Shown here: piece by piece, positions 1 through 38,805 of the stretch
Layout of the letters: each line of letters begins with the position of its first letter
How positions within the stretch are numbered: position 1 is the first letter of the stretch
Origin: a virus
Virus record (IMG/VR): IMGVR_UViG_3300038603_000019
Direction: 5' to 3' (one strand)
DNA: 38,805 bases
Translations under genes and position numbers: made by a program
The notes under the pieces: generated by a model
The model's database searches: none
What the model saw: the letters and a program-made list of their open reading frames with translations, nothing else
What the model was told of the DNA's origin: nothing

Positions 1-1119
1 GAGGAAGGTTGCCAAGACTACACGGCCGAACAATTGCGCCAAATGGAAAAACTGATGATTGAGGCAGAAACCACAACGGAAAAAATCATGATTGAGGTAA
101 TGCACAAGACCCAAAACAGGAATTGTGTGTTAATTACTGGCGCAGGTAAAAAGCATTTAAAAGAGGCTGCTAGATTCCTGCCAAAAGGTAGCTATGCGAT
201 CGTTACGGAGGATATGGGTGCAAGACTTCGCAAAAAGGCACTAAAAGATGCTTTTGACGGAAAAATAAAATACCTCCTTCAAGTTGGATGTTTAACGACT
301 GGGGTAAATATTCCACTAATAGATACAGTCGTGATACTACGCAAGATTGGCTCCCTTACATTACTTGTTCAACTTATAGGTAGAGGATTGAGGTTACTTA
401 AAGACTTTCAGGCTGATTCTGGAATCAAAAAGGACGACTGCTTAGTCCTTGACTACAGCGACACGCTAAACGAACTAAAAGACCTTTATGACAACCCAAT
501 ACTAGAAGAGGCTGATTTTTCAAAAGCAAAAGACGAAAATGATTTGATTCAGTGCCCTAAATGCGGAACTGAAAATAGCATCCATGCAGTACGATGCCGA
601 AATATTGATAACAATGGTGAGAGGTGCGATTTTTTCTGGAAGTCACGAACCTGTGAGGATTTCTATGTTAACGGGGTATTGAAACAATCAGGTTGCGGAG
701 CTGAAAACGCGCCAACAGCCAGAAGTTGTCGAATTTGCAACAACACACTAATTGATCCAAATGAAAACTTATCAAGAAAGCACTACAGCAACACAGAGTT
801 CAAGCCCGTTATGCAATTCAAAATGACACCATGCAAAAACGACGGTGTACTTTGTCAATGGCACTTGCCGAATGATGAAGTTGCAAAGATGTTTTTTACT
901 CCATTCAGTGAAAATCAGGTGGCAAAAAGAATTTGGTACAACAACTTTGTTAAAAAGTTTGCCAATACTCCAGCGCTAAAGAAATCAGTTAGACAATGCA
1001 GAAATGCCGGAGAGTTGTGTCAGATGGAGACATTGTTAGACACAGCAAGCGCAATTACTCACAGAATCGGATCAGGTGATAAAAGCGTAGTATCAAAAGT
1101 TATATACAAAGAACAATAA
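1..1119 (+). CDS. SF2 DEAD/DEAH-box DNA helicase, C-terminal part (same gene as 38057..38805, wraps the circular junction)
   Basis: Frame 1 is open from nt 1. The first 23 nt repeat the last 23 nt of the window in frame. Helicase C-domain motifs LTTGVNIP and QLIGRGLR are present, with CxxC clusters near the C-terminus. Stop TAA 1117-1119. Confidence 0.85.
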   Translation, partial: EEGCQDYTAEQLRQMEKLMIEAETTTEKIMIEVMHKTQNRNCVLITGAGKKHLKEAARFLPKGSYAIVTEDMGARLRKKALKDAFDGKIKYLLQVGCLTTGVNIPLIDTVVILRKIGSLTLLVQLIGRGLRLLKDFQADSGIKKDDCLVLDYSDTLNELKDLYDNPILEEADFSKAKDENDLIQCPKCGTENSIHAVRCRNIDNNGERCDFFWKSRTCEDFYVNGVLKQSGCGAENAPTARSCRICNNTLIDPNENLSRKHYSNTEFKPVMQFKMTPCKNDGVLCQWHLPNDEVAKMFFTPFSENQVAKRIWYNNFVKKFANTPALKKSVRQCRNAGELCQMETLLDTASAITHRIGSGDKSVVSKVIYKEQ

Positions 1120-1129
1120 TGATAAGCGC

Positions 1130-1162
1130 GTCACGGTTTTAGCTATCGTGATGCGCAATAAT
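1130..1162 (+). promoter_or_regulatory. GTCACR-N21-(-10) promoter-like element, copy I
   Basis: GTCACG 1130-1135, 21-nt spacer, AATAAT 1157-1162. ATG follows 28 nt downstream. The spacer holds an imperfect inverted repeat GCGCGTCACG / CGTGATGCGC. Confidence 0.45.
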
Positions 1163-1190
1163 AGCAACACCAACAAAGCGGAGTATAAAA

Positions 1191-2033
1191 ATGAAAGTTA
1201 AACAGTACGAAGAAGGCGTTGAGCTTAAAGGTTACATTTCTGGAATGCCTGATAATGTGTATCACTCAACCGAGGGTTTTACGTCAAAATCTTCACTGCA
1301 TAAATTCTCACAAACAACGCCATTCAGGTTCTTTAACGAAGAAAAGAAATCACCATCAAGAGCAATGCAAATTGGATCTGCCTTGCACGCAATGGTATTG
1401 GAGCCTGATAAGTTTGATAAGGAATATGTCTTGTTGCCAGAGATTGCAGACAGACGACAGCCTGAATACAAACAAGCAAAGAAAGCGCTTGGTGAAGAAT
1501 TTGTATTTGTATCTGGAGAAGCTAAAAACCTTAAAGGTATGTTTGACTCATTAATGTCAAACGATAAAGCAAAAGAGCTGTTATCGCTTGATGGGTGGAA
1601 CGAGGTAAGCGGATTTCACACAGATAAAGAAACAGGCGTTAATATTCGCCACAGATTCGATAGGCTAACAAAGTGCGGTTACGCTGTAGATCTTAAAAAA
1701 ACTCAATCAGTGAAGCCAGAAGAGCTATCAAAGACGATATTTAACTTCGGGTATCACTGGCAAGATGCGCTGTATAGCGACTCGCACAAAGCGATAGAAG
1801 GCGATGAGCTAAAAGGATTTTACTTTATTTTTGTTGAAGAAACCTACCCTCATGAGGTTGCCGTTGTTTACATTGACGACATTTCAAAGCAAATAGGCCG
1901 CGACGAGTACAAAGTTGCACTGAAAGAATACTCTTTAGCAATTAAAAACCGTGACCAAGTTCACAACAACAATCCTGCGCAAATGGTATCTTTACCTGAG
2001 TGGGTTTTACGTCAATACGACGATTTTATTTAA
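1191..2033 (+). CDS. PD-(D/E)XK recombination exonuclease (RecE/Cas4-like)
   Basis: 280-aa ORF with SD GCGGAG upstream. Motifs: YH..EG.SKS.L, GSALHAMVLEP, D..(n)..VDLKK, QDALY. Sits beside SSB in a replication/recombination block. Confidence 0.65.
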   Translation: MKVKQYEEGVELKGYISGMPDNVYHSTEGFTSKSSLHKFSQTTPFRFFNEEKKSPSRAMQIGSALHAMVLEPDKFDKEYVLLPEIADRRQPEYKQAKKALGEEFVFVSGEAKNLKGMFDSLMSNDKAKELLSLDGWNEVSGFHTDKETGVNIRHRFDRLTKCGYAVDLKKTQSVKPEELSKTIFNFGYHWQDALYSDSHKAIEGDELKGFYFIFVEETYPHEVAVVYIDDISKQIGRDEYKVALKEYSLAIKNRDQVHNNNPAQMVSLPEWVLRQYDDFI

Positions 2034-2045
2034 GGAGAAATTCAA

Positions 2046-2618
2046 ATGGCAGACATTAGAGAGGCAATGCAAGCCAAAAGCGACCAGCTAAATGCACAAG
2101 ATATCATTGGTTATGAGCCAGTTTTATTAATTACTAACGTGGTTGTTACAAGAGGAGACCAGCCAGTTTCTGTTCACTATCACGGCGATAACGGACGACC
2201 TTGGAAGCCAAGCAAAGGCATGCTTCGTGGACTATCAGCAGGATGGGGTCCAGAAACAGACAACTGGATTGGTAAGTCAGTTCGTGTTTATAACGATGAG
2301 ACAGTTAAGTGGGCTGGCAAAGAAGTTGGCGGAATTCGAATCAGAGAAATGTCACATATTAAAGAAACTGGCATCAAGTACATGCTTCGAGAGAGCCGTC
2401 AAAAAGTAACTGAATTTTTTATCGGATGCTTTACTCCAGAAGTTAAGACTTATCCAGACGCGGCATTTAACAAAAACCTTCCAGTCATGATTGACAAGAT
2501 GAACAGCGGGGAAATGACAATTCAGCAGGTCATTGCGCATTGTCAGAAAACAGGCGGAAATCTGACAGATGAACAGCTGAATCAACTAGAAATGCACGCA
2601 CCAACAGACGAAAATTAA
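2046..2618 (+). CDS. hypothetical protein between exonuclease and SSB (possible recombination accessory)
   Basis: 190-aa ORF with SD AAGGAGA 6 nt upstream. No motif recognised. Confidence 0.6.
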   Translation: MADIREAMQAKSDQLNAQDIIGYEPVLLITNVVVTRGDQPVSVHYHGDNGRPWKPSKGMLRGLSAGWGPETDNWIGKSVRVYNDETVKWAGKEVGGIRIREMSHIKETGIKYMLRESRQKVTEFFIGCFTPEVKTYPDAAFNKNLPVMIDKMNSGEMTIQQVIAHCQKTGGNLTDEQLNQLEMHAPTDEN

Positions 2619-2627
2619 TCAACAGGG

Positions 2628-2636
2628 TGGTATAAT
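2628..2636 (+). promoter_or_regulatory. extended -10 promoter (TGgTATAAT) upstream of ssb
   Basis: TGGTATAAT at 2628-2636, embedded in the hairpin GGGTGG-tataattg-CCACCC. The same GTGGTATA core recurs at 16017-16028(-), 18083-18092(+) and 32496-32506(-). Confidence 0.4.
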
Positions 2637-2664
2637 TGCCACCCACTAAAAATAAGGGTAGAAA

Positions 2665-3141
2665 ATGGCATCACGCGGAGTTAACAAAGTAATTATCGTT
2701 GGCAATCTTGGTAATGACCCAGAGGTTAAATACATGCCAAGCGGATCAGCAGTAGCAAACCTAACCGTTGCAACATCTGAGTCATGGAAAGACAAGAACA
2801 CAGGAGAACAAAAGGAAAAAACAGAATGGCATCGTGTTGCAATTTTTGGGAAGCTTGCAGAAATTGCAGGTGAATACCTACGCAAAGGATCGCAAGTTTA
2901 TCTTGAAGGTCAATTGCAGACTAGAAAGTGGCAAGACCAACAAGGGCAAGACCGATACACCACCGAAGTTGTCATTCAGGGATTTAATGGTGTAATGCAA
3001 ATGCTTGGTGGTAAACAAGGTGGTCAACAGCAGGAGGGATGGGGACAGCCACAGCAACCAGCTCAACAACAGCAACAACAGCAACAGCAACAGCAGTACA
3101 ATGAGCCGCCTAAAGATTTTAATGATGACATCCCGTTTTAA
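2665..3141 (+). CDS. ssb: single-stranded DNA-binding protein
   Basis: N-terminal OB fold starting [20 protein letters not shown]..., with the TEWHRV motif. Gln/Gly-rich linker and an acidic tail ending DDIPF. Confidence 0.95.
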
Positions 3142-3155
3142 ATCAAAAACTTACA

Positions 3156-3175
3156 AGCCCCGAAAGGGGCTTTTT
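3156..3175 (+). terminator. rho-independent terminator after ssb
   Basis: AGCCCC-gaaa-GGGGCT followed by TTTT. Confidence 0.7.
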
Positions 3176-3187
3176 GATAGGTGATAA

Positions 3188-3601
3188 ATGAAATTCAACA
3201 AAGATATACCAGTATTCGGAGATGCTTCATATAGGGGCGAATGCAAAAAAGAAGATCTAGAGGCTATGGATTTTTACTCATGGCTTAAATTCAATCATCC
3301 AGAGCACGCAGATTTTTACATACACCCAAAAGCAGAAGGAAAACGAACATACGGGCAGATAAATTACGAAAAGAGAACAGGCGGAATACCAACATCAACG
3401 CCAGATGGGTTAATAATGCACGCAATACCATTCTGTGTTGAGCTAAAGCGTAAGGACCACACAAAAAGCAAGTGGCAGGATGGACAGCAAGACAAACTTA
3501 TTGGTTTATCTAAAAGAGGCTGCTTTATCGGTGTTGCTCTTGGCGCGGATGGGATGAAGGAGGCTTTTTTAAAATGGCTAGAAATTATAAACCGTCAATA
3601 G
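3188..3601 (+). CDS. VRR-NUC-type PD-(D/E)XK nuclease (putative)
   Basis: 137 aa. The pattern GIPTSTPDG...CVELKRK...Q matches the VRR-NUC D..(D/E)xK..Q layout, and the gene is close to an SF2 helicase. Confidence 0.5.
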   Translation: MKFNKDIPVFGDASYRGECKKEDLEAMDFYSWLKFNHPEHADFYIHPKAEGKRTYGQINYEKRTGGIPTSTPDGLIMHAIPFCVELKRKDHTKSKWQDGQQDKLIGLSKRGCFIGVALGADGMKEAFLKWLEIINRQ

Positions 3602-3879
3602 CTCTTCCAGCGCTTTGTCATGATGATGATAAGCAATGGATAGAGTCTGTGCTTATGCCGCTATCAGAGCAGCACAGAGAGCAGGCAAGGAAGGCTTACA
3701 ATGATGTATTTTACCAAGAAAGAGAGTACGAGGAAGTTGAGCATAAAAAACTAAACAAGGCACGTCATGAGGCAAATGTAAGATTGAGAGTTTTTCAATC
3801 AAAATGCCTGGAAAGTTACGTTTCAGCAACCGCAAAAGAAAGACGGGTGCAACAAAAAGAATCAGGTTTTAATTGGTAA
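3574..3879 (+). CDS. hypothetical protein
   Basis: 101-aa ORF overlapping the 3' end of the upstream gene in the same operon. Confidence 0.5.
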   Translation: MARNYKPSIALPALCHDDDKQWIESVLMPLSEQHREQARKAYNDVFYQEREYEEVEHKKLNKARHEANVRLRVFQSKCLESYVSATAKERRVQQKESGFNW

Positions 3880-3884
3880 ACCGT

Positions 3885-3917
3885 GACCGCCATCACATAC
3901 AGATGCGCGGTCTTTTT
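3885..3917 (+). terminator. hairpin terminator
   Basis: GACCGC 3885-3890 pairs with GCGGTC 3907-3912, followed by TTTTT. Confidence 0.5.
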
Positions 3918-3924
3918 GTATATT
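3892..3924 (+). promoter_or_regulatory. GTCACR-N21-(-10) promoter-like element, copy G
   Basis: ATCACA 3892-3897, 21 nt, TATATT 3919-3924. ATG 3957 lies 32 nt downstream. The box sits in the loop of the preceding hairpin. Confidence 0.4.
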
Positions 3925-3956
3925 AAGCTCATACCAAGACAAAAGGAAACGCAGCA

Positions 3957-4139
3957 ATGAGCAAGTTGATTAAGTTTAAAGAGGCGAATCTGGCCAAGTT
4001 AGAAAAGAAATGGGGCGAAGTTAATCAGGAAGAATACACGCCTAATTACGCGCTAGCGCGTAACGCTGGTTTTACCCATTTCGTAGCAAGTGAGTTTGTT
4101 AATCATAACAACCAAAGTGGGGAGTATGTGAATGTCTGA
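3957..4139 (+). CDS. hypothetical small protein (60 aa)
   Basis: ORF with SD AAGGAA upstream. First gene after the terminator/promoter. Confidence 0.5.
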   Translation: MSKLIKFKEANLAKLEKKWGEVNQEEYTPNYALARNAGFTHFVASEFVNHNNQSGEYVNV

Positions 4140-4341
4140 ACTAATCAAATGCAGCAAGCCGCCAGTTAACGGCAATATCTGCGAGAAGTTTATAGCCATT
4201 GACGGCAAGTTAAACAAAATGACTGGCGTTTGGAGTGATGAATTAAACTCTTTCATTGTTGAGGGAACAAAAGCAAAGCTTGAATACAGCTACCTTGAAA
4301 CGTGCTATGAATTGTTTATTTGGGTGAAGTATGAAAAGTAA
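4132..4341 (+). CDS. hypothetical small protein (69 aa)
   Basis: Start overlaps the upstream stop, suggesting translational coupling. Confidence 0.5.
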   Translation: MSELIKCSKPPVNGNICEKFIAIDGKLNKMTGVWSDELNSFIVEGTKAKLEYSYLETCYELFIWVKYEK

Positions 4342-4498
4342 AATGAACATGGTAAAGCTTTTCTTGATTTGCCACCCAAAGGAAAGAAAGGCTTTCGCAA
4401 TCGCTGCAATGCTAGGTTGCAGCGAAAGGACAGTTAGAAAGGCCATGCGCGAGCTTAATATCACGCCAATCAAACGACCAAAGGACTGTATCGGATGA
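4331..4498 (+). CDS. small HTH DNA-binding protein (55 aa, below the ORF-track cutoff)
   Basis: Translates to MKSKMNMVKLFLICHPKERKAFAIAAMLGCSERTVRKAMRELNITPIKRPKDCIG. HTH-like AIAAMLGCSERTVRKAM. The stop overlaps the next ATG (ATGA). Confidence 0.5.
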   Translation: MKSKMNMVKLFLICHPKERKAFAIAAMLGCSERTVRKAMRELNITPIKRPKDCIG

Positions 4499-5028
4499 AA
4501 GAACTAATAGGCGGCAAGTTTTACACCGTGCAAGAGCTTTGTGACTTACTTTGCATAAAACCAAACACGGTAACTGGGAAGTTAAAGCGAATTGCCAAGA
4601 AAGAAAACAAGCGCATCCAGATTAAAACGTACATGAATAACGATGCTGTGTGCGTTAAGTATCGACTAGCAAACAAACCATACACAGAAGCGCATGAATG
4701 CTGTGACCCAGACCACAAAAGCAACATTACATGGTCGCAAATTAACGAGTATGGCGCTAGATTAAGTAACACGGCGTATGACAACCTTTGTATTTTATTC
4801 GAGCTTAGGGGTGCATACAGAAAGCTTTCTGATTTAGCTAACGACGGAGTTAAAAATCCAACCAAGGCGCTAAATGTGCTAGAGGCGCAAGGTTTCATTA
4901 TCCACCGCCGTAATAGCAAGCAGAATCGAGAGGTTAAGCTAATCGGAGTTAAGCAGAAGAAAATTGTTACCAAATCCGACGCTTTGCCACAAACTAACAT
5001 GAAATTGATTAATGAGGTTTTTAGATGA
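4495..5028 (+). CDS. putative DNA-binding protein (N-terminal HTH)
   Basis: 177 aa. FYTVQELCDLLCIKPNTVTGKLKRI resembles an HTH. Coupled starts and stops on both sides. Confidence 0.5.
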   Translation: MKELIGGKFYTVQELCDLLCIKPNTVTGKLKRIAKKENKRIQIKTYMNNDAVCVKYRLANKPYTEAHECCDPDHKSNITWSQINEYGARLSNTAYDNLCILFELRGAYRKLSDLANDGVKNPTKALNVLEAQGFIIHRRNSKQNREVKLIGVKQKKIVTKSDALPQTNMKLINEVFR

Positions 5029-5282
5029 AAAACTCAGATATGCCAGCAATGCCACAATCCTGCACAGAAATGGGATACCCGTGCAATTGGGGTAATGGTG
5101 AGTCGCAAGTGCCAATGGGTTTAACCAAGCGTGAAATGTTTGCTATGCATATGTCAGGACACATCTTGATGTCACTTAACCACGGCGCAGCAAACGGAGA
5201 GTGGAGTTACCCAAGCTTTGAAGAGTTGGCCAGTCAATCAGCCCAATACGCCGACGCACTTCTAAAGGAACTAGAAAAATGA
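5025..5282 (+). CDS. hypothetical protein (85 aa)
   Basis: ATGA overlap with the upstream gene. Confidence 0.5.
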   Translation: MKNSDMPAMPQSCTEMGYPCNWGNGESQVPMGLTKREMFAMHMSGHILMSLNHGAANGEWSYPSFEELASQSAQYADALLKELEK

Positions 5283-5356
5283 AAGCAGCAATTAACACAC
5301 TAAGCGTATTTGTGTATATCGGTGTTATCGCTGGTGCATTTTATGGGGGTTGGTGA
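5279..5356 (+). CDS. possible 25-aa membrane peptide
   Basis: MKAAINTLSVFVYIGVIAGAFYGGW. ATG overlaps the upstream stop and TGA overlaps the next ATG. Confidence 0.3.
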   Translation: MKAAINTLSVFVYIGVIAGAFYGGW

Positions 5357-5508
5357 TGAATAAAAAAGAAGGCTTAGTTATTTCTGAACTGCTAACTAAG
5401 CAGCAAGCTGTCGCTCTAATTAAAGCTTGCTTATCAGAAGTTGGTACCACAAGCCATAAAAGAAACGAGTCAGACAGAAAGCGAAATAGAAATGAGAGGT
5501 GGCGATAA
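5356..5508 (+). CDS. hypothetical 50-aa protein
   Basis: MNKKEGLVISELL...NERWR. Start and stop are coupled to both neighbours. Confidence 0.35.
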   Translation: MNKKEGLVISELLTKQQAVALIKACLSEVGTTSHKRNESDRKRNRNERWR

Positions 5509-5684
5509 TGGCACGTTATAGATTCTGTCGCAATTATCACGACTACAAAAAGAATCAAGTTGTAGAAGGGATGATGATTGATGGCGAAACTGTTATGATT
5601 AAAACGCCCTATAACACGGGTTATGTATCAACAATTGAGCCGGTGTTTTTAGGCTCACAACGTTTATTGGTAAAGGTGAAATGA
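5508..5684 (+). CDS. hypothetical 58-aa protein
   Basis: The ATG at 5508 is preferred to the GTG at 5499. ATGA overlap with the endolysin gene. Confidence 0.45.
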   Translation: MARYRFCRNYHDYKKNQVVEGMMIDGETVMIKTPYNTGYVSTIEPVFLGSQRLLVKVK

Positions 5685-6064
5685 TGGGTGATTTAACAAA
5701 GAATATAAGCCGGCATGAGTTACGATGTAAGTGTGGCGAGTGTGACTTCCAAAGTATGGACTTTGAAACAATCAACGTAGTGCAAGAAGCTTGTGACCAC
5801 TTCGCAGAAAAGCTTGGTGTTGATAAGGTTACTCTATCCATCAACTCTGCTCACCGATGTTTTAACCACAACAAAAACGTTGGCAGCACAGATAAAAGCC
5901 AACATCCACGCGGCAATGCTATGGATATCAAAATCTCTCACGTATCACCAAAAGATTTGTACCTGTACCTTGATTCTGAGTATCCAGACAAGTACGGAAT
6001 CGGCATGTACAGCTCATTTACACACATAGACACAAGGAGTTATAAAGCACGATGGGGTTATTAA
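5681..6064 (+). CDS. endolysin, peptidase M15-type (zinc D-Ala-D-Ala carboxypeptidase-like fold)
   Basis: SAHRCFNHNKNVGSTDKSQHPRGNAMDI ... FTHIDTR matches the H..G.A.D / H.D zinc-ligand pattern. Membrane protein and spanin genes follow. Confidence 0.8.
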   Translation: MMGDLTKNISRHELRCKCGECDFQSMDFETINVVQEACDHFAEKLGVDKVTLSINSAHRCFNHNKNVGSTDKSQHPRGNAMDIKISHVSPKDLYLYLDSEYPDKYGIGMYSSFTHIDTRSYKARWGY

Positions 6065-6128
6065 TGATTGCACTAATCACACCGTACAAACTGCAAGTTA
6101 ACCAATATGTATTTTTAGGGAGAGTATT

Positions 6129-6281
6129 ATGAAGAAACCAACTATCAGTAAAAAAATTGTCGCTGCTGTAGTGGCGCTACTGGCAGCAATCGCGGGCGTC
6201 TACGGGTTTAACGTAACACAACCAATTCAGGACGCAGCCGTCGAGGGCGCTTGCTCGACCGTTGTAGAGTGCCAGGAATGA
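6129..6281 (+). CDS. holin candidate (50 aa, single N-terminal TM)
   Basis: MKKPTISKKIVAAVVALLAAIAGVYGF.... Lies between endolysin and spanins. The stop overlaps the spanin ATG. Confidence 0.4.
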   Translation: MKKPTISKKIVAAVVALLAAIAGVYGFNVTQPIQDAAVEGACSTVVECQE

Positions 6282-6487
6282 CTGAGCTACTACTAGGCGC
6301 GCTGCTAATCGCTTTGTGTGCCTTGTTCTCATTTTTTAACCTATGGCGTAAAGAGCGTAATAGCCGAAAGGATATAGAAGAGAAGGTGCGTGCGCATGAA
6401 GAGCTCCAACGCATTAACGATGACATTGATAATGGCGACGATGTGTATCTCTCTGAGCAGTTGCGCAAGCATACCCGCGATCTGTGA
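6278..6487 (+). CDS. i-spanin (Rz-like), short
   Basis: N-terminal TM LLLGALLIALCALFSFF followed by a charged helical region. The lipoprotein ORF is overlapped in the +1 frame. Confidence 0.6.
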   Translation: MTELLLGALLIALCALFSFFNLWRKERNSRKDIEEKVRAHEELQRINDDIDNGDDVYLSEQLRKHTRDL

Positions 6488-6596
6488 AGTGATTAAGCCA
6501 GTAACGGTATCTAAAGAAGATGTACTAACCAGGCAAACCAAGGAGGAGATTGTGCGTAATAACCTATTAATCGAACGAATCTGTAACGTTAACTAA
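6396..6596 (+). CDS. o-spanin (Rz1-like lipoprotein), overlapped architecture
   Basis: Signal peptide with lipobox LSSC (MKSSNALTMTLIMATMCISLSSC|AS). Starts inside the i-spanin gene in another frame and extends beyond it. Confidence 0.65.
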   Translation: MKSSNALTMTLIMATMCISLSSCASIPAICEVIKPVTVSKEDVLTRQTKEEIVRNNLLIERICNVN

Positions 6597-6745
6597 GGTG
6601 GTGTGTATCTCCTACTGCGAGGTTAAGCAGTTTTGGCTTGGCAATGTCGATTGATATAGCCAGCAACGCGAGTCATAGCGCACCCGACAGCTATATCTTG
6701 CATTTAGTGGAACAGGTCGTTTGTTTGTTATTCACTATTACCACG

Positions 6746-6765
6746 CCCGCTCTATGCGGGTTTTT
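6746..6765 (+). terminator. rho-independent terminator after the lysis cassette
   Basis: CCCGC-tctat-GCGGG followed by TTTTT. Confidence 0.6.
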
Positions 6766-6782
6766 GTTTTTCTGTGAAGCGC

Positions 6783-6815
6783 GTCACGGTAATCAATCCA
6801 ATGCGGCGCTATTAT
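6783..6815 (+). promoter_or_regulatory. GTCACR-N21-(-10) promoter-like element, copy H
   Basis: GTCACG 6783-6788, 21 nt, TATTAT 6810-6815. SD AGGAG, then TTG start 31 nt downstream. Confidence 0.45.
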
Positions 6816-6846
6816 TAACCCATCCAATCAGCTAGGAGTAACCGAA

Positions 6847-6987
6847 TTGAGTGGTAAAGTAAAAGGTAAACGCAAAGGCAGTACGCCTCCAGTTAAGAAG
6901 CCACGCTGCCGAAGTCGACATGAGCGATTACGTAAGATGGCAAAGTGGCAAGCGAATGTTTTAAATAGAATGGAGTTAGTTAGATGA
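6847..6987 (+). CDS. possible 46-aa highly basic protein (TTG start)
   Basis: SD AGGAG lies 8 nt upstream of TTG. Sequence SGKVKGKRKGSTPPVKKPRCRSRHERLRK.... The stop overlaps the MazG ATG (ATGA). Confidence 0.35.
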   Translation: MSGKVKGKRKGSTPPVKKPRCRSRHERLRKMAKWQANVLNRMELVR

Positions 6988-7355
6988 AGTTAGACGAGTA
7001 CCAACAAAAAGCAATGACGTTCGCCAAGTTTTCAAGCTTGGACTATCCATTCGCAGGGTTGGCTGAAGAAACTGGAGAGGTTTTAGGTAAGTTAGCAAAG
7101 GCGCAGCGAAAGTGGGAAATGTGCCAAGAGTCGGTATTGGAAAACATCCAATATGGCGATGAAGGATTCATGAGCGAGCGTGAAATCCAACTATACTCCG
7201 ACTTAAAGAAAGAGCTTGGTGATTGCCTTTGGATGCTTGCAGCTTGTGCCTCGAATCTCAATATGTCACTTGAGGATGTGGCTAAATCAAATATAGATAA
7301 ACTTTCTGACCGCGATGAGCGTGGCGTTATTTGTGGTGAAGGGGATAACCGATGA
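6984..7355 (+). CDS. mazG: MazG-like nucleoside triphosphate pyrophosphohydrolase
   Basis: LDEYQ..A, the EETGEVLGKLAK (EExGE) motif and a second helix ELGDCLWML. Confidence 0.8.
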   Translation: MKLDEYQQKAMTFAKFSSLDYPFAGLAEETGEVLGKLAKAQRKWEMCQESVLENIQYGDEGFMSEREIQLYSDLKKELGDCLWMLAACASNLNMSLEDVAKSNIDKLSDRDERGVICGEGDNR

Positions 7356-7453
7356 AAGAATTCTTAAAAAATCACCGTGCACAATGCGCAAAGACAGCTA
7401 GAGACTTAGGTTTCTGGTGGCCAAATCGCAACGAAGACCTAATGGAGAGCTAA
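7352..7453 (+). CDS. possible 33-aa protein
   Basis: ATGA overlap with the mazG stop. MKEFLKNHRAQCAKTARDLGFWWPNRNEDLMES. Confidence 0.3.
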   Translation: MKEFLKNHRAQCAKTARDLGFWWPNRNEDLMES

Positions 7454-7457
7454 ACCC

Positions 7458-7775
7458 ATGCTAACGGAATTAGAAGTATCAACATTGCACCGATTAGCTA
7501 ACGGACAGCTAGTGAAGCAAGTGGCTGATTCTGATTCCGTTAGTCACTCGTGCATTGATAAGCGCATAAGCAACATCAAGCGCAAGCTAAACGCAAAAAC
7601 GCTGTGTGAGTGCATATACAAGGCATCTAAAGCGGGTATCATCTGTTTACTGCTAACAACAACTAGTGCACTAGAGATTGAGCTAGCAATTAACCCAGAC
7701 TTTACCGATGCAGATATTCAGCGTAGATTCTCGCGTCGCATCAAGCGTAAATCAGAGTCCGATTATAGTCTTTAA
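7458..7775 (+). CDS. LuxR/GerE-type HTH regulator without a receiver or autoinducer domain, hydrophobic C-terminal segment
   Basis: LTELEVSTLHRLANGQLVKQVADSDSVSHSCIDKRISNIKRKLNAKT fits the GerE HTH pattern (LT.rE...L..la.G...k.iA..l.vS..Tv..h.snI..KL). It is followed by IICLLLTTTSAL. Confidence 0.65.
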   Translation: MLTELEVSTLHRLANGQLVKQVADSDSVSHSCIDKRISNIKRKLNAKTLCECIYKASKAGIICLLLTTTSALEIELAINPDFTDADIQRRFSRRIKRKSESDYSL

Positions 7776-8027
7776 TTCTGGAAAGTAAGTTGCAAGCAAT
7801 CCAAAAGCTACGGAGCAAATCAACGCCCATTTTGCAATTTGCTTTTCATTGTTTGCAATTTTCAAATCGTGGTTATCAACGCGCTTTTCGATGTTAGATA
7901 TTCGATTGTGAACGTTAGCTAGTTTCTCTGTCACATCAACCAGCCTATCTAATTGTTTTTCTTGGTGTAACTGACTTTGCTCAACTCTAGCTAGTCGCTC
8001 GTTAACTTCTGACATTATCGCACTCAT
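7752..8027 (-). CDS. coiled-coil protein with C-terminal TM (XhlA-like architecture)
   Basis: 91 aa with a heptad-like N-terminal region and a C-terminal WALICSVAFGLLATYF. No SD; the ATG abuts a terminator T-run. The 3' end overlaps the LuxR-type gene by 24 nt. Confidence 0.4.
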   Translation of the reverse strand: MSAIMSEVNERLARVEQSQLHQEKQLDRLVDVTEKLANVHNRISNIEKRVDNHDLKIANNEKQIAKWALICSVAFGLLATYFPELKTIIGL

Positions 8028-8030
8028 AAT

Positions 8031-8072
8031 AAAAACCCCATAATAACAGTATTGTACATTGTCATTATGGGG
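8031..8072 (-). terminator. hairpin terminator directly upstream of the 8027 start codon
   Basis: CCCCATAAT 8036-8044 pairs with ATTATGGGG 8064-8072. The T-run on the minus strand is 8031-8035. Confidence 0.55.
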
Positions 8073-8186
8073 CTTTGCAAAGTTAGTGCCTAGATGGGGT
8101 TTTGTGTAACACGGCTATCAAATAGTTGAAAGCCGCGTATGGGTTAATGGGGTTGTTGGGCTAGGTGTTAAAATAGACTGATAGAG

Positions 8187-8209
8187 AAAAGCCCCGTAAT
8201 GGGGCTTTT
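8187..8209. terminator. bidirectional hairpin terminator
   Basis: AAAAGCCCC-gtaat-GGGGCTTTT. Confidence 0.55.
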
Positions 8210-8265
8210 ATTGCTTATATTCGGCTTCTTATATTCAATCTTCGTTCATTACTGTTTACTTTTAA

Positions 8266-8290
8266 CCCCTTACATCACAAGTGTAAGGGG
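8266..8290. other. 9-bp stem hairpin
   Basis: CCCCTTACA-tcacaag-TGTAAGGGG, without a clear T-run. Confidence 0.4.
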
Positions 8291-8342
8291 CAGTTTATTG
8301 TAAATCTAGTAGATAAGAAGATGTCTTCCTGTATTGAGAATA

Positions 8343-8630
8343 TTAGTTGATCGCGCTAAAAAGGAACATAGCTAATTCTGTGTACCTGATACCGTAGCGG
8401 TTCCCTGCTTGGATTCCATTATCGAGATCCTCTTCCCATTCATCATAACAAAGTAAAGAATAGTCGTGAGCGCCTAAGCCATGCTTCTCAAATATAGCTT
8501 TAACTGTTTGTGCTCCTACACCAAAGTGAATTCGCGCATCACCTTCTTCCTTGTAATTCCACTTGAACTTCTTAATGCAACTTTTTATTTCTAAAGCTAC
8601 AGCTTTCTCTTTCTCTTCAATCGCGTCATC
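8343..8630 (-). pseudogene. remnant of a tail-fibre C-terminal intramolecular chaperone (peptidase S74-like) domain, no in-frame start
   Basis: Open 95-codon frame DDAIEEKEKAVALEIKSCIKKFKWNYKEEGDARIHFGVGAQTVKAIFEKHGLGAHDYSLLCYDEWEEDLDNGIQAGNRYGIRYTELAMFLFSAIN*. A TAA lies immediately upstream. SD AAAGGAG (8642-8636) and ATG (8629-8627) are in the +1 frame and give only 10 codons. Confidence 0.6.
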
Positions 8631-8716
8631 TTACGCTCCTTTCTTTTTATGTGTACTCCGTTTGTCGACTAACATACGGCTATTTGTAATTATATTTTAA
8701 GGTAGATTACAGATAT

Positions 8717-8745
8717 TAAAAAGGCTCCGGTTAAGGAGCCTTTTT
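8717..8745. terminator. bidirectional terminator after the tailspike gene
   Basis: AAAAAGGCTCC-ggttaa-GGAGCCTTTTT. Confidence 0.7.
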
Positions 8746-8816
8746 GTTGGGTGGTGGGATTAATCTCCCACAGAAGGCTTTATTGAGTACCACTTCCTTA
8801 GCTTGATAACTATCAG

Positions 8817-11135
8817 CTAACGTAAGAGTGAAAAACTCATGTTTCTTCCATCTACGGGAGTTGCCGAATCAGAACCGCACAATATTGAGAACGTATTGGG
8901 TGTAACTTGAACGCAGCTAATCATCAGCGTTCTTGCTACAGAAGTATTCTCTCCGTCACAGTTTAATATTGGGTTTGTGTAATTCAGTCTAGTTGTCACC
9001 GTATAATCCCCGATGTCATTTCTTACTACGTTAGTTATGTTGTATTGGTTGTTTATATTAATAACACCATCACCTGTAAACTGAACGTAAGCATCTGATT
9101 TTTTATTTGTAATATTTAGCAATTCTTCACCTATTAACGGTGATGGATTCGATGGTCCAACCTTTACAATATTGTTCTCCCAGTCAGTGTTGCCATATAC
9201 CTTGTAAAAGTTTGAATAATCCCCTATCACATTTACATTGTTATTTTTGACACTAATACCTTCTACCGATGAGCCGATATTTAACGCATAGAACCCTTGT
9301 GAGGTAGATTGTTTACCGTTTGATGATGCGCGGATTTTATTGTTACTAATATCGATATTTTTACCGCCTTCGATATTTATCAAATGGTTGTCGAACGCCT
9401 CATATTCGCCAACAACACCCGAGACACCGACATCTGCAAACAAGTTATCTCGCACCGTCAATCCGTCAACGTCGGTGACAATAAGAAGATTAGTACAAGC
9501 TTCCCAGTACCCCCCTATAATCGAAACAGCTTCTTTCAGTTCTGTGCCTGCCAATCCTATCGCATACGTGTCGCTATCTGACAAGCTTGAAAAACCATTA
9601 TACGTAGACTGCTTGTTGCCTTGGCAATTAAGTAGCTGAATAGTCTGACCCGCTCTTATAGCGAATCCTCTTGATCCTCGTATCGCTATACAATTTTCAA
9701 AAACTACATCACCACCATTACAGTCAATAAGAAAAGCTATATAATCTGTAGGCACAGGTTCACCAACCCATTGAACCCCTTTGACCCTAGCTGTGGATGT
9801 TCCTAGAGGCGCTTCGCTTTCTAATCCCAATAGATGAATGCCACCTCCATTATAGTCAGTCATATATAGATATTCATATCGCACCTGCGGGATGGAGCTT
9901 TGAATACAAGCGGAACCATTGCCACCGTATATAAGTAAATTTCGTATTGTTGCACCGTTAGTCAGATTTTCCACGCTGAATAATGGACCTGTTGAATCAG
10001 GGTCGTGGTATATTCTCGCTGCTTGATTTGCCGCGCTCCCGTTTTCCGGTCCTTGTAACGTAAATTGAGTGTTATTGACTAATGTTCTTGTTATCCTAAA
10101 AATTAAAGATGGTGGCACATACACAACCGAGTAAGGTTTGTAATCCATAGCAGCCTGAAAAGCATCAGTGTCATCTGTAACCCCATCACCAACAGCTCCA
10201 AAGTCCATAACGCTTACATAGTCAGCAAACCTATCATCCAAACGCCTAGGTGTTGTACTACCTGTTGCTGTGACTTCAGTACTAGATACTGTCTGCGCCG
10301 TCAACGGCTCCGTAGCTTCATGCCCCGTCGCCACACTACCCTGCTCAAACTTACAACTATAAATATCCGTTGCTGAGTTGGCGATAGTAATACGCCAGTT
10401 TCCGTCCCCGCTATCGCTGAACGATACGTGAGAAGTGTCTGGTGCTGTGACAGCGCCTGATACTTTTCCAGCTAAACTGGCGGTGTATTCTGTAAGGTCG
10501 CCGTCTTTAGGTACTAGAGTATATATTGAGCTAACACCGTCTTGAGTCCAGTTTAGAATGTCATTAACGCGAGTTACGCCAGAAGCACCGTTTACATCAT
10601 CAGCAAACCAACCGCTAAAGATTTGGAATCCCGCTGGATAGTCTTGAGGTGTCGCGCTCGGTGCTGGGAGTGAATCATCAGGTGATTCAACTTTAAATTG
10701 GCCGTTTGATAGTAGGTTTGGGTTGCGCACATTACTAGCGCTAATGTTAACCTTCCAATTAACATTATCCCCTACAGGGTCAACGCTAGTGTTTTGCAGT
10801 GCCGTAAAGTAGTTTCCAGTAGGCTTCCCGCCAATTTGAGTTTGCCAAACCTCTCCATGTGTCGCACTACCGCCAGTGTCAGGCCATAATCCTTGATATC
10901 CTGCCGTGCTTGCCGACGCTTCCGCAGCCGTAGCCGAAGCACTAGCCGCATTAGCGTTACCTTCCACATCGGTAACAGCTTGATTCATGCCGTCGATTGT
11001 GGCGTCTAGCTCAGCCGCAAGCTGAGCCTCATAGCTCAGTTGGCCAAACATATTTTGCGTAAACTCGGTTTGAGTTTGGCTACCGTCTGGATTTGCAACT
11101 TGTCCAGTGTAGGGTGTTAACTTTGGAATGGTCAT
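8817..11135 (-). CDS. tailspike / tail fibre with right-handed beta-helix (pectate-lyase-like) depolymerase domain
   Basis: 772 aa. Ala-rich coiled N-terminal anchor. YVSVMDFGAVGDGVTDDTDAFQAAMDY is the classic pectate_lyase_3 / tailspike N-cap. A long Gly/Asn-rich repeat region follows. Confidence 0.8.
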   Translation of the reverse strand: MTIPKLTPYTGQVANPDGSQTQTEFTQNMFGQLSYEAQLAAELDATIDGMNQAVTDVEGNANAASASATAAEASASTAGYQGLWPDTGGSATHGEVWQTQIGGKPTGNYFTALQNTSVDPVGDNVNWKVNISASNVRNPNLLSNGQFKVESPDDSLPAPSATPQDYPAGFQIFSGWFADDVNGASGVTRVNDILNWTQDGVSSIYTLVPKDGDLTEYTASLAGKVSGAVTAPDTSHVSFSDSGDGNWRITIANSATDIYSCKFEQGSVATGHEATEPLTAQTVSSTEVTATGSTTPRRLDDRFADYVSVMDFGAVGDGVTDDTDAFQAAMDYKPYSVVYVPPSLIFRITRTLVNNTQFTLQGPENGSAANQAARIYHDPDSTGPLFSVENLTNGATIRNLLIYGGNGSACIQSSIPQVRYEYLYMTDYNGGGIHLLGLESEAPLGTSTARVKGVQWVGEPVPTDYIAFLIDCNGGDVVFENCIAIRGSRGFAIRAGQTIQLLNCQGNKQSTYNGFSSLSDSDTYAIGLAGTELKEAVSIIGGYWEACTNLLIVTDVDGLTVRDNLFADVGVSGVVGEYEAFDNHLINIEGGKNIDISNNKIRASSNGKQSTSQGFYALNIGSSVEGISVKNNNVNVIGDYSNFYKVYGNTDWENNIVKVGPSNPSPLIGEELLNITNKKSDAYVQFTGDGVININNQYNITNVVRNDIGDYTVTTRLNYTNPILNCDGENTSVARTLMISCVQVTPNTFSILCGSDSATPVDGRNMSFSLLR

Positions 11136-11187
11136 CTAAATAACTCCTGTGTGTTTTGCATGATTTTAACACAGTTTGTGAGGCGCA

Positions 11188-12810
11188 TCACACAGATGCG
11201 CGCACAGTGATTTGATAGTTAATGTCGTTAGGCATGTTAAACGGTATCGGGCTGCGCTCGAAGAATCCGTAAGTAATCATTCTCTGGTCACTGCCGATAT
11301 CGCCAACCCATAGCGTGTTTTTACCTGTCAGCCCGTCTAGAAGCTTCTGTATTGATGGGTTAGTTAGTTTTGGCACTAGTACATCATAGGTATTTAATTC
11401 AACCACAATAGGCGCAGCGCCAGTCGGATAACCAAACTCGTTGTATTGCTGCTCACGGTATCGGAATCGGTCTGATTTTGTACCATTGGCAACAAGCGTA
11501 CCGATATTAACCGCAAAACCAAACGCAAGCTCACCAATCTGCACATCTGAGCCTGAGAATGTAACCCTGATTGTTGTGTTTGGTAGTGGCGGCAAATCTT
11601 CAACTATCAGCTTTTTAAGTGCCACAATCTGATAAAACACATAGGTGTAGTGGTCATAGATTGCTGAAAAGTCTGATGCTGTAAATGTTTTATCGTAAAT
11701 GTTTGCGCCACCTGTGTCGTCAACCTCAACTCGCACCGATGAAACACCTGAAAACCCCAGCACCGCTAACGTGTTAACGTAGGTGACTGGATTAAGCGTG
11801 ACTGTAAAATCCGTGTCGTTAATCGTCTTGGTGTTTTGAAGGTTATCAAACATCGCCCATTTGTTAGTGGGACCAACCACAATCCAAGTTGCTGCTGCGT
11901 CTTCTGTTGCGCCCTCTTCGGGGTCTTGACTTGTTGCTGTTAGGCACTGATAAACTTGGTGTGTGCTTGTTTTGATCACCCTATCGCCTGGTTGGTAAAG
12001 TCCTTCTAATTGGTAGTTTGACTTGTATATAATAATCCTTTTATCTATGGGGTTTAGCGTTATATACCCACTCGATGTTTTTTCAAACCCAACATCTTTT
12101 GTTGGATCTAGACTCCCAAGTGTCCCATCATCGTTAAAGTTATTTAGGTCCACCCCTGTCGTGTAAACCTTTATCTGGTCGGTATCGAATCCTTTTTTTG
12201 CTATGTTTTTGATTAGTCCATTCTGAAATGTTCCACCTAATAGCTTTGTTTCAATACTGGTTTGCAACACCTTTGATTCAACGAATGCCTCATTTGCTAT
12301 TTCGTACTTAGCTATTTTGTATGTTGTATCTGTGAAGTCTTTTAGAGTTAAGTAAATGTAAGCGCCGTCACTGCAAATTGTTTGCGCATACGCATTGGTG
12401 AAATTCAAATCAGTATTTATCACCTTGCCGGCATAATTCCAGTCTGTGTCGTACATTGATATCTGGTCGCCATTAGCAAACCAAAAGTTAGTACCATCAA
12501 AACAAACATCAATCTTATCCCCAGACACATAAGGTTGACCTGAGCTAAACGCCTTTGACGTGACGAACGAAAAGCTAGAATCGTAAATGTACGCAGTTGC
12601 TATCAGGGTCGATGTATTCCACCCAACAACCGTGTATCTATTGCCGTCATACGTCAACGCAACACCGTCAGATATTTCACTAACCAACTTCCCTATAAAC
12701 GCGTCCGTTGTCCACTCAACCTCACCCTGCGCAGTATCAGGCTCTGGTATGTCAGAAGCGGCTAAAACCGCCTCCGTCACTTCGATTGGCTCAACTACTT
12801 TTAAAGTCAT
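11188..12810 (-). CDS. tail tip / distal tail structural protein (function unresolved)
   Basis: 540 aa. The start overlaps the tape-measure stop. Position is between the tape measure and the tailspike. Confidence 0.55.
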   Translation of the reverse strand: MTLKVVEPIEVTEAVLAASDIPEPDTAQGEVEWTTDAFIGKLVSEISDGVALTYDGNRYTVVGWNTSTLIATAYIYDSSFSFVTSKAFSSGQPYVSGDKIDVCFDGTNFWFANGDQISMYDTDWNYAGKVINTDLNFTNAYAQTICSDGAYIYLTLKDFTDTTYKIAKYEIANEAFVESKVLQTSIETKLLGGTFQNGLIKNIAKKGFDTDQIKVYTTGVDLNNFNDDGTLGSLDPTKDVGFEKTSSGYITLNPIDKRIIIYKSNYQLEGLYQPGDRVIKTSTHQVYQCLTATSQDPEEGATEDAAATWIVVGPTNKWAMFDNLQNTKTINDTDFTVTLNPVTYVNTLAVLGFSGVSSVRVEVDDTGGANIYDKTFTASDFSAIYDHYTYVFYQIVALKKLIVEDLPPLPNTTIRVTFSGSDVQIGELAFGFAVNIGTLVANGTKSDRFRYREQQYNEFGYPTGAAPIVVELNTYDVLVPKLTNPSIQKLLDGLTGKNTLWVGDIGSDQRMITYGFFERSPIPFNMPNDINYQITVRASV

Positions 12811-15800
12811 TCTGCCCCCTGATACGCCAATCGACGTAAGTAGTCATTGCTTTCTGTTTGCTGTTTGCTCATTTGGATTCTAAGCTCCATCAGTTCTTTT
12901 TTAACTTCGTCGTTCATTGTATCACTATCGCCTAGTTTATCTCTAATCTCCTCAAGTACGGTTAGCTGCTTATCTTCGACGCTTATTTGACCTGATTGTA
13001 AATCCGCAAGCTCATTCAATCGCGCTGCGGTTTCTGCTCGTGCTAGGTTGTACTCAAGAGCCGTGTTGAAATCGCTTGTGGATGGCGCGATACTTCCAAG
13101 GTCTAATTGCTCAGCCAATGAGAAATCACCCAACCTAGCGGCCGCTAGAGCTGATTCTAGCGACATTGCACGACTAGCCTCGGTAATCTCAAACAAACCC
13201 TCTGCCGCTTTGCGATAAGCCCCTGCGGTTTTATCTAGCAGTTTAAAGTATTCGCTTGCTGTATCCGTTAATCCTAACAGCGTTGCGATTTGCTCCCGTC
13301 CAGCCTCAGTCGTACCATCTAGAGACATCATGAGGTCGTATAAACCTTCAGAAGTAGATGGTAGCGTCAAGCCAACTTCATTAAGCGCTTCGTTCATTGC
13401 TCGCTGATAAATGTCAAACAATTGCGCATCAGTGGCAAACGCATTGGTGAATGAGCTTGTTTTTTCTGCTAACTCCTCAACACCACCAACTAGCGTTGCA
13501 AGGTTATCAGCAGCGCTCGCGTATGCTTCTGGGTCTGCAAACTTATCACCAAAGTTAATACCGAATCGCGCTGTGATTTCTTCAGTCACGGCAACCTGAG
13601 AAGCCAATCGAGCTAATGTTGTACCTAAGTCTTCACCGACTTGCTGGAAGTCTTTTGCAAACGGTACGACCTCGCCGGCTAAGTCAGAGAATATCTGACT
13701 AAATACCGCCTCAATCTCTTTTTTCTGGTCTTCCGCGCTCAGTCCTCGAAGTGAGATTGTCGTTGTAGCAACTTCAAATTCATTAATTCGCTTTTCAATC
13801 TCATTTGCTGATAAACCTAAAGCCTCAGCACCGACTGCTACAGAGTTAGCGATAGACTCAAACACTAGCGCGAATTGTTGACCTACTTCGTCGCCAGCAT
13901 CTTGGAATACTGTTTTACTCTTGGAGCTCCCATATTTCCATTTCTTATACTTTACAGATTGAAAGGCCTGAACGGTAACGTCATCCATTAGCTCATTGAA
14001 TGTGCCACCAAGGATGCGGATACCTTCATCGGTTACGCTTGATGAACCACCAAGCCAGTTGCCGATGATGTTAAGTGGTAGGTTTAGCAGGTTAGTGAAC
14101 GTTTCGCCAAGCAAGCCTGTTAGGTTTAAAATATCACCACTAAAGAAGTCTTGAAGCCCTTCAAATAGGTTTTCTCTAACACTCACACTTGCCGTCGGTA
14201 TTGTCGTATCCCTAACTATCATCCCAGCAGCGCTAGATAATGCAACGGTTAGCCCCTGCATCGCTTTGAGCATGTTGGTGTTAATGCCAACTAGCTTTTC
14301 TGTGGCGCCCGCTGTAATTTCCGTAGCCTCTAGGATTGACTCTGACTTTTCACCCCAAACATTCAAGCCCTGACTAGCTTGGTTTTGCTGCGACTCATCT
14401 TGGAAGTCCCCGCCAAGATTACCAATCGAAACACCAAGAGAGGCAACCATAGCCGCCATTGCTGCCATGCGTCCGAATGCTGTGTACGGGTCGCCTTTAC
14501 CCTGGTTTAATACGGCTCCAACCGCTTGCACAAGGTTTAGAGCTTGCATTGCGATAGCGAGCTTCTGAGCGTCTTTCGATCCACTTTCAAACATGCCTGA
14601 CATCGCGGATAGCGCATCTTGCGCACCACTGGTCATGGATTCGAACGGGTTAATATCTAGCTCTTGAATTTGCGTCCTGAGTTGCTCAATTCGTTTTGTG
14701 CCAATGTCTTCATCGATATCACCAGACAGCATGGCAAGCCAAATGTCATCAATCTCTTGCTTGAGCAACATCGCCGGCTCAACTGCGTCACGCACACTCA
14801 TTGCCCATCTATCATATGCTTCAGCCTGTTTTTCTATTGCTTTAGCTCTTTTTTCTGCGGCCTTTTCTTCTGTTTCCTTGTTGCTAGCGGTGTCAATACC
14901 AAGTGTAACATTGACATTTCTAGTGGTGGTGCGGTTTACCTCTAATTGCGCTTGCGCTGTTTTCTTGGCTGCTTCGAGCTGTTTATCTGCCGCCTCTACC
15001 GCCGTGTTAGCTGCATCTAATCTAGCTTGTGCAATCTTAGTCTCTTGGTCAATAACATCCTGACCGAAAGCAGCGGGTATGTTTTGCGCCTTACCAAGCA
15101 GTCGACGCGCTTCTAACTGTTCAGATAGTGCGTCTGAGTAATCCCTTTGCGCTGCCGCGATTGAGCCAGAAGCTAGTGACGCAACAAAATCCGCCGCCTC
15201 CATTGCTAATACAGACATCACCTCAGCAAGTGGTGAAAGTGTCTTGGTGATTCCGTTTTGCGCAGTATCAAGAAATAGATCGAAGTTTTTAGCTAAGTCG
15301 GCGTAGTTTTGCACGTCCTCATCGTTTAGTGAGAATGCAGCATTGAATTTTACATACTCATTGGAAAGGTCGCTTACCGCTTGCCCGTTGTTCTCAAGCG
15401 CTGGAATCATACGTGTGGCTTCTGATGCCATAGCTTCCATGACGCCAGATAACTGAAGACCGCTAACTCCCGCAGCATCCAAGTCGTTAACCATTCTTTG
15501 CAATAGTTGCTGACCGTTTAGCCCTTGAACCTTCTTGGCAAACTCTGTGATTTCATCCTTACTCATCCCCATTGCGTCGCCAAAGTCTTGCAGCGCGCCT
15601 GATTGGGAATTTAACCACTCACCTATTCGCTCGCGCGAGTCTTTGTAGATGTCATTAACTTGCTCGACGGTTAGCCCGAATTGACGATAAGCAAAACCCA
15701 TCGCCTCGAATTGGTCGGTCGTTAACCCTGCCATTCGTGCTGATGCTTGCAACTCACGCTCTACGTTAGCTAAGCCATTCATCATAGCTATTACTGCGGC

Positions 15801-15986
15801 GGTTGCTGCTGCGGCTGCGGTCGCCATTCCTGCAACTGCGACTCCGGCGGTTTTAGCGCCCTTGGTCATTTTGCTGACTTTGCTTTCAGCTTTATCTGCG
15901 GAGTTGCCTAGCTTATCAAGGCGCTTGTAACCTTTATCTATTTGGCTCGTGTCGACCCTAAAGCCAACGTTAACTATATCTGCCAT
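12807..15986 (-). CDS. tail tape measure protein
   Basis: About 1059 aa, Ala/Gln/Glu-rich and helical with a hydrophobic AAAATAAVIAMM segment. Lies downstream of the G/GT chaperones. The ATG at 15986 (MADIVNVG) is preferred to the GTG at 16016. Confidence 0.85.
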   Translation of the reverse strand: MADIVNVGFRVDTSQIDKGYKRLDKLGNSADKAESKVSKMTKGAKTAGVAVAGMATAAAAATAAVIAMMNGLANVERELQASARMAGLTTDQFEAMGFAYRQFGLTVEQVNDIYKDSRERIGEWLNSQSGALQDFGDAMGMSKDEITEFAKKVQGLNGQQLLQRMVNDLDAAGVSGLQLSGVMEAMASEATRMIPALENNGQAVSDLSNEYVKFNAAFSLNDEDVQNYADLAKNFDLFLDTAQNGITKTLSPLAEVMSVLAMEAADFVASLASGSIAAAQRDYSDALSEQLEARRLLGKAQNIPAAFGQDVIDQETKIAQARLDAANTAVEAADKQLEAAKKTAQAQLEVNRTTTRNVNVTLGIDTASNKETEEKAAEKRAKAIEKQAEAYDRWAMSVRDAVEPAMLLKQEIDDIWLAMLSGDIDEDIGTKRIEQLRTQIQELDINPFESMTSGAQDALSAMSGMFESGSKDAQKLAIAMQALNLVQAVGAVLNQGKGDPYTAFGRMAAMAAMVASLGVSIGNLGGDFQDESQQNQASQGLNVWGEKSESILEATEITAGATEKLVGINTNMLKAMQGLTVALSSAAGMIVRDTTIPTASVSVRENLFEGLQDFFSGDILNLTGLLGETFTNLLNLPLNIIGNWLGGSSSVTDEGIRILGGTFNELMDDVTVQAFQSVKYKKWKYGSSKSKTVFQDAGDEVGQQFALVFESIANSVAVGAEALGLSANEIEKRINEFEVATTTISLRGLSAEDQKKEIEAVFSQIFSDLAGEVVPFAKDFQQVGEDLGTTLARLASQVAVTEEITARFGINFGDKFADPEAYASAADNLATLVGGVEELAEKTSSFTNAFATDAQLFDIYQRAMNEALNEVGLTLPSTSEGLYDLMMSLDGTTEAGREQIATLLGLTDTASEYFKLLDKTAGAYRKAAEGLFEITEASRAMSLESALAAARLGDFSLAEQLDLGSIAPSTSDFNTALEYNLARAETAARLNELADLQSGQISVEDKQLTVLEEIRDKLGDSDTMNDEVKKELMELRIQMSKQQTESNDYLRRLAYQGAE

Positions 15987-16011
15987 GTGACATTCCCATT
16001 TTGTGACTGTG

Positions 16012-16044
16012 CTCACAGTATACCACTTGGTGAGGGGTTATTAT
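16012..16044 (+). promoter_or_regulatory. GTCACR-N21-(-10) promoter-like element, copy C
   Basis: CTCACA 16012-16017, 21 nt, TATTAT 16039-16044. ATG 16077 lies 32 nt downstream. Confidence 0.45.
16017..16028 (-). promoter_or_regulatory. extended -10 promoter for the tape measure gene (AAGTGGTATACT)
   Basis: The minus strand reads AAGTGGTATACT. It shares AAGTGGTATA with the late promoter at 32496-32507 and overlaps box C on the other strand. Confidence 0.4.
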
Positions 16045-16076
16045 ATTTTGGTGATTAACTAGAAAGGACTGGAAAA

Positions 16077-16538
16077 ATGACAGCGCACAAACATGCAGCG
16101 ATGATTAAGTCTAAAGCTGATAATATGGATTTAGTGGTATTTAGTAAAAATGAATCAGGATGGAGAGTTTCAACTTTTGAAGATATCGTTTGCTGGCCTT
16201 CTCATGAGCACTTCCTTTGCCTACCTCAACACAAGGAGGCTTGCTTGCACTGGCTGAATGGTGGTGAAGTTGAGTGCAAATCAAACATTGTAGGCGAAGA
16301 GTGGAAAGAGTGTTACCCGCTTGGAAGTTGGCATTCAGGACTTGGCTTAATGCGAGAGGACGCTAAATACCGCATCAAGCCACGCAAAGAAAAGTGCTGG
16401 ATTGGGTATTGCGCAAATACAAATCAAACATTTCCACACCCACAGAAAACAATTGAGATTGCGGAGGATTATGCAGCAAGAAGCTACGGTTACAAGATGT
16501 CGGATTGGCAATTTATAGAAATAGAAGTTGAAGTCTAA
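16077..16538 (+). CDS. hypothetical Cys/His/Trp-rich protein (153 aa), opposite-strand insert in the tail module
   Basis: ORF with its own promoter-like element and terminator. No motif recognised. Confidence 0.6.
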   Translation: MTAHKHAAMIKSKADNMDLVVFSKNESGWRVSTFEDIVCWPSHEHFLCLPQHKEACLHWLNGGEVECKSNIVGEEWKECYPLGSWHSGLGLMREDAKYRIKPRKEKCWIGYCANTNQTFPHPQKTIEIAEDYAARSYGYKMSDWQFIEIEVEV

Positions 16539-16540
16539 AC

Positions 16541-16566
16541 AAAAGCCCCATCACGGGGCTTTATTT
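16541..16566. terminator. bidirectional terminator
   Basis: AAAAGCCCC-atcac-GGGGCTTTATTT. Overlaps the stop of the GT extension. Confidence 0.65.
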
Positions 16567-16989
16567 CTTCCTACGTCTATCGGCAGCATCGGCGCTTAGT
16601 GTTCGGAAGTCATAACCACCATACAGATAAGGCGGCTCACAAACCAAGTCACTAAACATTGACCTTGCATCTACAAAGACTTTGCTCATCGAGTGAAGTA
16701 AATGACCCTCCCATTTTGAAACCCCAACCATTTCTGCGTAGTGCTTTATGTCAGACCAACTAACAGGTGAAACACCCATACCACTTGATTGACACTTGCC
16801 AAGCTCATCCCATGAAATACCAAGGTAACTGCAATCATTTAGCTCCGGCACTCTACAAACTAAACCATCTCCGTAGTATTCAGCCTTGCTAGTTGTTTCT
16901 TCCTTTTTCCCGACAGTATATTTAATAGTTGAACTAAGCCAACCAAGGTGCGCAGCGTACAGTAAGCAACTGTCAGCTACGCGATAGTA
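16561..16989 (-). CDS. tail assembly chaperone T-extension (expressed as a G-T fusion by a putative -1 frameshift)
   Basis: The -1 frame relative to gene G is open from 16995 to 16561 (checked codon by codon). It is closed by TGA just upstream of the TTTT run at 16992-16989. There is no SD or ATG; the track ORF starts at a GTG at 16851. Confidence 0.5.
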   Translation of the reverse strand, partial: YYRVADSCLLYAAHLGWLSSTIKYTVGKKEETTSKAEYYGDGLVCRVPELNDCSYLGISWDELGKCQSSGMGVSPVSWSDIKHYAEMVGVSKWEGHLLHSMSKVFVDARSMFSDLVCEPPYLYGGYDFRTLSADAADRRRKK

Positions 16990-17459
16990 AAAGCCTCAGC
17001 ATCGTTAAACGCATCACGAATCTGAGTTTTTAGGTGGTAGTTTTCAACTTGCGATACAGCATAGCTAAGGATTTCAGGGTTGAACTCCAGCTCTTTACCG
17101 TTTTCGTCCACAAAACCTTCCCAATCAATCGCCATTTCAGTGATAAAGTCGATCGCCAGGTCTTCTGACTGCATAAACATAGCCATGATATCTTGCTCGA
17201 CTTTTTCAACGTCCAGCTCTGCTTTTTGCCCTGCCAGTTCTTCGTATTCTTTTTGTTTGCCAGTCTTTAGGCGTGACAAGCGAACTTGCATTTTCAGATA
17301 TGCCTTGCGGAATACGTCGCCATGAATAGATTTAAACTTAATGCGTACAGGCTTTTTCTTTTTGTCATCCGCATACATCAGCTCATCATTTTCATCTTTA
17401 ATGTGAAGCCATAAGTCAGGCGCTTCACGGTGTTTCATGTTGATTACGTTAAAAGCCAT
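16977..17459 (-). CDS. tail assembly chaperone (gpG-like)
   Basis: 160 aa and acidic. Lies between the tail tube and tape measure genes. SD AGAGAGGA precedes the ATG at 17459. Confidence 0.6.
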   Translation of the reverse strand: MAFNVINMKHREAPDLWLHIKDENDELMYADDKKKKPVRIKFKSIHGDVFRKAYLKMQVRLSRLKTGKQKEYEELAGQKAELDVEKVEQDIMAMFMQSEDLAIDFITEMAIDWEGFVDENGKELEFNPEILSYAVSQVENYHLKTQIRDAFNDAEAFTIA

Positions 17460-17480
17460 TTTGATTCCTCTCTTAATCAA

Positions 17481-17515
17481 AAATAAAAAATGCGCCCCGC
17501 AAAATGAGAGGCGCA
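17481..17515 (-). terminator. attenuating terminator after the tail tube gene
   Basis: TGCGCC 17491-17496 pairs with GGCGCA 17510-17515. T-run on the minus strand (17481-17490). Confidence 0.5.
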
Positions 17516-17527
17516 GGACGCATGAAA

Positions 17528-18001
17528 TTAAGGCGCTGCGACTTCAACCATTTTCTTATCAACTGCAACGGTGTAAGTACAGCGGTTTAGTGGCACTTTC
17601 ACAGGCTCATAACCTGAAACCTTACCAGCGTAGTAAGTAGTCGAGCCGTCAGAGTGAGCAAGCTTGATTGATACCGGCGTAGTTTTGTTTGCGCCGTTAT
17701 GGTGGTCGATAAGTACAGCTTGACCATCATCATCAATAACGTGCGCGGTTACTAGGGTTGCGTCGCCCGCATCCGTGAACGTTAGCACCTTGATGATCTG
17801 ACCTGTTTTCATATCGTTGAATGTTTCAACGGTCGTTGATGAGGTGGGAATCGTAAAGTCTTCCATTAGACCTAACTCTTCCTCAGTACCATCAAACAAT
17901 GCAGCAAAACCGGCAGCGTCAAAAGTGGCAGGGTAGCCAGCTTTTACATATGCTATAGTGCCAATCGGTGATACTACATCTACTTCAGTAGCGATTGCCA
18001 T
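17528..18001 (-). CDS. major tail (tube) protein
   Basis: 157 aa and beta-rich. Position is immediately upstream of the chaperones and is followed by an attenuator. Confidence 0.6.
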   Translation of the reverse strand: MAIATEVDVVSPIGTIAYVKAGYPATFDAAGFAALFDGTEEELGLMEDFTIPTSSTTVETFNDMKTGQIIKVLTFTDAGDATLVTAHVIDDDGQAVLIDHHNGANKTTPVSIKLAHSDGSTTYYAGKVSGYEPVKVPLNRCTYTVAVDKKMVEVAAP

Positions 18002-18059
18002 GTCATTTCTCCTATAGGTTTAAGTATGACGTTGCTATTTTACTATATTTGTGAGGTTT

Positions 18060-18092
18060 GTCACATCAATGATTTCTGTGGGGTGGTATAGT
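18060..18092 (+). promoter_or_regulatory. GTCACR-N21-(-10) promoter-like element, copy A
   Basis: GTCACA 18060-18065, 21 nt, TATAGT 18087-18092, preceded by TGg (extended -10). ATG lies 32 nt downstream. Confidence 0.5.
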
Positions 18093-18124
18093 GATTTCGT
18101 TCAAAACAAATAGGAGAATGAGTA

Positions 18125-18382
18125 ATGAGCAACACAAAACGATTCTGCAAAATCCACGAAAGCAAGGATTACGGCCAGATTCTAGTAAGGCTTGATACAA
18201 ATGACGATGGAGAGCCCTGCATGACAATGACAATGAATATTAATGACATGTACGTATCCAACTCGATATCTGGATTTAACGATGATGTTACCGATGAGCA
18301 GTTGCTTGAATGTCTGGATGAAATTGGAGAAAAGGAGCTAGAAAGCTTCGCAAGCCAAATAGATAAACTGCTTAACAACTAA
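18125..18382 (+). CDS. hypothetical acidic protein (85 aa), opposite-strand insert
   Basis: SD AGGAG in a leader identical to the one at 21158-21181. Terminator follows. Confidence 0.6.
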   Translation: MSNTKRFCKIHESKDYGQILVRLDTNDDGEPCMTMTMNINDMYVSNSISGFNDDVTDEQLLECLDEIGEKELESFASQIDKLLNN

Positions 18383-18387
18383 AACAA

Positions 18388-18408
18388 AAGCCCCACATCG
18401 GGGCTTTT
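18388..18408. terminator. hairpin terminator
   Basis: AAGCCCC-acatc-GGGGCTTTT. Confidence 0.65.
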
Positions 18409-18409
18409 C

Positions 18410-18793
18410 TCATTTCGTAATCTGAAAATCAATAATAACGTTTATTTTTTGGTGTGCTTCGGTTGGGTACGGTGTGGATTGGTTAGCCTGTAAAATCAAT
18501 ACGCGCCTATCTAACACTGGCACGGAATAACCTCTCACATAAACCGCTAGCACCTTATTAGCCTCCGCCATCATCGCATATTTATTGGTGCCAAGTTGCG
18601 CGCTAATCTCAACGTTAAATTGACCTGTCATTACTCTCGCGCTGCTATTCAAAAACAAACCGTCAGAATCAGCGTTATTCAAAGCAACGCGCATTGATAC
18701 CGAATCAGTTGGAATGTTTTTGTTGTGGACTGGTATTGATACTTTCGCTTTTAAGTCATCCTCAAAAGCTTTTACTGCGTCTAGGAATGTCAT
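18410..18793 (-). CDS. tail terminator / tail completion protein (positional call)
   Basis: 127 aa, directly upstream of the tail tube gene. Confidence 0.35.
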   Translation of the reverse strand: MTFLDAVKAFEDDLKAKVSIPVHNKNIPTDSVSMRVALNNADSDGLFLNSSARVMTGQFNVEISAQLGTNKYAMMAEANKVLAVYVRGYSVPVLDRRVLILQANQSTPYPTEAHQKINVIIDFQITK

Positions 18794-18804
18794 TATTTAG
18801 CCTC

Positions 18805-18834
18805 TTGAATAAGTTTTACACATTATACTATAAT
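18805..18834 (+). promoter_or_regulatory. sigma70-type promoter
   Basis: TTGAAT 18805-18810, 18-nt spacer, TATAAT 18829-18834. Confidence 0.55.
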
Positions 18835-18929
18835 GATTACCGCAAGGCACAATGCGCGAAAGTAACCGAGTTAGCCGAAAGGTCGCGAGCCTAGCCTCTC
18901 TATTTTATCCCACCAAGAGAGGTTCAGCC

Positions 18930-19766
18930 ATGAATGCGCCAGAAGACATCAAAAACGGAACTATTCACGACACCAATCAGTATGGAAAAATAATTGTAGT
19001 CGAATACAGGAAGTATAATGACATAACAGTTGAGTTCCTTGATACTGGATTCAGAAAGATTTGTACAACCAACAACATAAGAAACGGTCAGGTTGCTGAC
19101 GATTCAGCAATGCCAGCAGACATCAAGCCTGGAACAATTATGCGATCAAAAAACTTTGGTAAATTTGTAATAGTTGGCAAATCAAAAGCAAAGAAAACTT
19201 ACGCAACAGTACAGTTTGAGGAAACCGGCACTTTAGCTTCATTTAGGTATGACGACATAAGAAACGGTTCCGTAATGGATCGAAATAAAAAAACTGTATT
19301 TGGTGTTGGATTTATAGGTTATGGCGAATACAGCACCAGAGATATCAAAGCTTACAAGTGCTGGAACAGGATGCTTGAGAGGTGCTATAGCGAAAGGTGG
19401 CACAAATCAAAGCCAACGTATATTGGATGCAAAGTTTGTGAGGATTGGCACAACTACCAAGTTTTTGCAAAGTGGTATTTCGAAAACCACCCTCAAGACG
19501 GAGGTGATTATCATCTTGACAAGGATCTTGGTTGCTACGGAATGAACGGTAAGATTTACTCGCCAGAGACTTGTATTTTTGTTCCGCCAGAAATCAATGC
19601 AGAAGAGTCTCACGCAAAGTCATATAGATTCAAAAAAGAAGGAAAGACTTACGATATATACAACATGAGCAAGTTCTGCGAAAGAAATGGACTATCAAAG
19701 TCAAATATGGCAGCGGTAAACACAGGAAGAATTCACTCCTACAAAGGTTGGACAAGAGCGGGCTAA
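18930..19766 (+). CDS. homing-endonuclease-like / DNA-binding protein (tandem N-terminal repeats plus Cys/Trp-rich C-domain)
   Basis: Two repeats of about 55 aa (IKNGTIHDTNQYGKIIVVEY...IRNGQVAD and IKPGTIMRSKNFGKFVIVGK...IRNGSVMD). These are followed by GVGFIGYGEY...YKCWNRMLERCY...CKVCEDWHNYQVFAKW. The ATG at 18930 with SD AGAGAGG is preferred to 18852. Confidence 0.4.
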   Translation: MNAPEDIKNGTIHDTNQYGKIIVVEYRKYNDITVEFLDTGFRKICTTNNIRNGQVADDSAMPADIKPGTIMRSKNFGKFVIVGKSKAKKTYATVQFEETGTLASFRYDDIRNGSVMDRNKKTVFGVGFIGYGEYSTRDIKAYKCWNRMLERCYSERWHKSKPTYIGCKVCEDWHNYQVFAKWYFENHPQDGGDYHLDKDLGCYGMNGKIYSPETCIFVPPEINAEESHAKSYRFKKEGKTYDIYNMSKFCERNGLSKSNMAAVNTGRIHSYKGWTRAG

Positions 19767-20191
19767 CCGCTCTTTAATTCTGTATTCAGGAATTTAATAA
19801 GCCTAGACACCGCAGGCCTGTAAACTCCATCTGGAGCTTGACTGGAATGCCCATATTCTATAGGTATGGAATAAGGCAATGGGTTGGTCATAAATAGCGT
19901 TTGTCCTATTTTGAATTTGGCTATATCAGACTGTAAATCCATCATTATTGATGACTGACTTGAAATGCCCTTCTCAAATGATGTTATCTTTGAAATTGAT
20001 ATTCTATGATTAGATCTATAGCTACCGGCACGGTAATAATTTGGTGCTGGTTGCTGCCATAATTCAGGCGCCCCCACAGGCGAGCCAAGTATCACCGTAT
20101 TAGCCGCATCAAACAAACCAGCCCTTAGCTGTTTCTCTGTGAGCTTTTCATTCTTGATTATGATGTTTTTTAGGTCTTTGCTCCATGACAT
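19763..20191 (-). CDS. head-tail joining / neck protein (positional call)
   Basis: 142 aa. SD GGAGG precedes the ATG at 20191. Lies in the connector gene run. Confidence 0.35.
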   Translation of the reverse strand: MSWSKDLKNIIIKNEKLTEKQLRAGLFDAANTVILGSPVGAPELWQQPAPNYYRAGSYRSNHRISISKITSFEKGISSQSSIMMDLQSDIAKFKIGQTLFMTNPLPYSIPIEYGHSSQAPDGVYRPAVSRLIKFLNTELKSG

Positions 20192-20195
20192 CGGA

Positions 20196-20594
20196 TTACC
20201 TCCGCAAATGCAGCTTAGCAATAATCTGCGTAGACGTTGGCTTTACTTCCTCGCCCATAACAACGCGCCATAGCTCTCCGTCAACTTCGGCATACATTCT
20301 GTCACCACCGTTGCGCAGTTGGTTATAGAAAGTGATATATTCATCACTCATAACATCAGGCGCAAATATCAACTTAACATCACCAGCTTGCGCGATGCCT
20401 TCCTTTAAATGCCAAGAGCTGAAACCCGTAGTAATGCCATAGCCGTCATAATCAACATCAGGCTCAGCGGCCTGAATATCGCCGTTTTCGTCATATCCGC
20501 CACCAGGCAAGCCCTTTTTAATTAGCTTGACCGCAAAACCATCTTCTTTGAGCGTCTCTCGTGCGTCTTGGTAATCTTCAAAGTATGTTTGCAT
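20196..20594 (-). CDS. head closure / head-tail adaptor protein (positional call)
   Basis: 132 aa, tightly packed with its neighbours. Confidence 0.35.
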   Translation of the reverse strand: MQTYFEDYQDARETLKEDGFAVKLIKKGLPGGGYDENGDIQAAEPDVDYDGYGITTGFSSWHLKEGIAQAGDVKLIFAPDVMSDEYITFYNQLRNGGDRMYAEVDGELWRVVMGEEVKPTSTQIIAKLHLRR

Positions 20595-20597
20595 AAC

Positions 20598-21095
20598 CTA
20601 CCCCAAATACGCCCAATAGTTACCGTTAGCCGGACAAGTAAACATCGCCAGCAACTCATTAGCGCGAGTGATTACCTTTTTACCTGACTGTGAGCCTGAT
20701 TCAATACCGAAGTATTCAGTCTCGATAACGTCAATCTTCTTGCGCTTAACTCGCTTGTCATTATCCACAACCGTGTAAATATCACCACTAGCAGCATAAG
20801 CAGCCGCAACGATTTGAGCGTCAATTGCTTGCTGTGGGATTTGGTCGCTAGGATATTCGTTGTCACCAATTGCTACGCCTGTACGAGGCCAGCTAGTGCC
20901 TTGCCAGCTAATCACAGTCTCACCGTAGTAACAAAGCGAGTTTAGATACACATTACCCTTAACGAGTGCAACCTCAAGCTCTGTGTCGTCCGCAGGCAGC
21001 GTAACACCTAAATTAACCGCCCTTGCTCTAGCATCAGCAACGCTTACCATGCTATCGGCATCAGCTGTCGGGTTTAATGGGTCTTGAACAATCAT
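20598..21095 (-). CDS. head-tail connector (gp6 / DnaT-like adaptor)
   Basis: ADARARAVNLGVTLP...LVKGNVYLNSL.YYG...QGTSWPRTG resembles adaptor proteins. SD GGAGA precedes the ATG at 21095. The long N-terminal extension in the ORF track is rejected. Confidence 0.45.
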   Translation of the reverse strand: MIVQDPLNPTADADSMVSVADARARAVNLGVTLPADDTELEVALVKGNVYLNSLCYYGETVISWQGTSWPRTGVAIGDNEYPSDQIPQQAIDAQIVAAAYAASGDIYTVVDNDKRVKRKKIDVIETEYFGIESGSQSGKKVITRANELLAMFTCPANGNYWAYLG

Positions 21096-21119
21096 TTTAT
21101 TTCTCCGATTGTGATAATG

Positions 21120-21152
21120 GTCACAGTATAACCGATTTGGAGGGGTTATAGT
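21120..21152 (+). promoter_or_regulatory. GTCACR-N21-(-10) promoter-like element, copy B
   Basis: GTCACA 21120-21125, 21 nt, TATAGT 21147-21152. ATG lies 32 nt downstream. Confidence 0.5.
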
Positions 21153-21184
21153 AATTGCGTTCAAAACAAATAGGAGAATGAACC

Positions 21185-21412
21185 ATGAAATACCAGAAGC
21201 AAGATAAAGTGGCGATTGCAAAGGGTCTTTTCTGCATCGGCGGCAATGACAACATGCCAGAGGAGATTGAGCAAACCATGAATGATTTGGATGTAGTTGA
21301 GGGTTGTGAGCTAGAATACTTCTTCACAAGAGATGATGGGTTCCACTTTGTTTATCATGAAGGTTTCGAGCTTGGATTTTGGGTCAACCCTAACCTTGTT
21401 GAGGTAAAGTAA
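21185..21412 (+). CDS. hypothetical acidic protein (75 aa), opposite-strand insert
   Basis: The leader CGTTCAAAACAAATAGGAGAATGA is identical to 18098-18121. Terminator follows. Confidence 0.6.
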   Translation: MKYQKQDKVAIAKGLFCIGGNDNMPEEIEQTMNDLDVVEGCELEYFFTRDDGFHFVYHEGFELGFWVNPNLVEVK

Positions 21413-21415
21413 ACC

Positions 21416-21439
21416 AAGCCCGCACTAAGCGGGCTTTTC
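21416..21439. terminator. hairpin terminator
   Basis: AGCCCGC-actaa-GCGGGCTTTT. Confidence 0.65.
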
Positions 21440-21443
21440 TTTA

Positions 21444-22019
21444 TCAATCAAAACTCTCAGGCTCACCTTCAAACCACTCTAGGCGGTAGCTGAATCGACC
21501 TGCACCCTCAATCTTAACTAGAAACTCAGTATCAGCCGGAATGATGCGTTCACTTTCAGGAGGTATTGAGTTTGCATCCCTGAATATTCCAGTCGTACCA
21601 CCGAAGTAGTATTCTGGTTCATCATCAATTAAAGTGCCGTCGTCCGTAACAGTAGGGTCTTTAAGCGCTGTAACGGTTGTAGCTTGTGGATTAATTCGGT
21701 TTAAGTTTGACGGGTTAATAACCGTTCCTGTCGCTGGCGTAATTGTTGGATTAGCAAAAATTGAAAGCGCAAATTCCTCACCAATATAGCTAACGATTCG
21801 CGTCTTTACTATTACAGGCTTTGCGCCAGTTTTAAAGTAAACGTAACGCGGCGCGTTTGCTGCAATCGGGTCAGCGTTAGGCCATGATGCTCGCAAGTAA
21901 AACTGCAAGCCGCGCTTAATGTTAACAGGGTCGAATGGCTCAACAATAAATGCCCGCTGACCTTTCTCTAGCATTTCTGTGAGAAACTCAACAAAGTATT
22001 TTCTTACTGACATAGTCAT
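21444..22019 (-). CDS. hypothetical head-associated structural protein
   Basis: 191 aa, immediately downstream of the capsid gene and its attenuator. Confidence 0.4.
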   Translation of the reverse strand: MTMSVRKYFVEFLTEMLEKGQRAFIVEPFDPVNIKRGLQFYLRASWPNADPIAANAPRYVYFKTGAKPVIVKTRIVSYIGEEFALSIFANPTITPATGTVINPSNLNRINPQATTVTALKDPTVTDDGTLIDDEPEYYFGGTTGIFRDANSIPPESERIIPADTEFLVKIEGAGRFSYRLEWFEGEPESFD

Positions 22020-22035
22020 AATTTATTACCTCATA

Positions 22036-22060
22036 GAAAAAAGGCTCCACAATGGGAGCC
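22036..22060 (-). terminator. attenuating terminator after the major capsid gene
   Basis: GGCTCC / GGAGCC stem with a T-run on the minus strand. Confidence 0.6.
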
Positions 22061-22080
22061 TAATTGAAATCAACTCACCA

Positions 22081-23028
22081 TTAAGGCGTAGTTGTTAGTG
22101 TAATGATGAAGCCAGCGGTTGCCTTGTCGCTTGTTGCGTACTTCTCCCAGTTGGTAGTTGTAGCAAGTGAAGCAGCAGACGGGTTAACGTTTGTTTTGGT
22201 CTTCCATTTGTAACCAAGAACCTCAACGTTAGCTGTACCCTCAGCACGGAAACCGATAGCCAAGTTTTCTTGGTCGTCAATCATGTAAGAGCGCATGCCC
22301 GGAGCTTGTGACTCAGTAATCATTACCGCACCAGCTACAAGACCGAAAATCTTAGTCGCTGGACATTGGTCAGTTACAAGTACAGGCTTGCCAAGTGTGC
22401 CAGGTGTACCGCCGTAAACTACAACGCCAGCCTCTTCGTAAAGCTTGTTGTCGATAGCTTCGTCAACGATATCGAAGTAAGACGTTGAATCCATTACCCA
22501 GATTGCGATAGATGACGCTTTATCACCCATTGTGCGCAGACCTTTAGTAAGGACTTTCTTACCTTCAGTTGCAAGCTCACCAGACACATTCATGCCAGCG
22601 TTAGAGCCGATTGCGCCTTGTAGCGCGTTCAGTGCGTAACCAATCCAACCAGACATTGTAGCGTCTGCCATATCTTGACCGATAATTTCAGAGAACTCCT
22701 CAGGCGAACGAGCGCGGCGCTTGAACGCTTCTTCTGTCGTTTCGTATGGACCATATTTCCATGGCACCTTCACTGATACCATTTCATCAGCAGCAATCTT
22801 GGTGCCTGTCACCGCTGCGGTTGAGTTTACATCACGGTCGGCGATAGAGCCACCCACTTTGTAGAACGAGCGAAGTTTCAAATCACCTTCGATTAGCTCA
22901 GAGTTTAGACCAATCGCAGCGCGTGAGTTTTCGTTAAACACAGCTAGGTTATCCATATTGCGCTCTAGGTACGCAGTTTGGGCTGTGTCGTTGTAGATTA
23001 CTAAATCAGAGTTTACTGTAGTAGCCAT
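22081..23028 (-). CDS. major capsid protein
   Basis: 315 aa. Follows the scaffold gene after a 10-nt gap. Strongly biased codon use, and an attenuator follows. Confidence 0.75.
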   Translation of the reverse strand: MATTVNSDLVIYNDTAQTAYLERNMDNLAVFNENSRAAIGLNSELIEGDLKLRSFYKVGGSIADRDVNSTAAVTGTKIAADEMVSVKVPWKYGPYETTEEAFKRRARSPEEFSEIIGQDMADATMSGWIGYALNALQGAIGSNAGMNVSGELATEGKKVLTKGLRTMGDKASSIAIWVMDSTSYFDIVDEAIDNKLYEEAGVVVYGGTPGTLGKPVLVTDQCPATKIFGLVAGAVMITESQAPGMRSYMIDDQENLAIGFRAEGTANVEVLGYKWKTKTNVNPSAASLATTTNWEKYATSDKATAGFIITLTTTP

Positions 23029-23038
23029 TGCTTAATCC

Positions 23039-23689
23039 TTACTTTGGTAGTTTCAAAAATGCTTCCTGACCATGCTCCTGTTGATATGCGCGCTTTTCTG
23101 TCGCGCTCATCTTAGAGCGGTGAGGAGTTACCGAGTGTTGCCCTTGACCACCAGCAGCTTGTGCGCCGGTTGATGTAGGAGCTTTAATTCTTGAGGCGAA
23201 TTGGTCATTGGCTGATAGAGCCTTAAAGTAATCATCAAAGTTGTTGTACTGATTACCGTTAAACTCGAATGTATCAACTACCACGCCATTCTCAAACTTA
23301 GGTTTAATATGCTGTGACAGTGCGTATTCAATTAAGTCAGCGTCTTGGCTAAACTTAGATTTAGCTTGCTGTCTCAATGATTCCGCACGACTTGTAACAA
23401 GACTAGATTGCAGTTTCTCAAGCTCTTGGCGGTCTAATTGACGTAGCTCTTCAAACTTTCCTTCTGCTTCTAGTTTCTCTCGTTTAGCCTGTTCAGCGGC
23501 GCGTTCAATTTCCTCGCGTTCGGTTTTTAAGCCTTGTAGTTCGGTCTTTGTTCGCTCTAAACCCTTTCGTAAACCGTCAGTTTGCGGAGCATTTTCAATC
23601 ACTGCGTCCAGTTTTGATACGTCGAAATCATCAGGTGCTTTCACTTCAAAACCATTGGCTTGAAGTTGTTCAAGAATGTAATGTTCCAT
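23039..23689 (-). CDS. scaffolding protein
   Basis: Charged, helical, Glu/Lys/Gln-rich 216-aa protein directly upstream of the capsid gene. SD AGAGAGG precedes the ATG at 23689. Confidence 0.65.
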   Translation of the reverse strand: MEHYILEQLQANGFEVKAPDDFDVSKLDAVIENAPQTDGLRKGLERTKTELQGLKTEREEIERAAEQAKREKLEAEGKFEELRQLDRQELEKLQSSLVTSRAESLRQQAKSKFSQDADLIEYALSQHIKPKFENGVVVDTFEFNGNQYNNFDDYFKALSANDQFASRIKAPTSTGAQAAGGQGQHSVTPHRSKMSATEKRAYQQEHGQEAFLKLPK

Positions 23690-23742
23690 TTGTTGCCTCT
23701 CTTTTTCCCACATCAAACAGCGCGTTTGTGTGTCTATGTCAC

Positions 23743-23771
23743 ATTTTAAGGCATTTAACATTGACAGGCAA
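23743..23771 (-). promoter_or_regulatory. sigma70-type promoter for the scaffold/capsid operon
   Basis: Minus strand reads TTGCCT (23771-23766), 17 nt, TAAAAT (23748-23743). Confidence 0.5.
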
Positions 23772-23780
23772 CAGGCAAAG

Positions 23781-23801
23781 AAAAAACCCTCACGAGGAGG
23801 G
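23781..23801 (-). terminator. terminator ending the 25183->23809 cassette
   Basis: CCCTC-acgag-GAGGG with TTTTTT on the minus strand. Confidence 0.6.
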
Positions 23802-23808
23802 CTTGCTT

Positions 23809-24057
23809 TTATTGGTCAATCCTAATGAATCCAGCAGGTGTAAATATTGAATCCCACTCATAACCACAATTCGTACACTTTCTATGGTCTAGGTTTGAAT
23901 CCCTATCACTTACGGTTGTGATTATGTTGTTACCTTCACTTTCCCATTTTCCACAGCGATAACATGCGTGATTCATTCCATTTTCTGTTGTGTATTTATC
24001 CTTTGCTTTTTCGTTAAAGAAGTCAGCAATCCGTTTTAGCGTTTTGAATTTCATCAC
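23809..24057 (-). CDS. zinc-ribbon protein (82 aa)
   Basis: CYRCGKW...CTNCGYEW (CxxC-N26-CxxC). The start overlaps the upstream stop. Confidence 0.55.
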   Translation of the reverse strand: MMKFKTLKRIADFFNEKAKDKYTTENGMNHACYRCGKWESEGNNIITTVSDRDSNLDHRKCTNCGYEWDSIFTPAGFIRIDQ

Positions 24058-24482
24058 TCCAACTCCATAACATTCACTTCACCACCAGTATAGCAATCAA
24101 GCGTCTTTGCGTGTTCAACTGCTTCTTTTGCGTTTAGGCCTAGGCGCATTGCTGACAGGGCGAACGGATGACCAGAGCCAAATGAGTCATCATTGTCTAA
24201 CTCCTCCTTCCAAATGAATCCCTCACTGTCAACGCCACAGCGGTAGGTTACACCATCATCATGCACAAAAGCATTGCACTCTGGCACTCTATCCACCTTA
24301 CCGTCTTGGTACGCCTGAATCATTAATTTCTCATCAGAAACCACGCCGCAAATCCAATAATGAACACCTCCAACCTCAATGTGCTTTTCTGAGTTGTCAC
24401 TCTTTATCACTCCATTATCCCCGCTTTTTCTACTATCCCAAGCAATTGTTTTTGATTTGTGGTGGTAAGCAATTGTTGTCAT
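24054..24482 (-). CDS. HslV / proteasome-beta-like Ntn (threonine) peptidase, minimal 142-aa form
   Basis: N-terminus MTTIAY (Thr right after Met, as in HslV MTTIV). Asp and Lys sit at HslV-like spacing (IAWD, SEKH). SFGSGHPFALSAMRLG matches the HslV IGSGGPYAQAAARAL block. C-terminal AKEAVEHAKTLDCYTGG. Confidence 0.55.
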   Translation of the reverse strand: MTTIAYHHKSKTIAWDSRKSGDNGVIKSDNSEKHIEVGGVHYWICGVVSDEKLMIQAYQDGKVDRVPECNAFVHDDGVTYRCGVDSEGFIWKEELDNDDSFGSGHPFALSAMRLGLNAKEAVEHAKTLDCYTGGEVNVMELE

Positions 24483-24667
24483 TGATTATCTCCTGTCGAG
24501 TAGTATTGAGGACAAATGGCCGCCAGCGTTGCCATGAAATCGTTGATATCTTCAATATCACGCCGCTTGTTTTGTCGATGTTTAATCATATCGCGCTGTT
24601 TTGCATCTTTGCGCATACCTTTTGACATGCTACTTGAGCCTGTGCTGCCTAGTTCTGAAATCTTCAT
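24479..24667 (-). CDS. hypothetical basic protein (62 aa)
   Basis: ATGA overlaps on both sides. MKISELGSTGSSSMSKGMRKDAKQRDMIKHRQNKRRD.... Confidence 0.4.
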   Translation of the reverse strand: MKISELGSTGSSSMSKGMRKDAKQRDMIKHRQNKRRDIEDINDFMATLAAICPQYYSTGDNQ

Positions 24668-24936
24668 ACAAACCACCCTTGCAAGTAACCCAAACAGATT
24701 GCAGCAGACCAAGAGATAACAACCGACAAGGTTAGCATTTTCTTGAGCGCTGATTTTTCACGCTTGAGTTTATCAGCCTTATTGTGCCAGTAAATCATAC
24801 TTGAGCGAGTTTGCTTGTTGTATTCAATCTTGTGACGAATGTAATGCATGCGCTCGTTGTTTGTCTTTCCTGCCTGAGATTTAAACCACTCATGATGATT
24901 GCGGTTTATTTCCATTCTTACTTTGCTGCTTTTCAT
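24664..24936 (-). CDS. hypothetical basic protein with C-terminal TM (90 aa)
   Basis: C-terminal LTLSVVISWSAAICLGYLQGWFV. Coupled starts and stops. Confidence 0.45.
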   Translation of the reverse strand: MKSSKVRMEINRNHHEWFKSQAGKTNNERMHYIRHKIEYNKQTRSSMIYWHNKADKLKREKSALKKMLTLSVVISWSAAICLGYLQGWFV

Positions 24937-25022
24937 CCTAACCACCCATTGCTAATTATGATTCCAGTTGCCACGCCTAAGCAGTAGCTGACCATTACTG
25001 TGTTCTTGAAGAGTTCAAACAT
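24933..25022 (-). CDS. possible 29-aa membrane peptide
   Basis: MFELFKNTVMVSYCLGVATGIIISNGWLG. Start and stop overlap both neighbours. Confidence 0.3.
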   Translation of the reverse strand: MFELFKNTVMVSYCLGVATGIIISNGWLG

Positions 25023-25183
25023 TATTTAAACACCTCCGTTAATAAACTACCAATGAATCCACTCAGCAGCCAGAAAGGAGCGCCAATTGCCCACCATAAT
25101 CCTGAAAGCATTTCTGCTTCAGCGCCAACTTGAACGAATGACGCTAATAAACCAAAAATAACAGCACTAATAACATAAAACAT
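25022..25183 (-). CDS. small two-TM membrane protein (53 aa; holin-like topology)
   Basis: MFYVISAVIFGLLASFVQVG...LWWAIGAPFWLLSGFIGSLL. SD GGAGGAG precedes the ATG at 25183. Confidence 0.5.
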   Translation of the reverse strand: MFYVISAVIFGLLASFVQVGAEAEMLSGLWWAIGAPFWLLSGFIGSLLTEVFK

Positions 25184-25250
25184 ATCCACTCCTCCGTTTC
25201 GTTGTTGAATCAAACTATACCCTAGTTGATGTGGTGATGTTGTGAGATTG

Positions 25251-25283
25251 GTCACAGTAAATAGAATTAAGTTGTGCGATTAT
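25251..25283 (+). promoter_or_regulatory. GTCACR-N21-(-10) promoter-like element, copy D
   Basis: GTCACA 25251-25256, 21 nt, GATTAT 25278-25283 (alternative TATGGT 25281-25286). ATG lies 25 nt downstream. Confidence 0.4.
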
Positions 25284-25308
25284 GGTTGCACACAAAGAGA
25301 GGTGATTT

Positions 25309-25503
25309 ATGACAGATTGGTACGAGTACGAAAGCGGATGCAGTGTATTCATCCATAGCGGGAAATACATGTCTTATATTGGCAACTTCGTAAAACTTTC
25401 GCAATGCAGGAAGTTTGCATTTGTTGATGTTGACTTATCTCCAGAGCCAATAGTGAGGAGAATTAGATACAAGTTGTGCAACATTTCAAAATACGAACAC
25501 TAA
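25309..25503 (+). CDS. hypothetical protein (64 aa)
   Basis: SD AGAGAGG; first ORF of a three-gene plus-strand cassette. Confidence 0.5.
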   Translation: MTDWYEYESGCSVFIHSGKYMSYIGNFVKLSQCRKFAFVDVDLSPEPIVRRIRYKLCNISKYEH

Positions 25504-25515
25504 AGGATCGACAAA

Positions 25516-25701
25516 ATGAAGAATAAAAAGGTTAAGCAGATGATGGCTTGTGGTTACGACAATGCAGCCGATAGAGTTGGTTACTGGTGCGAGCATCAGA
25601 AAAACCTTATTGATTGCGCAAGGTTTATGCGAGGTAAGTTTTTGTGGTGGCCTAAGTGCAGCACAATCTCACTAACAGCAAGCGAATTGAAGGGGGAGTG
25701 A
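25516..25701 (+). CDS. hypothetical Cys/Trp-rich protein (61 aa)
   Basis: ORF track entry. The stop overlaps the next ATG. Confidence 0.45.
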   Translation: MKNKKVKQMMACGYDNAADRVGYWCEHQKNLIDCARFMRGKFLWWPKCSTISLTASELKGE

Positions 25702-25829
25702 TGACAATTAAAGGCGTGGGCAACGTTTACGGTAAGTGGGCTTACATCTGCCCAGGCTGTAACAAATACATGGTTAACAAGCTTTACAAGTCGCTACTGG
25801 CTGAAATCAATACCCATAAATGCAAGTAA
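25701..25829 (+). CDS. possible 42-aa zinc-ribbon-like protein
   Basis: SD GGGGGAG. MTIKGVGNVYGKWAYICPGCNKYMVNKLYKSLLAEINTHKCK (CxxC...HxC). Confidence 0.4.
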   Translation: MTIKGVGNVYGKWAYICPGCNKYMVNKLYKSLLAEINTHKCK

Positions 25830-25834
25830 AACCA

Positions 25835-25857
25835 AAACCCTCGCAATGAGGGTTTTT
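25835..25857. terminator. hairpin terminator
   Basis: AAACCCTC-gcaat-GAGGGTTTTT. Confidence 0.65.
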
Positions 25858-25858
25858 C

Positions 25859-26929
25859 TTAATCTTTCTTCAGAATCCTAGCGGCCTTTTTGCTCTTGGT
25901 CACAAGCTGATCGAGAGTAATAGGGTTTCCCATGTGGTCATAAGCAAGTTTCACAAACTCTTCTGATGACATGTTGTCTAGTAACCTAGCCCTATCCTCA
26001 CCTAGCGATTCTATGGCAAGGTTCTTATTTTCCTTAGCTAAATCTAGCCAACTCTTGTTGGAATCAACTCTTTTCGCTCGACCGTCGACAACGCTAGGCC
26101 TTGTGCGTGGTTCTTCCAGCTCCTCAAATTCAGGCGCAAGCAGATAACGCATTGTGCTACGGCAGTTGTGATGGAAAGGATTTCTCGGGAAATTAAACCC
26201 GTCTTTCGCGTAATAGTATTTCTTGCCACCGCCATCGAGACTACCCAAACGCTGACAAATCGGACTGGTGCGTGAATCCAAGGTAACTACTACGGCCTCA
26301 CCCACAACCACATCCTGATTCGCCATGCCAACCGATGTTTTAGCGGTTGATGATATGTGGCTTGTTACGTCTTTCGTTAACGTAAAAGCTCCGCGTGACA
26401 TCTGATTGCTAACCGATGAATTTTGTCGCCCCATAATTTGCTGTGACATCTCGTAAGTAGTCAAACCGTCACGCCAGCCACCTGTAATAATCCGCTTGAT
26501 TCTATCGACTGAGTTAGCGTTGTAATTCTTAATGCGCTCATCGACCGTGTATGCTTGACCGTTTAACACCATTTCAGTGTTGAATGCAGTTTTAGTGATT
26601 GACTCTAGTGTTGGTCGTGCGATTTTCTGGCCTACCAAGTTAGACAATGCAGCCTGGTGAAACTTAGCCTCCTCCTTGGCAAGCGCCACAAGCTCGCTTT
26701 CTAGCTCTCCACTCCAGCCGCCTAGCTCAACACCAATTAGTTCGTTAACCAGCGCCAGAAGCTCATCACGGCGCTTCTTTGTGGTGATTGCATCGGTTGA
26801 TAGCAACTCTTCACGCAATGCTTTAATAATCGCGTCAATGTACGGTTGTGCATTACGACCAAGTGACCGACTAAACCGGATAAGTGCTATTTCATGCGAT
26901 AGCGTTGTTGCTAGTGCTGTTTCTGCCAT
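25859..26929 (-). CDS. head morphogenesis protein (SPP1 gp7 / Mu F-like)
   Basis: SPICQRLGSLDGG...FPRNPFHHNCRSTM matches the Mu-F motif (C..C...P.H.NCR). Lies next to the portal gene. The ATG at 26929 or the GTG at 26947 could be the start. Confidence 0.8.
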   Translation of the reverse strand: MAETALATTLSHEIALIRFSRSLGRNAQPYIDAIIKALREELLSTDAITTKKRRDELLALVNELIGVELGGWSGELESELVALAKEEAKFHQAALSNLVGQKIARPTLESITKTAFNTEMVLNGQAYTVDERIKNYNANSVDRIKRIITGGWRDGLTTYEMSQQIMGRQNSSVSNQMSRGAFTLTKDVTSHISSTAKTSVGMANQDVVVGEAVVVTLDSRTSPICQRLGSLDGGGKKYYYAKDGFNFPRNPFHHNCRSTMRYLLAPEFEELEEPRTRPSVVDGRAKRVDSNKSWLDLAKENKNLAIESLGEDRARLLDNMSSEEFVKLAYDHMGNPITLDQLVTKSKKAARILKKD

Positions 26930-26942
26930 TTTTGAGACCTTT

Positions 26943-26975
26943 GTCACAGAAGTATTCGAATGATGGCGTTATTAT
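26943..26975 (+). promoter_or_regulatory. GTCACR-N21-(-10) promoter-like element, copy E
   Basis: GTCACA 26943-26948, 21 nt, TATTAT 26970-26975. ATG lies 30 nt downstream. Confidence 0.45.
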
Positions 26976-27005
26976 ACATGAAACATAAACGATGAGGGTT
27001 TAGGG

Positions 27006-27338
27006 ATGAAGATGAGTGACGAAAATGTAATTTACTGCTTGGAAAATTTAGCCGGATATGAGCCTGATGATATTGATTGCGACGATGTTGAAATTGCAGT
27101 GAATGACGACCAATTTGCAACAATGAGTATTGTCCGAACTGCTGAGTTAGGCGCTGAATTAGCAAGGCGCCTAACCGAAGAAAACGCGAAGTTGCGGGAG
27201 GCCTTAGAGCAATCAAGTGAAGTTTTGCGTCGTCAACTGAGTCAATATTATTACAAAGACGAAGTGTCAATGCTTAATCAGTATGAGAGCAACAAACAAC
27301 TACTAAACCAACTAAAGGGCCAAGACAATGACAAATAA
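27006..27338 (+). CDS. hypothetical acidic coiled-coil protein (110 aa)
   Basis: ORF track entry. SD GAGGG. Confidence 0.5.
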   Translation: MKMSDENVIYCLENLAGYEPDDIDCDDVEIAVNDDQFATMSIVRTAELGAELARRLTEENAKLREALEQSSEVLRRQLSQYYYKDEVSMLNQYESNKQLLNQLKGQDNDK

Positions 27339-28035
27339 AGTAAAACCATTCTTTATCCGCATCACCGACGACATGACGCCGCAAATGGTTCAAGATGCTT
27401 TTGATAAGTGTGTAGATGCTGGGGCGACCGCTGATGAGTGCATCGCGGACACAAACAGAAAACATAGTTATCAAGATTCTTACCATGAAAACTTTAATTA
27501 TTTTGGGGTAAGCGACTACAACGAAACATACCTCACAGACGACCACTGCAATTATGGAGAATGCGCCCAAGAAATCACCCTAGACCAGCTTGATGAGTGG
27601 TTGGGGTTGGATGGTGAGCATGGGTGGGATGGTGAAGGATTGCCGCCTGTTGGTGTTGAGTGTGAAATTCTAGATATTAATGGTAATGATGTTATCGGTA
27701 GCGGAACAATATACCACGTTGATGCCAATAAGTTTTTTGTTTTGTCGGAATCACTAAAAAACTACCCAGAAGAATCAACCATTAATATGTTCGACGGCAC
27801 TATTAACCTTTACGTTATGTGGGTTAATAATGGTGATAAGCGATTCCGCAAACCAGAAACACCAGAACAAAAAGCCGAGCGTGAGCGATTGGAGGCGGCT
27901 TATGATTTGTATTTAACCAGGCTTTCTGTTGGCGAAAATTACTTACCATACACCTATGATGAGTTTTTGAACGAGAAAATGACCAGGCTTGGATTCCTAG
28001 CAATCGTGGACAAAACAAACTACCGTAAACAATAA
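27328..28035 (+). CDS. hypothetical protein (235 aa)
   Basis: Overlaps the upstream stop. Terminator follows. Confidence 0.55.
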   Translation: MTNKVKPFFIRITDDMTPQMVQDAFDKCVDAGATADECIADTNRKHSYQDSYHENFNYFGVSDYNETYLTDDHCNYGECAQEITLDQLDEWLGLDGEHGWDGEGLPPVGVECEILDINGNDVIGSGTIYHVDANKFFVLSESLKNYPEESTINMFDGTINLYVMWVNNGDKRFRKPETPEQKAERERLEAAYDLYLTRLSVGENYLPYTYDEFLNEKMTRLGFLAIVDKTNYRKQ

Positions 28036-28037
28036 TA

Positions 28038-28066
28038 AAAGGGCCTTAATTGGCCCTTTCTTTTTT
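28038..28066. terminator. bidirectional terminator
   Basis: AAAGGGCC-ttaatt-GGCCCTTTCTTTTTT. Abuts the portal stop. Confidence 0.65.
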
Positions 28067-29495
28067 ACATCAAACCCCGCCCACCCTCTGCAAGTCTTTC
28101 TTCGAATTCTTCTAGTGTATCCTCTTGGTTTACAGCCTTTGCTCGCTTCAATACTCGATGCCAGTCAACCAGCGGCAAGGCTCCTTCTAAGAACGCGGTG
28201 TACATAATTTGCAACTTCTGCGTATCCATTTCCATATCGAAGTATTCTTTGTTGAGGCTAAACACCAACTCATCAGGATTGGCATACAAATTAGTACCTT
28301 CAAAGTATCGCATAATAAAACACAGCATGTTTCGCACTGTATCTTCGACGTTATTGCCTAGTGTTGCCATGCTTGCAGTAGATGCGCCAGAGCGAATAGC
28401 CGCTCCTGTAGCCGTCTCGTTTGATTGTTGCGTAAATAGACTTGCACCAACCTTTACGGCTTGCTCAAACAGCTTCTCTACTTTGTTTTCTGTCTCTGGT
28501 GAGAATTGCGCCTGAACAACATCAACCGAACCGCCTTTCGTGTAGTAAGGCATTCGTCCTGCGAGCGTGAAACCAAGCGGGTTCATTTCGCTGGCCATCG
28601 TTTTATCCATCTCGCCCATATCAACGTGCCACTTTGCCTCATTGGCAAGAATCATGGCCTTGTTTGAGTAGGCATTCATCACGTAGATAGAAAGCGAGAT
28701 TTCAGCTAGTGACGTTAACGGCGTGGAGTCAATCGCCCATTCGTTAGACTGTGAGGACACCAAAAAGAATGGGATGGTATCTGATTGCTTGCCGCTAATT
28801 AAAACAGGCGTCCACTCGTCTGTGTATTCGTCGTCGGTCACTTCCTGGTATTCGCAAAGACCGTTAACTAGACGATGGTTGATCAGCTTTTGCTTTGAAA
28901 CATACGTACCGCCATCACGCTCTTGATAATCCTCAAGTAACGACAAATAAGTCAGCTTCTCCTCGCCGTCGATATACTCAACTTCCCAGTCAATGATGTG
29001 CAAGGCGTCATAGAATGCGGCCGTTGGTAGTTTCTTGCCTTTATTCCAATCCGCCATTGTTGCCGATTCTGGATGTGAGCGAACCAACCAGCCACAGTGA
29101 GAACCCCACTGGAGTGCGTTTAATGCTTGCTTGCACTCTTGGCCAACACCGTTACCTTTGCCGTCTAGGTTGTCACGCAGACCCATTAACACAGGATTAT
29201 CCATTGTGTCGAACTCTGGTTCACGGCGCATTACAGCACCTGTAATGGCATTCATGGTTGGGTTAACGATGTTAACGTAGTTAGCCAAGCGCCACGTTAA
29301 ATCCTCCCAATCCTTTTCAATCTTGGCAGCGAGTGCAGTTACTTTTGGGTCGGTCTTGGCTTCAGGTGGAATAGCGCCCAAGTTTGGCAGATAGGTTTGT
29401 TTCTTGCGCTTGATGTTATCCATGACGCAATCCCAGTTACGCAACCACTGAGGCGCGTTTTCGAGATAATCAGGATGATAGGTTACTGTAAGCAT
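28065..29495 (-). CDS. portal protein
   Basis: 476 aa. Position is after TerL and before the MuF-like gene. The N-terminal Y..L...P.W.R.W pattern is typical of DUF4055-type portals. ATG at 29495. Confidence 0.75.
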   Translation of the reverse strand: MLTVTYHPDYLENAPQWLRNWDCVMDNIKRKKQTYLPNLGAIPPEAKTDPKVTALAAKIEKDWEDLTWRLANYVNIVNPTMNAITGAVMRREPEFDTMDNPVLMGLRDNLDGKGNGVGQECKQALNALQWGSHCGWLVRSHPESATMADWNKGKKLPTAAFYDALHIIDWEVEYIDGEEKLTYLSLLEDYQERDGGTYVSKQKLINHRLVNGLCEYQEVTDDEYTDEWTPVLISGKQSDTIPFFLVSSQSNEWAIDSTPLTSLAEISLSIYVMNAYSNKAMILANEAKWHVDMGEMDKTMASEMNPLGFTLAGRMPYYTKGGSVDVVQAQFSPETENKVEKLFEQAVKVGASLFTQQSNETATGAAIRSGASTASMATLGNNVEDTVRNMLCFIMRYFEGTNLYANPDELVFSLNKEYFDMEMDTQKLQIMYTAFLEGALPLVDWHRVLKRAKAVNQEDTLEEFEERLAEGGRGLM

Positions 29496-29524
29496 AAAAA
29501 AGCCTCTATGTTTGATATAGAGGC
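29496..29524 (-). terminator. hairpin terminator abutting the portal start codon
   Basis: GCCTCTAT / ATAGAGGC 8-bp stem. TTTTTT on the minus strand runs directly into the ATG at 29495. Confidence 0.5.
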
Positions 29525-29554
29525 ATTTTAGCAAGGTTTGGGAATGGTGGCTAA

Positions 29555-30103
29555 TTATCCGATAAACTTGAACTTACCAGAGTCATACATCTCTCTAAAA
29601 ATATCTGATGAGCAATGCATGTCATCCCTATTCCATATTTTACTGGCTTCTTTGATAAACTCCTGACGCTCGTCAATCTCTTTTTCGACTCTTCTGTATA
29701 GATTGCCCTCATTCCAATACCAAGCCGAATCTTGGTACTCTGCTGCTTGATATTCTCCTGAACAGTTATTTAGGAAGAAATATTCCCCATAATTATCATG
29801 CACTGATTGAACGCAATCCCCCACGCTAACAAAACTCACCTTCTCGTATTCGGTGCGGGTGCGTGGTTTTAGGTCGGATAGGGTTAGTCGCTTTAGGTCC
29901 AAATAAAAATCATCGTTACAACAAATAACACCTTGCAATTCCGTGTTTTCATCAACCATCAATAGGCTGTACTTGTTTATATCAAGCCCCGCGTGATTCC
30001 AGCTTACACCAAACTGCTCACACTTTTTCAAGTAAAGCTCTCTAAGCTCACCTTTATGGCAAAATACCGCAGTATCAATCAAATCCTCTTTACATTTAAT
30101 CAC
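29555..30103 (-). CDS. hypothetical protein (182 aa) inserted between TerL and portal
   Basis: GTG start with SD GAGGA. Flanked by terminators on both sides. Confidence 0.5.
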   Translation of the reverse strand: MIKCKEDLIDTAVFCHKGELRELYLKKCEQFGVSWNHAGLDINKYSLLMVDENTELQGVICCNDDFYLDLKRLTLSDLKPRTRTEYEKVSFVSVGDCVQSVHDNYGEYFFLNNCSGEYQAAEYQDSAWYWNEGNLYRRVEKEIDERQEFIKEASKIWNRDDMHCSSDIFREMYDSGKFKFIG

Positions 30104-30121
30104 AATCTCATCCTCATCAAT

Positions 30122-30146
30122 AAAAACACCCTCAGTTTAGAGGGTG
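30122..30146 (-). terminator. terminator after terL
   Basis: CACCCTC-agttta-GAGGGTG with TTTTT on the minus strand. Confidence 0.6.
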
Positions 30147-30171
30147 CGGTTTGTTTTGTCTGTGATGGTTG

Positions 30172-31398
30172 TCACAATAACCAGATATTGGTGTCGGTCT
30201 TTGGTGGCGGGCTGTAAGTAATCATATCGTTAAAACAATAACGAATAGCATCAATATAGTGGTTATAAGCATCAACCAATTGGTTTTTAATCTCGCCCGT
30301 GTATCGGTCTGTTTTGTAGCTGTAGTATGTAAACTCTTTAATGGTTTCCGTACACTCTGGATTGATAAAAATACGTTTAGAGCGTAGCCACTCTACACCA
30401 TCTTCTACTGAGCCTTTCCACTTTGGAACACCTTCGATGCGCGGAATGCCAGTCCTTTTGAGCAAGCTAATAGACTCAGGTCGCGCAGAGTCAGCGTAAA
30501 CCTTGGCATCATTAATGCCATCAATGCGCTTCACCAGGTAATCTGCCGTATGGTCAATTTCTAGACCAACCTTGCCCGCCTCTTTCTCAATATAAACATC
30601 ATTCCCATTCAGCCAGCATTTAACGCCCGCGGTAGGGTCTTGAGAAAAGCCGAAATCTAGGCCGTAGTAAGGACCTTCCCAACCGTTAGTATTAACCCGC
30701 TCAACCTTCCAGTTTTTGAACACTTGCGCTTCAGTGTGCTCGTAATAAGCACCCAACCAAACATGAGCGTAAAGCTCCGGTGGCATCGTGTCTTCATCGT
30801 GGCGGCGTAGGTCCTCAAGCCCTTTAGGAAAAAACGGATTGTCGTAATAGTTCATCTCAACCATTACGGCATCGTCAGGCTTAAATTTACGGAATCGCTT
30901 GTCTACTGGCGACTCTTTTTTGCGCGGGTTCCAAATCACCCAGCACTCTGCCTTGTCGGTACGAAAGATTGTGGGCAACAGGTCAACCCATGCGTTTTCT
31001 GGTACATCTTCCGCTTCTTCCACGATGGTTAGGTCAATTTGCGCGGTAGACTTAACTGAACCCATGCCGTGACGCAAACCTTTAAACAGGAACTCAGTGC
31101 CGTTATTGTTGTTGCGGATATAGTCGATACCAACATCATAAACACTAGATAACCATTCGTCGGACTTGATAGCGTTCTTTAGTTCAGCGTGAAACGACTC
31201 TTTGATAGACACTTGAAGCTCACGAGTGCACAAGATACGCATTTTATCAATCGCGCCCCAGACAGCCGCCATCTTTGCAAAGTTGAATGACTTACCAGAC
31301 CCCCTCCCGCCGAAAGCCCCGCGAAACCTTACGGCCCCGCGAGGTTGCTCAAATACTTCTAGTATCTTTGGTGGTAACTCAATCTTCTTTGTTGTCAT
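30172..31398 (-). CDS. terL: terminase large subunit
   Basis: Walker A FGGRGSGKS, a Walker B-like LTIVEEAED, and a C-terminal nuclease region (YGLDFGFS, VYADSARPE). ATG at 31398 (TTG at 31407 is also possible). Confidence 0.9.
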   Translation of the reverse strand: MTTKKIELPPKILEVFEQPRGAVRFRGAFGGRGSGKSFNFAKMAAVWGAIDKMRILCTRELQVSIKESFHAELKNAIKSDEWLSSVYDVGIDYIRNNNNGTEFLFKGLRHGMGSVKSTAQIDLTIVEEAEDVPENAWVDLLPTIFRTDKAECWVIWNPRKKESPVDKRFRKFKPDDAVMVEMNYYDNPFFPKGLEDLRRHDEDTMPPELYAHVWLGAYYEHTEAQVFKNWKVERVNTNGWEGPYYGLDFGFSQDPTAGVKCWLNGNDVYIEKEAGKVGLEIDHTADYLVKRIDGINDAKVYADSARPESISLLKRTGIPRIEGVPKWKGSVEDGVEWLRSKRIFINPECTETIKEFTYYSYKTDRYTGEIKNQLVDAYNHYIDAIRYCFNDMITYSPPPKTDTNIWLL

Positions 31399-31786
31399 TT
31401 GTCGCAACTACCAGTTCGATTTTGGATGGGGTCATTGAGCCGTCGCTTGATGTGTGGTCGTTCTTAGTCTCTGTCTTGTCGGACCAACCGAAGCGATTAG
31501 CGAAATACAGCTTAACAAGAGGCGAGTTAACCTCCTTGTTGTACATAAGGTCCTTACGCATCTGCCTTTCCCAGTACGCCTCACCTTCTACCTCTGCACG
31601 CGTATATGCGTCTAAAAAATCATCGTGCGCCTCCTTCCAATTATGAAGCGTTTGCCTTGTCACCCCACCAATGGCAGCCCTGAACTCGGTAAAACTAGCT
31701 CCCTCTTTTGCCATACTTACAATTAGGTCGCAGTACTCATCCTTGTACTTAGTTGGCGCCCCTCTGCCTCTTTGTTTATCGGTCAT
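31379..31786 (-). CDS. terS: terminase small subunit
   Basis: GRGAPTKY..E.....MA.EGAS..EF.A..GV.R.TLHNW...H..F is a typical TerS HTH N-terminus. Overlaps the terL start. Confidence 0.75.
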   Translation of the reverse strand: MTDKQRGRGAPTKYKDEYCDLIVSMAKEGASFTEFRAAIGGVTRQTLHNWKEAHDDFLDAYTRAEVEGEAYWERQMRKDLMYNKEVNSPLVKLYFANRFGWSDKTETKNDHTSSDGSMTPSKIELVVATNDNKED

Positions 31787-32402
31787 TGTAGAAGTCCTCA
31801 GCCATGCTTATTAATTCTTTGTCGCTAGTATCGCACATATCAGGCCATAAAACATTTAGCTTTCTAGCGTTCTCACTTCTTGATAGTAGCTGTAAGTTTT
31901 CCCAAACGTGAAGACCACATACAAACTTTGAATTTATTGGCACCACGTGATCAACTTCAAGATTCAGTCTTTTTGATGCTAGATAAATTAATGGAATATT
32001 TTTTCTGGTGGTCCAGTTGGGGGTCTGCTGCTTTATCTTCAATCGCCTCTCAGCACACTTCATTTGGTAGTAGTGTTGGTTTGATTTTCTTTTTGCTATG
32101 GACCGCAACCTCTCGCTTTTAGCGTTCTTTCTATACCAATCTCTGTTCTTTTCGTTTTTCATTGGCTGCTTGTAGGATGAAAGGTACGACTTCATGTAAG
32201 CTTTTCTATCTTCGCCTTTGCGTCTTTTTGCGTCGTTCTTTCTTCCATTTATTCTTGAACACTCTCTACAAACCCCTGTAGAAGTAAGTCGCTCATCAAT
32301 GTGACCAAGCTTGCATGGCTTACCGGTAAAGTACCTTAAAAGCCCAAACTCTTTAGCTTGTTTTCTATTTATGATGTGAGGATTTAGATTTGACTTATCC
32401 AT
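31776..32402 (-). CDS. HNH endonuclease (terminase-associated)
   Basis: EVDHVVPI...CGLHVWENLQLLSRSENARK (H-N-H). CxxC pairs in the N-terminal half. SD GGAG precedes the ATG at 32402. Confidence 0.8.
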   Translation of the reverse strand: MDKSNLNPHIINRKQAKEFGLLRYFTGKPCKLGHIDERLTSTGVCRECSRINGRKNDAKRRKGEDRKAYMKSYLSSYKQPMKNEKNRDWYRKNAKSERLRSIAKRKSNQHYYQMKCAERRLKIKQQTPNWTTRKNIPLIYLASKRLNLEVDHVVPINSKFVCGLHVWENLQLLSRSENARKLNVLWPDMCDTSDKELISMAEDFYNDR

Positions 32403-32495
32403 ATTAACTCCGTGTAAGTTAACGTGATTTTTGAGGATTGCAGCGCACGGGTCACGACTCCCATGTATTCGGCGGCCAAACCTAGCTGCAAACTT

Positions 32496-32504
32496 ATTAT
32501 ACCA
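32496..32504 (-). promoter_or_regulatory. late-operon promoter, extended -10 (TGgTATAAT)
   Basis: The minus strand reads AAGTGGTATAAT just downstream of the terminator at 32517-32542. No -35 is recognisable. Confidence 0.5.
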
Positions 32505-32516
32505 CTTAACAAGCAA

Positions 32517-32542
32517 TAAAAAAGCCCCGACTAGATCGGGGC
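32517..32542 (-). terminator. terminator ending the early-left operon
   Basis: GCCCCGA-ctaga-TCGGGGC with a T-run on the minus strand. Confidence 0.65.
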
Positions 32543-32564
32543 GGTTTGTGGTTGCGAGGTAGGG

Positions 32565-32777
32565 TTAAGACAACACAACCCCATCTTTATCAGCCTTTGC
32601 GCCTGTGATTTGTTTCTTACCATGAAAAACGCGAAGGCCAACACGCTCACATGCTTGAATAGCTTCTCGAAGCTGGTCGATAACTACAACTTGTTTACGT
32701 GTTAGTGGTTTTGAGATTGCGCCTAGTGCCTGCTCTTCTTCTGGTGTTTGTGTTGCGATTTTATCTGTGTTGCTCAT
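32565..32777 (-). CDS. hypothetical protein (70 aa)
   Basis: Last ORF of the early-left operon. Confidence 0.5.
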   Translation of the reverse strand: MSNTDKIATQTPEEEQALGAISKPLTRKQVVVIDQLREAIQACERVGLRVFHGKKQITGAKADKDGVVLS

Positions 32778-32781
32778 TTGT

Positions 32782-32964
32782 TTATTCCTCCCAAATATCT
32801 ACAACTTCAGTGTCAATGTCATCAGACCATTGCGCACCAGTGTCTTTGTCGTCATTAAGCATTTCAATAGCTTTTGCTTTTGCTTCCTCTTCTGATTTTA
32901 CTCCATCGACATTAATCATAAAAGTCTCTGTTCTTTCGATTGTTACTGTAAAATATTGATTCAT
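32782..32964 (-). CDS. hypothetical very acidic protein (60 aa)
   Basis: The ORF overlaps the upstream stop. The C-terminus is rich in D/E. Confidence 0.5.
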   Translation of the reverse strand: MNQYFTVTIERTETFMINVDGVKSEEEAKAKAIEMLNDDKDTGAQWSDDIDTEVVDIWEE

Positions 32965-33200
32965 TTTATTTCCTCCACAAACTTCACATCGTAAATATCC
33001 ACGCGTACATACATCGGTGCATGTGTCGCATCTAGGTTTTTAATCTGCCCTGGTGACAGGCTGGCTCCGTCAAAAACTACATAACGTGACGGGGTGCCAC
33101 TCGCGTTCTCAATCAACCGCGATGGAATATTCCAATCATCAAGAGTCGCTTTAAAGTCAATTGCGCACATCGGCGACGGCAACAAGCACTTACTAATCAA
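32961..33200 (-). CDS. hypothetical protein (79 aa)
   Basis: Coupled starts and stops. Confidence 0.5.
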   Translation of the reverse strand: MISKCLLPSPMCAIDFKATLDDWNIPSRLIENASGTPSRYVVFDGASLSPGQIKNLDATHAPMYVRVDIYDVKFVEEIK

Positions 33201-33523
33201 AACTCATACCCCACACTAAAGGTAACTGCATTTCCCAAAAGTAACACGGTAGGCTTAACCCCGTTAAAATCATAGCTGACATAAGGCGCAACAAACGCCG
33301 TCACTCCGCCAACTGTAAAATCATACTCGTAACCAGTTACCCCACCACTCAGAAGCCCATATTCGATTTCATCATGCTTCCAGTTCATATCCCAAGCGAC
33401 AAAAGCTGACGTATCATAGAATGAGTTGCGATAAACACCTGTTACCACTTGCTTGTGTCGGATTGCTACTCCGTAATTGCTGGAGTTGTAATCCTCGTGG
33501 TTATCCAAATGAATCGACGTCAT
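33197..33523 (-). CDS. beta-strand-rich protein resembling an outer-membrane beta-barrel fragment, no signal peptide
   Basis: 108 aa from the ATG at 33523. Alternating aromatic/Gly strands and a terminal GYEF. The long N-terminal extension in the track is displaced by a better small ORF. Confidence 0.35.
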   Translation of the reverse strand: MTSIHLDNHEDYNSSNYGVAIRHKQVVTGVYRNSFYDTSAFVAWDMNWKHDEIEYGLLSGGVTGYEYDFTVGGVTAFVAPYVSYDFNGVKPTVLLLGNAVTFSVGYEF

Positions 33524-33540
33524 TATTAGGAATATTTCAA

Positions 33541-33693
33541 TCACATTTGATTCTCCCAATTGTTGATGATGATTTCCTCTACGCTTTCTAGATAGCTTTC
33601 GTAGCAGGATTTCACCCATTTATCCCATTCGATACCGTTCCAATCTTCGATTAACTGGTCTAGATATTCATCTTCGTAGTCTTGTAGTGTCAT
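33541..33693 (-). CDS. hypothetical acidic 50-aa protein
   Basis: SD GGAGG. ATGA overlap with the upstream stop. MTLQDYEDEYLDQLIEDWNGIEWDKW.... Confidence 0.4.
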   Translation of the reverse strand: MTLQDYEDEYLDQLIEDWNGIEWDKWVKSCYESYLESVEEIIINNWENQM

Positions 33694-33887
33694 ACATCCT
33701 CCGGCGGTGATGGAAGTGGCATCCAGTGGGAATAACCGCGAACCTTTAAAGATTCAGCAATACTTTTCTCATCCCAACCGCTACCTACAAACGCTCCATG
33801 GTCCCAGTGAGGTCCACTGTAATGGTAAGCATGAAATCTTTGGTCAATTTCAGGAACAGAATCGTAGATACTTATCCATTCGCTCAT
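33690..33887 (-). CDS. DUF551-like protein
   Basis: WISIYDSVPE ... YSHWMPLPSPPE matches the DUF551 pattern (W.s..d..P ... THWMPLP.PP). Confidence 0.55.
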   Translation of the reverse strand: MSEWISIYDSVPEIDQRFHAYHYSGPHWDHGAFVGSGWDEKSIAESLKVRGYSHWMPLPSPPEDV

Positions 33888-33934
33888 AAACACCCCCAAA
33901 TTCTTTCTGTGCGCCCGTAGAGCGCGATTAAACC

Positions 33935-34225
33935 CTAACCATTTGTAATGGTATCAATTTCTGCTTTCGCGTCTGTTATCGCGTCTAAAATTGACTCAAG
34001 CGATGTAATTTCATCATCCTCTAGTAGTTGATACTTAACCAGACCATAAAACAAACCTGACAAGCTAGAGAAAAACTTCTTCTCACTCGAAACCGCAACC
34101 GTGCCAATCTTGGATTTATCCTTTAGCATCACGCTATCTTCGACAATGTACTTTGACTGCAAAATAAACTGATTGCCGTCCGTTGTTACTAGAAATCTTT
34201 CGTTATCTAAAATCATTTCTTCCAC
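33935..34225 (-). CDS. hypothetical protein (96 aa)
   Basis: ORF track entry in the same operon. Confidence 0.5.
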   Translation of the reverse strand: MEEMILDNERFLVTTDGNQFILQSKYIVEDSVMLKDKSKIGTVAVSSEKKFFSSLSGLFYGLVKYQLLEDDEITSLESILDAITDAKAEIDTITNG

Positions 34226-34370
34226 CTCTCATAAAATAACCACACCAAGCAGCAACTACCACCTCAACTGCACATCGCTGCTCATTGTAAAGAGCTACGT
34301 ATTCTTCATAACTCAACTTGCACCCCATCTTGCGGCAGTATAACCAATCGTTAACTGTAAAATTCAACAT
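34203..34370 (-). CDS. possible 55-aa Cys-rich protein
   Basis: SD GGAGG 5 nt upstream. MLNFTVNDWLYCRKMGCKLSYEEYVALYNEQRCAVEVV.... Confidence 0.35.
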   Translation of the reverse strand: MLNFTVNDWLYCRKMGCKLSYEEYVALYNEQRCAVEVVVAAWCGYFMRGGRNDFR

Positions 34371-34408
34371 GCCAGCCTCCATTGGTTAAACTATACCCCA
34401 CCACCAAT

Positions 34409-34882
34409 CTAAACACTGTGACGCGCTTCACGCTTTCGAGCTTCGGATGATAGTTTTATGTGTTTTCGAATTGTCTCGACACATACGTCGTGGTCTGCCG
34501 CGCAATCCTCCTGCGTTGGATACTGCTTAACTATCAAATCCATATTGTGCATTTCGTAGTGACTAAGCTTACTATTGGTTCGCGGCTTCCTACAGCCACC
34601 AAATGGTATTTTGTGCTTCTTCGACACCCAGTCAATCTGCATCCAGTTGTACCCAAGAAGCTCAGCTACCATCTTCATAGTGTGAGTCTTTGACATCTTT
34701 CTAATTTCTTCGATGTGCTCTCGCTTAACCCCGCGATACTGAAAGTCACCAATCTTTTTTCTTATTGTTGACTTGCCCACCCCATAAAATTCACCAGCCG
34801 CTTTGATAGTCCCAAGCTCTAGTATTTTTTGTTGCACTTCTTCTTGTGTGTAGTGCCTTAGCTTTTCCGGTCTACCTGCCAT
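34409..34882 (-). CDS. multi-HTH DNA-binding regulator (157 aa)
   Basis: Three HTH-like segments: TIKAAGEFYGVGKSTIRKKI, TMKMVAELLGYNWMQIDWVSKKH and TQEDCAADHDVCVETIRKHI. Confidence 0.55.
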   Translation of the reverse strand: MAGRPEKLRHYTQEEVQQKILELGTIKAAGEFYGVGKSTIRKKIGDFQYRGVKREHIEEIRKMSKTHTMKMVAELLGYNWMQIDWVSKKHKIPFGGCRKPRTNSKLSHYEMHNMDLIVKQYPTQEDCAADHDVCVETIRKHIKLSSEARKREARHSV

Positions 34883-35029
34883 TTACCTTTCCTCATAAAG
34901 CCAATCAATATCCAATTCATTCAGCATTTCGTTAAGTTCCATTCCCAGCAAGTGAGCCATGCGCAAAGATTCCTCTCTTAATGTGCCGTTGGCTTTTGCT
35001 TCGGTTAGTGTTGTCACGACAAATCCCAT
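34883..35029 (-). CDS. 48-aa protein, first gene of the early-left operon
   Basis: SD AAGAGGAG 6 nt upstream. MGFVVTTLTEAKANGTLREESLRMAHLLGMELNEMLNELDIDWLYEER. The TAA overlaps the next ATG (TAAATG). Confidence 0.45.
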   Translation of the reverse strand: MGFVVTTLTEAKANGTLREESLRMAHLLGMELNEMLNELDIDWLYEER

Positions 35030-35057
35030 GAGCTACTCCTCTTGATTTGATGCTTAA

Positions 35058-35090
35058 ATGATAGCCACAAACCCAATTTAATGCTGTGAC
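35058..35090 (-). promoter_or_regulatory. GTCACR-N21-(-10) promoter-like element, copy F (early-left operon)
   Basis: Minus strand reads GTCACA (35090-35085), 21 nt, TATCAT (35063-35058). ATG 35029 lies 28 nt downstream. Confidence 0.45.
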
Positions 35091-35167
35091 CGCTATCACA
35101 CTTTCTATATTCATCCGATAACTTAACGCGCTTTCTGGTTGCTCGTGCTGATACCTCATAAAACTTA

Positions 35168-35589
35168 GCCGAATCATTCGTCAGCGATGAGTATCACGGT
35201 TTTTGAAATCTAAAAATCACCAAAAAAATGCAATCTATACAACATGCCGAATTTTCTATTCGTCAATCCTGAAGTTAAAAAAATAATAAAAACATAGACT
35301 TACATACAACGCCGAATTTGATTCGTACCCATTCGTCAACACTTTCTACATGTTTTTACCTTATAAATCATAAGCTTAATGTGAAATTCAGCCATTTGAC
35401 GAATGACCAACCTCTACACGTATGTATTCGACAGTTAGTAAGCATGTAAAAATAAATAAATAAATAAATAAAATATAGTAGTAGTATTCTACATATATAT
35501 ATTAAAAGAGCTTAAAGCCTTATGTGTAAAGGGCTGAGGCCGCCGAAAGTTTTGACGAAAATTAAAGAATCTTGCTGAATTTGACGAAT
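35168..35589. repeat. array of TTGACGAAT / ATTCGTCAA boxes (operators or origin iterons)
   Basis: ATTCGTCA(A) at 35176, 35258 and 35331, with degenerate copies at 35321 and 35426. TTGACGAA(T) at 35396, 35552 and 35581. The left-hand boxes are each preceded by GCCGAAT, giving CGAAT-N1/5/3-ATTCG inverted repeats. Confidence 0.6.
35453..35472. repeat. (TAAA)5 microsatellite in an AT-rich tract, followed by an (AT)5 run at 35493-35502
   Basis: Read directly from the sequence. Confidence 0.9.
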
Positions 35590-35614
35590 AATTGATTTTG
35601 TTAAGTTTAAAATA

Positions 35615-35642
35615 TTGACATAATTTACCAAGATGTTATGAT
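35615..35642 (+). promoter_or_regulatory. canonical sigma70 early promoter
   Basis: TTGACA 35615-35620, 16 nt, TATGAT 35637-35642. SD AAGGAGGG precedes the ATG at 35670. Confidence 0.7.
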
Positions 35643-35669
35643 CGCACTTCACTTTAAGGAGGGTTGTAG

Positions 35670-35861
35670 ATGATGACGAAGCAACGAATCGGCAGATTCG
35701 ACTATTCAAAACTAAATTTCGAAACAGCCGTAGAGGTTCCACTTTTTGGTAGAACCACAAGACTGGCGCAACAGACGGTTCACGAATATTGTCGAAGACA
35801 TAAATTAAAGGTGGTCACGAAAGTTGTTGATGGGAAGTTGTACGCGATTCTTTCGGAGTAG
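35670..35861 (+). CDS. small DNA-binding protein (Cro/excisionase-like HTH), first rightward gene
   Basis: 63 aa. RTTRLAQQTVHEYCRRHKL is HTH-like. Confidence 0.45.
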   Translation: MMTKQRIGRFDYSKLNFETAVEVPLFGRTTRLAQQTVHEYCRRHKLKVVTKVVDGKLYAILSE

Positions 35862-35866
35862 TATCA

Positions 35867-37243
35867 ATGAAAAAATATAATAAGAATTTCAAGCCAGAAA
35901 CTAGCGCAGAGATAAGCACGTTTTTAACTAACACATGCATAGGTGACGCTGCGACCCAGGTTGCGATGAATAGACAGTTTCCTATTGAGACGGCACATTT
36001 AGCTGCTTTGTGCGTGGCGAGTCAGGCCGCTAGTGTGGCTTACTGCGTAGAAGCGAATGGGAAAAGAATGCCTATTGGTTTGTACTGTTTAGGTGAGCAA
36101 CCACCTGGAAGCGCTAAAACGTCAGCCGTTGAAGACCTGCAAGGTGGAATAATGGAGGCAGTGTCCGAAGTAAACAAGAAAAGAAAGGAGATTTTGAAGA
36201 AGATTGCAGAATCAGAACAGGATAACAAAGGGAAGCTTAATCCTCAGGAAATTGAGGATATGGAAAGAAACCATATTATAAAAGCACCAATGACAGACGT
36301 TACCGCTGAGTCCATCGATAAAAACCTAACTCAAAGTAAAGGTTGGTTTATGCTGGCAAGTACGGAAAAGGCTCTTATTGGATCTCTTATTTCTGGGAAC
36401 TACAGTGACGGAAAATCAAACAAGGATATCTTACTTAAAGGGTTTAACGGAGAGTGGCACGCTTCAGACCGTGTTACTCGAAATGGATTTTACGGTAGGC
36501 CTCATGGAAGCATGCTGGCAATTAGCCAAGAAGGAACGATTGATGAAGTTTTGAAAAGCTCATCTGGTTCTGGTCTTTGTGAGCGATTCCTGATGATTCT
36601 TGAAGGCAACATGATGGGATTCAGGGACCCTTACAAGTATGGCGGTGATACTGGAAAGATTCGTCATTTTAACAACGTGACAAAGTTACTGTTCTCTAAC
36701 GTTACTGATATGGATATCGACAATATGAAGTCGGTAAAAATAAGTAAAGAAGCTCATAAGATGGTTATAGACCAAATGGCAGATATTGAACCAAGGCTTG
36801 CCGATGGTGAAAAATATGCGACTACAATGTTTCGTGGTATTTGGTCAAAAATGCACACCCAAATGTTTAAGATTGCAGCAACTATCCACCTAATGGAAAG
36901 TAAGACCGAGCTTGAAGAGATAAGCGGTGAGACAATGGCTTTATCGATTTCAGTTGTTAAAACAATACTTAGAGGGATGATTGAGTTATGCGAGGTTAAG
37001 GGAATATCAGGCAAAAACGTAGAGCTATCTGCGCTTGAGGATTATATGGAGAGGAATGCAAAAGGCATATCAGGAAAAACATTGCGCCAAATAAAAGACA
37101 ACCTTGGAAGACAGGAAGTTTTCAAGCAACACGGCAAGTCAAAGATCCAAAAAATAGAAACAGCTGTGTCTACCCTTTGCTCTAATGGGGTGATAGAGAG
37201 ACGCATAAACGGAACAAGAGAAACCTATATTTACAGGGGTTAG
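35867..37243 (+). CDS. P-loop replication protein (DUF3987-like helicase/loader candidate)
   Basis: 458 aa. Variant Walker A GEQPPGSAKTS. Immediately upstream of the primase. Confidence 0.45.
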   Translation: MKKYNKNFKPETSAEISTFLTNTCIGDAATQVAMNRQFPIETAHLAALCVASQAASVAYCVEANGKRMPIGLYCLGEQPPGSAKTSAVEDLQGGIMEAVSEVNKKRKEILKKIAESEQDNKGKLNPQEIEDMERNHIIKAPMTDVTAESIDKNLTQSKGWFMLASTEKALIGSLISGNYSDGKSNKDILLKGFNGEWHASDRVTRNGFYGRPHGSMLAISQEGTIDEVLKSSSGSGLCERFLMILEGNMMGFRDPYKYGGDTGKIRHFNNVTKLLFSNVTDMDIDNMKSVKISKEAHKMVIDQMADIEPRLADGEKYATTMFRGIWSKMHTQMFKIAATIHLMESKTELEEISGETMALSISVVKTILRGMIELCEVKGISGKNVELSALEDYMERNAKGISGKTLRQIKDNLGRQEVFKQHGKSKIQKIETAVSTLCSNGVIERRINGTRETYIYRG

Positions 37244-37245
37244 CA

Positions 37246-38055
37246 ATGGCTGATTACAGAGAATTTGAGCATTTGTTACTTGGTCAATGGCATGACGTTT
37301 TATCAATGTACGGAATCGATGTTCCGCAGATGAAGGGTAAGAACTCAGTTAATTATCCTTGCCCATTATGCGGAGGTGATGACAGGGCGCACTGGCGAGA
37401 AGAAGAGGGGAGACTTGCTTTGTTTTGTCGTAACTGTGCTTACGAATCTATGAAGTCACCAGAGCAAGTGATAATGGAGGCAACTGGAATAGAGTTTCAT
37501 GAGATGTGCAACAACCTTGCTGAGTTTTGCAACCACCAGCAACCAGAAGACATAAAAAAAGCGCAGAATAGAGCAAAGTCTAATCCTGCGCGTAACTTAC
37601 CAAAAGACCACAAACAAGATCATGAGTTGTCTTTGAAGTTAATAAGCCAGTTAAAAGTTGTAGCAACACACCCAATACTAAAGCGAAATAGTGTCGAGCA
37701 TCCTAATAATATCCTATGCCGAGACGAAAAAGCAATCTATATGCCTATGGCAAACGAAAACGATTCTGTTGTTAACGTTGTCAAATTGGATCAAAACCTA
37801 AATGTAAGCTTTCTTGCTGGTGGAATCTCCTACGCTTCATGGTATGCAATAGAAGTTTGTGATGTTCGTCAAACTTCAGGCATCGCATGGTGTACAAACC
37901 TTGTGGAAGGGCTGCATCATTACTGGAAAACCGGGCAAGAAACGAGAGTTACATTTGGTGTTTACAACACCATATTTATGATTAACAACGGAATCACCAA
38001 GGAATCAGATACGTTCATTTGTGGTTATGGCGAACAGGAGTTATTAGGGGTTTAA
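37246..38055 (+). CDS. DNA primase (P4-alpha-type zinc-binding domain plus Toprim-like domain)
   Basis: YPCPLCGGDDRAHW....LFCRNC matches the primase zinc ribbon CP.CGG.DRF...C..C. Confidence 0.6.
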   Translation: MADYREFEHLLLGQWHDVLSMYGIDVPQMKGKNSVNYPCPLCGGDDRAHWREEEGRLALFCRNCAYESMKSPEQVIMEATGIEFHEMCNNLAEFCNHQQPEDIKKAQNRAKSNPARNLPKDHKQDHELSLKLISQLKVVATHPILKRNSVEHPNNILCRDEKAIYMPMANENDSVVNVVKLDQNLNVSFLAGGISYASWYAIEVCDVRQTSGIAWCTNLVEGLHHYWKTGQETRVTFGVYNTIFMINNGITKESDTFICGYGEQELLGV

Positions 38056-38056
38056 T

Positions 38057-38805
38057 ATGCAAGATATATTCGAAGGCTATCCAGTGAAAACTTATGGGAA
38101 GATAACAACTAGGCCATATCAACAGGCGGCAATTGACGCAGTTATTGAACATGTGAAACAAAGTAACGACCCGTCAATTGTTAGCGCTAGCGTGGGCTCT
38201 GGGAAAACAATTGTTATAGCTGCATTATCAAAGCACGTAAGCGATAAAAGTGGAAAGGTTTTAGTTCTTAGTCGTCAAGGTGAAATTATATCTCAAGATG
38301 CGGAAGATTGTTGGCTTGCTGAGTGTAGAAACTCACTGTACAGCGCTTCACTAGGCGTAAAGTCTGTTGTTTATCCGGTGATATTGGGAACTGAGGGAAC
38401 GGTTGCCAAGTCTTTGGAGCAAGACAACAAATACATAAGTGGAGATTCTGAGTCACCAAGTAAACTATTTAACTTTGTTGCCGATCTAATACTCATTGAT
38501 GAGGCTCACATGGTTGATTTTGAGACAGACGACAGCCAGTACATGAAAATCATAACGGAAATGCAGCGAAGAAACCCAAAGGTAAAAATCGTTGGCCTTA
38601 CAGGAACGCCTTATCGAGGTATAAAACCGATTATTGGTGAGCATGAGTCGTACTTCTGGCGCAAAAAACTCACAGACATAAGCACAGAATATTTGACGCA
38701 AAAGGGATATCTGGTTCCTTGCAAGTTTGGTTTTGGTGACGATGAAACCAGCTACAACTTAGATGAGTTCAAATCGGAAGGTGAGGAAGGTTGCCAAGAC
38801 TACAC
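38057..38805 (+). CDS. SF2 DEAD/DEAH-box DNA helicase, N-terminal part (continues at 1..1119)
   Basis: MQDIFEGYPV...; motif I SVGSGKT, motif II LIDEAH, motif III LTGTP. No stop before the window end. The frame is continuous with nt 1 after removing the 23-nt overlap, giving a total of about 614 aa. Confidence 0.85.
   Translation, partial: MQDIFEGYPVKTYGKITTRPYQQAAIDAVIEHVKQSNDPSIVSASVGSGKTIVIAALSKHVSDKSGKVLVLSRQGEIISQDAEDCWLAECRNSLYSASLGVKSVVYPVILGTEGTVAKSLEQDNKYISGDSESPSKLFNFVADLILIDEAHMVDFETDDSQYMKIITEMQRRNPKVKIVGLTGTPYRGIKPIIGEHESYFWRKKLTDISTEYLTQKGYLVPCKFGFGDDETSYNLDEFKSEGEEGCQDY
38783..38805. repeat. 23-nt terminal overlap identical to 1..23 (circular closure)
   Basis: GAGGAAGGTTGCCAAGACTACAC occurs at both ends. 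Confidence 0.95.

Follow-up and report, generated by a model that had tools for sequence, protein, structure and literature searches.

Apart from the replication operon, one kind of predicted promoter stands before most transcription units of this phiHSIC-like vibriophage: a 16-bp dyad, TGTGA-N6-TCACA, lies over the -35 region and ends 21 nt upstream of a sigma70-type -10 hexamer. The window analysed was the whole 38,805-nucleotide stretch of IMG/VR record IMGVR_UViG_3300038603_000019. The best explanation is probably that host cAMP-CRP activates these units as class II promoters by way of the dyads, with both CRP binding and the transcription starts predicted from the DNA itself.

The original prediction had described a GTCAC(A/G) box exactly 21 bp upstream of a -10-like hexamer, in nine copies. 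All nine were found at the listed positions, with a box-to-hexamer distance of exactly 21 nt and start codons 25-32 nt past the hexamer, and the G-rich run abutting the hexamer was present in the six copies named as having it and absent from the three named as lacking it. A search with the proposed loose pattern gave 15 matches against 2.98 ± 1.58 in shuffled sequence, and none of 100 shuffles reached 15. Sigma70-like promoters were confirmed at 35615, 18805 and 23771-23743, and none of them has the box, as had been stated. The proposal of a distinct promoter class that has no sigma70 -35/-10 pair and needs an activator stands, but the box is not free-standing: it is the right half of a dyad that matches the CRP consensus.

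The window contains seven perfect TGTGA-N6-TCACA dyads (0.02 expected) and 15 with at most one mismatch (1.85 expected). All seven perfect dyads lie in non-coding DNA, which makes up 9.9% of the window (p ~9e-8). The half-sites TGTGA and TCACA by themselves showed no enrichment. Across nine genomes, the N6 spacing occurred 72 times versus 0-2 times at every other spacing from N0 to N14, and the inverse dyad occurred once. The phage sites comprise 46 distinct dyad 16-mers with variable centres. By inspection, neither the LexA box (CTGT-N8-ACAG) nor the Fnr box (TTGAT-N4-ATCAA) fits the dyad, as both the spacing and the half-sites mismatch. A position weight matrix (PWM) trained on the relatives only and applied with a cut-off of 8 recovered 11 promoters in the window, with scores of 25-44 against a null maximum of 14.6.

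Counted from a hexamer placed at -12 to -7, the last base of TCACA falls at -34 and the dyad covers -49 to -34, with its center at -41.5. The 21-nt box-to-hexamer distance is accounted for by this placement, which is the class II CRP geometry. In seven genomes, a good -10 was found at exactly 21 nt in 54 site-orientations versus 0-8 for each of the other spacings between 14 and 29. The 21-nt spacer itself shows no sequence conservation apart from a preference for G at -33 and -14, and the -10 consensus is TAnnnT, of the sigma70 type. There is no -35 hexamer; -35 and -34 fall on the CA of TCACA, which is invariant. At 7 nt past the hexamer, both C at -1 and A at +1 are favored, consistent with the assumed start. 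A generic sigma70 -35/-10 scan did not call the dyad promoters, and its matches were not enriched (32 versus 37.7 and 19 versus 38.6).

Table 1. Predicted dyad promoters and related sites in the window (positions on the 38,805-nt stretch; PWM, score with the matrix trained on relatives).
Feature	Position	Strand	Dyad	-10 hexamer	PWM	Unit and remarks
Promoter	21110..21152	+	TGTGATAATGGTCACA (21110-21125), perfect, 21-nt spacer	TATAGT (21147-21152)	44.4	Predicted start ~21159; drives 75-aa cassette gene 21185-21412; copy named in the original prediction
Promoter	16002..16044	+	TGTGACTGTGCTCACA, perfect	TATTAT (16039-16044)	40.6	Drives cassette gene 16077-16538
Promoter	18050..18092	+	TGTGAGGTTTGTCACA, perfect	TATAGT (18087-18092), TG at -15/-14	30.2	Drives cassette gene 18125-18382
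Probable divergent promoter	18023..18065	-	18050-18065, shared with the plus promoter	CATACT (18023-18028)	18.0 (null maximum 14.6)	Faces tail-region gene 17528-18001; CATACT layout kept in VnaS-L3 39424
Promoter	25241..25283	+	TGTGAGATTGGTCACA, perfect	GATTAT (25278-25283)	25.1	Drives cassette genes 25309-25701
Divergent promoter	25214..25256	-	25241-25256, shared	TATAGT (25214-25219)	31.9	Heads unit from ATG 25183 through a scaffold-like gene to the major capsid gene 22081-23028
Promoter	26933..26975	+	TGAGACCTTTGTCACA, 1 mismatch	TATTAT (26970-26975)	34.7	Drives cassette genes 27006-28035
Probable promoter	30134..30176	-	30161-30176, perfect	TAAACT (30134-30139), -10-like	25.8	For 29555-30103 and the portal gene
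Promoter	34390..34432	-	CGTGAAGCGCGTCACA, 1 mismatch	TATAGT (34390-34395)	28.0	Heads leftward operon, ATG 34370
Promoter	35058..35100	-	TGTGATAGCGGTCACA, perfect	TATCAT (35058-35063)	41.5	Heads early-left genes 34883-35029 and 34409-34882
Promoter	3882..3924	+	CGTGACCGCCATCACA, 1 mismatch	TATATT (3919-3924)	25.5	Heads rightward unit from 3957
Promoter	6773..6815	+	TGTGAAGCGCGTCACG, 1 mismatch	TATTAT (6810-6815)	26.9	Directly past terminator 6745-6761; heads 6847-6987, MazG (6984-7355) and GerE/sigma-region-4-like protein (7458-7775)
Weak or doubtful member	1120..1162	+	TGATAAGCGCGTCACG, 3 mismatches	AATAAT at 21 nt	below 8	5' of exonuclease gene 1191-2033
Orphan perfect dyad	11177..11192	none	TGTGAGGCGCATCACA		8.2 (+ only)	Between two tail genes

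The listed copies are real, with the qualification that the one at 1130 is weak: its left half reads TGATA, and its conservation is uninformative because the region is 95% identical in P23 and pYD38-B. Three strong minus-strand copies (34432-34390, 25256-25214, and 30176-30134) and a weaker one (18065-18023) had been missed; the second of these shares one dyad with the listed copy at 25251 and has orthologs in every close relative. The match at 30166, previously considered weaker, is a perfect dyad, whereas the other such match, at 6076, is no member of the class. The large terminase gene ends with the TGA of the dyad at 30161-30176 as its stop codon, and the TAAACT at 30134-30139 lies within the loop of a terminator hairpin (30147-30126); in phiHSIC and pYD38-B, the counterpart of this dyad is immediately 5' of the portal gene. 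No usable -10 directed toward a gene was found at the orphan dyad at 11177, which is kept in P23, ValSw3-3, and VnaS-L3. The leaders of the cassette genes at 18125 and 21185 are nearly identical; a paralogous relation of their proteins was rejected (E = 2.8).

The dyad promoters head early-left, lysis/accessory, portal, capsid, and tail units and five opposite-strand cassettes; the earlier view that all copies head accessory cassettes or the early-left operon was too narrow. The unit from 3957 holds small conserved genes, a peptidase-like endolysin candidate (5681-6064, named from the annotation of relatives), and a holin. Among the units without a dyad promoter are 18852-19766, for which a sigma70-like promoter lies at 18805, and the gene for head morphogenesis, 25859-26929. 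The window has a single near-consensus sigma70 promoter (35615), which heads the replication operon; the weak 1130 copy lies inside that operon.

The same arrangement is kept in related phages. Eight related Vibrio phages possess 7-11 perfect sites each; one of the eight, phage 1.105.O, which has another capsid and baseplate and belongs to a different structural lineage, possesses nine. In all of them the 21-nt coupling is unchanged. At orthologous promoters the 21 nt are retained despite diverged spacer sequences. For the 21110 promoter, the conserved block is exactly the stretch from the dyad to the start, and it occurs in 124 Vibrio phage records. The relatives all infect Vibrio, and the unrelated Vibrio phages VP882 and K139 have no dyads. 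A literature search that covered papers other than those on the phiHSIC genome and its pseudolysogeny returned no description of CRP-type promoters in these phages.

Class II CRP-dependent promoters of enterobacteria and vibrios, such as E. coli galP1, melR, and the synthetic CC(-41.5), display the same dyad at -41.5 over the -35 region, the same 21 bp from TCACA to the -10, a sigma70-type -10, and likewise no -35 hexamer. The TGTGA-N6-TCACA of the window corresponds to the core of the 22-bp CRP site, and its center, measured from the -10 hexamer with the start predicted, falls at -41.5. Judging from the Vibrio hosts of the relatives, the host would possess such a CRP, and no CRP homolog was present in the seven phage genomes examined. 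Unlike the class II examples, the promoters described here belong to a phage genome and are its principal promoter class. They also differ in their mostly perfect half-sites, GC-neutral center, and favored G at -33 and -14, and in the sharing of at least one dyad by two divergent promoters. The CRP motif of V. cholerae and activation by CRP from -41.5 have been described (PMC6050953). With a CRP matrix built from 25 V. cholerae CRP ChIP-seq sites (the host of the window itself may be another species), the phage sites scored 11.3-16.4, within the host-site range of 10.6-19.3, and 13 matches scoring at least 12 were found in the window versus 1.15 expected.

Some features of the dyads count against host CRP. 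Their centers are GC-neutral (49%), whereas mapped host CRP sites are A/T-rich there (33%; p = 0.001), and T follows TGTGA in 35% of phage half-sites versus 68% in host sites. Most phage copies have perfect half-site pairs, which are rare among mapped host CRP sites, and in this abundance they look more like a set of phage operators than like a regulon of the host. In addition, ICP1 (HQ641347, ~4.9-10.4 kb), an unrelated Vibrio phage, has seven perfect dyads within 13 kb; they are likewise TGTGA-N6-TCACA, but they lie off -41.5 and upstream of ordinary -35/-10 promoters (for example, TCACA-N10-TTGCAA-N17-TAnnnT). An unplaced phage contig of 63% GC (L039) has a similar dyad array. Together with a phiHSIC-like fragment (L076), ICP1 (L025) and L039 were the informative hits of a viral-contig pattern scan, in which the matches listed were mostly single chance ones. 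Given the dyads of ICP1 and of the 63% GC contig, another binding protein is conceivable.

Such a protein could be a dimeric activator encoded by the phage, so far unrecognized, that binds at -41.5 with CRP-like half-site specificity and switches the class on after an early protein has been made. Many perfect palindromes in strict register are typical of phage operator and activator sets, the center composition is unlike that of host CRP sites, the dyad arrays of ICP1 and the high-GC contig fit the same idea, and several HTH proteins are encoded, including the GerE/sigma-region-4-like one. We nevertheless regard this explanation as unlikely, because the nine motif-bearing genomes were not found to share any DNA-binding protein; each HTH protein is lacking in three or more of them. 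The GerE/LuxR-type protein (7458-7775), which matches the PHROG "sigma factor", appeared a candidate in that LuxR-type proteins also bind dyads near -42, but it is absent from phiHSIC, pYD38-B, VnaS-L3, and 1.105.O even at E <= 1. The other four HTH proteins put forward in the original prediction are each missing from at least three genomes. Small proteins kept in the phiHSIC group (3957-4139, 4132-4341, 5499-5684, 32565-32777, 32961-33200, and others) have no DNA-binding domain and are absent from 1.105.O. The sole protein common to all nine genomes, with 50 aa, 14 Asp/Glu, two Lys, no Arg, and a net charge of about -12, is too acidic for a DNA binder; its database homologs are three near-identical, unannotated proteins. 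The homology searches (tblastn, Pfam, and PHROGs) may miss fast-evolving small DNA-binding proteins. Further points against a phage activator are that the early-left promoters (35100 and 34432) themselves carry the dyad, that the first gene driven by the strong sigma70 promoter (35615) is not conserved in relatives, and that the exact match to CRP in half-site, 6-bp spacing, and -41.5 position would require a coincidence. As none of the five proposed HTH proteins co-occurs with the motif across the nine genomes, the regulation is probably not phage-specific, contrary to what had been suggested.

Another possibility is that the dyads are operators for repression, the promoters firing through the -10 and the G at -14 and being shut by CRP or a phage repressor. 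In phage T1, host CRP acts directly on phage promoters, tying development to sugar uptake, and cAMP-CRP serves as a repressor at pir, dam, and recE (PMC6737242). That precedent concerns repression of a few promoters, whereas the architecture found here predicts activation of most units; the passages searched gave no site architecture for T1. On the opposite strand, the box at 21120 and 16012 reads TATACTGTGA, and the suggestion that it doubles as a putative -10 (TATACT) for a divergent structural gene gains comparative support: the TATACT arrangement occurs 16 times in nine genomes, always facing a structural gene. The dyads at 21110 and 16002 would cover the start of this putative divergent promoter, which a pure activation model does not explain at these two junctions, and the 18050 promoter has a full TG extended -10. 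Among the strong promoters of the window, however, the 18050 (+) promoter is the only one with this element, and since the others have neither a -35 hexamer nor a TG extended -10, little activity is to be expected of them without help. The position of a repressor site can vary across the core promoter; here the dyad is fixed to single-base precision at -41.5, the activating register. We thus consider repression improbable as the general function of the dyads.

The original prediction took GTCACA for a displaced -35-like box of a long-spacer promoter, used through sigma appropriation as with MotA/AsiA or through untwisting as with MerR, in a phage-specific temporal class. The 21-nt distance is indeed unfit for a normal -35/-10 pair, and the small acidic protein kept in all relatives could in principle target RNA polymerase. 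The T4 MotA/AsiA middle promoters share with the present ones an activator-bound element for the -35 contact and a sigma70-type -10. The MotA box, however, is asymmetric, lies at about -30 and stands 11-13 bp from the -10, whereas here 21 nt separate the box from the -10, and the box forms one half of a symmetric dyad that extends from -34 to -49. In MerR-type promoters the dyad operator lies within a 19-20-bp spacer between recognizable -35 and -10 hexamers; here the dyad is upstream of the spacer, whose 21 nt are unconserved. Among the 40 ORFs scanned, Pfam detected no MotA or AsiA homologs and no MerR-family regulator. Nor is there any sign of a single temporal class, as this one kind of promoter stands before early-left, lysis, portal, capsid, tail, and cassette units. 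A long-spacer promoter is therefore highly improbable.

The late promoters of P2, 186, and P4, activated by the zinc-finger proteins Ogr, B, and Delta, are also -35-less phage promoters with an upstream activator-bound TGT...ACA dyad. Theirs is TGT-N12-ACA centred near -55, whereas TGT-N10-ACA at -41.5 is found here. None of the nine genomes had a core spacing of N8, which would correspond to TGT-N12-ACA, and no Ogr/Delta-like zinc-finger protein was found among the scanned ORFs.

In the host-CRP model, a dimer of host cAMP-CRP would bind the dyad and touch RNA polymerase, standing in for the absent -35 contact, and the host sigma70 holoenzyme would then start ~7 nt past the hexamer. CRP makes up for the -35 contact in this manner, by touching RNA polymerase, at galP1 and melR of E. 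coli. Two dyads (25241 and probably 18050) would each serve divergent promoters, with the center at -41.5 for both. The early-left, lysis, portal, capsid, and five cassette units and part of the tail units would follow the host cAMP level, that is, the carbon status. Because the GTCACA box is one half of a perfect site for CRP, which regulates the bacterial response to sugar starvation, and stands at an activating position, this marine Vibrio phage and many of its relatives probably tie most of their gene expression to host nutrition. Reviews report that V. cholerae cya/crp mutants show altered susceptibility to other phages (increased, according to one review) via adsorption; this effect gives no support for a CRP dependence of vibriophages in general. 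Resistance of such mutants to JSF/ICP1 phages is not borne out by these reviews, in which susceptibility is mostly increased.

Co-option of host regulators by phages is exemplified by CtrA boxes in PhiCbK-like and other alphaproteobacterial phages, LexA boxes, and Spo0A sites in phi29 (PMC9437464). As in those cases, the sites described here are high-scoring, intergenic promoter sites enriched far beyond chance, and more than one phage lineage has retained them although the sequences have turned over; phage 1.105.O keeps these promoters with a different structural module. The proposed regulator here is CRP and the proposed signal carbon status; the sites are distributed genome-wide at nearly every unit and not clustered in terminal repeats or gap regions, and they are fixed at a single activating register.

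The carrier ("pseudolysogenic") state of phiHSIC has long been without an explanation. As a tentative reading, which we regard as possible but doubtful, host cAMP-CRP may gate the whole productive program of phiHSIC-like vibriophages, with carbon status choosing between virion production and the carrier state, together with a CRP toggle and CRP titration. In the toggle at 21110 and 16002, a CRP dimer would activate the cassette from -41.5 while covering the divergent TATACT start for structural genes. In the titration, each genome copy would bring about a dozen near-consensus sites, and all copies together would sequester CRP and lower the expression of host catabolic genes. Such titration would explain the reduced substrate use of phiHSIC pseudolysogens that a table in PMC6359870 reports.

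The model dyad-N21-TAnnnT offers a compact aid for annotating transcription units in these genomes, for each of which generic predictors return ~100 "promoters". The promoter module is common to at least 124 sequenced records; if the host-CRP reading is true, a large group of marine Vibrio phages reads host carbon status at nearly every transcription unit. It would then give a molecular handle on nutrient-dependent infection outcome and pseudolysogeny in the phiHSIC/Listonella pelagia system, and sugar supply could alter phage efficacy, with a bearing on phage therapy in aquaculture. CRP, as a strict class II activator, would join LexA, Spo0A, and CtrA among the host master regulators co-opted by phages.

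The GTCACA box, originally predicted as a complete promoter element, proved to be only part of one. Inspection of the 30-nt upstream flanks showed that nearly every intergenic copy belongs to a 16-bp inverted repeat, TGTGA-N6-TCACA (the dyad), of which it forms the right half. Seven perfect dyads occur in the window (0.02 expected), and 15 with at most one mismatch (1.85 expected). All seven perfect dyads lie within the non-coding 9.9% of the window (probability ~9e-8), two of them overlapping a stop codon by 5 nt; intragenic one-mismatch dyads number four, as chance predicts, and half-sites in isolation show no enrichment. Across nine related genomes (the window, phiHSIC, P23, ValSw3-3, pYD38-B, VnaS-L3, 1.178.O, 1.198.A, and 1.105.O), a total of 72 dyads have an N6 centre, each other centre length between 0 and 14 is represented 0-2 times, and one dyad has the inverse arrangement. 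Other elements of the original prediction were confirmed, namely the coordinates of all nine listed copies, the G-rich run next to the hexamer, the start codon 25-32 nt past the hexamer, and the absence of the box from three sigma70-like promoters. Its loose pattern, [GAC]TCAC[AG]-N21-NA[AT][ATC][AGT]T, gave 15 matches versus 2.98 +/- 1.58 in dinucleotide-preserving shuffles, none of which reached 15.

The dyad lies at a fixed distance from a -10-like hexamer. Hexamers were scored 14-29 nt out on both sides of all dyads with no more than one mismatch in seven genomes, and a good hexamer was found at exactly 21 nt in 54 site-orientations, against 0-8 at any other spacing. When the hexamer is taken as -12 to -7, TCACA occupies -38 to -34 and TGTGA -49 to -45, and the dyad is thus centred at -41.5. 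Class II CRP-dependent promoters are defined by this register, and -41.5 or -61.5 are the positions from which CRP activates (PMC6050953). The aligned promoters have no -35 hexamer, because -35/-34 are taken up by the dyad's invariant C and A. They prefer G at -33, G at -14, and C/A at -1/+1, the last being an independent hint of initiation about 7 nt past the hexamer, the predicted start. In the promoter logo, the half-sites and the -10 are conserved by construction; this does not apply to the enrichment, the spacing histogram, or the flanking preferences. The window shows no enrichment of generic -35/-10 matches, which are if anything fewer than expected (32 vs 37.7; 19 vs 38.6). Judged from sequence, the architecture is that of ordinary class II CRP promoters. 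The analogies proposed with MotA and MerR promoters do not hold, since the defining features of both are missing.

A promoter PWM derived from the relatives only (33 non-redundant promoters) matched the window at 11 positions, with scores of 25-44 bits where the null reached no more than 14.6; the table names promoters by the window coordinate of the outer end of the dyad. The originally predicted copy at 1130 is present, but its membership is doubtful, with three dyad mismatches and a score under the PWM cut-off. The promoters had been regarded as a single temporal class heading accessory cassettes or the early-left operon. The range of units that they head, which includes the early-left, candidate endolysin/holin, portal, capsid, and part of the tail units, shows that they mark neither accessory genes nor one temporal class. 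The dyad at 25241-25256 is predicted to serve two divergent promoters, at -41.5 for each.

Table. Features in the window and their contexts
Position	Strand	Feature	Context
35100, 34432	minus	PWM matches	early-left operon
3882	plus	PWM match	rightward unit: conserved small genes, candidate endolysin 5681-6064 (named from the annotation of relatives), holin
6773	plus	PWM match	MazG and GerE-type protein
30176	minus	PWM match	portal unit
25256	minus	PWM match	capsid unit
18065		twelfth match, 18050 dyad in reverse orientation; CATACT at 21 nt, PWM 18.0	part of tail unit; faces tail-region gene
16002, 18050, 21110, 25241, 26933	plus	PWM matches	five small cassettes, transcribed against structural genes
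16077-16538, 18125-18382, 21185-21412, 25309-25701, 27006-28035	plus	cassettes	interrupt minus-strand structural genes
21416-21436, 25834-25856, 28037-28060		bidirectional terminators	close three of the five cassettes
11177-11192		orphan perfect dyad	between two tail genes; kept in P23, ValSw3-3, VnaS-L3
21126-21131, 16018-16023	minus	TATACT abutting dyad	14 further in the eight relatives
7458-7775		GerE-type protein	absent from phiHSIC, pYD38-B, VnaS-L3, 1.105.O
34409-34882		HTH protein	only in P23, 1.178.O, 1.198.A
4331-4498		HTH protein	absent from phiHSIC, P23, 1.105.O
4495-5028		HTH protein	absent from 1.178.O, 1.198.A, 1.105.O
35670-35861		HTH protein	in none of the other motif-bearing genomes

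Several promoter regions have further features. No promoter is recognisable for the head-morphogenesis gene 25859-26929 itself, which therefore needs read-through or an unseen promoter. At 30126-30176, the stop codon of the large terminase is the TGA of the dyad's TGTGA, and a terminator-like hairpin carries in its loop the -10-like hexamer 21 nt from the dyad (TAAACT in the window, TATTAT in P23 and 1.178.O); a transcript begun there would be without the 5' arm of the hairpin, making this a terminator-promoter overlap. The leaders 18093-18124 and 21153-21184 are nearly identical (GTTCAAAACAAATAGGAGAATGA) and precede unrelated cassette proteins (BLASTP E = 2.8), which suggests a portable promoter-plus-leader module. 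The orphan dyad lacks a -10 that could serve a gene. A hairpin (GCGCATC-ACACA-GATGCGC) overlaps it, and the string ATCACAnACAGATGCGCG occurs both here and in the 3882 promoter. The replication operon has the sole near-consensus sigma70 promoter (TTGACA-16-TGtTATGAT at 35615) at its head. Between this promoter and the leftward dyad promoter, one ~490-bp non-coding gap (35170-35600) holds all four perfect window copies of TTGACGAAT, with the left ones on the minus strand (35258, 35331; near copy 35176) and the right ones on the plus strand (35396, 35581; near copy 35552), flanking a (TAAA)n tract at ~35446-35470. The set looks like an iteron or operator array, and the region is possibly an origin or control region.

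The window is a phiHSIC-like Vibrio siphophage genome (43% GC, 38.8 kb); a single helicase gene is divided between its ends (38056-38805 and 1-1119), and it is therefore a circular permutation of the whole genome. The nearest records, Vibrio phages P23, phiHSIC, ValSw3-3, pYD38-B, and vB_VnaS-L3, match it at ~85-87% identity across about half of the structural region. Perfect dyads number 7 in phiHSIC, 11 in P23, 9 in ValSw3-3, 7 in pYD38-B, 7 in VnaS-L3, and 8 in the more distant 1.178.O (~0.05 expected in each of these six), and 7 in 1.198.A. The 49-kb phage 1.105.O, with a different capsid (DUF2184) plus baseplate, has 9, with dyad-N21-TATAGT/TATTAT/TATACT promoters as in the window group. 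The perfect 16-mers of the nine genomes comprise 46 distinct sequences; thus, the centre drifts, but the half-sites and spacing are preserved. Orthologous promoters, such as that before the MazG unit, likewise retain 21 nt with the spacer sequence replaced. A blastn search with the 21110 promoter found 124 Vibrio phage records, and in distant matches conservation begins at the first base of the dyad and extends approximately to the predicted start. No perfect dyad was found in the unrelated Vibrio phages VP882 and K139.

The dyad sequence is the CRP consensus. On a symmetrised PWM from 25 high-confidence V. cholerae CRP ChIP-seq sites in the covered part of the table in PMC6050953, phage sites scored 11.3-16.4, within the range of those host sites (10.6-19.3); at >=12, the window gave 13 matches (1.15 expected), the relatives 9-17, and control phages 0-2. 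Only one perfect TGTGA-N6-TCACA occurs in that part of the table, compared with seven in the window. Phage sites differ from these host sites in the GC content of the centre (49% vs 33%, p = 0.001) and in T after TGTGA (35% vs 68%). Tblastn revealed no encoded CRP homolog. Even at E <= 1, each of the five HTH proteins proposed as regulators is missing from three or more motif-bearing genomes. One of them, the 105-aa GerE/LuxR-type protein 7458-7775, adjoins MazG downstream of the 6773 promoter, occurs in only half of the relatives, and also matches a PHROG labelled 'sigma factor' (region-4-like). In a search started from 1.105.O, the sole protein common to the nine genomes was a 50-aa, very acidic, Trp-rich protein (33541-33693, minus strand), whose composition (14 Asp/Glu, 2 Lys, no Arg) rules it out as a sequence-specific DNA binder. 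Its gene in 1.105.O is itself predicted to be driven by a dyad promoter, and a large protein database holds only three homologs, all unannotated. An unrecognised, fast-evolving phage protein could instead bind the dyad, which we consider unlikely given that the nine genomes share no DNA-binding candidate. The dyad is present in the early-left promoters as well, which must therefore be fired by host factors. Together with the CRP-like scores and the lack of a shared phage DNA binder, this leads us to favour host cAMP-CRP as the protein that probably binds the dyad. Negative control by CRP would have a precedent, as CRP repression of some phage T1 promoters is already known (PMC6737242), but it fits poorly with the missing -35 and the fixed activating register and seems highly improbable here.

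The dyad could also act on the opposite strand. The suggestion that the box doubles as a -10 for the diverging gene is supported by TATACT abutting the dyad on the opposite strand (TATACT|GTGA-N6-TCACA) at 16 places in the nine genomes, among them three in 1.105.O whose contexts are not orthologous. All 16 face a structural gene, with an RBS and ATG just past the dyad. TATACT may be read as a divergent promoter with its start inside the CRP-type site; if so, a protein bound at the dyad would cover that start and at the same time activate the opposite cassette.

Comparable dyads occur in other phages. The early region of ICP1 (HQ641347, ~4.9-10.4 kb) resembles the window phage in having seven perfect TGTGA-N6-TCACA within 13 kb, but these lie upstream of ordinary -35/-10 promoters (e.g. 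TCACA-N10-TTGCAA-N17-TAnnnT), not at -41.5. The unrelated, unplaced phage contig IMGVR_UViG_3300005438_000006 (63% GC) has the same architecture as the window phage: six perfect GTGTGAC-N4-GTCACAC dyads at 5127-12541 (0.16 expected), each with a hexamer at exactly 21 nt (TAGnnT in five, TACATT in one), followed in at least two by an RBS and ATG. It is established that phages co-opt LexA, Spo0A, and CtrA, all host master regulators (PMC9437464). The ValSw3-3 genome paper gives only 97 generic predicted promoters, and our literature search, with the original phiHSIC papers outside its scope, turned up no account of a phage group whose main promoter class is CRP-type activator promoters. The finding is important in that it opens the nutrient dependence of phiHSIC, as well as its pseudolysogeny, to direct tests.

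Follow-up and report, generated by a model that had tools for sequence, protein, structure and literature searches.

A separate leftward gene unit between the MuF-like and scaffold genes of a phage head module probably carries, as its cargo, a proteasome homolog of the PPH family together with a zinc-ribbon protein, with PPH acting as an optional fitness or host-interaction gene that stands outside capsid assembly. The unit lies in the 38,805-nucleotide stretch of DNA analysed here (the window), which is a phiHSIC-like Vibrio siphophage with a head module of terminase, portal, MuF-like, scaffold, Gp13-like coat and adaptor genes. The PPH candidate, a protein of 142 aa, is a real member of the proteasome/HslV-type threonine peptidase family, and the conservation of its catalytic set suggests that it has peptidase activity.

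The 142-aa protein and the PPH family

The gene for the 142-aa protein occupies positions 24054..24482 on the minus strand. The product begins MTTIAY and contains SFGSGHPFALSAMRLG, in which the first-pass annotation had read an N-terminal Thr and a GSG block of HslV/proteasome type, in a protein about 30 residues shorter than HslV. This reading was borne out by profile and AF2/Foldseek comparisons and by a match to PHROG 1040, "peptidase HslV family" (E 8e-32), which is placed in the PHROG category 'other' and not in 'head and packaging'. A single-sequence phmmer search of the PDB with the protein returned nothing; a family profile was required, and this retrieved the beta5i subunit of the 20S proteasome (2.7e-9) and HslV (8.8e-7). 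The protein matched no Pfam-A family at E values up to 1 and no NCBIfam family at E values up to 0.1. When it was compared with E. coli HslV by hhalign (probability 92.5%), MTT, Asp, Lys33, Gly and GSG were aligned, and about 20 HslV residues after H1, which correspond to H2, were left unmatched.

The AF2 model of the protein (pLDDT 95.6) has a continuous, compact core, in which DSSP assigned helices only to residues 51-60, 105-113 and 118-128; H1, H3 and H4 are kept and H2 is missing. A structure and profile comparison of 24054-24482 had been proposed in the first-pass annotation, and the matches that it yielded are of the Ntn type: BPH was the best in Foldseek (5ovs, E 8e-8), together with HslV (4ho7, 1g3i and 6kui) and 20S beta subunits, at E values of ~1e-7 and TMq of 0.62-0.73. 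Identity in the structural alignments was only ~20-24% (HslV comparison). Phage proteins annotated as 'proteasome subunit beta' were also matched.

The key residues of the 142-aa protein are Thr2, Asp16, Lys33, Gly46, Gly102-Ser103-Gly104 and Asp129, and their equivalence with the catalytic residues of HslV rests on sequence and profile alignment. The family has ~2,456 relatives at E values up to 1e-10. Conservation was examined in 183 representatives drawn from clusters that share at most 50% identity, with a median length of 144 aa. The MTT start is present in 174 of the 183, and the conserved fraction is 99% for Thr2, 97% for Asp16, 100% for Lys33, 99% for Gly46, 99/96/100% for the three residues of GSG and 95% for Asp129. 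This near-total conservation of the full catalytic set argues for catalysis rather than for a passive decoy.

Fuchs et al. described PPH in 2021 as proteins of ~140 aa that lack H2 and are found in Caudovirales and prophages, the set being given as sequence cluster OC.1434257 with WP_042125023.1 as reference (PMC8665760). The 142-aa protein shares with PPH its length, the HslV/BPH-like group-I fold, the absence of a propeptide and the missing H2 (PMC8665760). Thr1, Asp17, Lys33 and Gly47 of PPH would be equivalent to Thr2, Asp16, Lys33 and Gly46 here, which are 97-100% conserved, and the genes of both are found in tailed phages or in prophages, with Proteobacteria as hosts. No defining feature differs, and we infer from this match to all the descriptive features of PPH that the protein is a member. 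The first-pass annotation had found no described phage counterpart for the composition of the cassette; in the case of the peptidase this no longer stands: PHROGs already includes the family, many phage genomes carry it under the annotation 'peptidase HslV family' or 'proteasome subunit beta', and it has been published as PPH (PMC8665760). Literature searches for experiments on the function of HslV-like or PPH proteins of phages yielded none, and only the bioinformatic description of 2021 was found.

The family is found in 125 phage records, of which 17 are from Vibrio phages and more than 100 from non-Vibrio phages, and one example is carried by a P22-like prophage of Vibrio fluvialis. The genomic contexts elsewhere include portal-MuF, the replication region, lysis-terS, adaptor-closure, NinG-lyase, a tail island and post-lysis positions. 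PPH lies in or beside virion-gene modules in many lineages, so that in some phages a late role linked to assembly is conceivable. The PPH gene of PAK_P3 is gp143, positioned in nucleic-acid-metabolism regions; in the transcriptome paper on this phage, middle transcripts cover the nucleic-acid-metabolism regions, and gp143 is not named.

A variable slot in the head module

The unit consists of six minus-strand ORFs that run from 25183 to 23809, each found where the first-pass annotation had placed it. The upstream flank is a MuF-like head morphogenesis gene (25859..26947, minus strand; PHROG 241, E 3e-80; weak Pfam match to Phage_Mu_F, E 0.009), and the downstream flank is the scaffold gene (23039..23761, minus strand; PHROG 206, E 4.5e-26), after which comes the gene for the Gp13-like major capsid protein (22081-23028; Pfam Gp13-like, E 5.9e-98). 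Starts and stops overlap at every junction, as had been noted (TAATG, ATGA, ATGA, ATGA and GTGA, in order), which fits translational coupling. The six ORFs are real genes, since tm53, p29, p90, p62, the 142-aa protein and the zinc-ribbon protein all have relatives at the protein level. The separate promoter and terminator that had been proposed for the unit were both recovered, the former as conserved DNA at 25256-25214 and the latter as a hairpin with a U-tract at 23804-23784. A generic sigma-70 scan missed the promoter, which was revealed by cross-phage conservation alone, in an alignment of six related phages and contigs.

The promoter includes a perfect palindromic TGTGA-N6-TCACA box (25241..25256) that resembles the CRP consensus and is invariant in P23, VaS_L1, ValSw3-3, pYD38-B, phiHSIC and the metagenome contig L015. 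The centre of the box falls at about -41.5 of the leftward promoter of the cassette, and it has the mirror-image position with respect to a rightward promoter. The -10 hexamer TATAGT (25214..25219, minus strand) follows the box at a distance of 21 nt, inside the invariant GGGTATAGTTTG, and transcription of the cassette is predicted to start near 25207. The divergent small rightward ORFs (25309..25829, plus strand) are apparently driven from the same box, with GATTAT at 25278-25283. The 57-aa ORF (25656-25829), which contains CPGC, has a counterpart in VaS_L1 that is 91% identical over 43 aa, and the 64-aa ORF (25309-25503) has no relative in the fetched related loci. Between the former and the stop of the MuF-like gene at 25859 lies a bidirectional terminator hairpin (25834..25856; -12.4 kcal/mol for the minus and -11.9 kcal/mol for the plus strand). 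The hairpin and U-tract that end the cassette (23784..23804, minus strand; -11.7 kcal/mol, z -2.65) resemble an intrinsic terminator, directly follow the last stop and belong to the backbone that is conserved upstream of the scaffold gene, with DNA homology reaching 23810 in P23 and 23822 in phiHSIC.

The TGTGA-N6-TCACA motif is ~8-fold over-represented genome-wide in the window (15 sites, against 1.85 expected), and is over-represented in four related genomes too. In five related phage genomes, most of the small accessory units are preceded by a CRP-consensus box at -41.5. The placing of this box before accessory units suggests a host-state-dependent control of phage accessory genes.

The first gene of the cassette, tm53 (25022..25183, minus strand), encodes a small acidic membrane protein of 53 aa with one or two TM segments. 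A longer ORF of 77 aa (GTG at 25255) was rejected, given that it would run through conserved promoter DNA; this, together with a GGAGG located 7 nt before the ATG, supports the 53-aa start. Of the two TM segments originally assigned to this protein, the first is clear (residues 1-23), while the second is a hydrophobic stretch that remains under the 1.6 cut-off (overall GRAVY 1.32). Among the fetched relatives, ValSw3-3 alone has a homolog, with 68% identity. The semi-conserved p29 (24933..25022, minus strand) had been called a TM peptide of 29 aa; the ORF is present, with 64-83% identity in P23, ValSw3-3, VaS_L1 and K44, but its product is only borderline hydrophobic (maximum 1.43). The gene that comes first after the promoter is p29 in P23, and p90 in pYD38-B and phiHSIC.

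The p90 protein (24664..24936, minus strand; 90 aa) matches PHROG 34529, of unassigned function (E 6e-12), and has homologs in P23, ValSw3-3, VaS_L1, pYD38-B, phiHSIC and K44. Its description as a basic protein with a C-terminal TM agrees with a pI of 10.2 and a TM window from residue 67. The soluble 62-aa protein p62 (24479..24667, minus strand) is also basic, as had been stated (pI 9.3). It is found by tblastn in 118 Vibrio/Listonella phage records, and is 72-84% identical in close relatives.

The last gene (23809..24057, minus strand) encodes a zinc-ribbon protein of 82 aa from a GTG, or 81 aa from an ATG 3 nt later, and the CxxC..CxxC pattern reported for it was found as CYRC...CTNC in the 82-aa form. 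The protein is similar to the N-terminal region of PHROG 8828, annotated as HNH endonuclease (positions 3-65 of 205, E 1.2e-8), and the nuclease domain is absent from it. It is rare, with matches in only two phage records and only two protein clusters; it adjoins PPH in L022, and comes after DnaB, without PPH, in L023-25. It was also compared with the HNH endonuclease that occupies the same slot of K44, of which it might have been a remnant; the two show no similarity, and this origin was rejected. Neither the 142-aa protein nor the small cassette proteins gave a match in Pfam-A, NCBIfam or PADLOC. The small TM proteins were also considered as a lysis cassette, which was rejected because relatives carry their lysozyme and holin genes at other places and because the TM genes vary.

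The MuF-scaffold slot is a separate leftward unit with a conserved promoter, a few coupled small genes, a cargo position at the 3' end and a terminator. Only p90 and p62 are lineage-constant slot genes; PPH and the zinc ribbon behave as exchangeable cargo. The cargo differs in every relative examined. The DNA specific to the window with respect to P23 (23811-24500) comprises little more than the zinc ribbon and PPH, and PPH is missing throughout the complete genomes of P23, pYD38-B and phiHSIC. A promoter (as read from the sequence), a terminator and variable cargo, the characteristics of a moron-type element, are all present. At 0.39-0.45, the cargo is slightly lower in GC than the structural genes (0.44-0.49), a difference too small to decide whether the acquisition was recent.

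The six cassette genes are a mosaic, and not the module that the first-pass annotation saw in them. A single membrane-associated system, in which the TM proteins and p62 would anchor or regulate the peptidase or present substrates to it, with the zinc ribbon as adaptor, would account for the translational coupling of all six genes in one promoter-terminator unit. It would also agree with the position of PPH directly after p62 in VaS_L1 and near p62-like genes in K44, BUCT006 and 1.197.A, with the TM protein immediately before PPH in BUCT006, and with the renewed adjacency of PPH and the zinc ribbon in L022. However, p62 occurs in 118 Vibrio/Listonella records against 17 Vibrio records with PPH, and the more than 100 PPH records from phages outside Vibrio/Listonella show no p62 match. 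The remaining genes are each variable: close relatives lack tm53 and p29 or have other genes in their stead, and the zinc ribbon, besides its rarity, follows DnaB in one relative that has no PPH there. Moreover, PPH and the zinc ribbon of L022 have diverged unequally from those of the window (61% versus 89%), as in independent shuffling. A single system is, in our view, quite improbable. In several Vibrio phages a p62-type gene is immediately followed by PPH, which would be compatible with a local functional link.

Capsid assembly and other possible roles

In the first-pass annotation, PPH was proposed as an unusual maturation protease, which would act on scaffold or coat in a phage without a canonical one. 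The gene does stand on the strand of the MuF-like and scaffold genes and between the two, a search with protease families found no canonical prohead protease in the head module, and PPH is located inside the head or neck modules of several phages. This reading is largely refuted by the absence of PPH in close relatives: P23, pYD38-B and phiHSIC keep a 77-91% identical scaffold and the same coat gene, and have no PPH anywhere. In other phages the gene occurs in replication, lysis-proximal and tail contexts, and in the window it has its own promoter and is separated by a terminator from the scaffold gene. The SPP1-like layout of portal, MuF, scaffold and Gp13-type genes requires no protease; SPP1 itself, with a portal, MuF, scaffold and Gp13-like coat layout, assembles without proteolysis. 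The likeness of PPH to prohead maturation proteases is limited to its position beside scaffold and coat genes; it differs from them in its proteasome-type fold, in not being co-inherited with capsid genes and in occurring outside head modules. A role in prohead maturation is thus extremely unlikely, and the other role offered in the same annotation, an accessory function outside morphogenesis, is to be preferred.

As such an accessory gene product, PPH would be a cytoplasmic peptidase acting on host or phage proteins during infection. The host methionine aminopeptidase would remove Met1, leaving Thr free as the N-terminal nucleophile with no propeptide involved, as in HslV, and catalysis would proceed through the proteasome triad of Thr1, Asp and Lys, with a Gly oxyanion hole and the GSG loop. 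PPH probably works without canonical HslU-type gating, given that H2 and the adjoining pore-loop region, which form the HslU face in HslV, are missing and that there is no unfoldase gene nearby. No Clp- or HslU-type unfoldase was found among the neighbours (the small proteins, MuF and scaffold) or among the other large ORFs scanned. PPH may use the HslU of the host.

The products of this gene family could instead be non-degradative, sequestering host HslU, poisoning host HslV rings or acting as a monomeric ligase or transpeptidase in the manner of connectase. Gammaproteobacteria encode HslUV, and most of the listed hosts of PPH phages belong to this class. What PPH has lost, H2 and the pore-loop region, is the face of HslV that meets HslU, and connectase, which is without the H1/H2 pair, is a ligase; in addition, several homologs may not form rings (PMC8665760). 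On the other hand, Thr, Asp, Lys, Gly, GSG and Asp are near-totally conserved over hundreds of diverged clusters, the connectase-type S3/S4 insertion is absent, and the AF2 model predicts a compact, continuous core. We consider a non-degradative PPH to be unlikely.

Isolated proteasome subunits are cited as being inactive before assembly (PMC8665760). There is a small chance that PPH is an active, stand-alone mini-proteasome without the HslU-gated apical helix, deployed against host proteins from a promoter of the CRP-box class. If this were true, PPH would form an open ring or a new quaternary form, with targets such as defence or stress factors, and the CRP-consensus box at -41.5 would tie PPH and other accessory units to the cAMP or nutritional state of the host. 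The phiHSIC-like group of phages is known for pseudolysogeny.

Comparison with known systems

HslV (ClpQ; MEROPS T1B) shares with the 142-aa protein the Met-Thr-Thr start, the Thr1 nucleophile, the lack of a propeptide, the Asp, Lys33, Gly and GSG residues and the beta-sandwich fold. It has ~176 aa, 34 residues more than the protein described here, and the full set of H1-H4 with an apical HslU-docking face, whereas H2 and the adjoining region are absent from the 142-aa protein. The curated HslV/Proteasome models of Pfam and NCBIfam are unmatched by the latter, and no HslU-type ATPase was found among the scanned ORFs. BPH, the best structural match (5ovs), resembles PPH in having no known unfoldase partner. 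BPH is chromosomal, whereas PPH is phage-borne, and it has ~185 aa, keeps H1-H4 and carries a long acidic pore loop (PMC8665760). Archaeal connectase, like PPH, has a proteasome fold from which part of the first helix pair has been lost, and it shows that members of the superfamily need not be degradative (PMC8665760). In contrast to PPH, which keeps H1 and has no insertion, connectase lacks both H1 and H2, and its active site is covered by an S3/S4 insertion of two helices.

Morons, or hypervariable accessory slots in late operons, are a concept that comes from lambdoid phage genomics. The MuF-scaffold slot is like them in that it has a separate promoter and terminator within a structural operon, in its content, which varies between close relatives, and in the exchange of cargo at precise boundaries. 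It is unlike them in that the promoter, the terminator, p90 and p62 are conserved backbone, and in that several genes share one promoter. What is new here is the MuF-scaffold slot of phiHSIC-like Vibrio phages as a locus, together with its promoter; the kind of gene that it carries was already known.

The analysis takes away the idea of a new capsid maturation pathway at this locus. Near-isogenic Vibrio phages with or without PPH at one precisely bounded site constitute a clean natural experiment, and the contribution of PPH to host range, burst size or counter-defence is accessible by simple swaps behind the conserved promoter. The CRP-consensus box, a by-product of this work, may be of greater interest than the cassette itself.

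The 142-aa protein and its family

The 142-aa protein (24054-24482, minus strand) begins with MTTIAY and contains SFGSGHPFALSAMRLG. Searched as a single sequence, it matched nothing in Pfam, NCBIfam, PADLOC or PDB; PHROG 1040, "peptidase HslV family", matches its full length (E 8e-32), and a profile built from 26 relatives retrieved proteasome beta5/beta5i (E 2.7e-9) and HslV (8.8e-7) from PDB. An hhalign comparison with E. coli HslV gave a probability of 92.5%, pairing Met-Thr-Thr, Asp16/Asp17, Lys33/Lys33, Gly46/Gly45 and GSG/GSG, and leaving about 20 residues of HslV after helix H1 unmatched. The first-pass annotation had proposed an HslV/proteasome-type Thr hydrolase and a structural search of its AlphaFold model. 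That model (pLDDT 95.6, pTM 0.89) has only three helices (51-60, 105-113 and 118-128), and its top PDB matches are indeed proteasome-family folds, namely BPH, HslV and 20S beta subunits (E ~1e-7, TMq 0.62-0.73); its top viral matches include phage "proteasome subunit beta" and "Ntn hydrolase" proteins.

A HMMER search of 1.84 billion cluster representatives found 209 clusters at E <=1e-30 and 2,456 at E <=1e-10, the best 150 being nearly all 135-155 aa long and aligned from residue 1. Over 183 diverse sequences from these clusters, the MTT start is present in 174, and conservation reaches 99% for Thr2, 97% for Asp16, 100% for Lys33, 99% for Gly46, 99/96/100% for Gly-Ser-Gly, 95% for Asp129 and 100/99% for Gly133-Gly134. 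Sequence and model together bear out the proposed assignment, and the protein is predicted to be a proteasome-type N-terminal-Thr hydrolase with its catalytic set intact; the loss of helix H2 makes it about 34 residues shorter than HslV.

Such a family has been described as PPH, the phage proteasome homologs, which are group I (HslV/BPH-like) proteins of ~140 residues that occur in Caudovirales and in the prophage regions of Caudovirales hosts, and H2 is absent in just two homologs, PPH and RPC (PMC8665760). The 142-aa protein matches every descriptive feature of PPH and is placed in the family on these features. GenBank phage records already label the family "peptidase HslV family", "HslV family peptidase", "proteasome subunit beta" or "nucleophile aminohydrolase", and tblastn found it in 125 phage records (Pseudomonas, Salmonella, Vibrio, Aeromonas, Klebsiella and other phages). 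The earlier statement that no such phage module was known therefore falls for the peptidase, which is an added member of a described family, carried in a hypervariable slot. No experimentally tested function for PPH or phage HslV-like proteins was found in the literature searched. Longer variants (P0029-P0031, 192-194 aa) end in a C-terminal extension of ~50 poorly conserved residues; one, in a P22-like prophage of Vibrio fluvialis GCA_028988625.1 (L014 8001-8579), has a lysis cassette (holin, lysozyme, Rz-like) on one side and the small terminase on the other.

Cassette anatomy and promoter

The six leftward ORFs first proposed were reproduced on the minus strand from 25183 to 23809 (53, 29, 90, 62, 142 and 82 aa). 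Every start overlaps the prior stop (TAATG, ATGA, ATGA, ATGA and GTGA), the usual sign of translational coupling. By hydropathy and pI, the 53-aa tm53 has a clear TM segment and the basic 90-aa p90 a C-terminal TM anchor; the hydrophobicity of the 29-aa p29, also first taken as a membrane protein, is only borderline. The 62-aa p62 is basic and soluble, and the 82-aa zinc ribbon carries CYRC...CTNC. Independent termination is also supported, by a terminator-like minus-strand hairpin and U-tract at 23804-23784 after the last stop (-11.7 kcal/mol, z -2.65).

The cassette's own promoter, missed by a generic sigma-70 scan, is indicated by an invariant block upstream of the first gene, TGTGAC..TCACA.C...GGGTATAGTTTG, followed by GGAG and ATG, in seven aligned phages and contigs. 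It holds a palindromic box, TGTGA-N6-TCACA (25241-25256), which is the E. coli CRP consensus. A -10 hexamer, TATAGT (25219-25214, minus strand), lies 21 nt downstream, so that the box centre falls at about -41.5, as in class II CRP-dependent promoters, whose geometry the predicted promoter matches. On the rightward side GATTAT lies 21 nt from the palindrome, towards the ORF at 25309. A 77-aa version of the first ORF (GTG 25255), whose N-terminal 25 "residues" (25184-25255) seem conserved in relatives, was rejected: this conservation is that of promoter DNA, kept whether tm53, p29, p90 or an unrelated 86-aa ORF follows, and ATG 25183 is the true start.

The window holds 15 such 16-nt sites at <=1 mismatch, seven of them perfect, against 1.85 +/- 1.43 expected (1950, 3882, 4702, 6773, 11177, 16002, 18050, 19437, 21110, 25241, 26933, 30161, 34417, 35085 and 37858). 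Most have a -10-like hexamer (TATAGT, TATTAT, TATCAT or GATTAT) exactly 21 nt off, and most lie upstream of small plus-strand ORFs among minus-strand structural genes (16077, 18125, 21185, 25309 and 27006). P23, VaS_L1, pYD38-B and phiHSIC have 13-19 sites each (1.4-1.8 expected), again mostly with a -10-like hexamer at exactly 21 nt. Since the same box precedes the genome's other small units, the cassette and these units have a common putative control element, a CRP-type promoter class that may merit separate study.

Two small plus-strand ORFs (25309-25503 and 25656-25829) lie in the gap that runs from the cassette promoter to the MuF-like gene, ending at a bidirectional terminator (25834-25856) that separates the cassette unit from that gene. 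The 64-aa ORF had no relative among the fetched loci; the 57-aa ORF, with a CPGC motif, shows 91% identity over 43 aa in VaS_L1, and other rightward ORFs fill this gap in P23 and ValSw3-3. The scaffold ORF could start at 23761 (240 aa), where a promoter-like TTGCCT-17-TAAAAT (23771-23743) overlaps the start; relatives are annotated at 216-231 aa (L001-L003), a good ribosome-binding site, AGAGAGG, accompanies the internal ATG at 23689, and the true start probably lies downstream of 23761. The MuF-like protein (25859-26947) hits PHROG 241, "head morphogenesis", at E 3e-80, with only a weak hit (E 0.009) to Pfam Phage_Mu_F; several relatives annotate it as "putative NAD-asparagine ribosyltransferase". 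In 1.197.A a 690-aa counterpart (NVP1197A_08, L007 3929-6001) lies directly downstream of PPH; its annotated intein C-terminal splicing region and its match to the window protein in two separated pieces suggest an intein-interrupted gene.

A variable slot and a mobile gene

The window, a phiHSIC-like Vibrio siphophage, has a late module that comprises large terminase, portal, MuF-like protein, scaffold, Gp13-like coat, Ad1 adaptor, Hc1 and Neck1. As first noted, no canonical prohead protease is among the late-module genes identified, and the peptidase had been offered as a possible unusual maturation protease. VaS_L1 carries PPH at the equivalent position. The layout is that of SPP1, in which the scaffold exits without proteolysis, so that a missing protease needs no explaining. 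Comparison decides the point: tblastn with the 142-aa query finds no PPH in three complete genomes, P23, pYD38-B and phiHSIC, which share 77-91% scaffold-protein identity and 86-89% coat-gene DNA identity with the window. The window DNA missing in P23 (23811-24500) is essentially zinc ribbon plus PPH; relative to VaS_L1, the sole extra segment is the zinc ribbon.

Elsewhere PPH takes many positions. In BUCT006 and 1.197.A it lies between portal and MuF, in L026 behind a methyltransferase and upstream of the portal, and in 1.147.O between the adaptor and the head-closure genes. Shewanella 3/49 and PAK_P3 carry it in replication or early-middle regions, the P22-like V. fluvialis prophage between its lysis cassette and small terminase, AH02 after NinG, HHBS14_1 after the lysis genes, and Klebsiella Jedunavirus in a divergent island set among the tail genes. 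Its absence from the three genomes and the non-head contexts among these make a prohead maturation role very unlikely. A gene so readily moved, and one that phages with nearly identical capsids can do without, is accessory.

The overlapping ORFs in one promoter-terminator unit could also speak for a membrane complex of all six products. The co-occurrence check proposed with that six-gene unit goes against it: only p90 and p62 are kept together in the slot (P23, ValSw3-3, VaS_L1, pYD38-B, phiHSIC and K44), and tm53, p29, PPH and zinc ribbon each vary, so a six-gene functional module was rejected. Among fetched relatives tm53 has a homolog in ValSw3-3 only; the promoter runs straight into p29 in P23, and into p90 in pYD38-B, phiHSIC and contig L015. 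PPH occurs in 17 Vibrio and >100 non-Vibrio records; p62, found in 118 Vibrio/Listonella phage records, is unmatched in the latter. The zinc ribbon is rare (two phage records, two protein clusters), following PPH also in contig L022 and DnaB, without PPH, in L023-L025. The cargo after p62 changes from relative to relative: P23 has a 52-aa ORF, pYD38-B a 259-aa "replication initiation protein", phiHSIC has ORF16, and K44 and L028 hold as many as ten genes, an HNH endonuclease among them. The expanded K44-type and metagenomic slots (L006 1858-7300; L028 3621-6790), with at least ten small genes including the HNH endonuclease and a Phage_gp49_66 protein, mark the slot as a place where mobile cargo generally lands in this lineage.

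Proposed activity

We propose that host methionine aminopeptidase would remove Met1, as in HslV, so that the exposed Thr could serve as nucleophile and as general base partner, and that PPH would hydrolyse peptide bonds in the cytoplasm. A decoy or a ligase is a less likely alternative to such a hydrolase, whose catalytic residues are those conserved across the 183 relatives. In the proteasome family, H3/H4 make the ring-ring contacts, the pore loop comes after H1/H2, and mutations in the pore-loop/H1-H2 region deregulate HslV (PMC8665760). PPH has no propeptide. It has lost H2 while keeping H3/H4, so its rings, if formed, would likely be un-gated and need no HslU-type partner; no HslU-type ATPase gene was found among the window ORFs scanned. 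For a phage gene that is dispensable and horizontally mobile, the most plausible substrates would be proteins of the host (defence, stress or proteostasis factors). The finding is chiefly of value because near-isogenic phages that carry or lack PPH are at hand for experiments.
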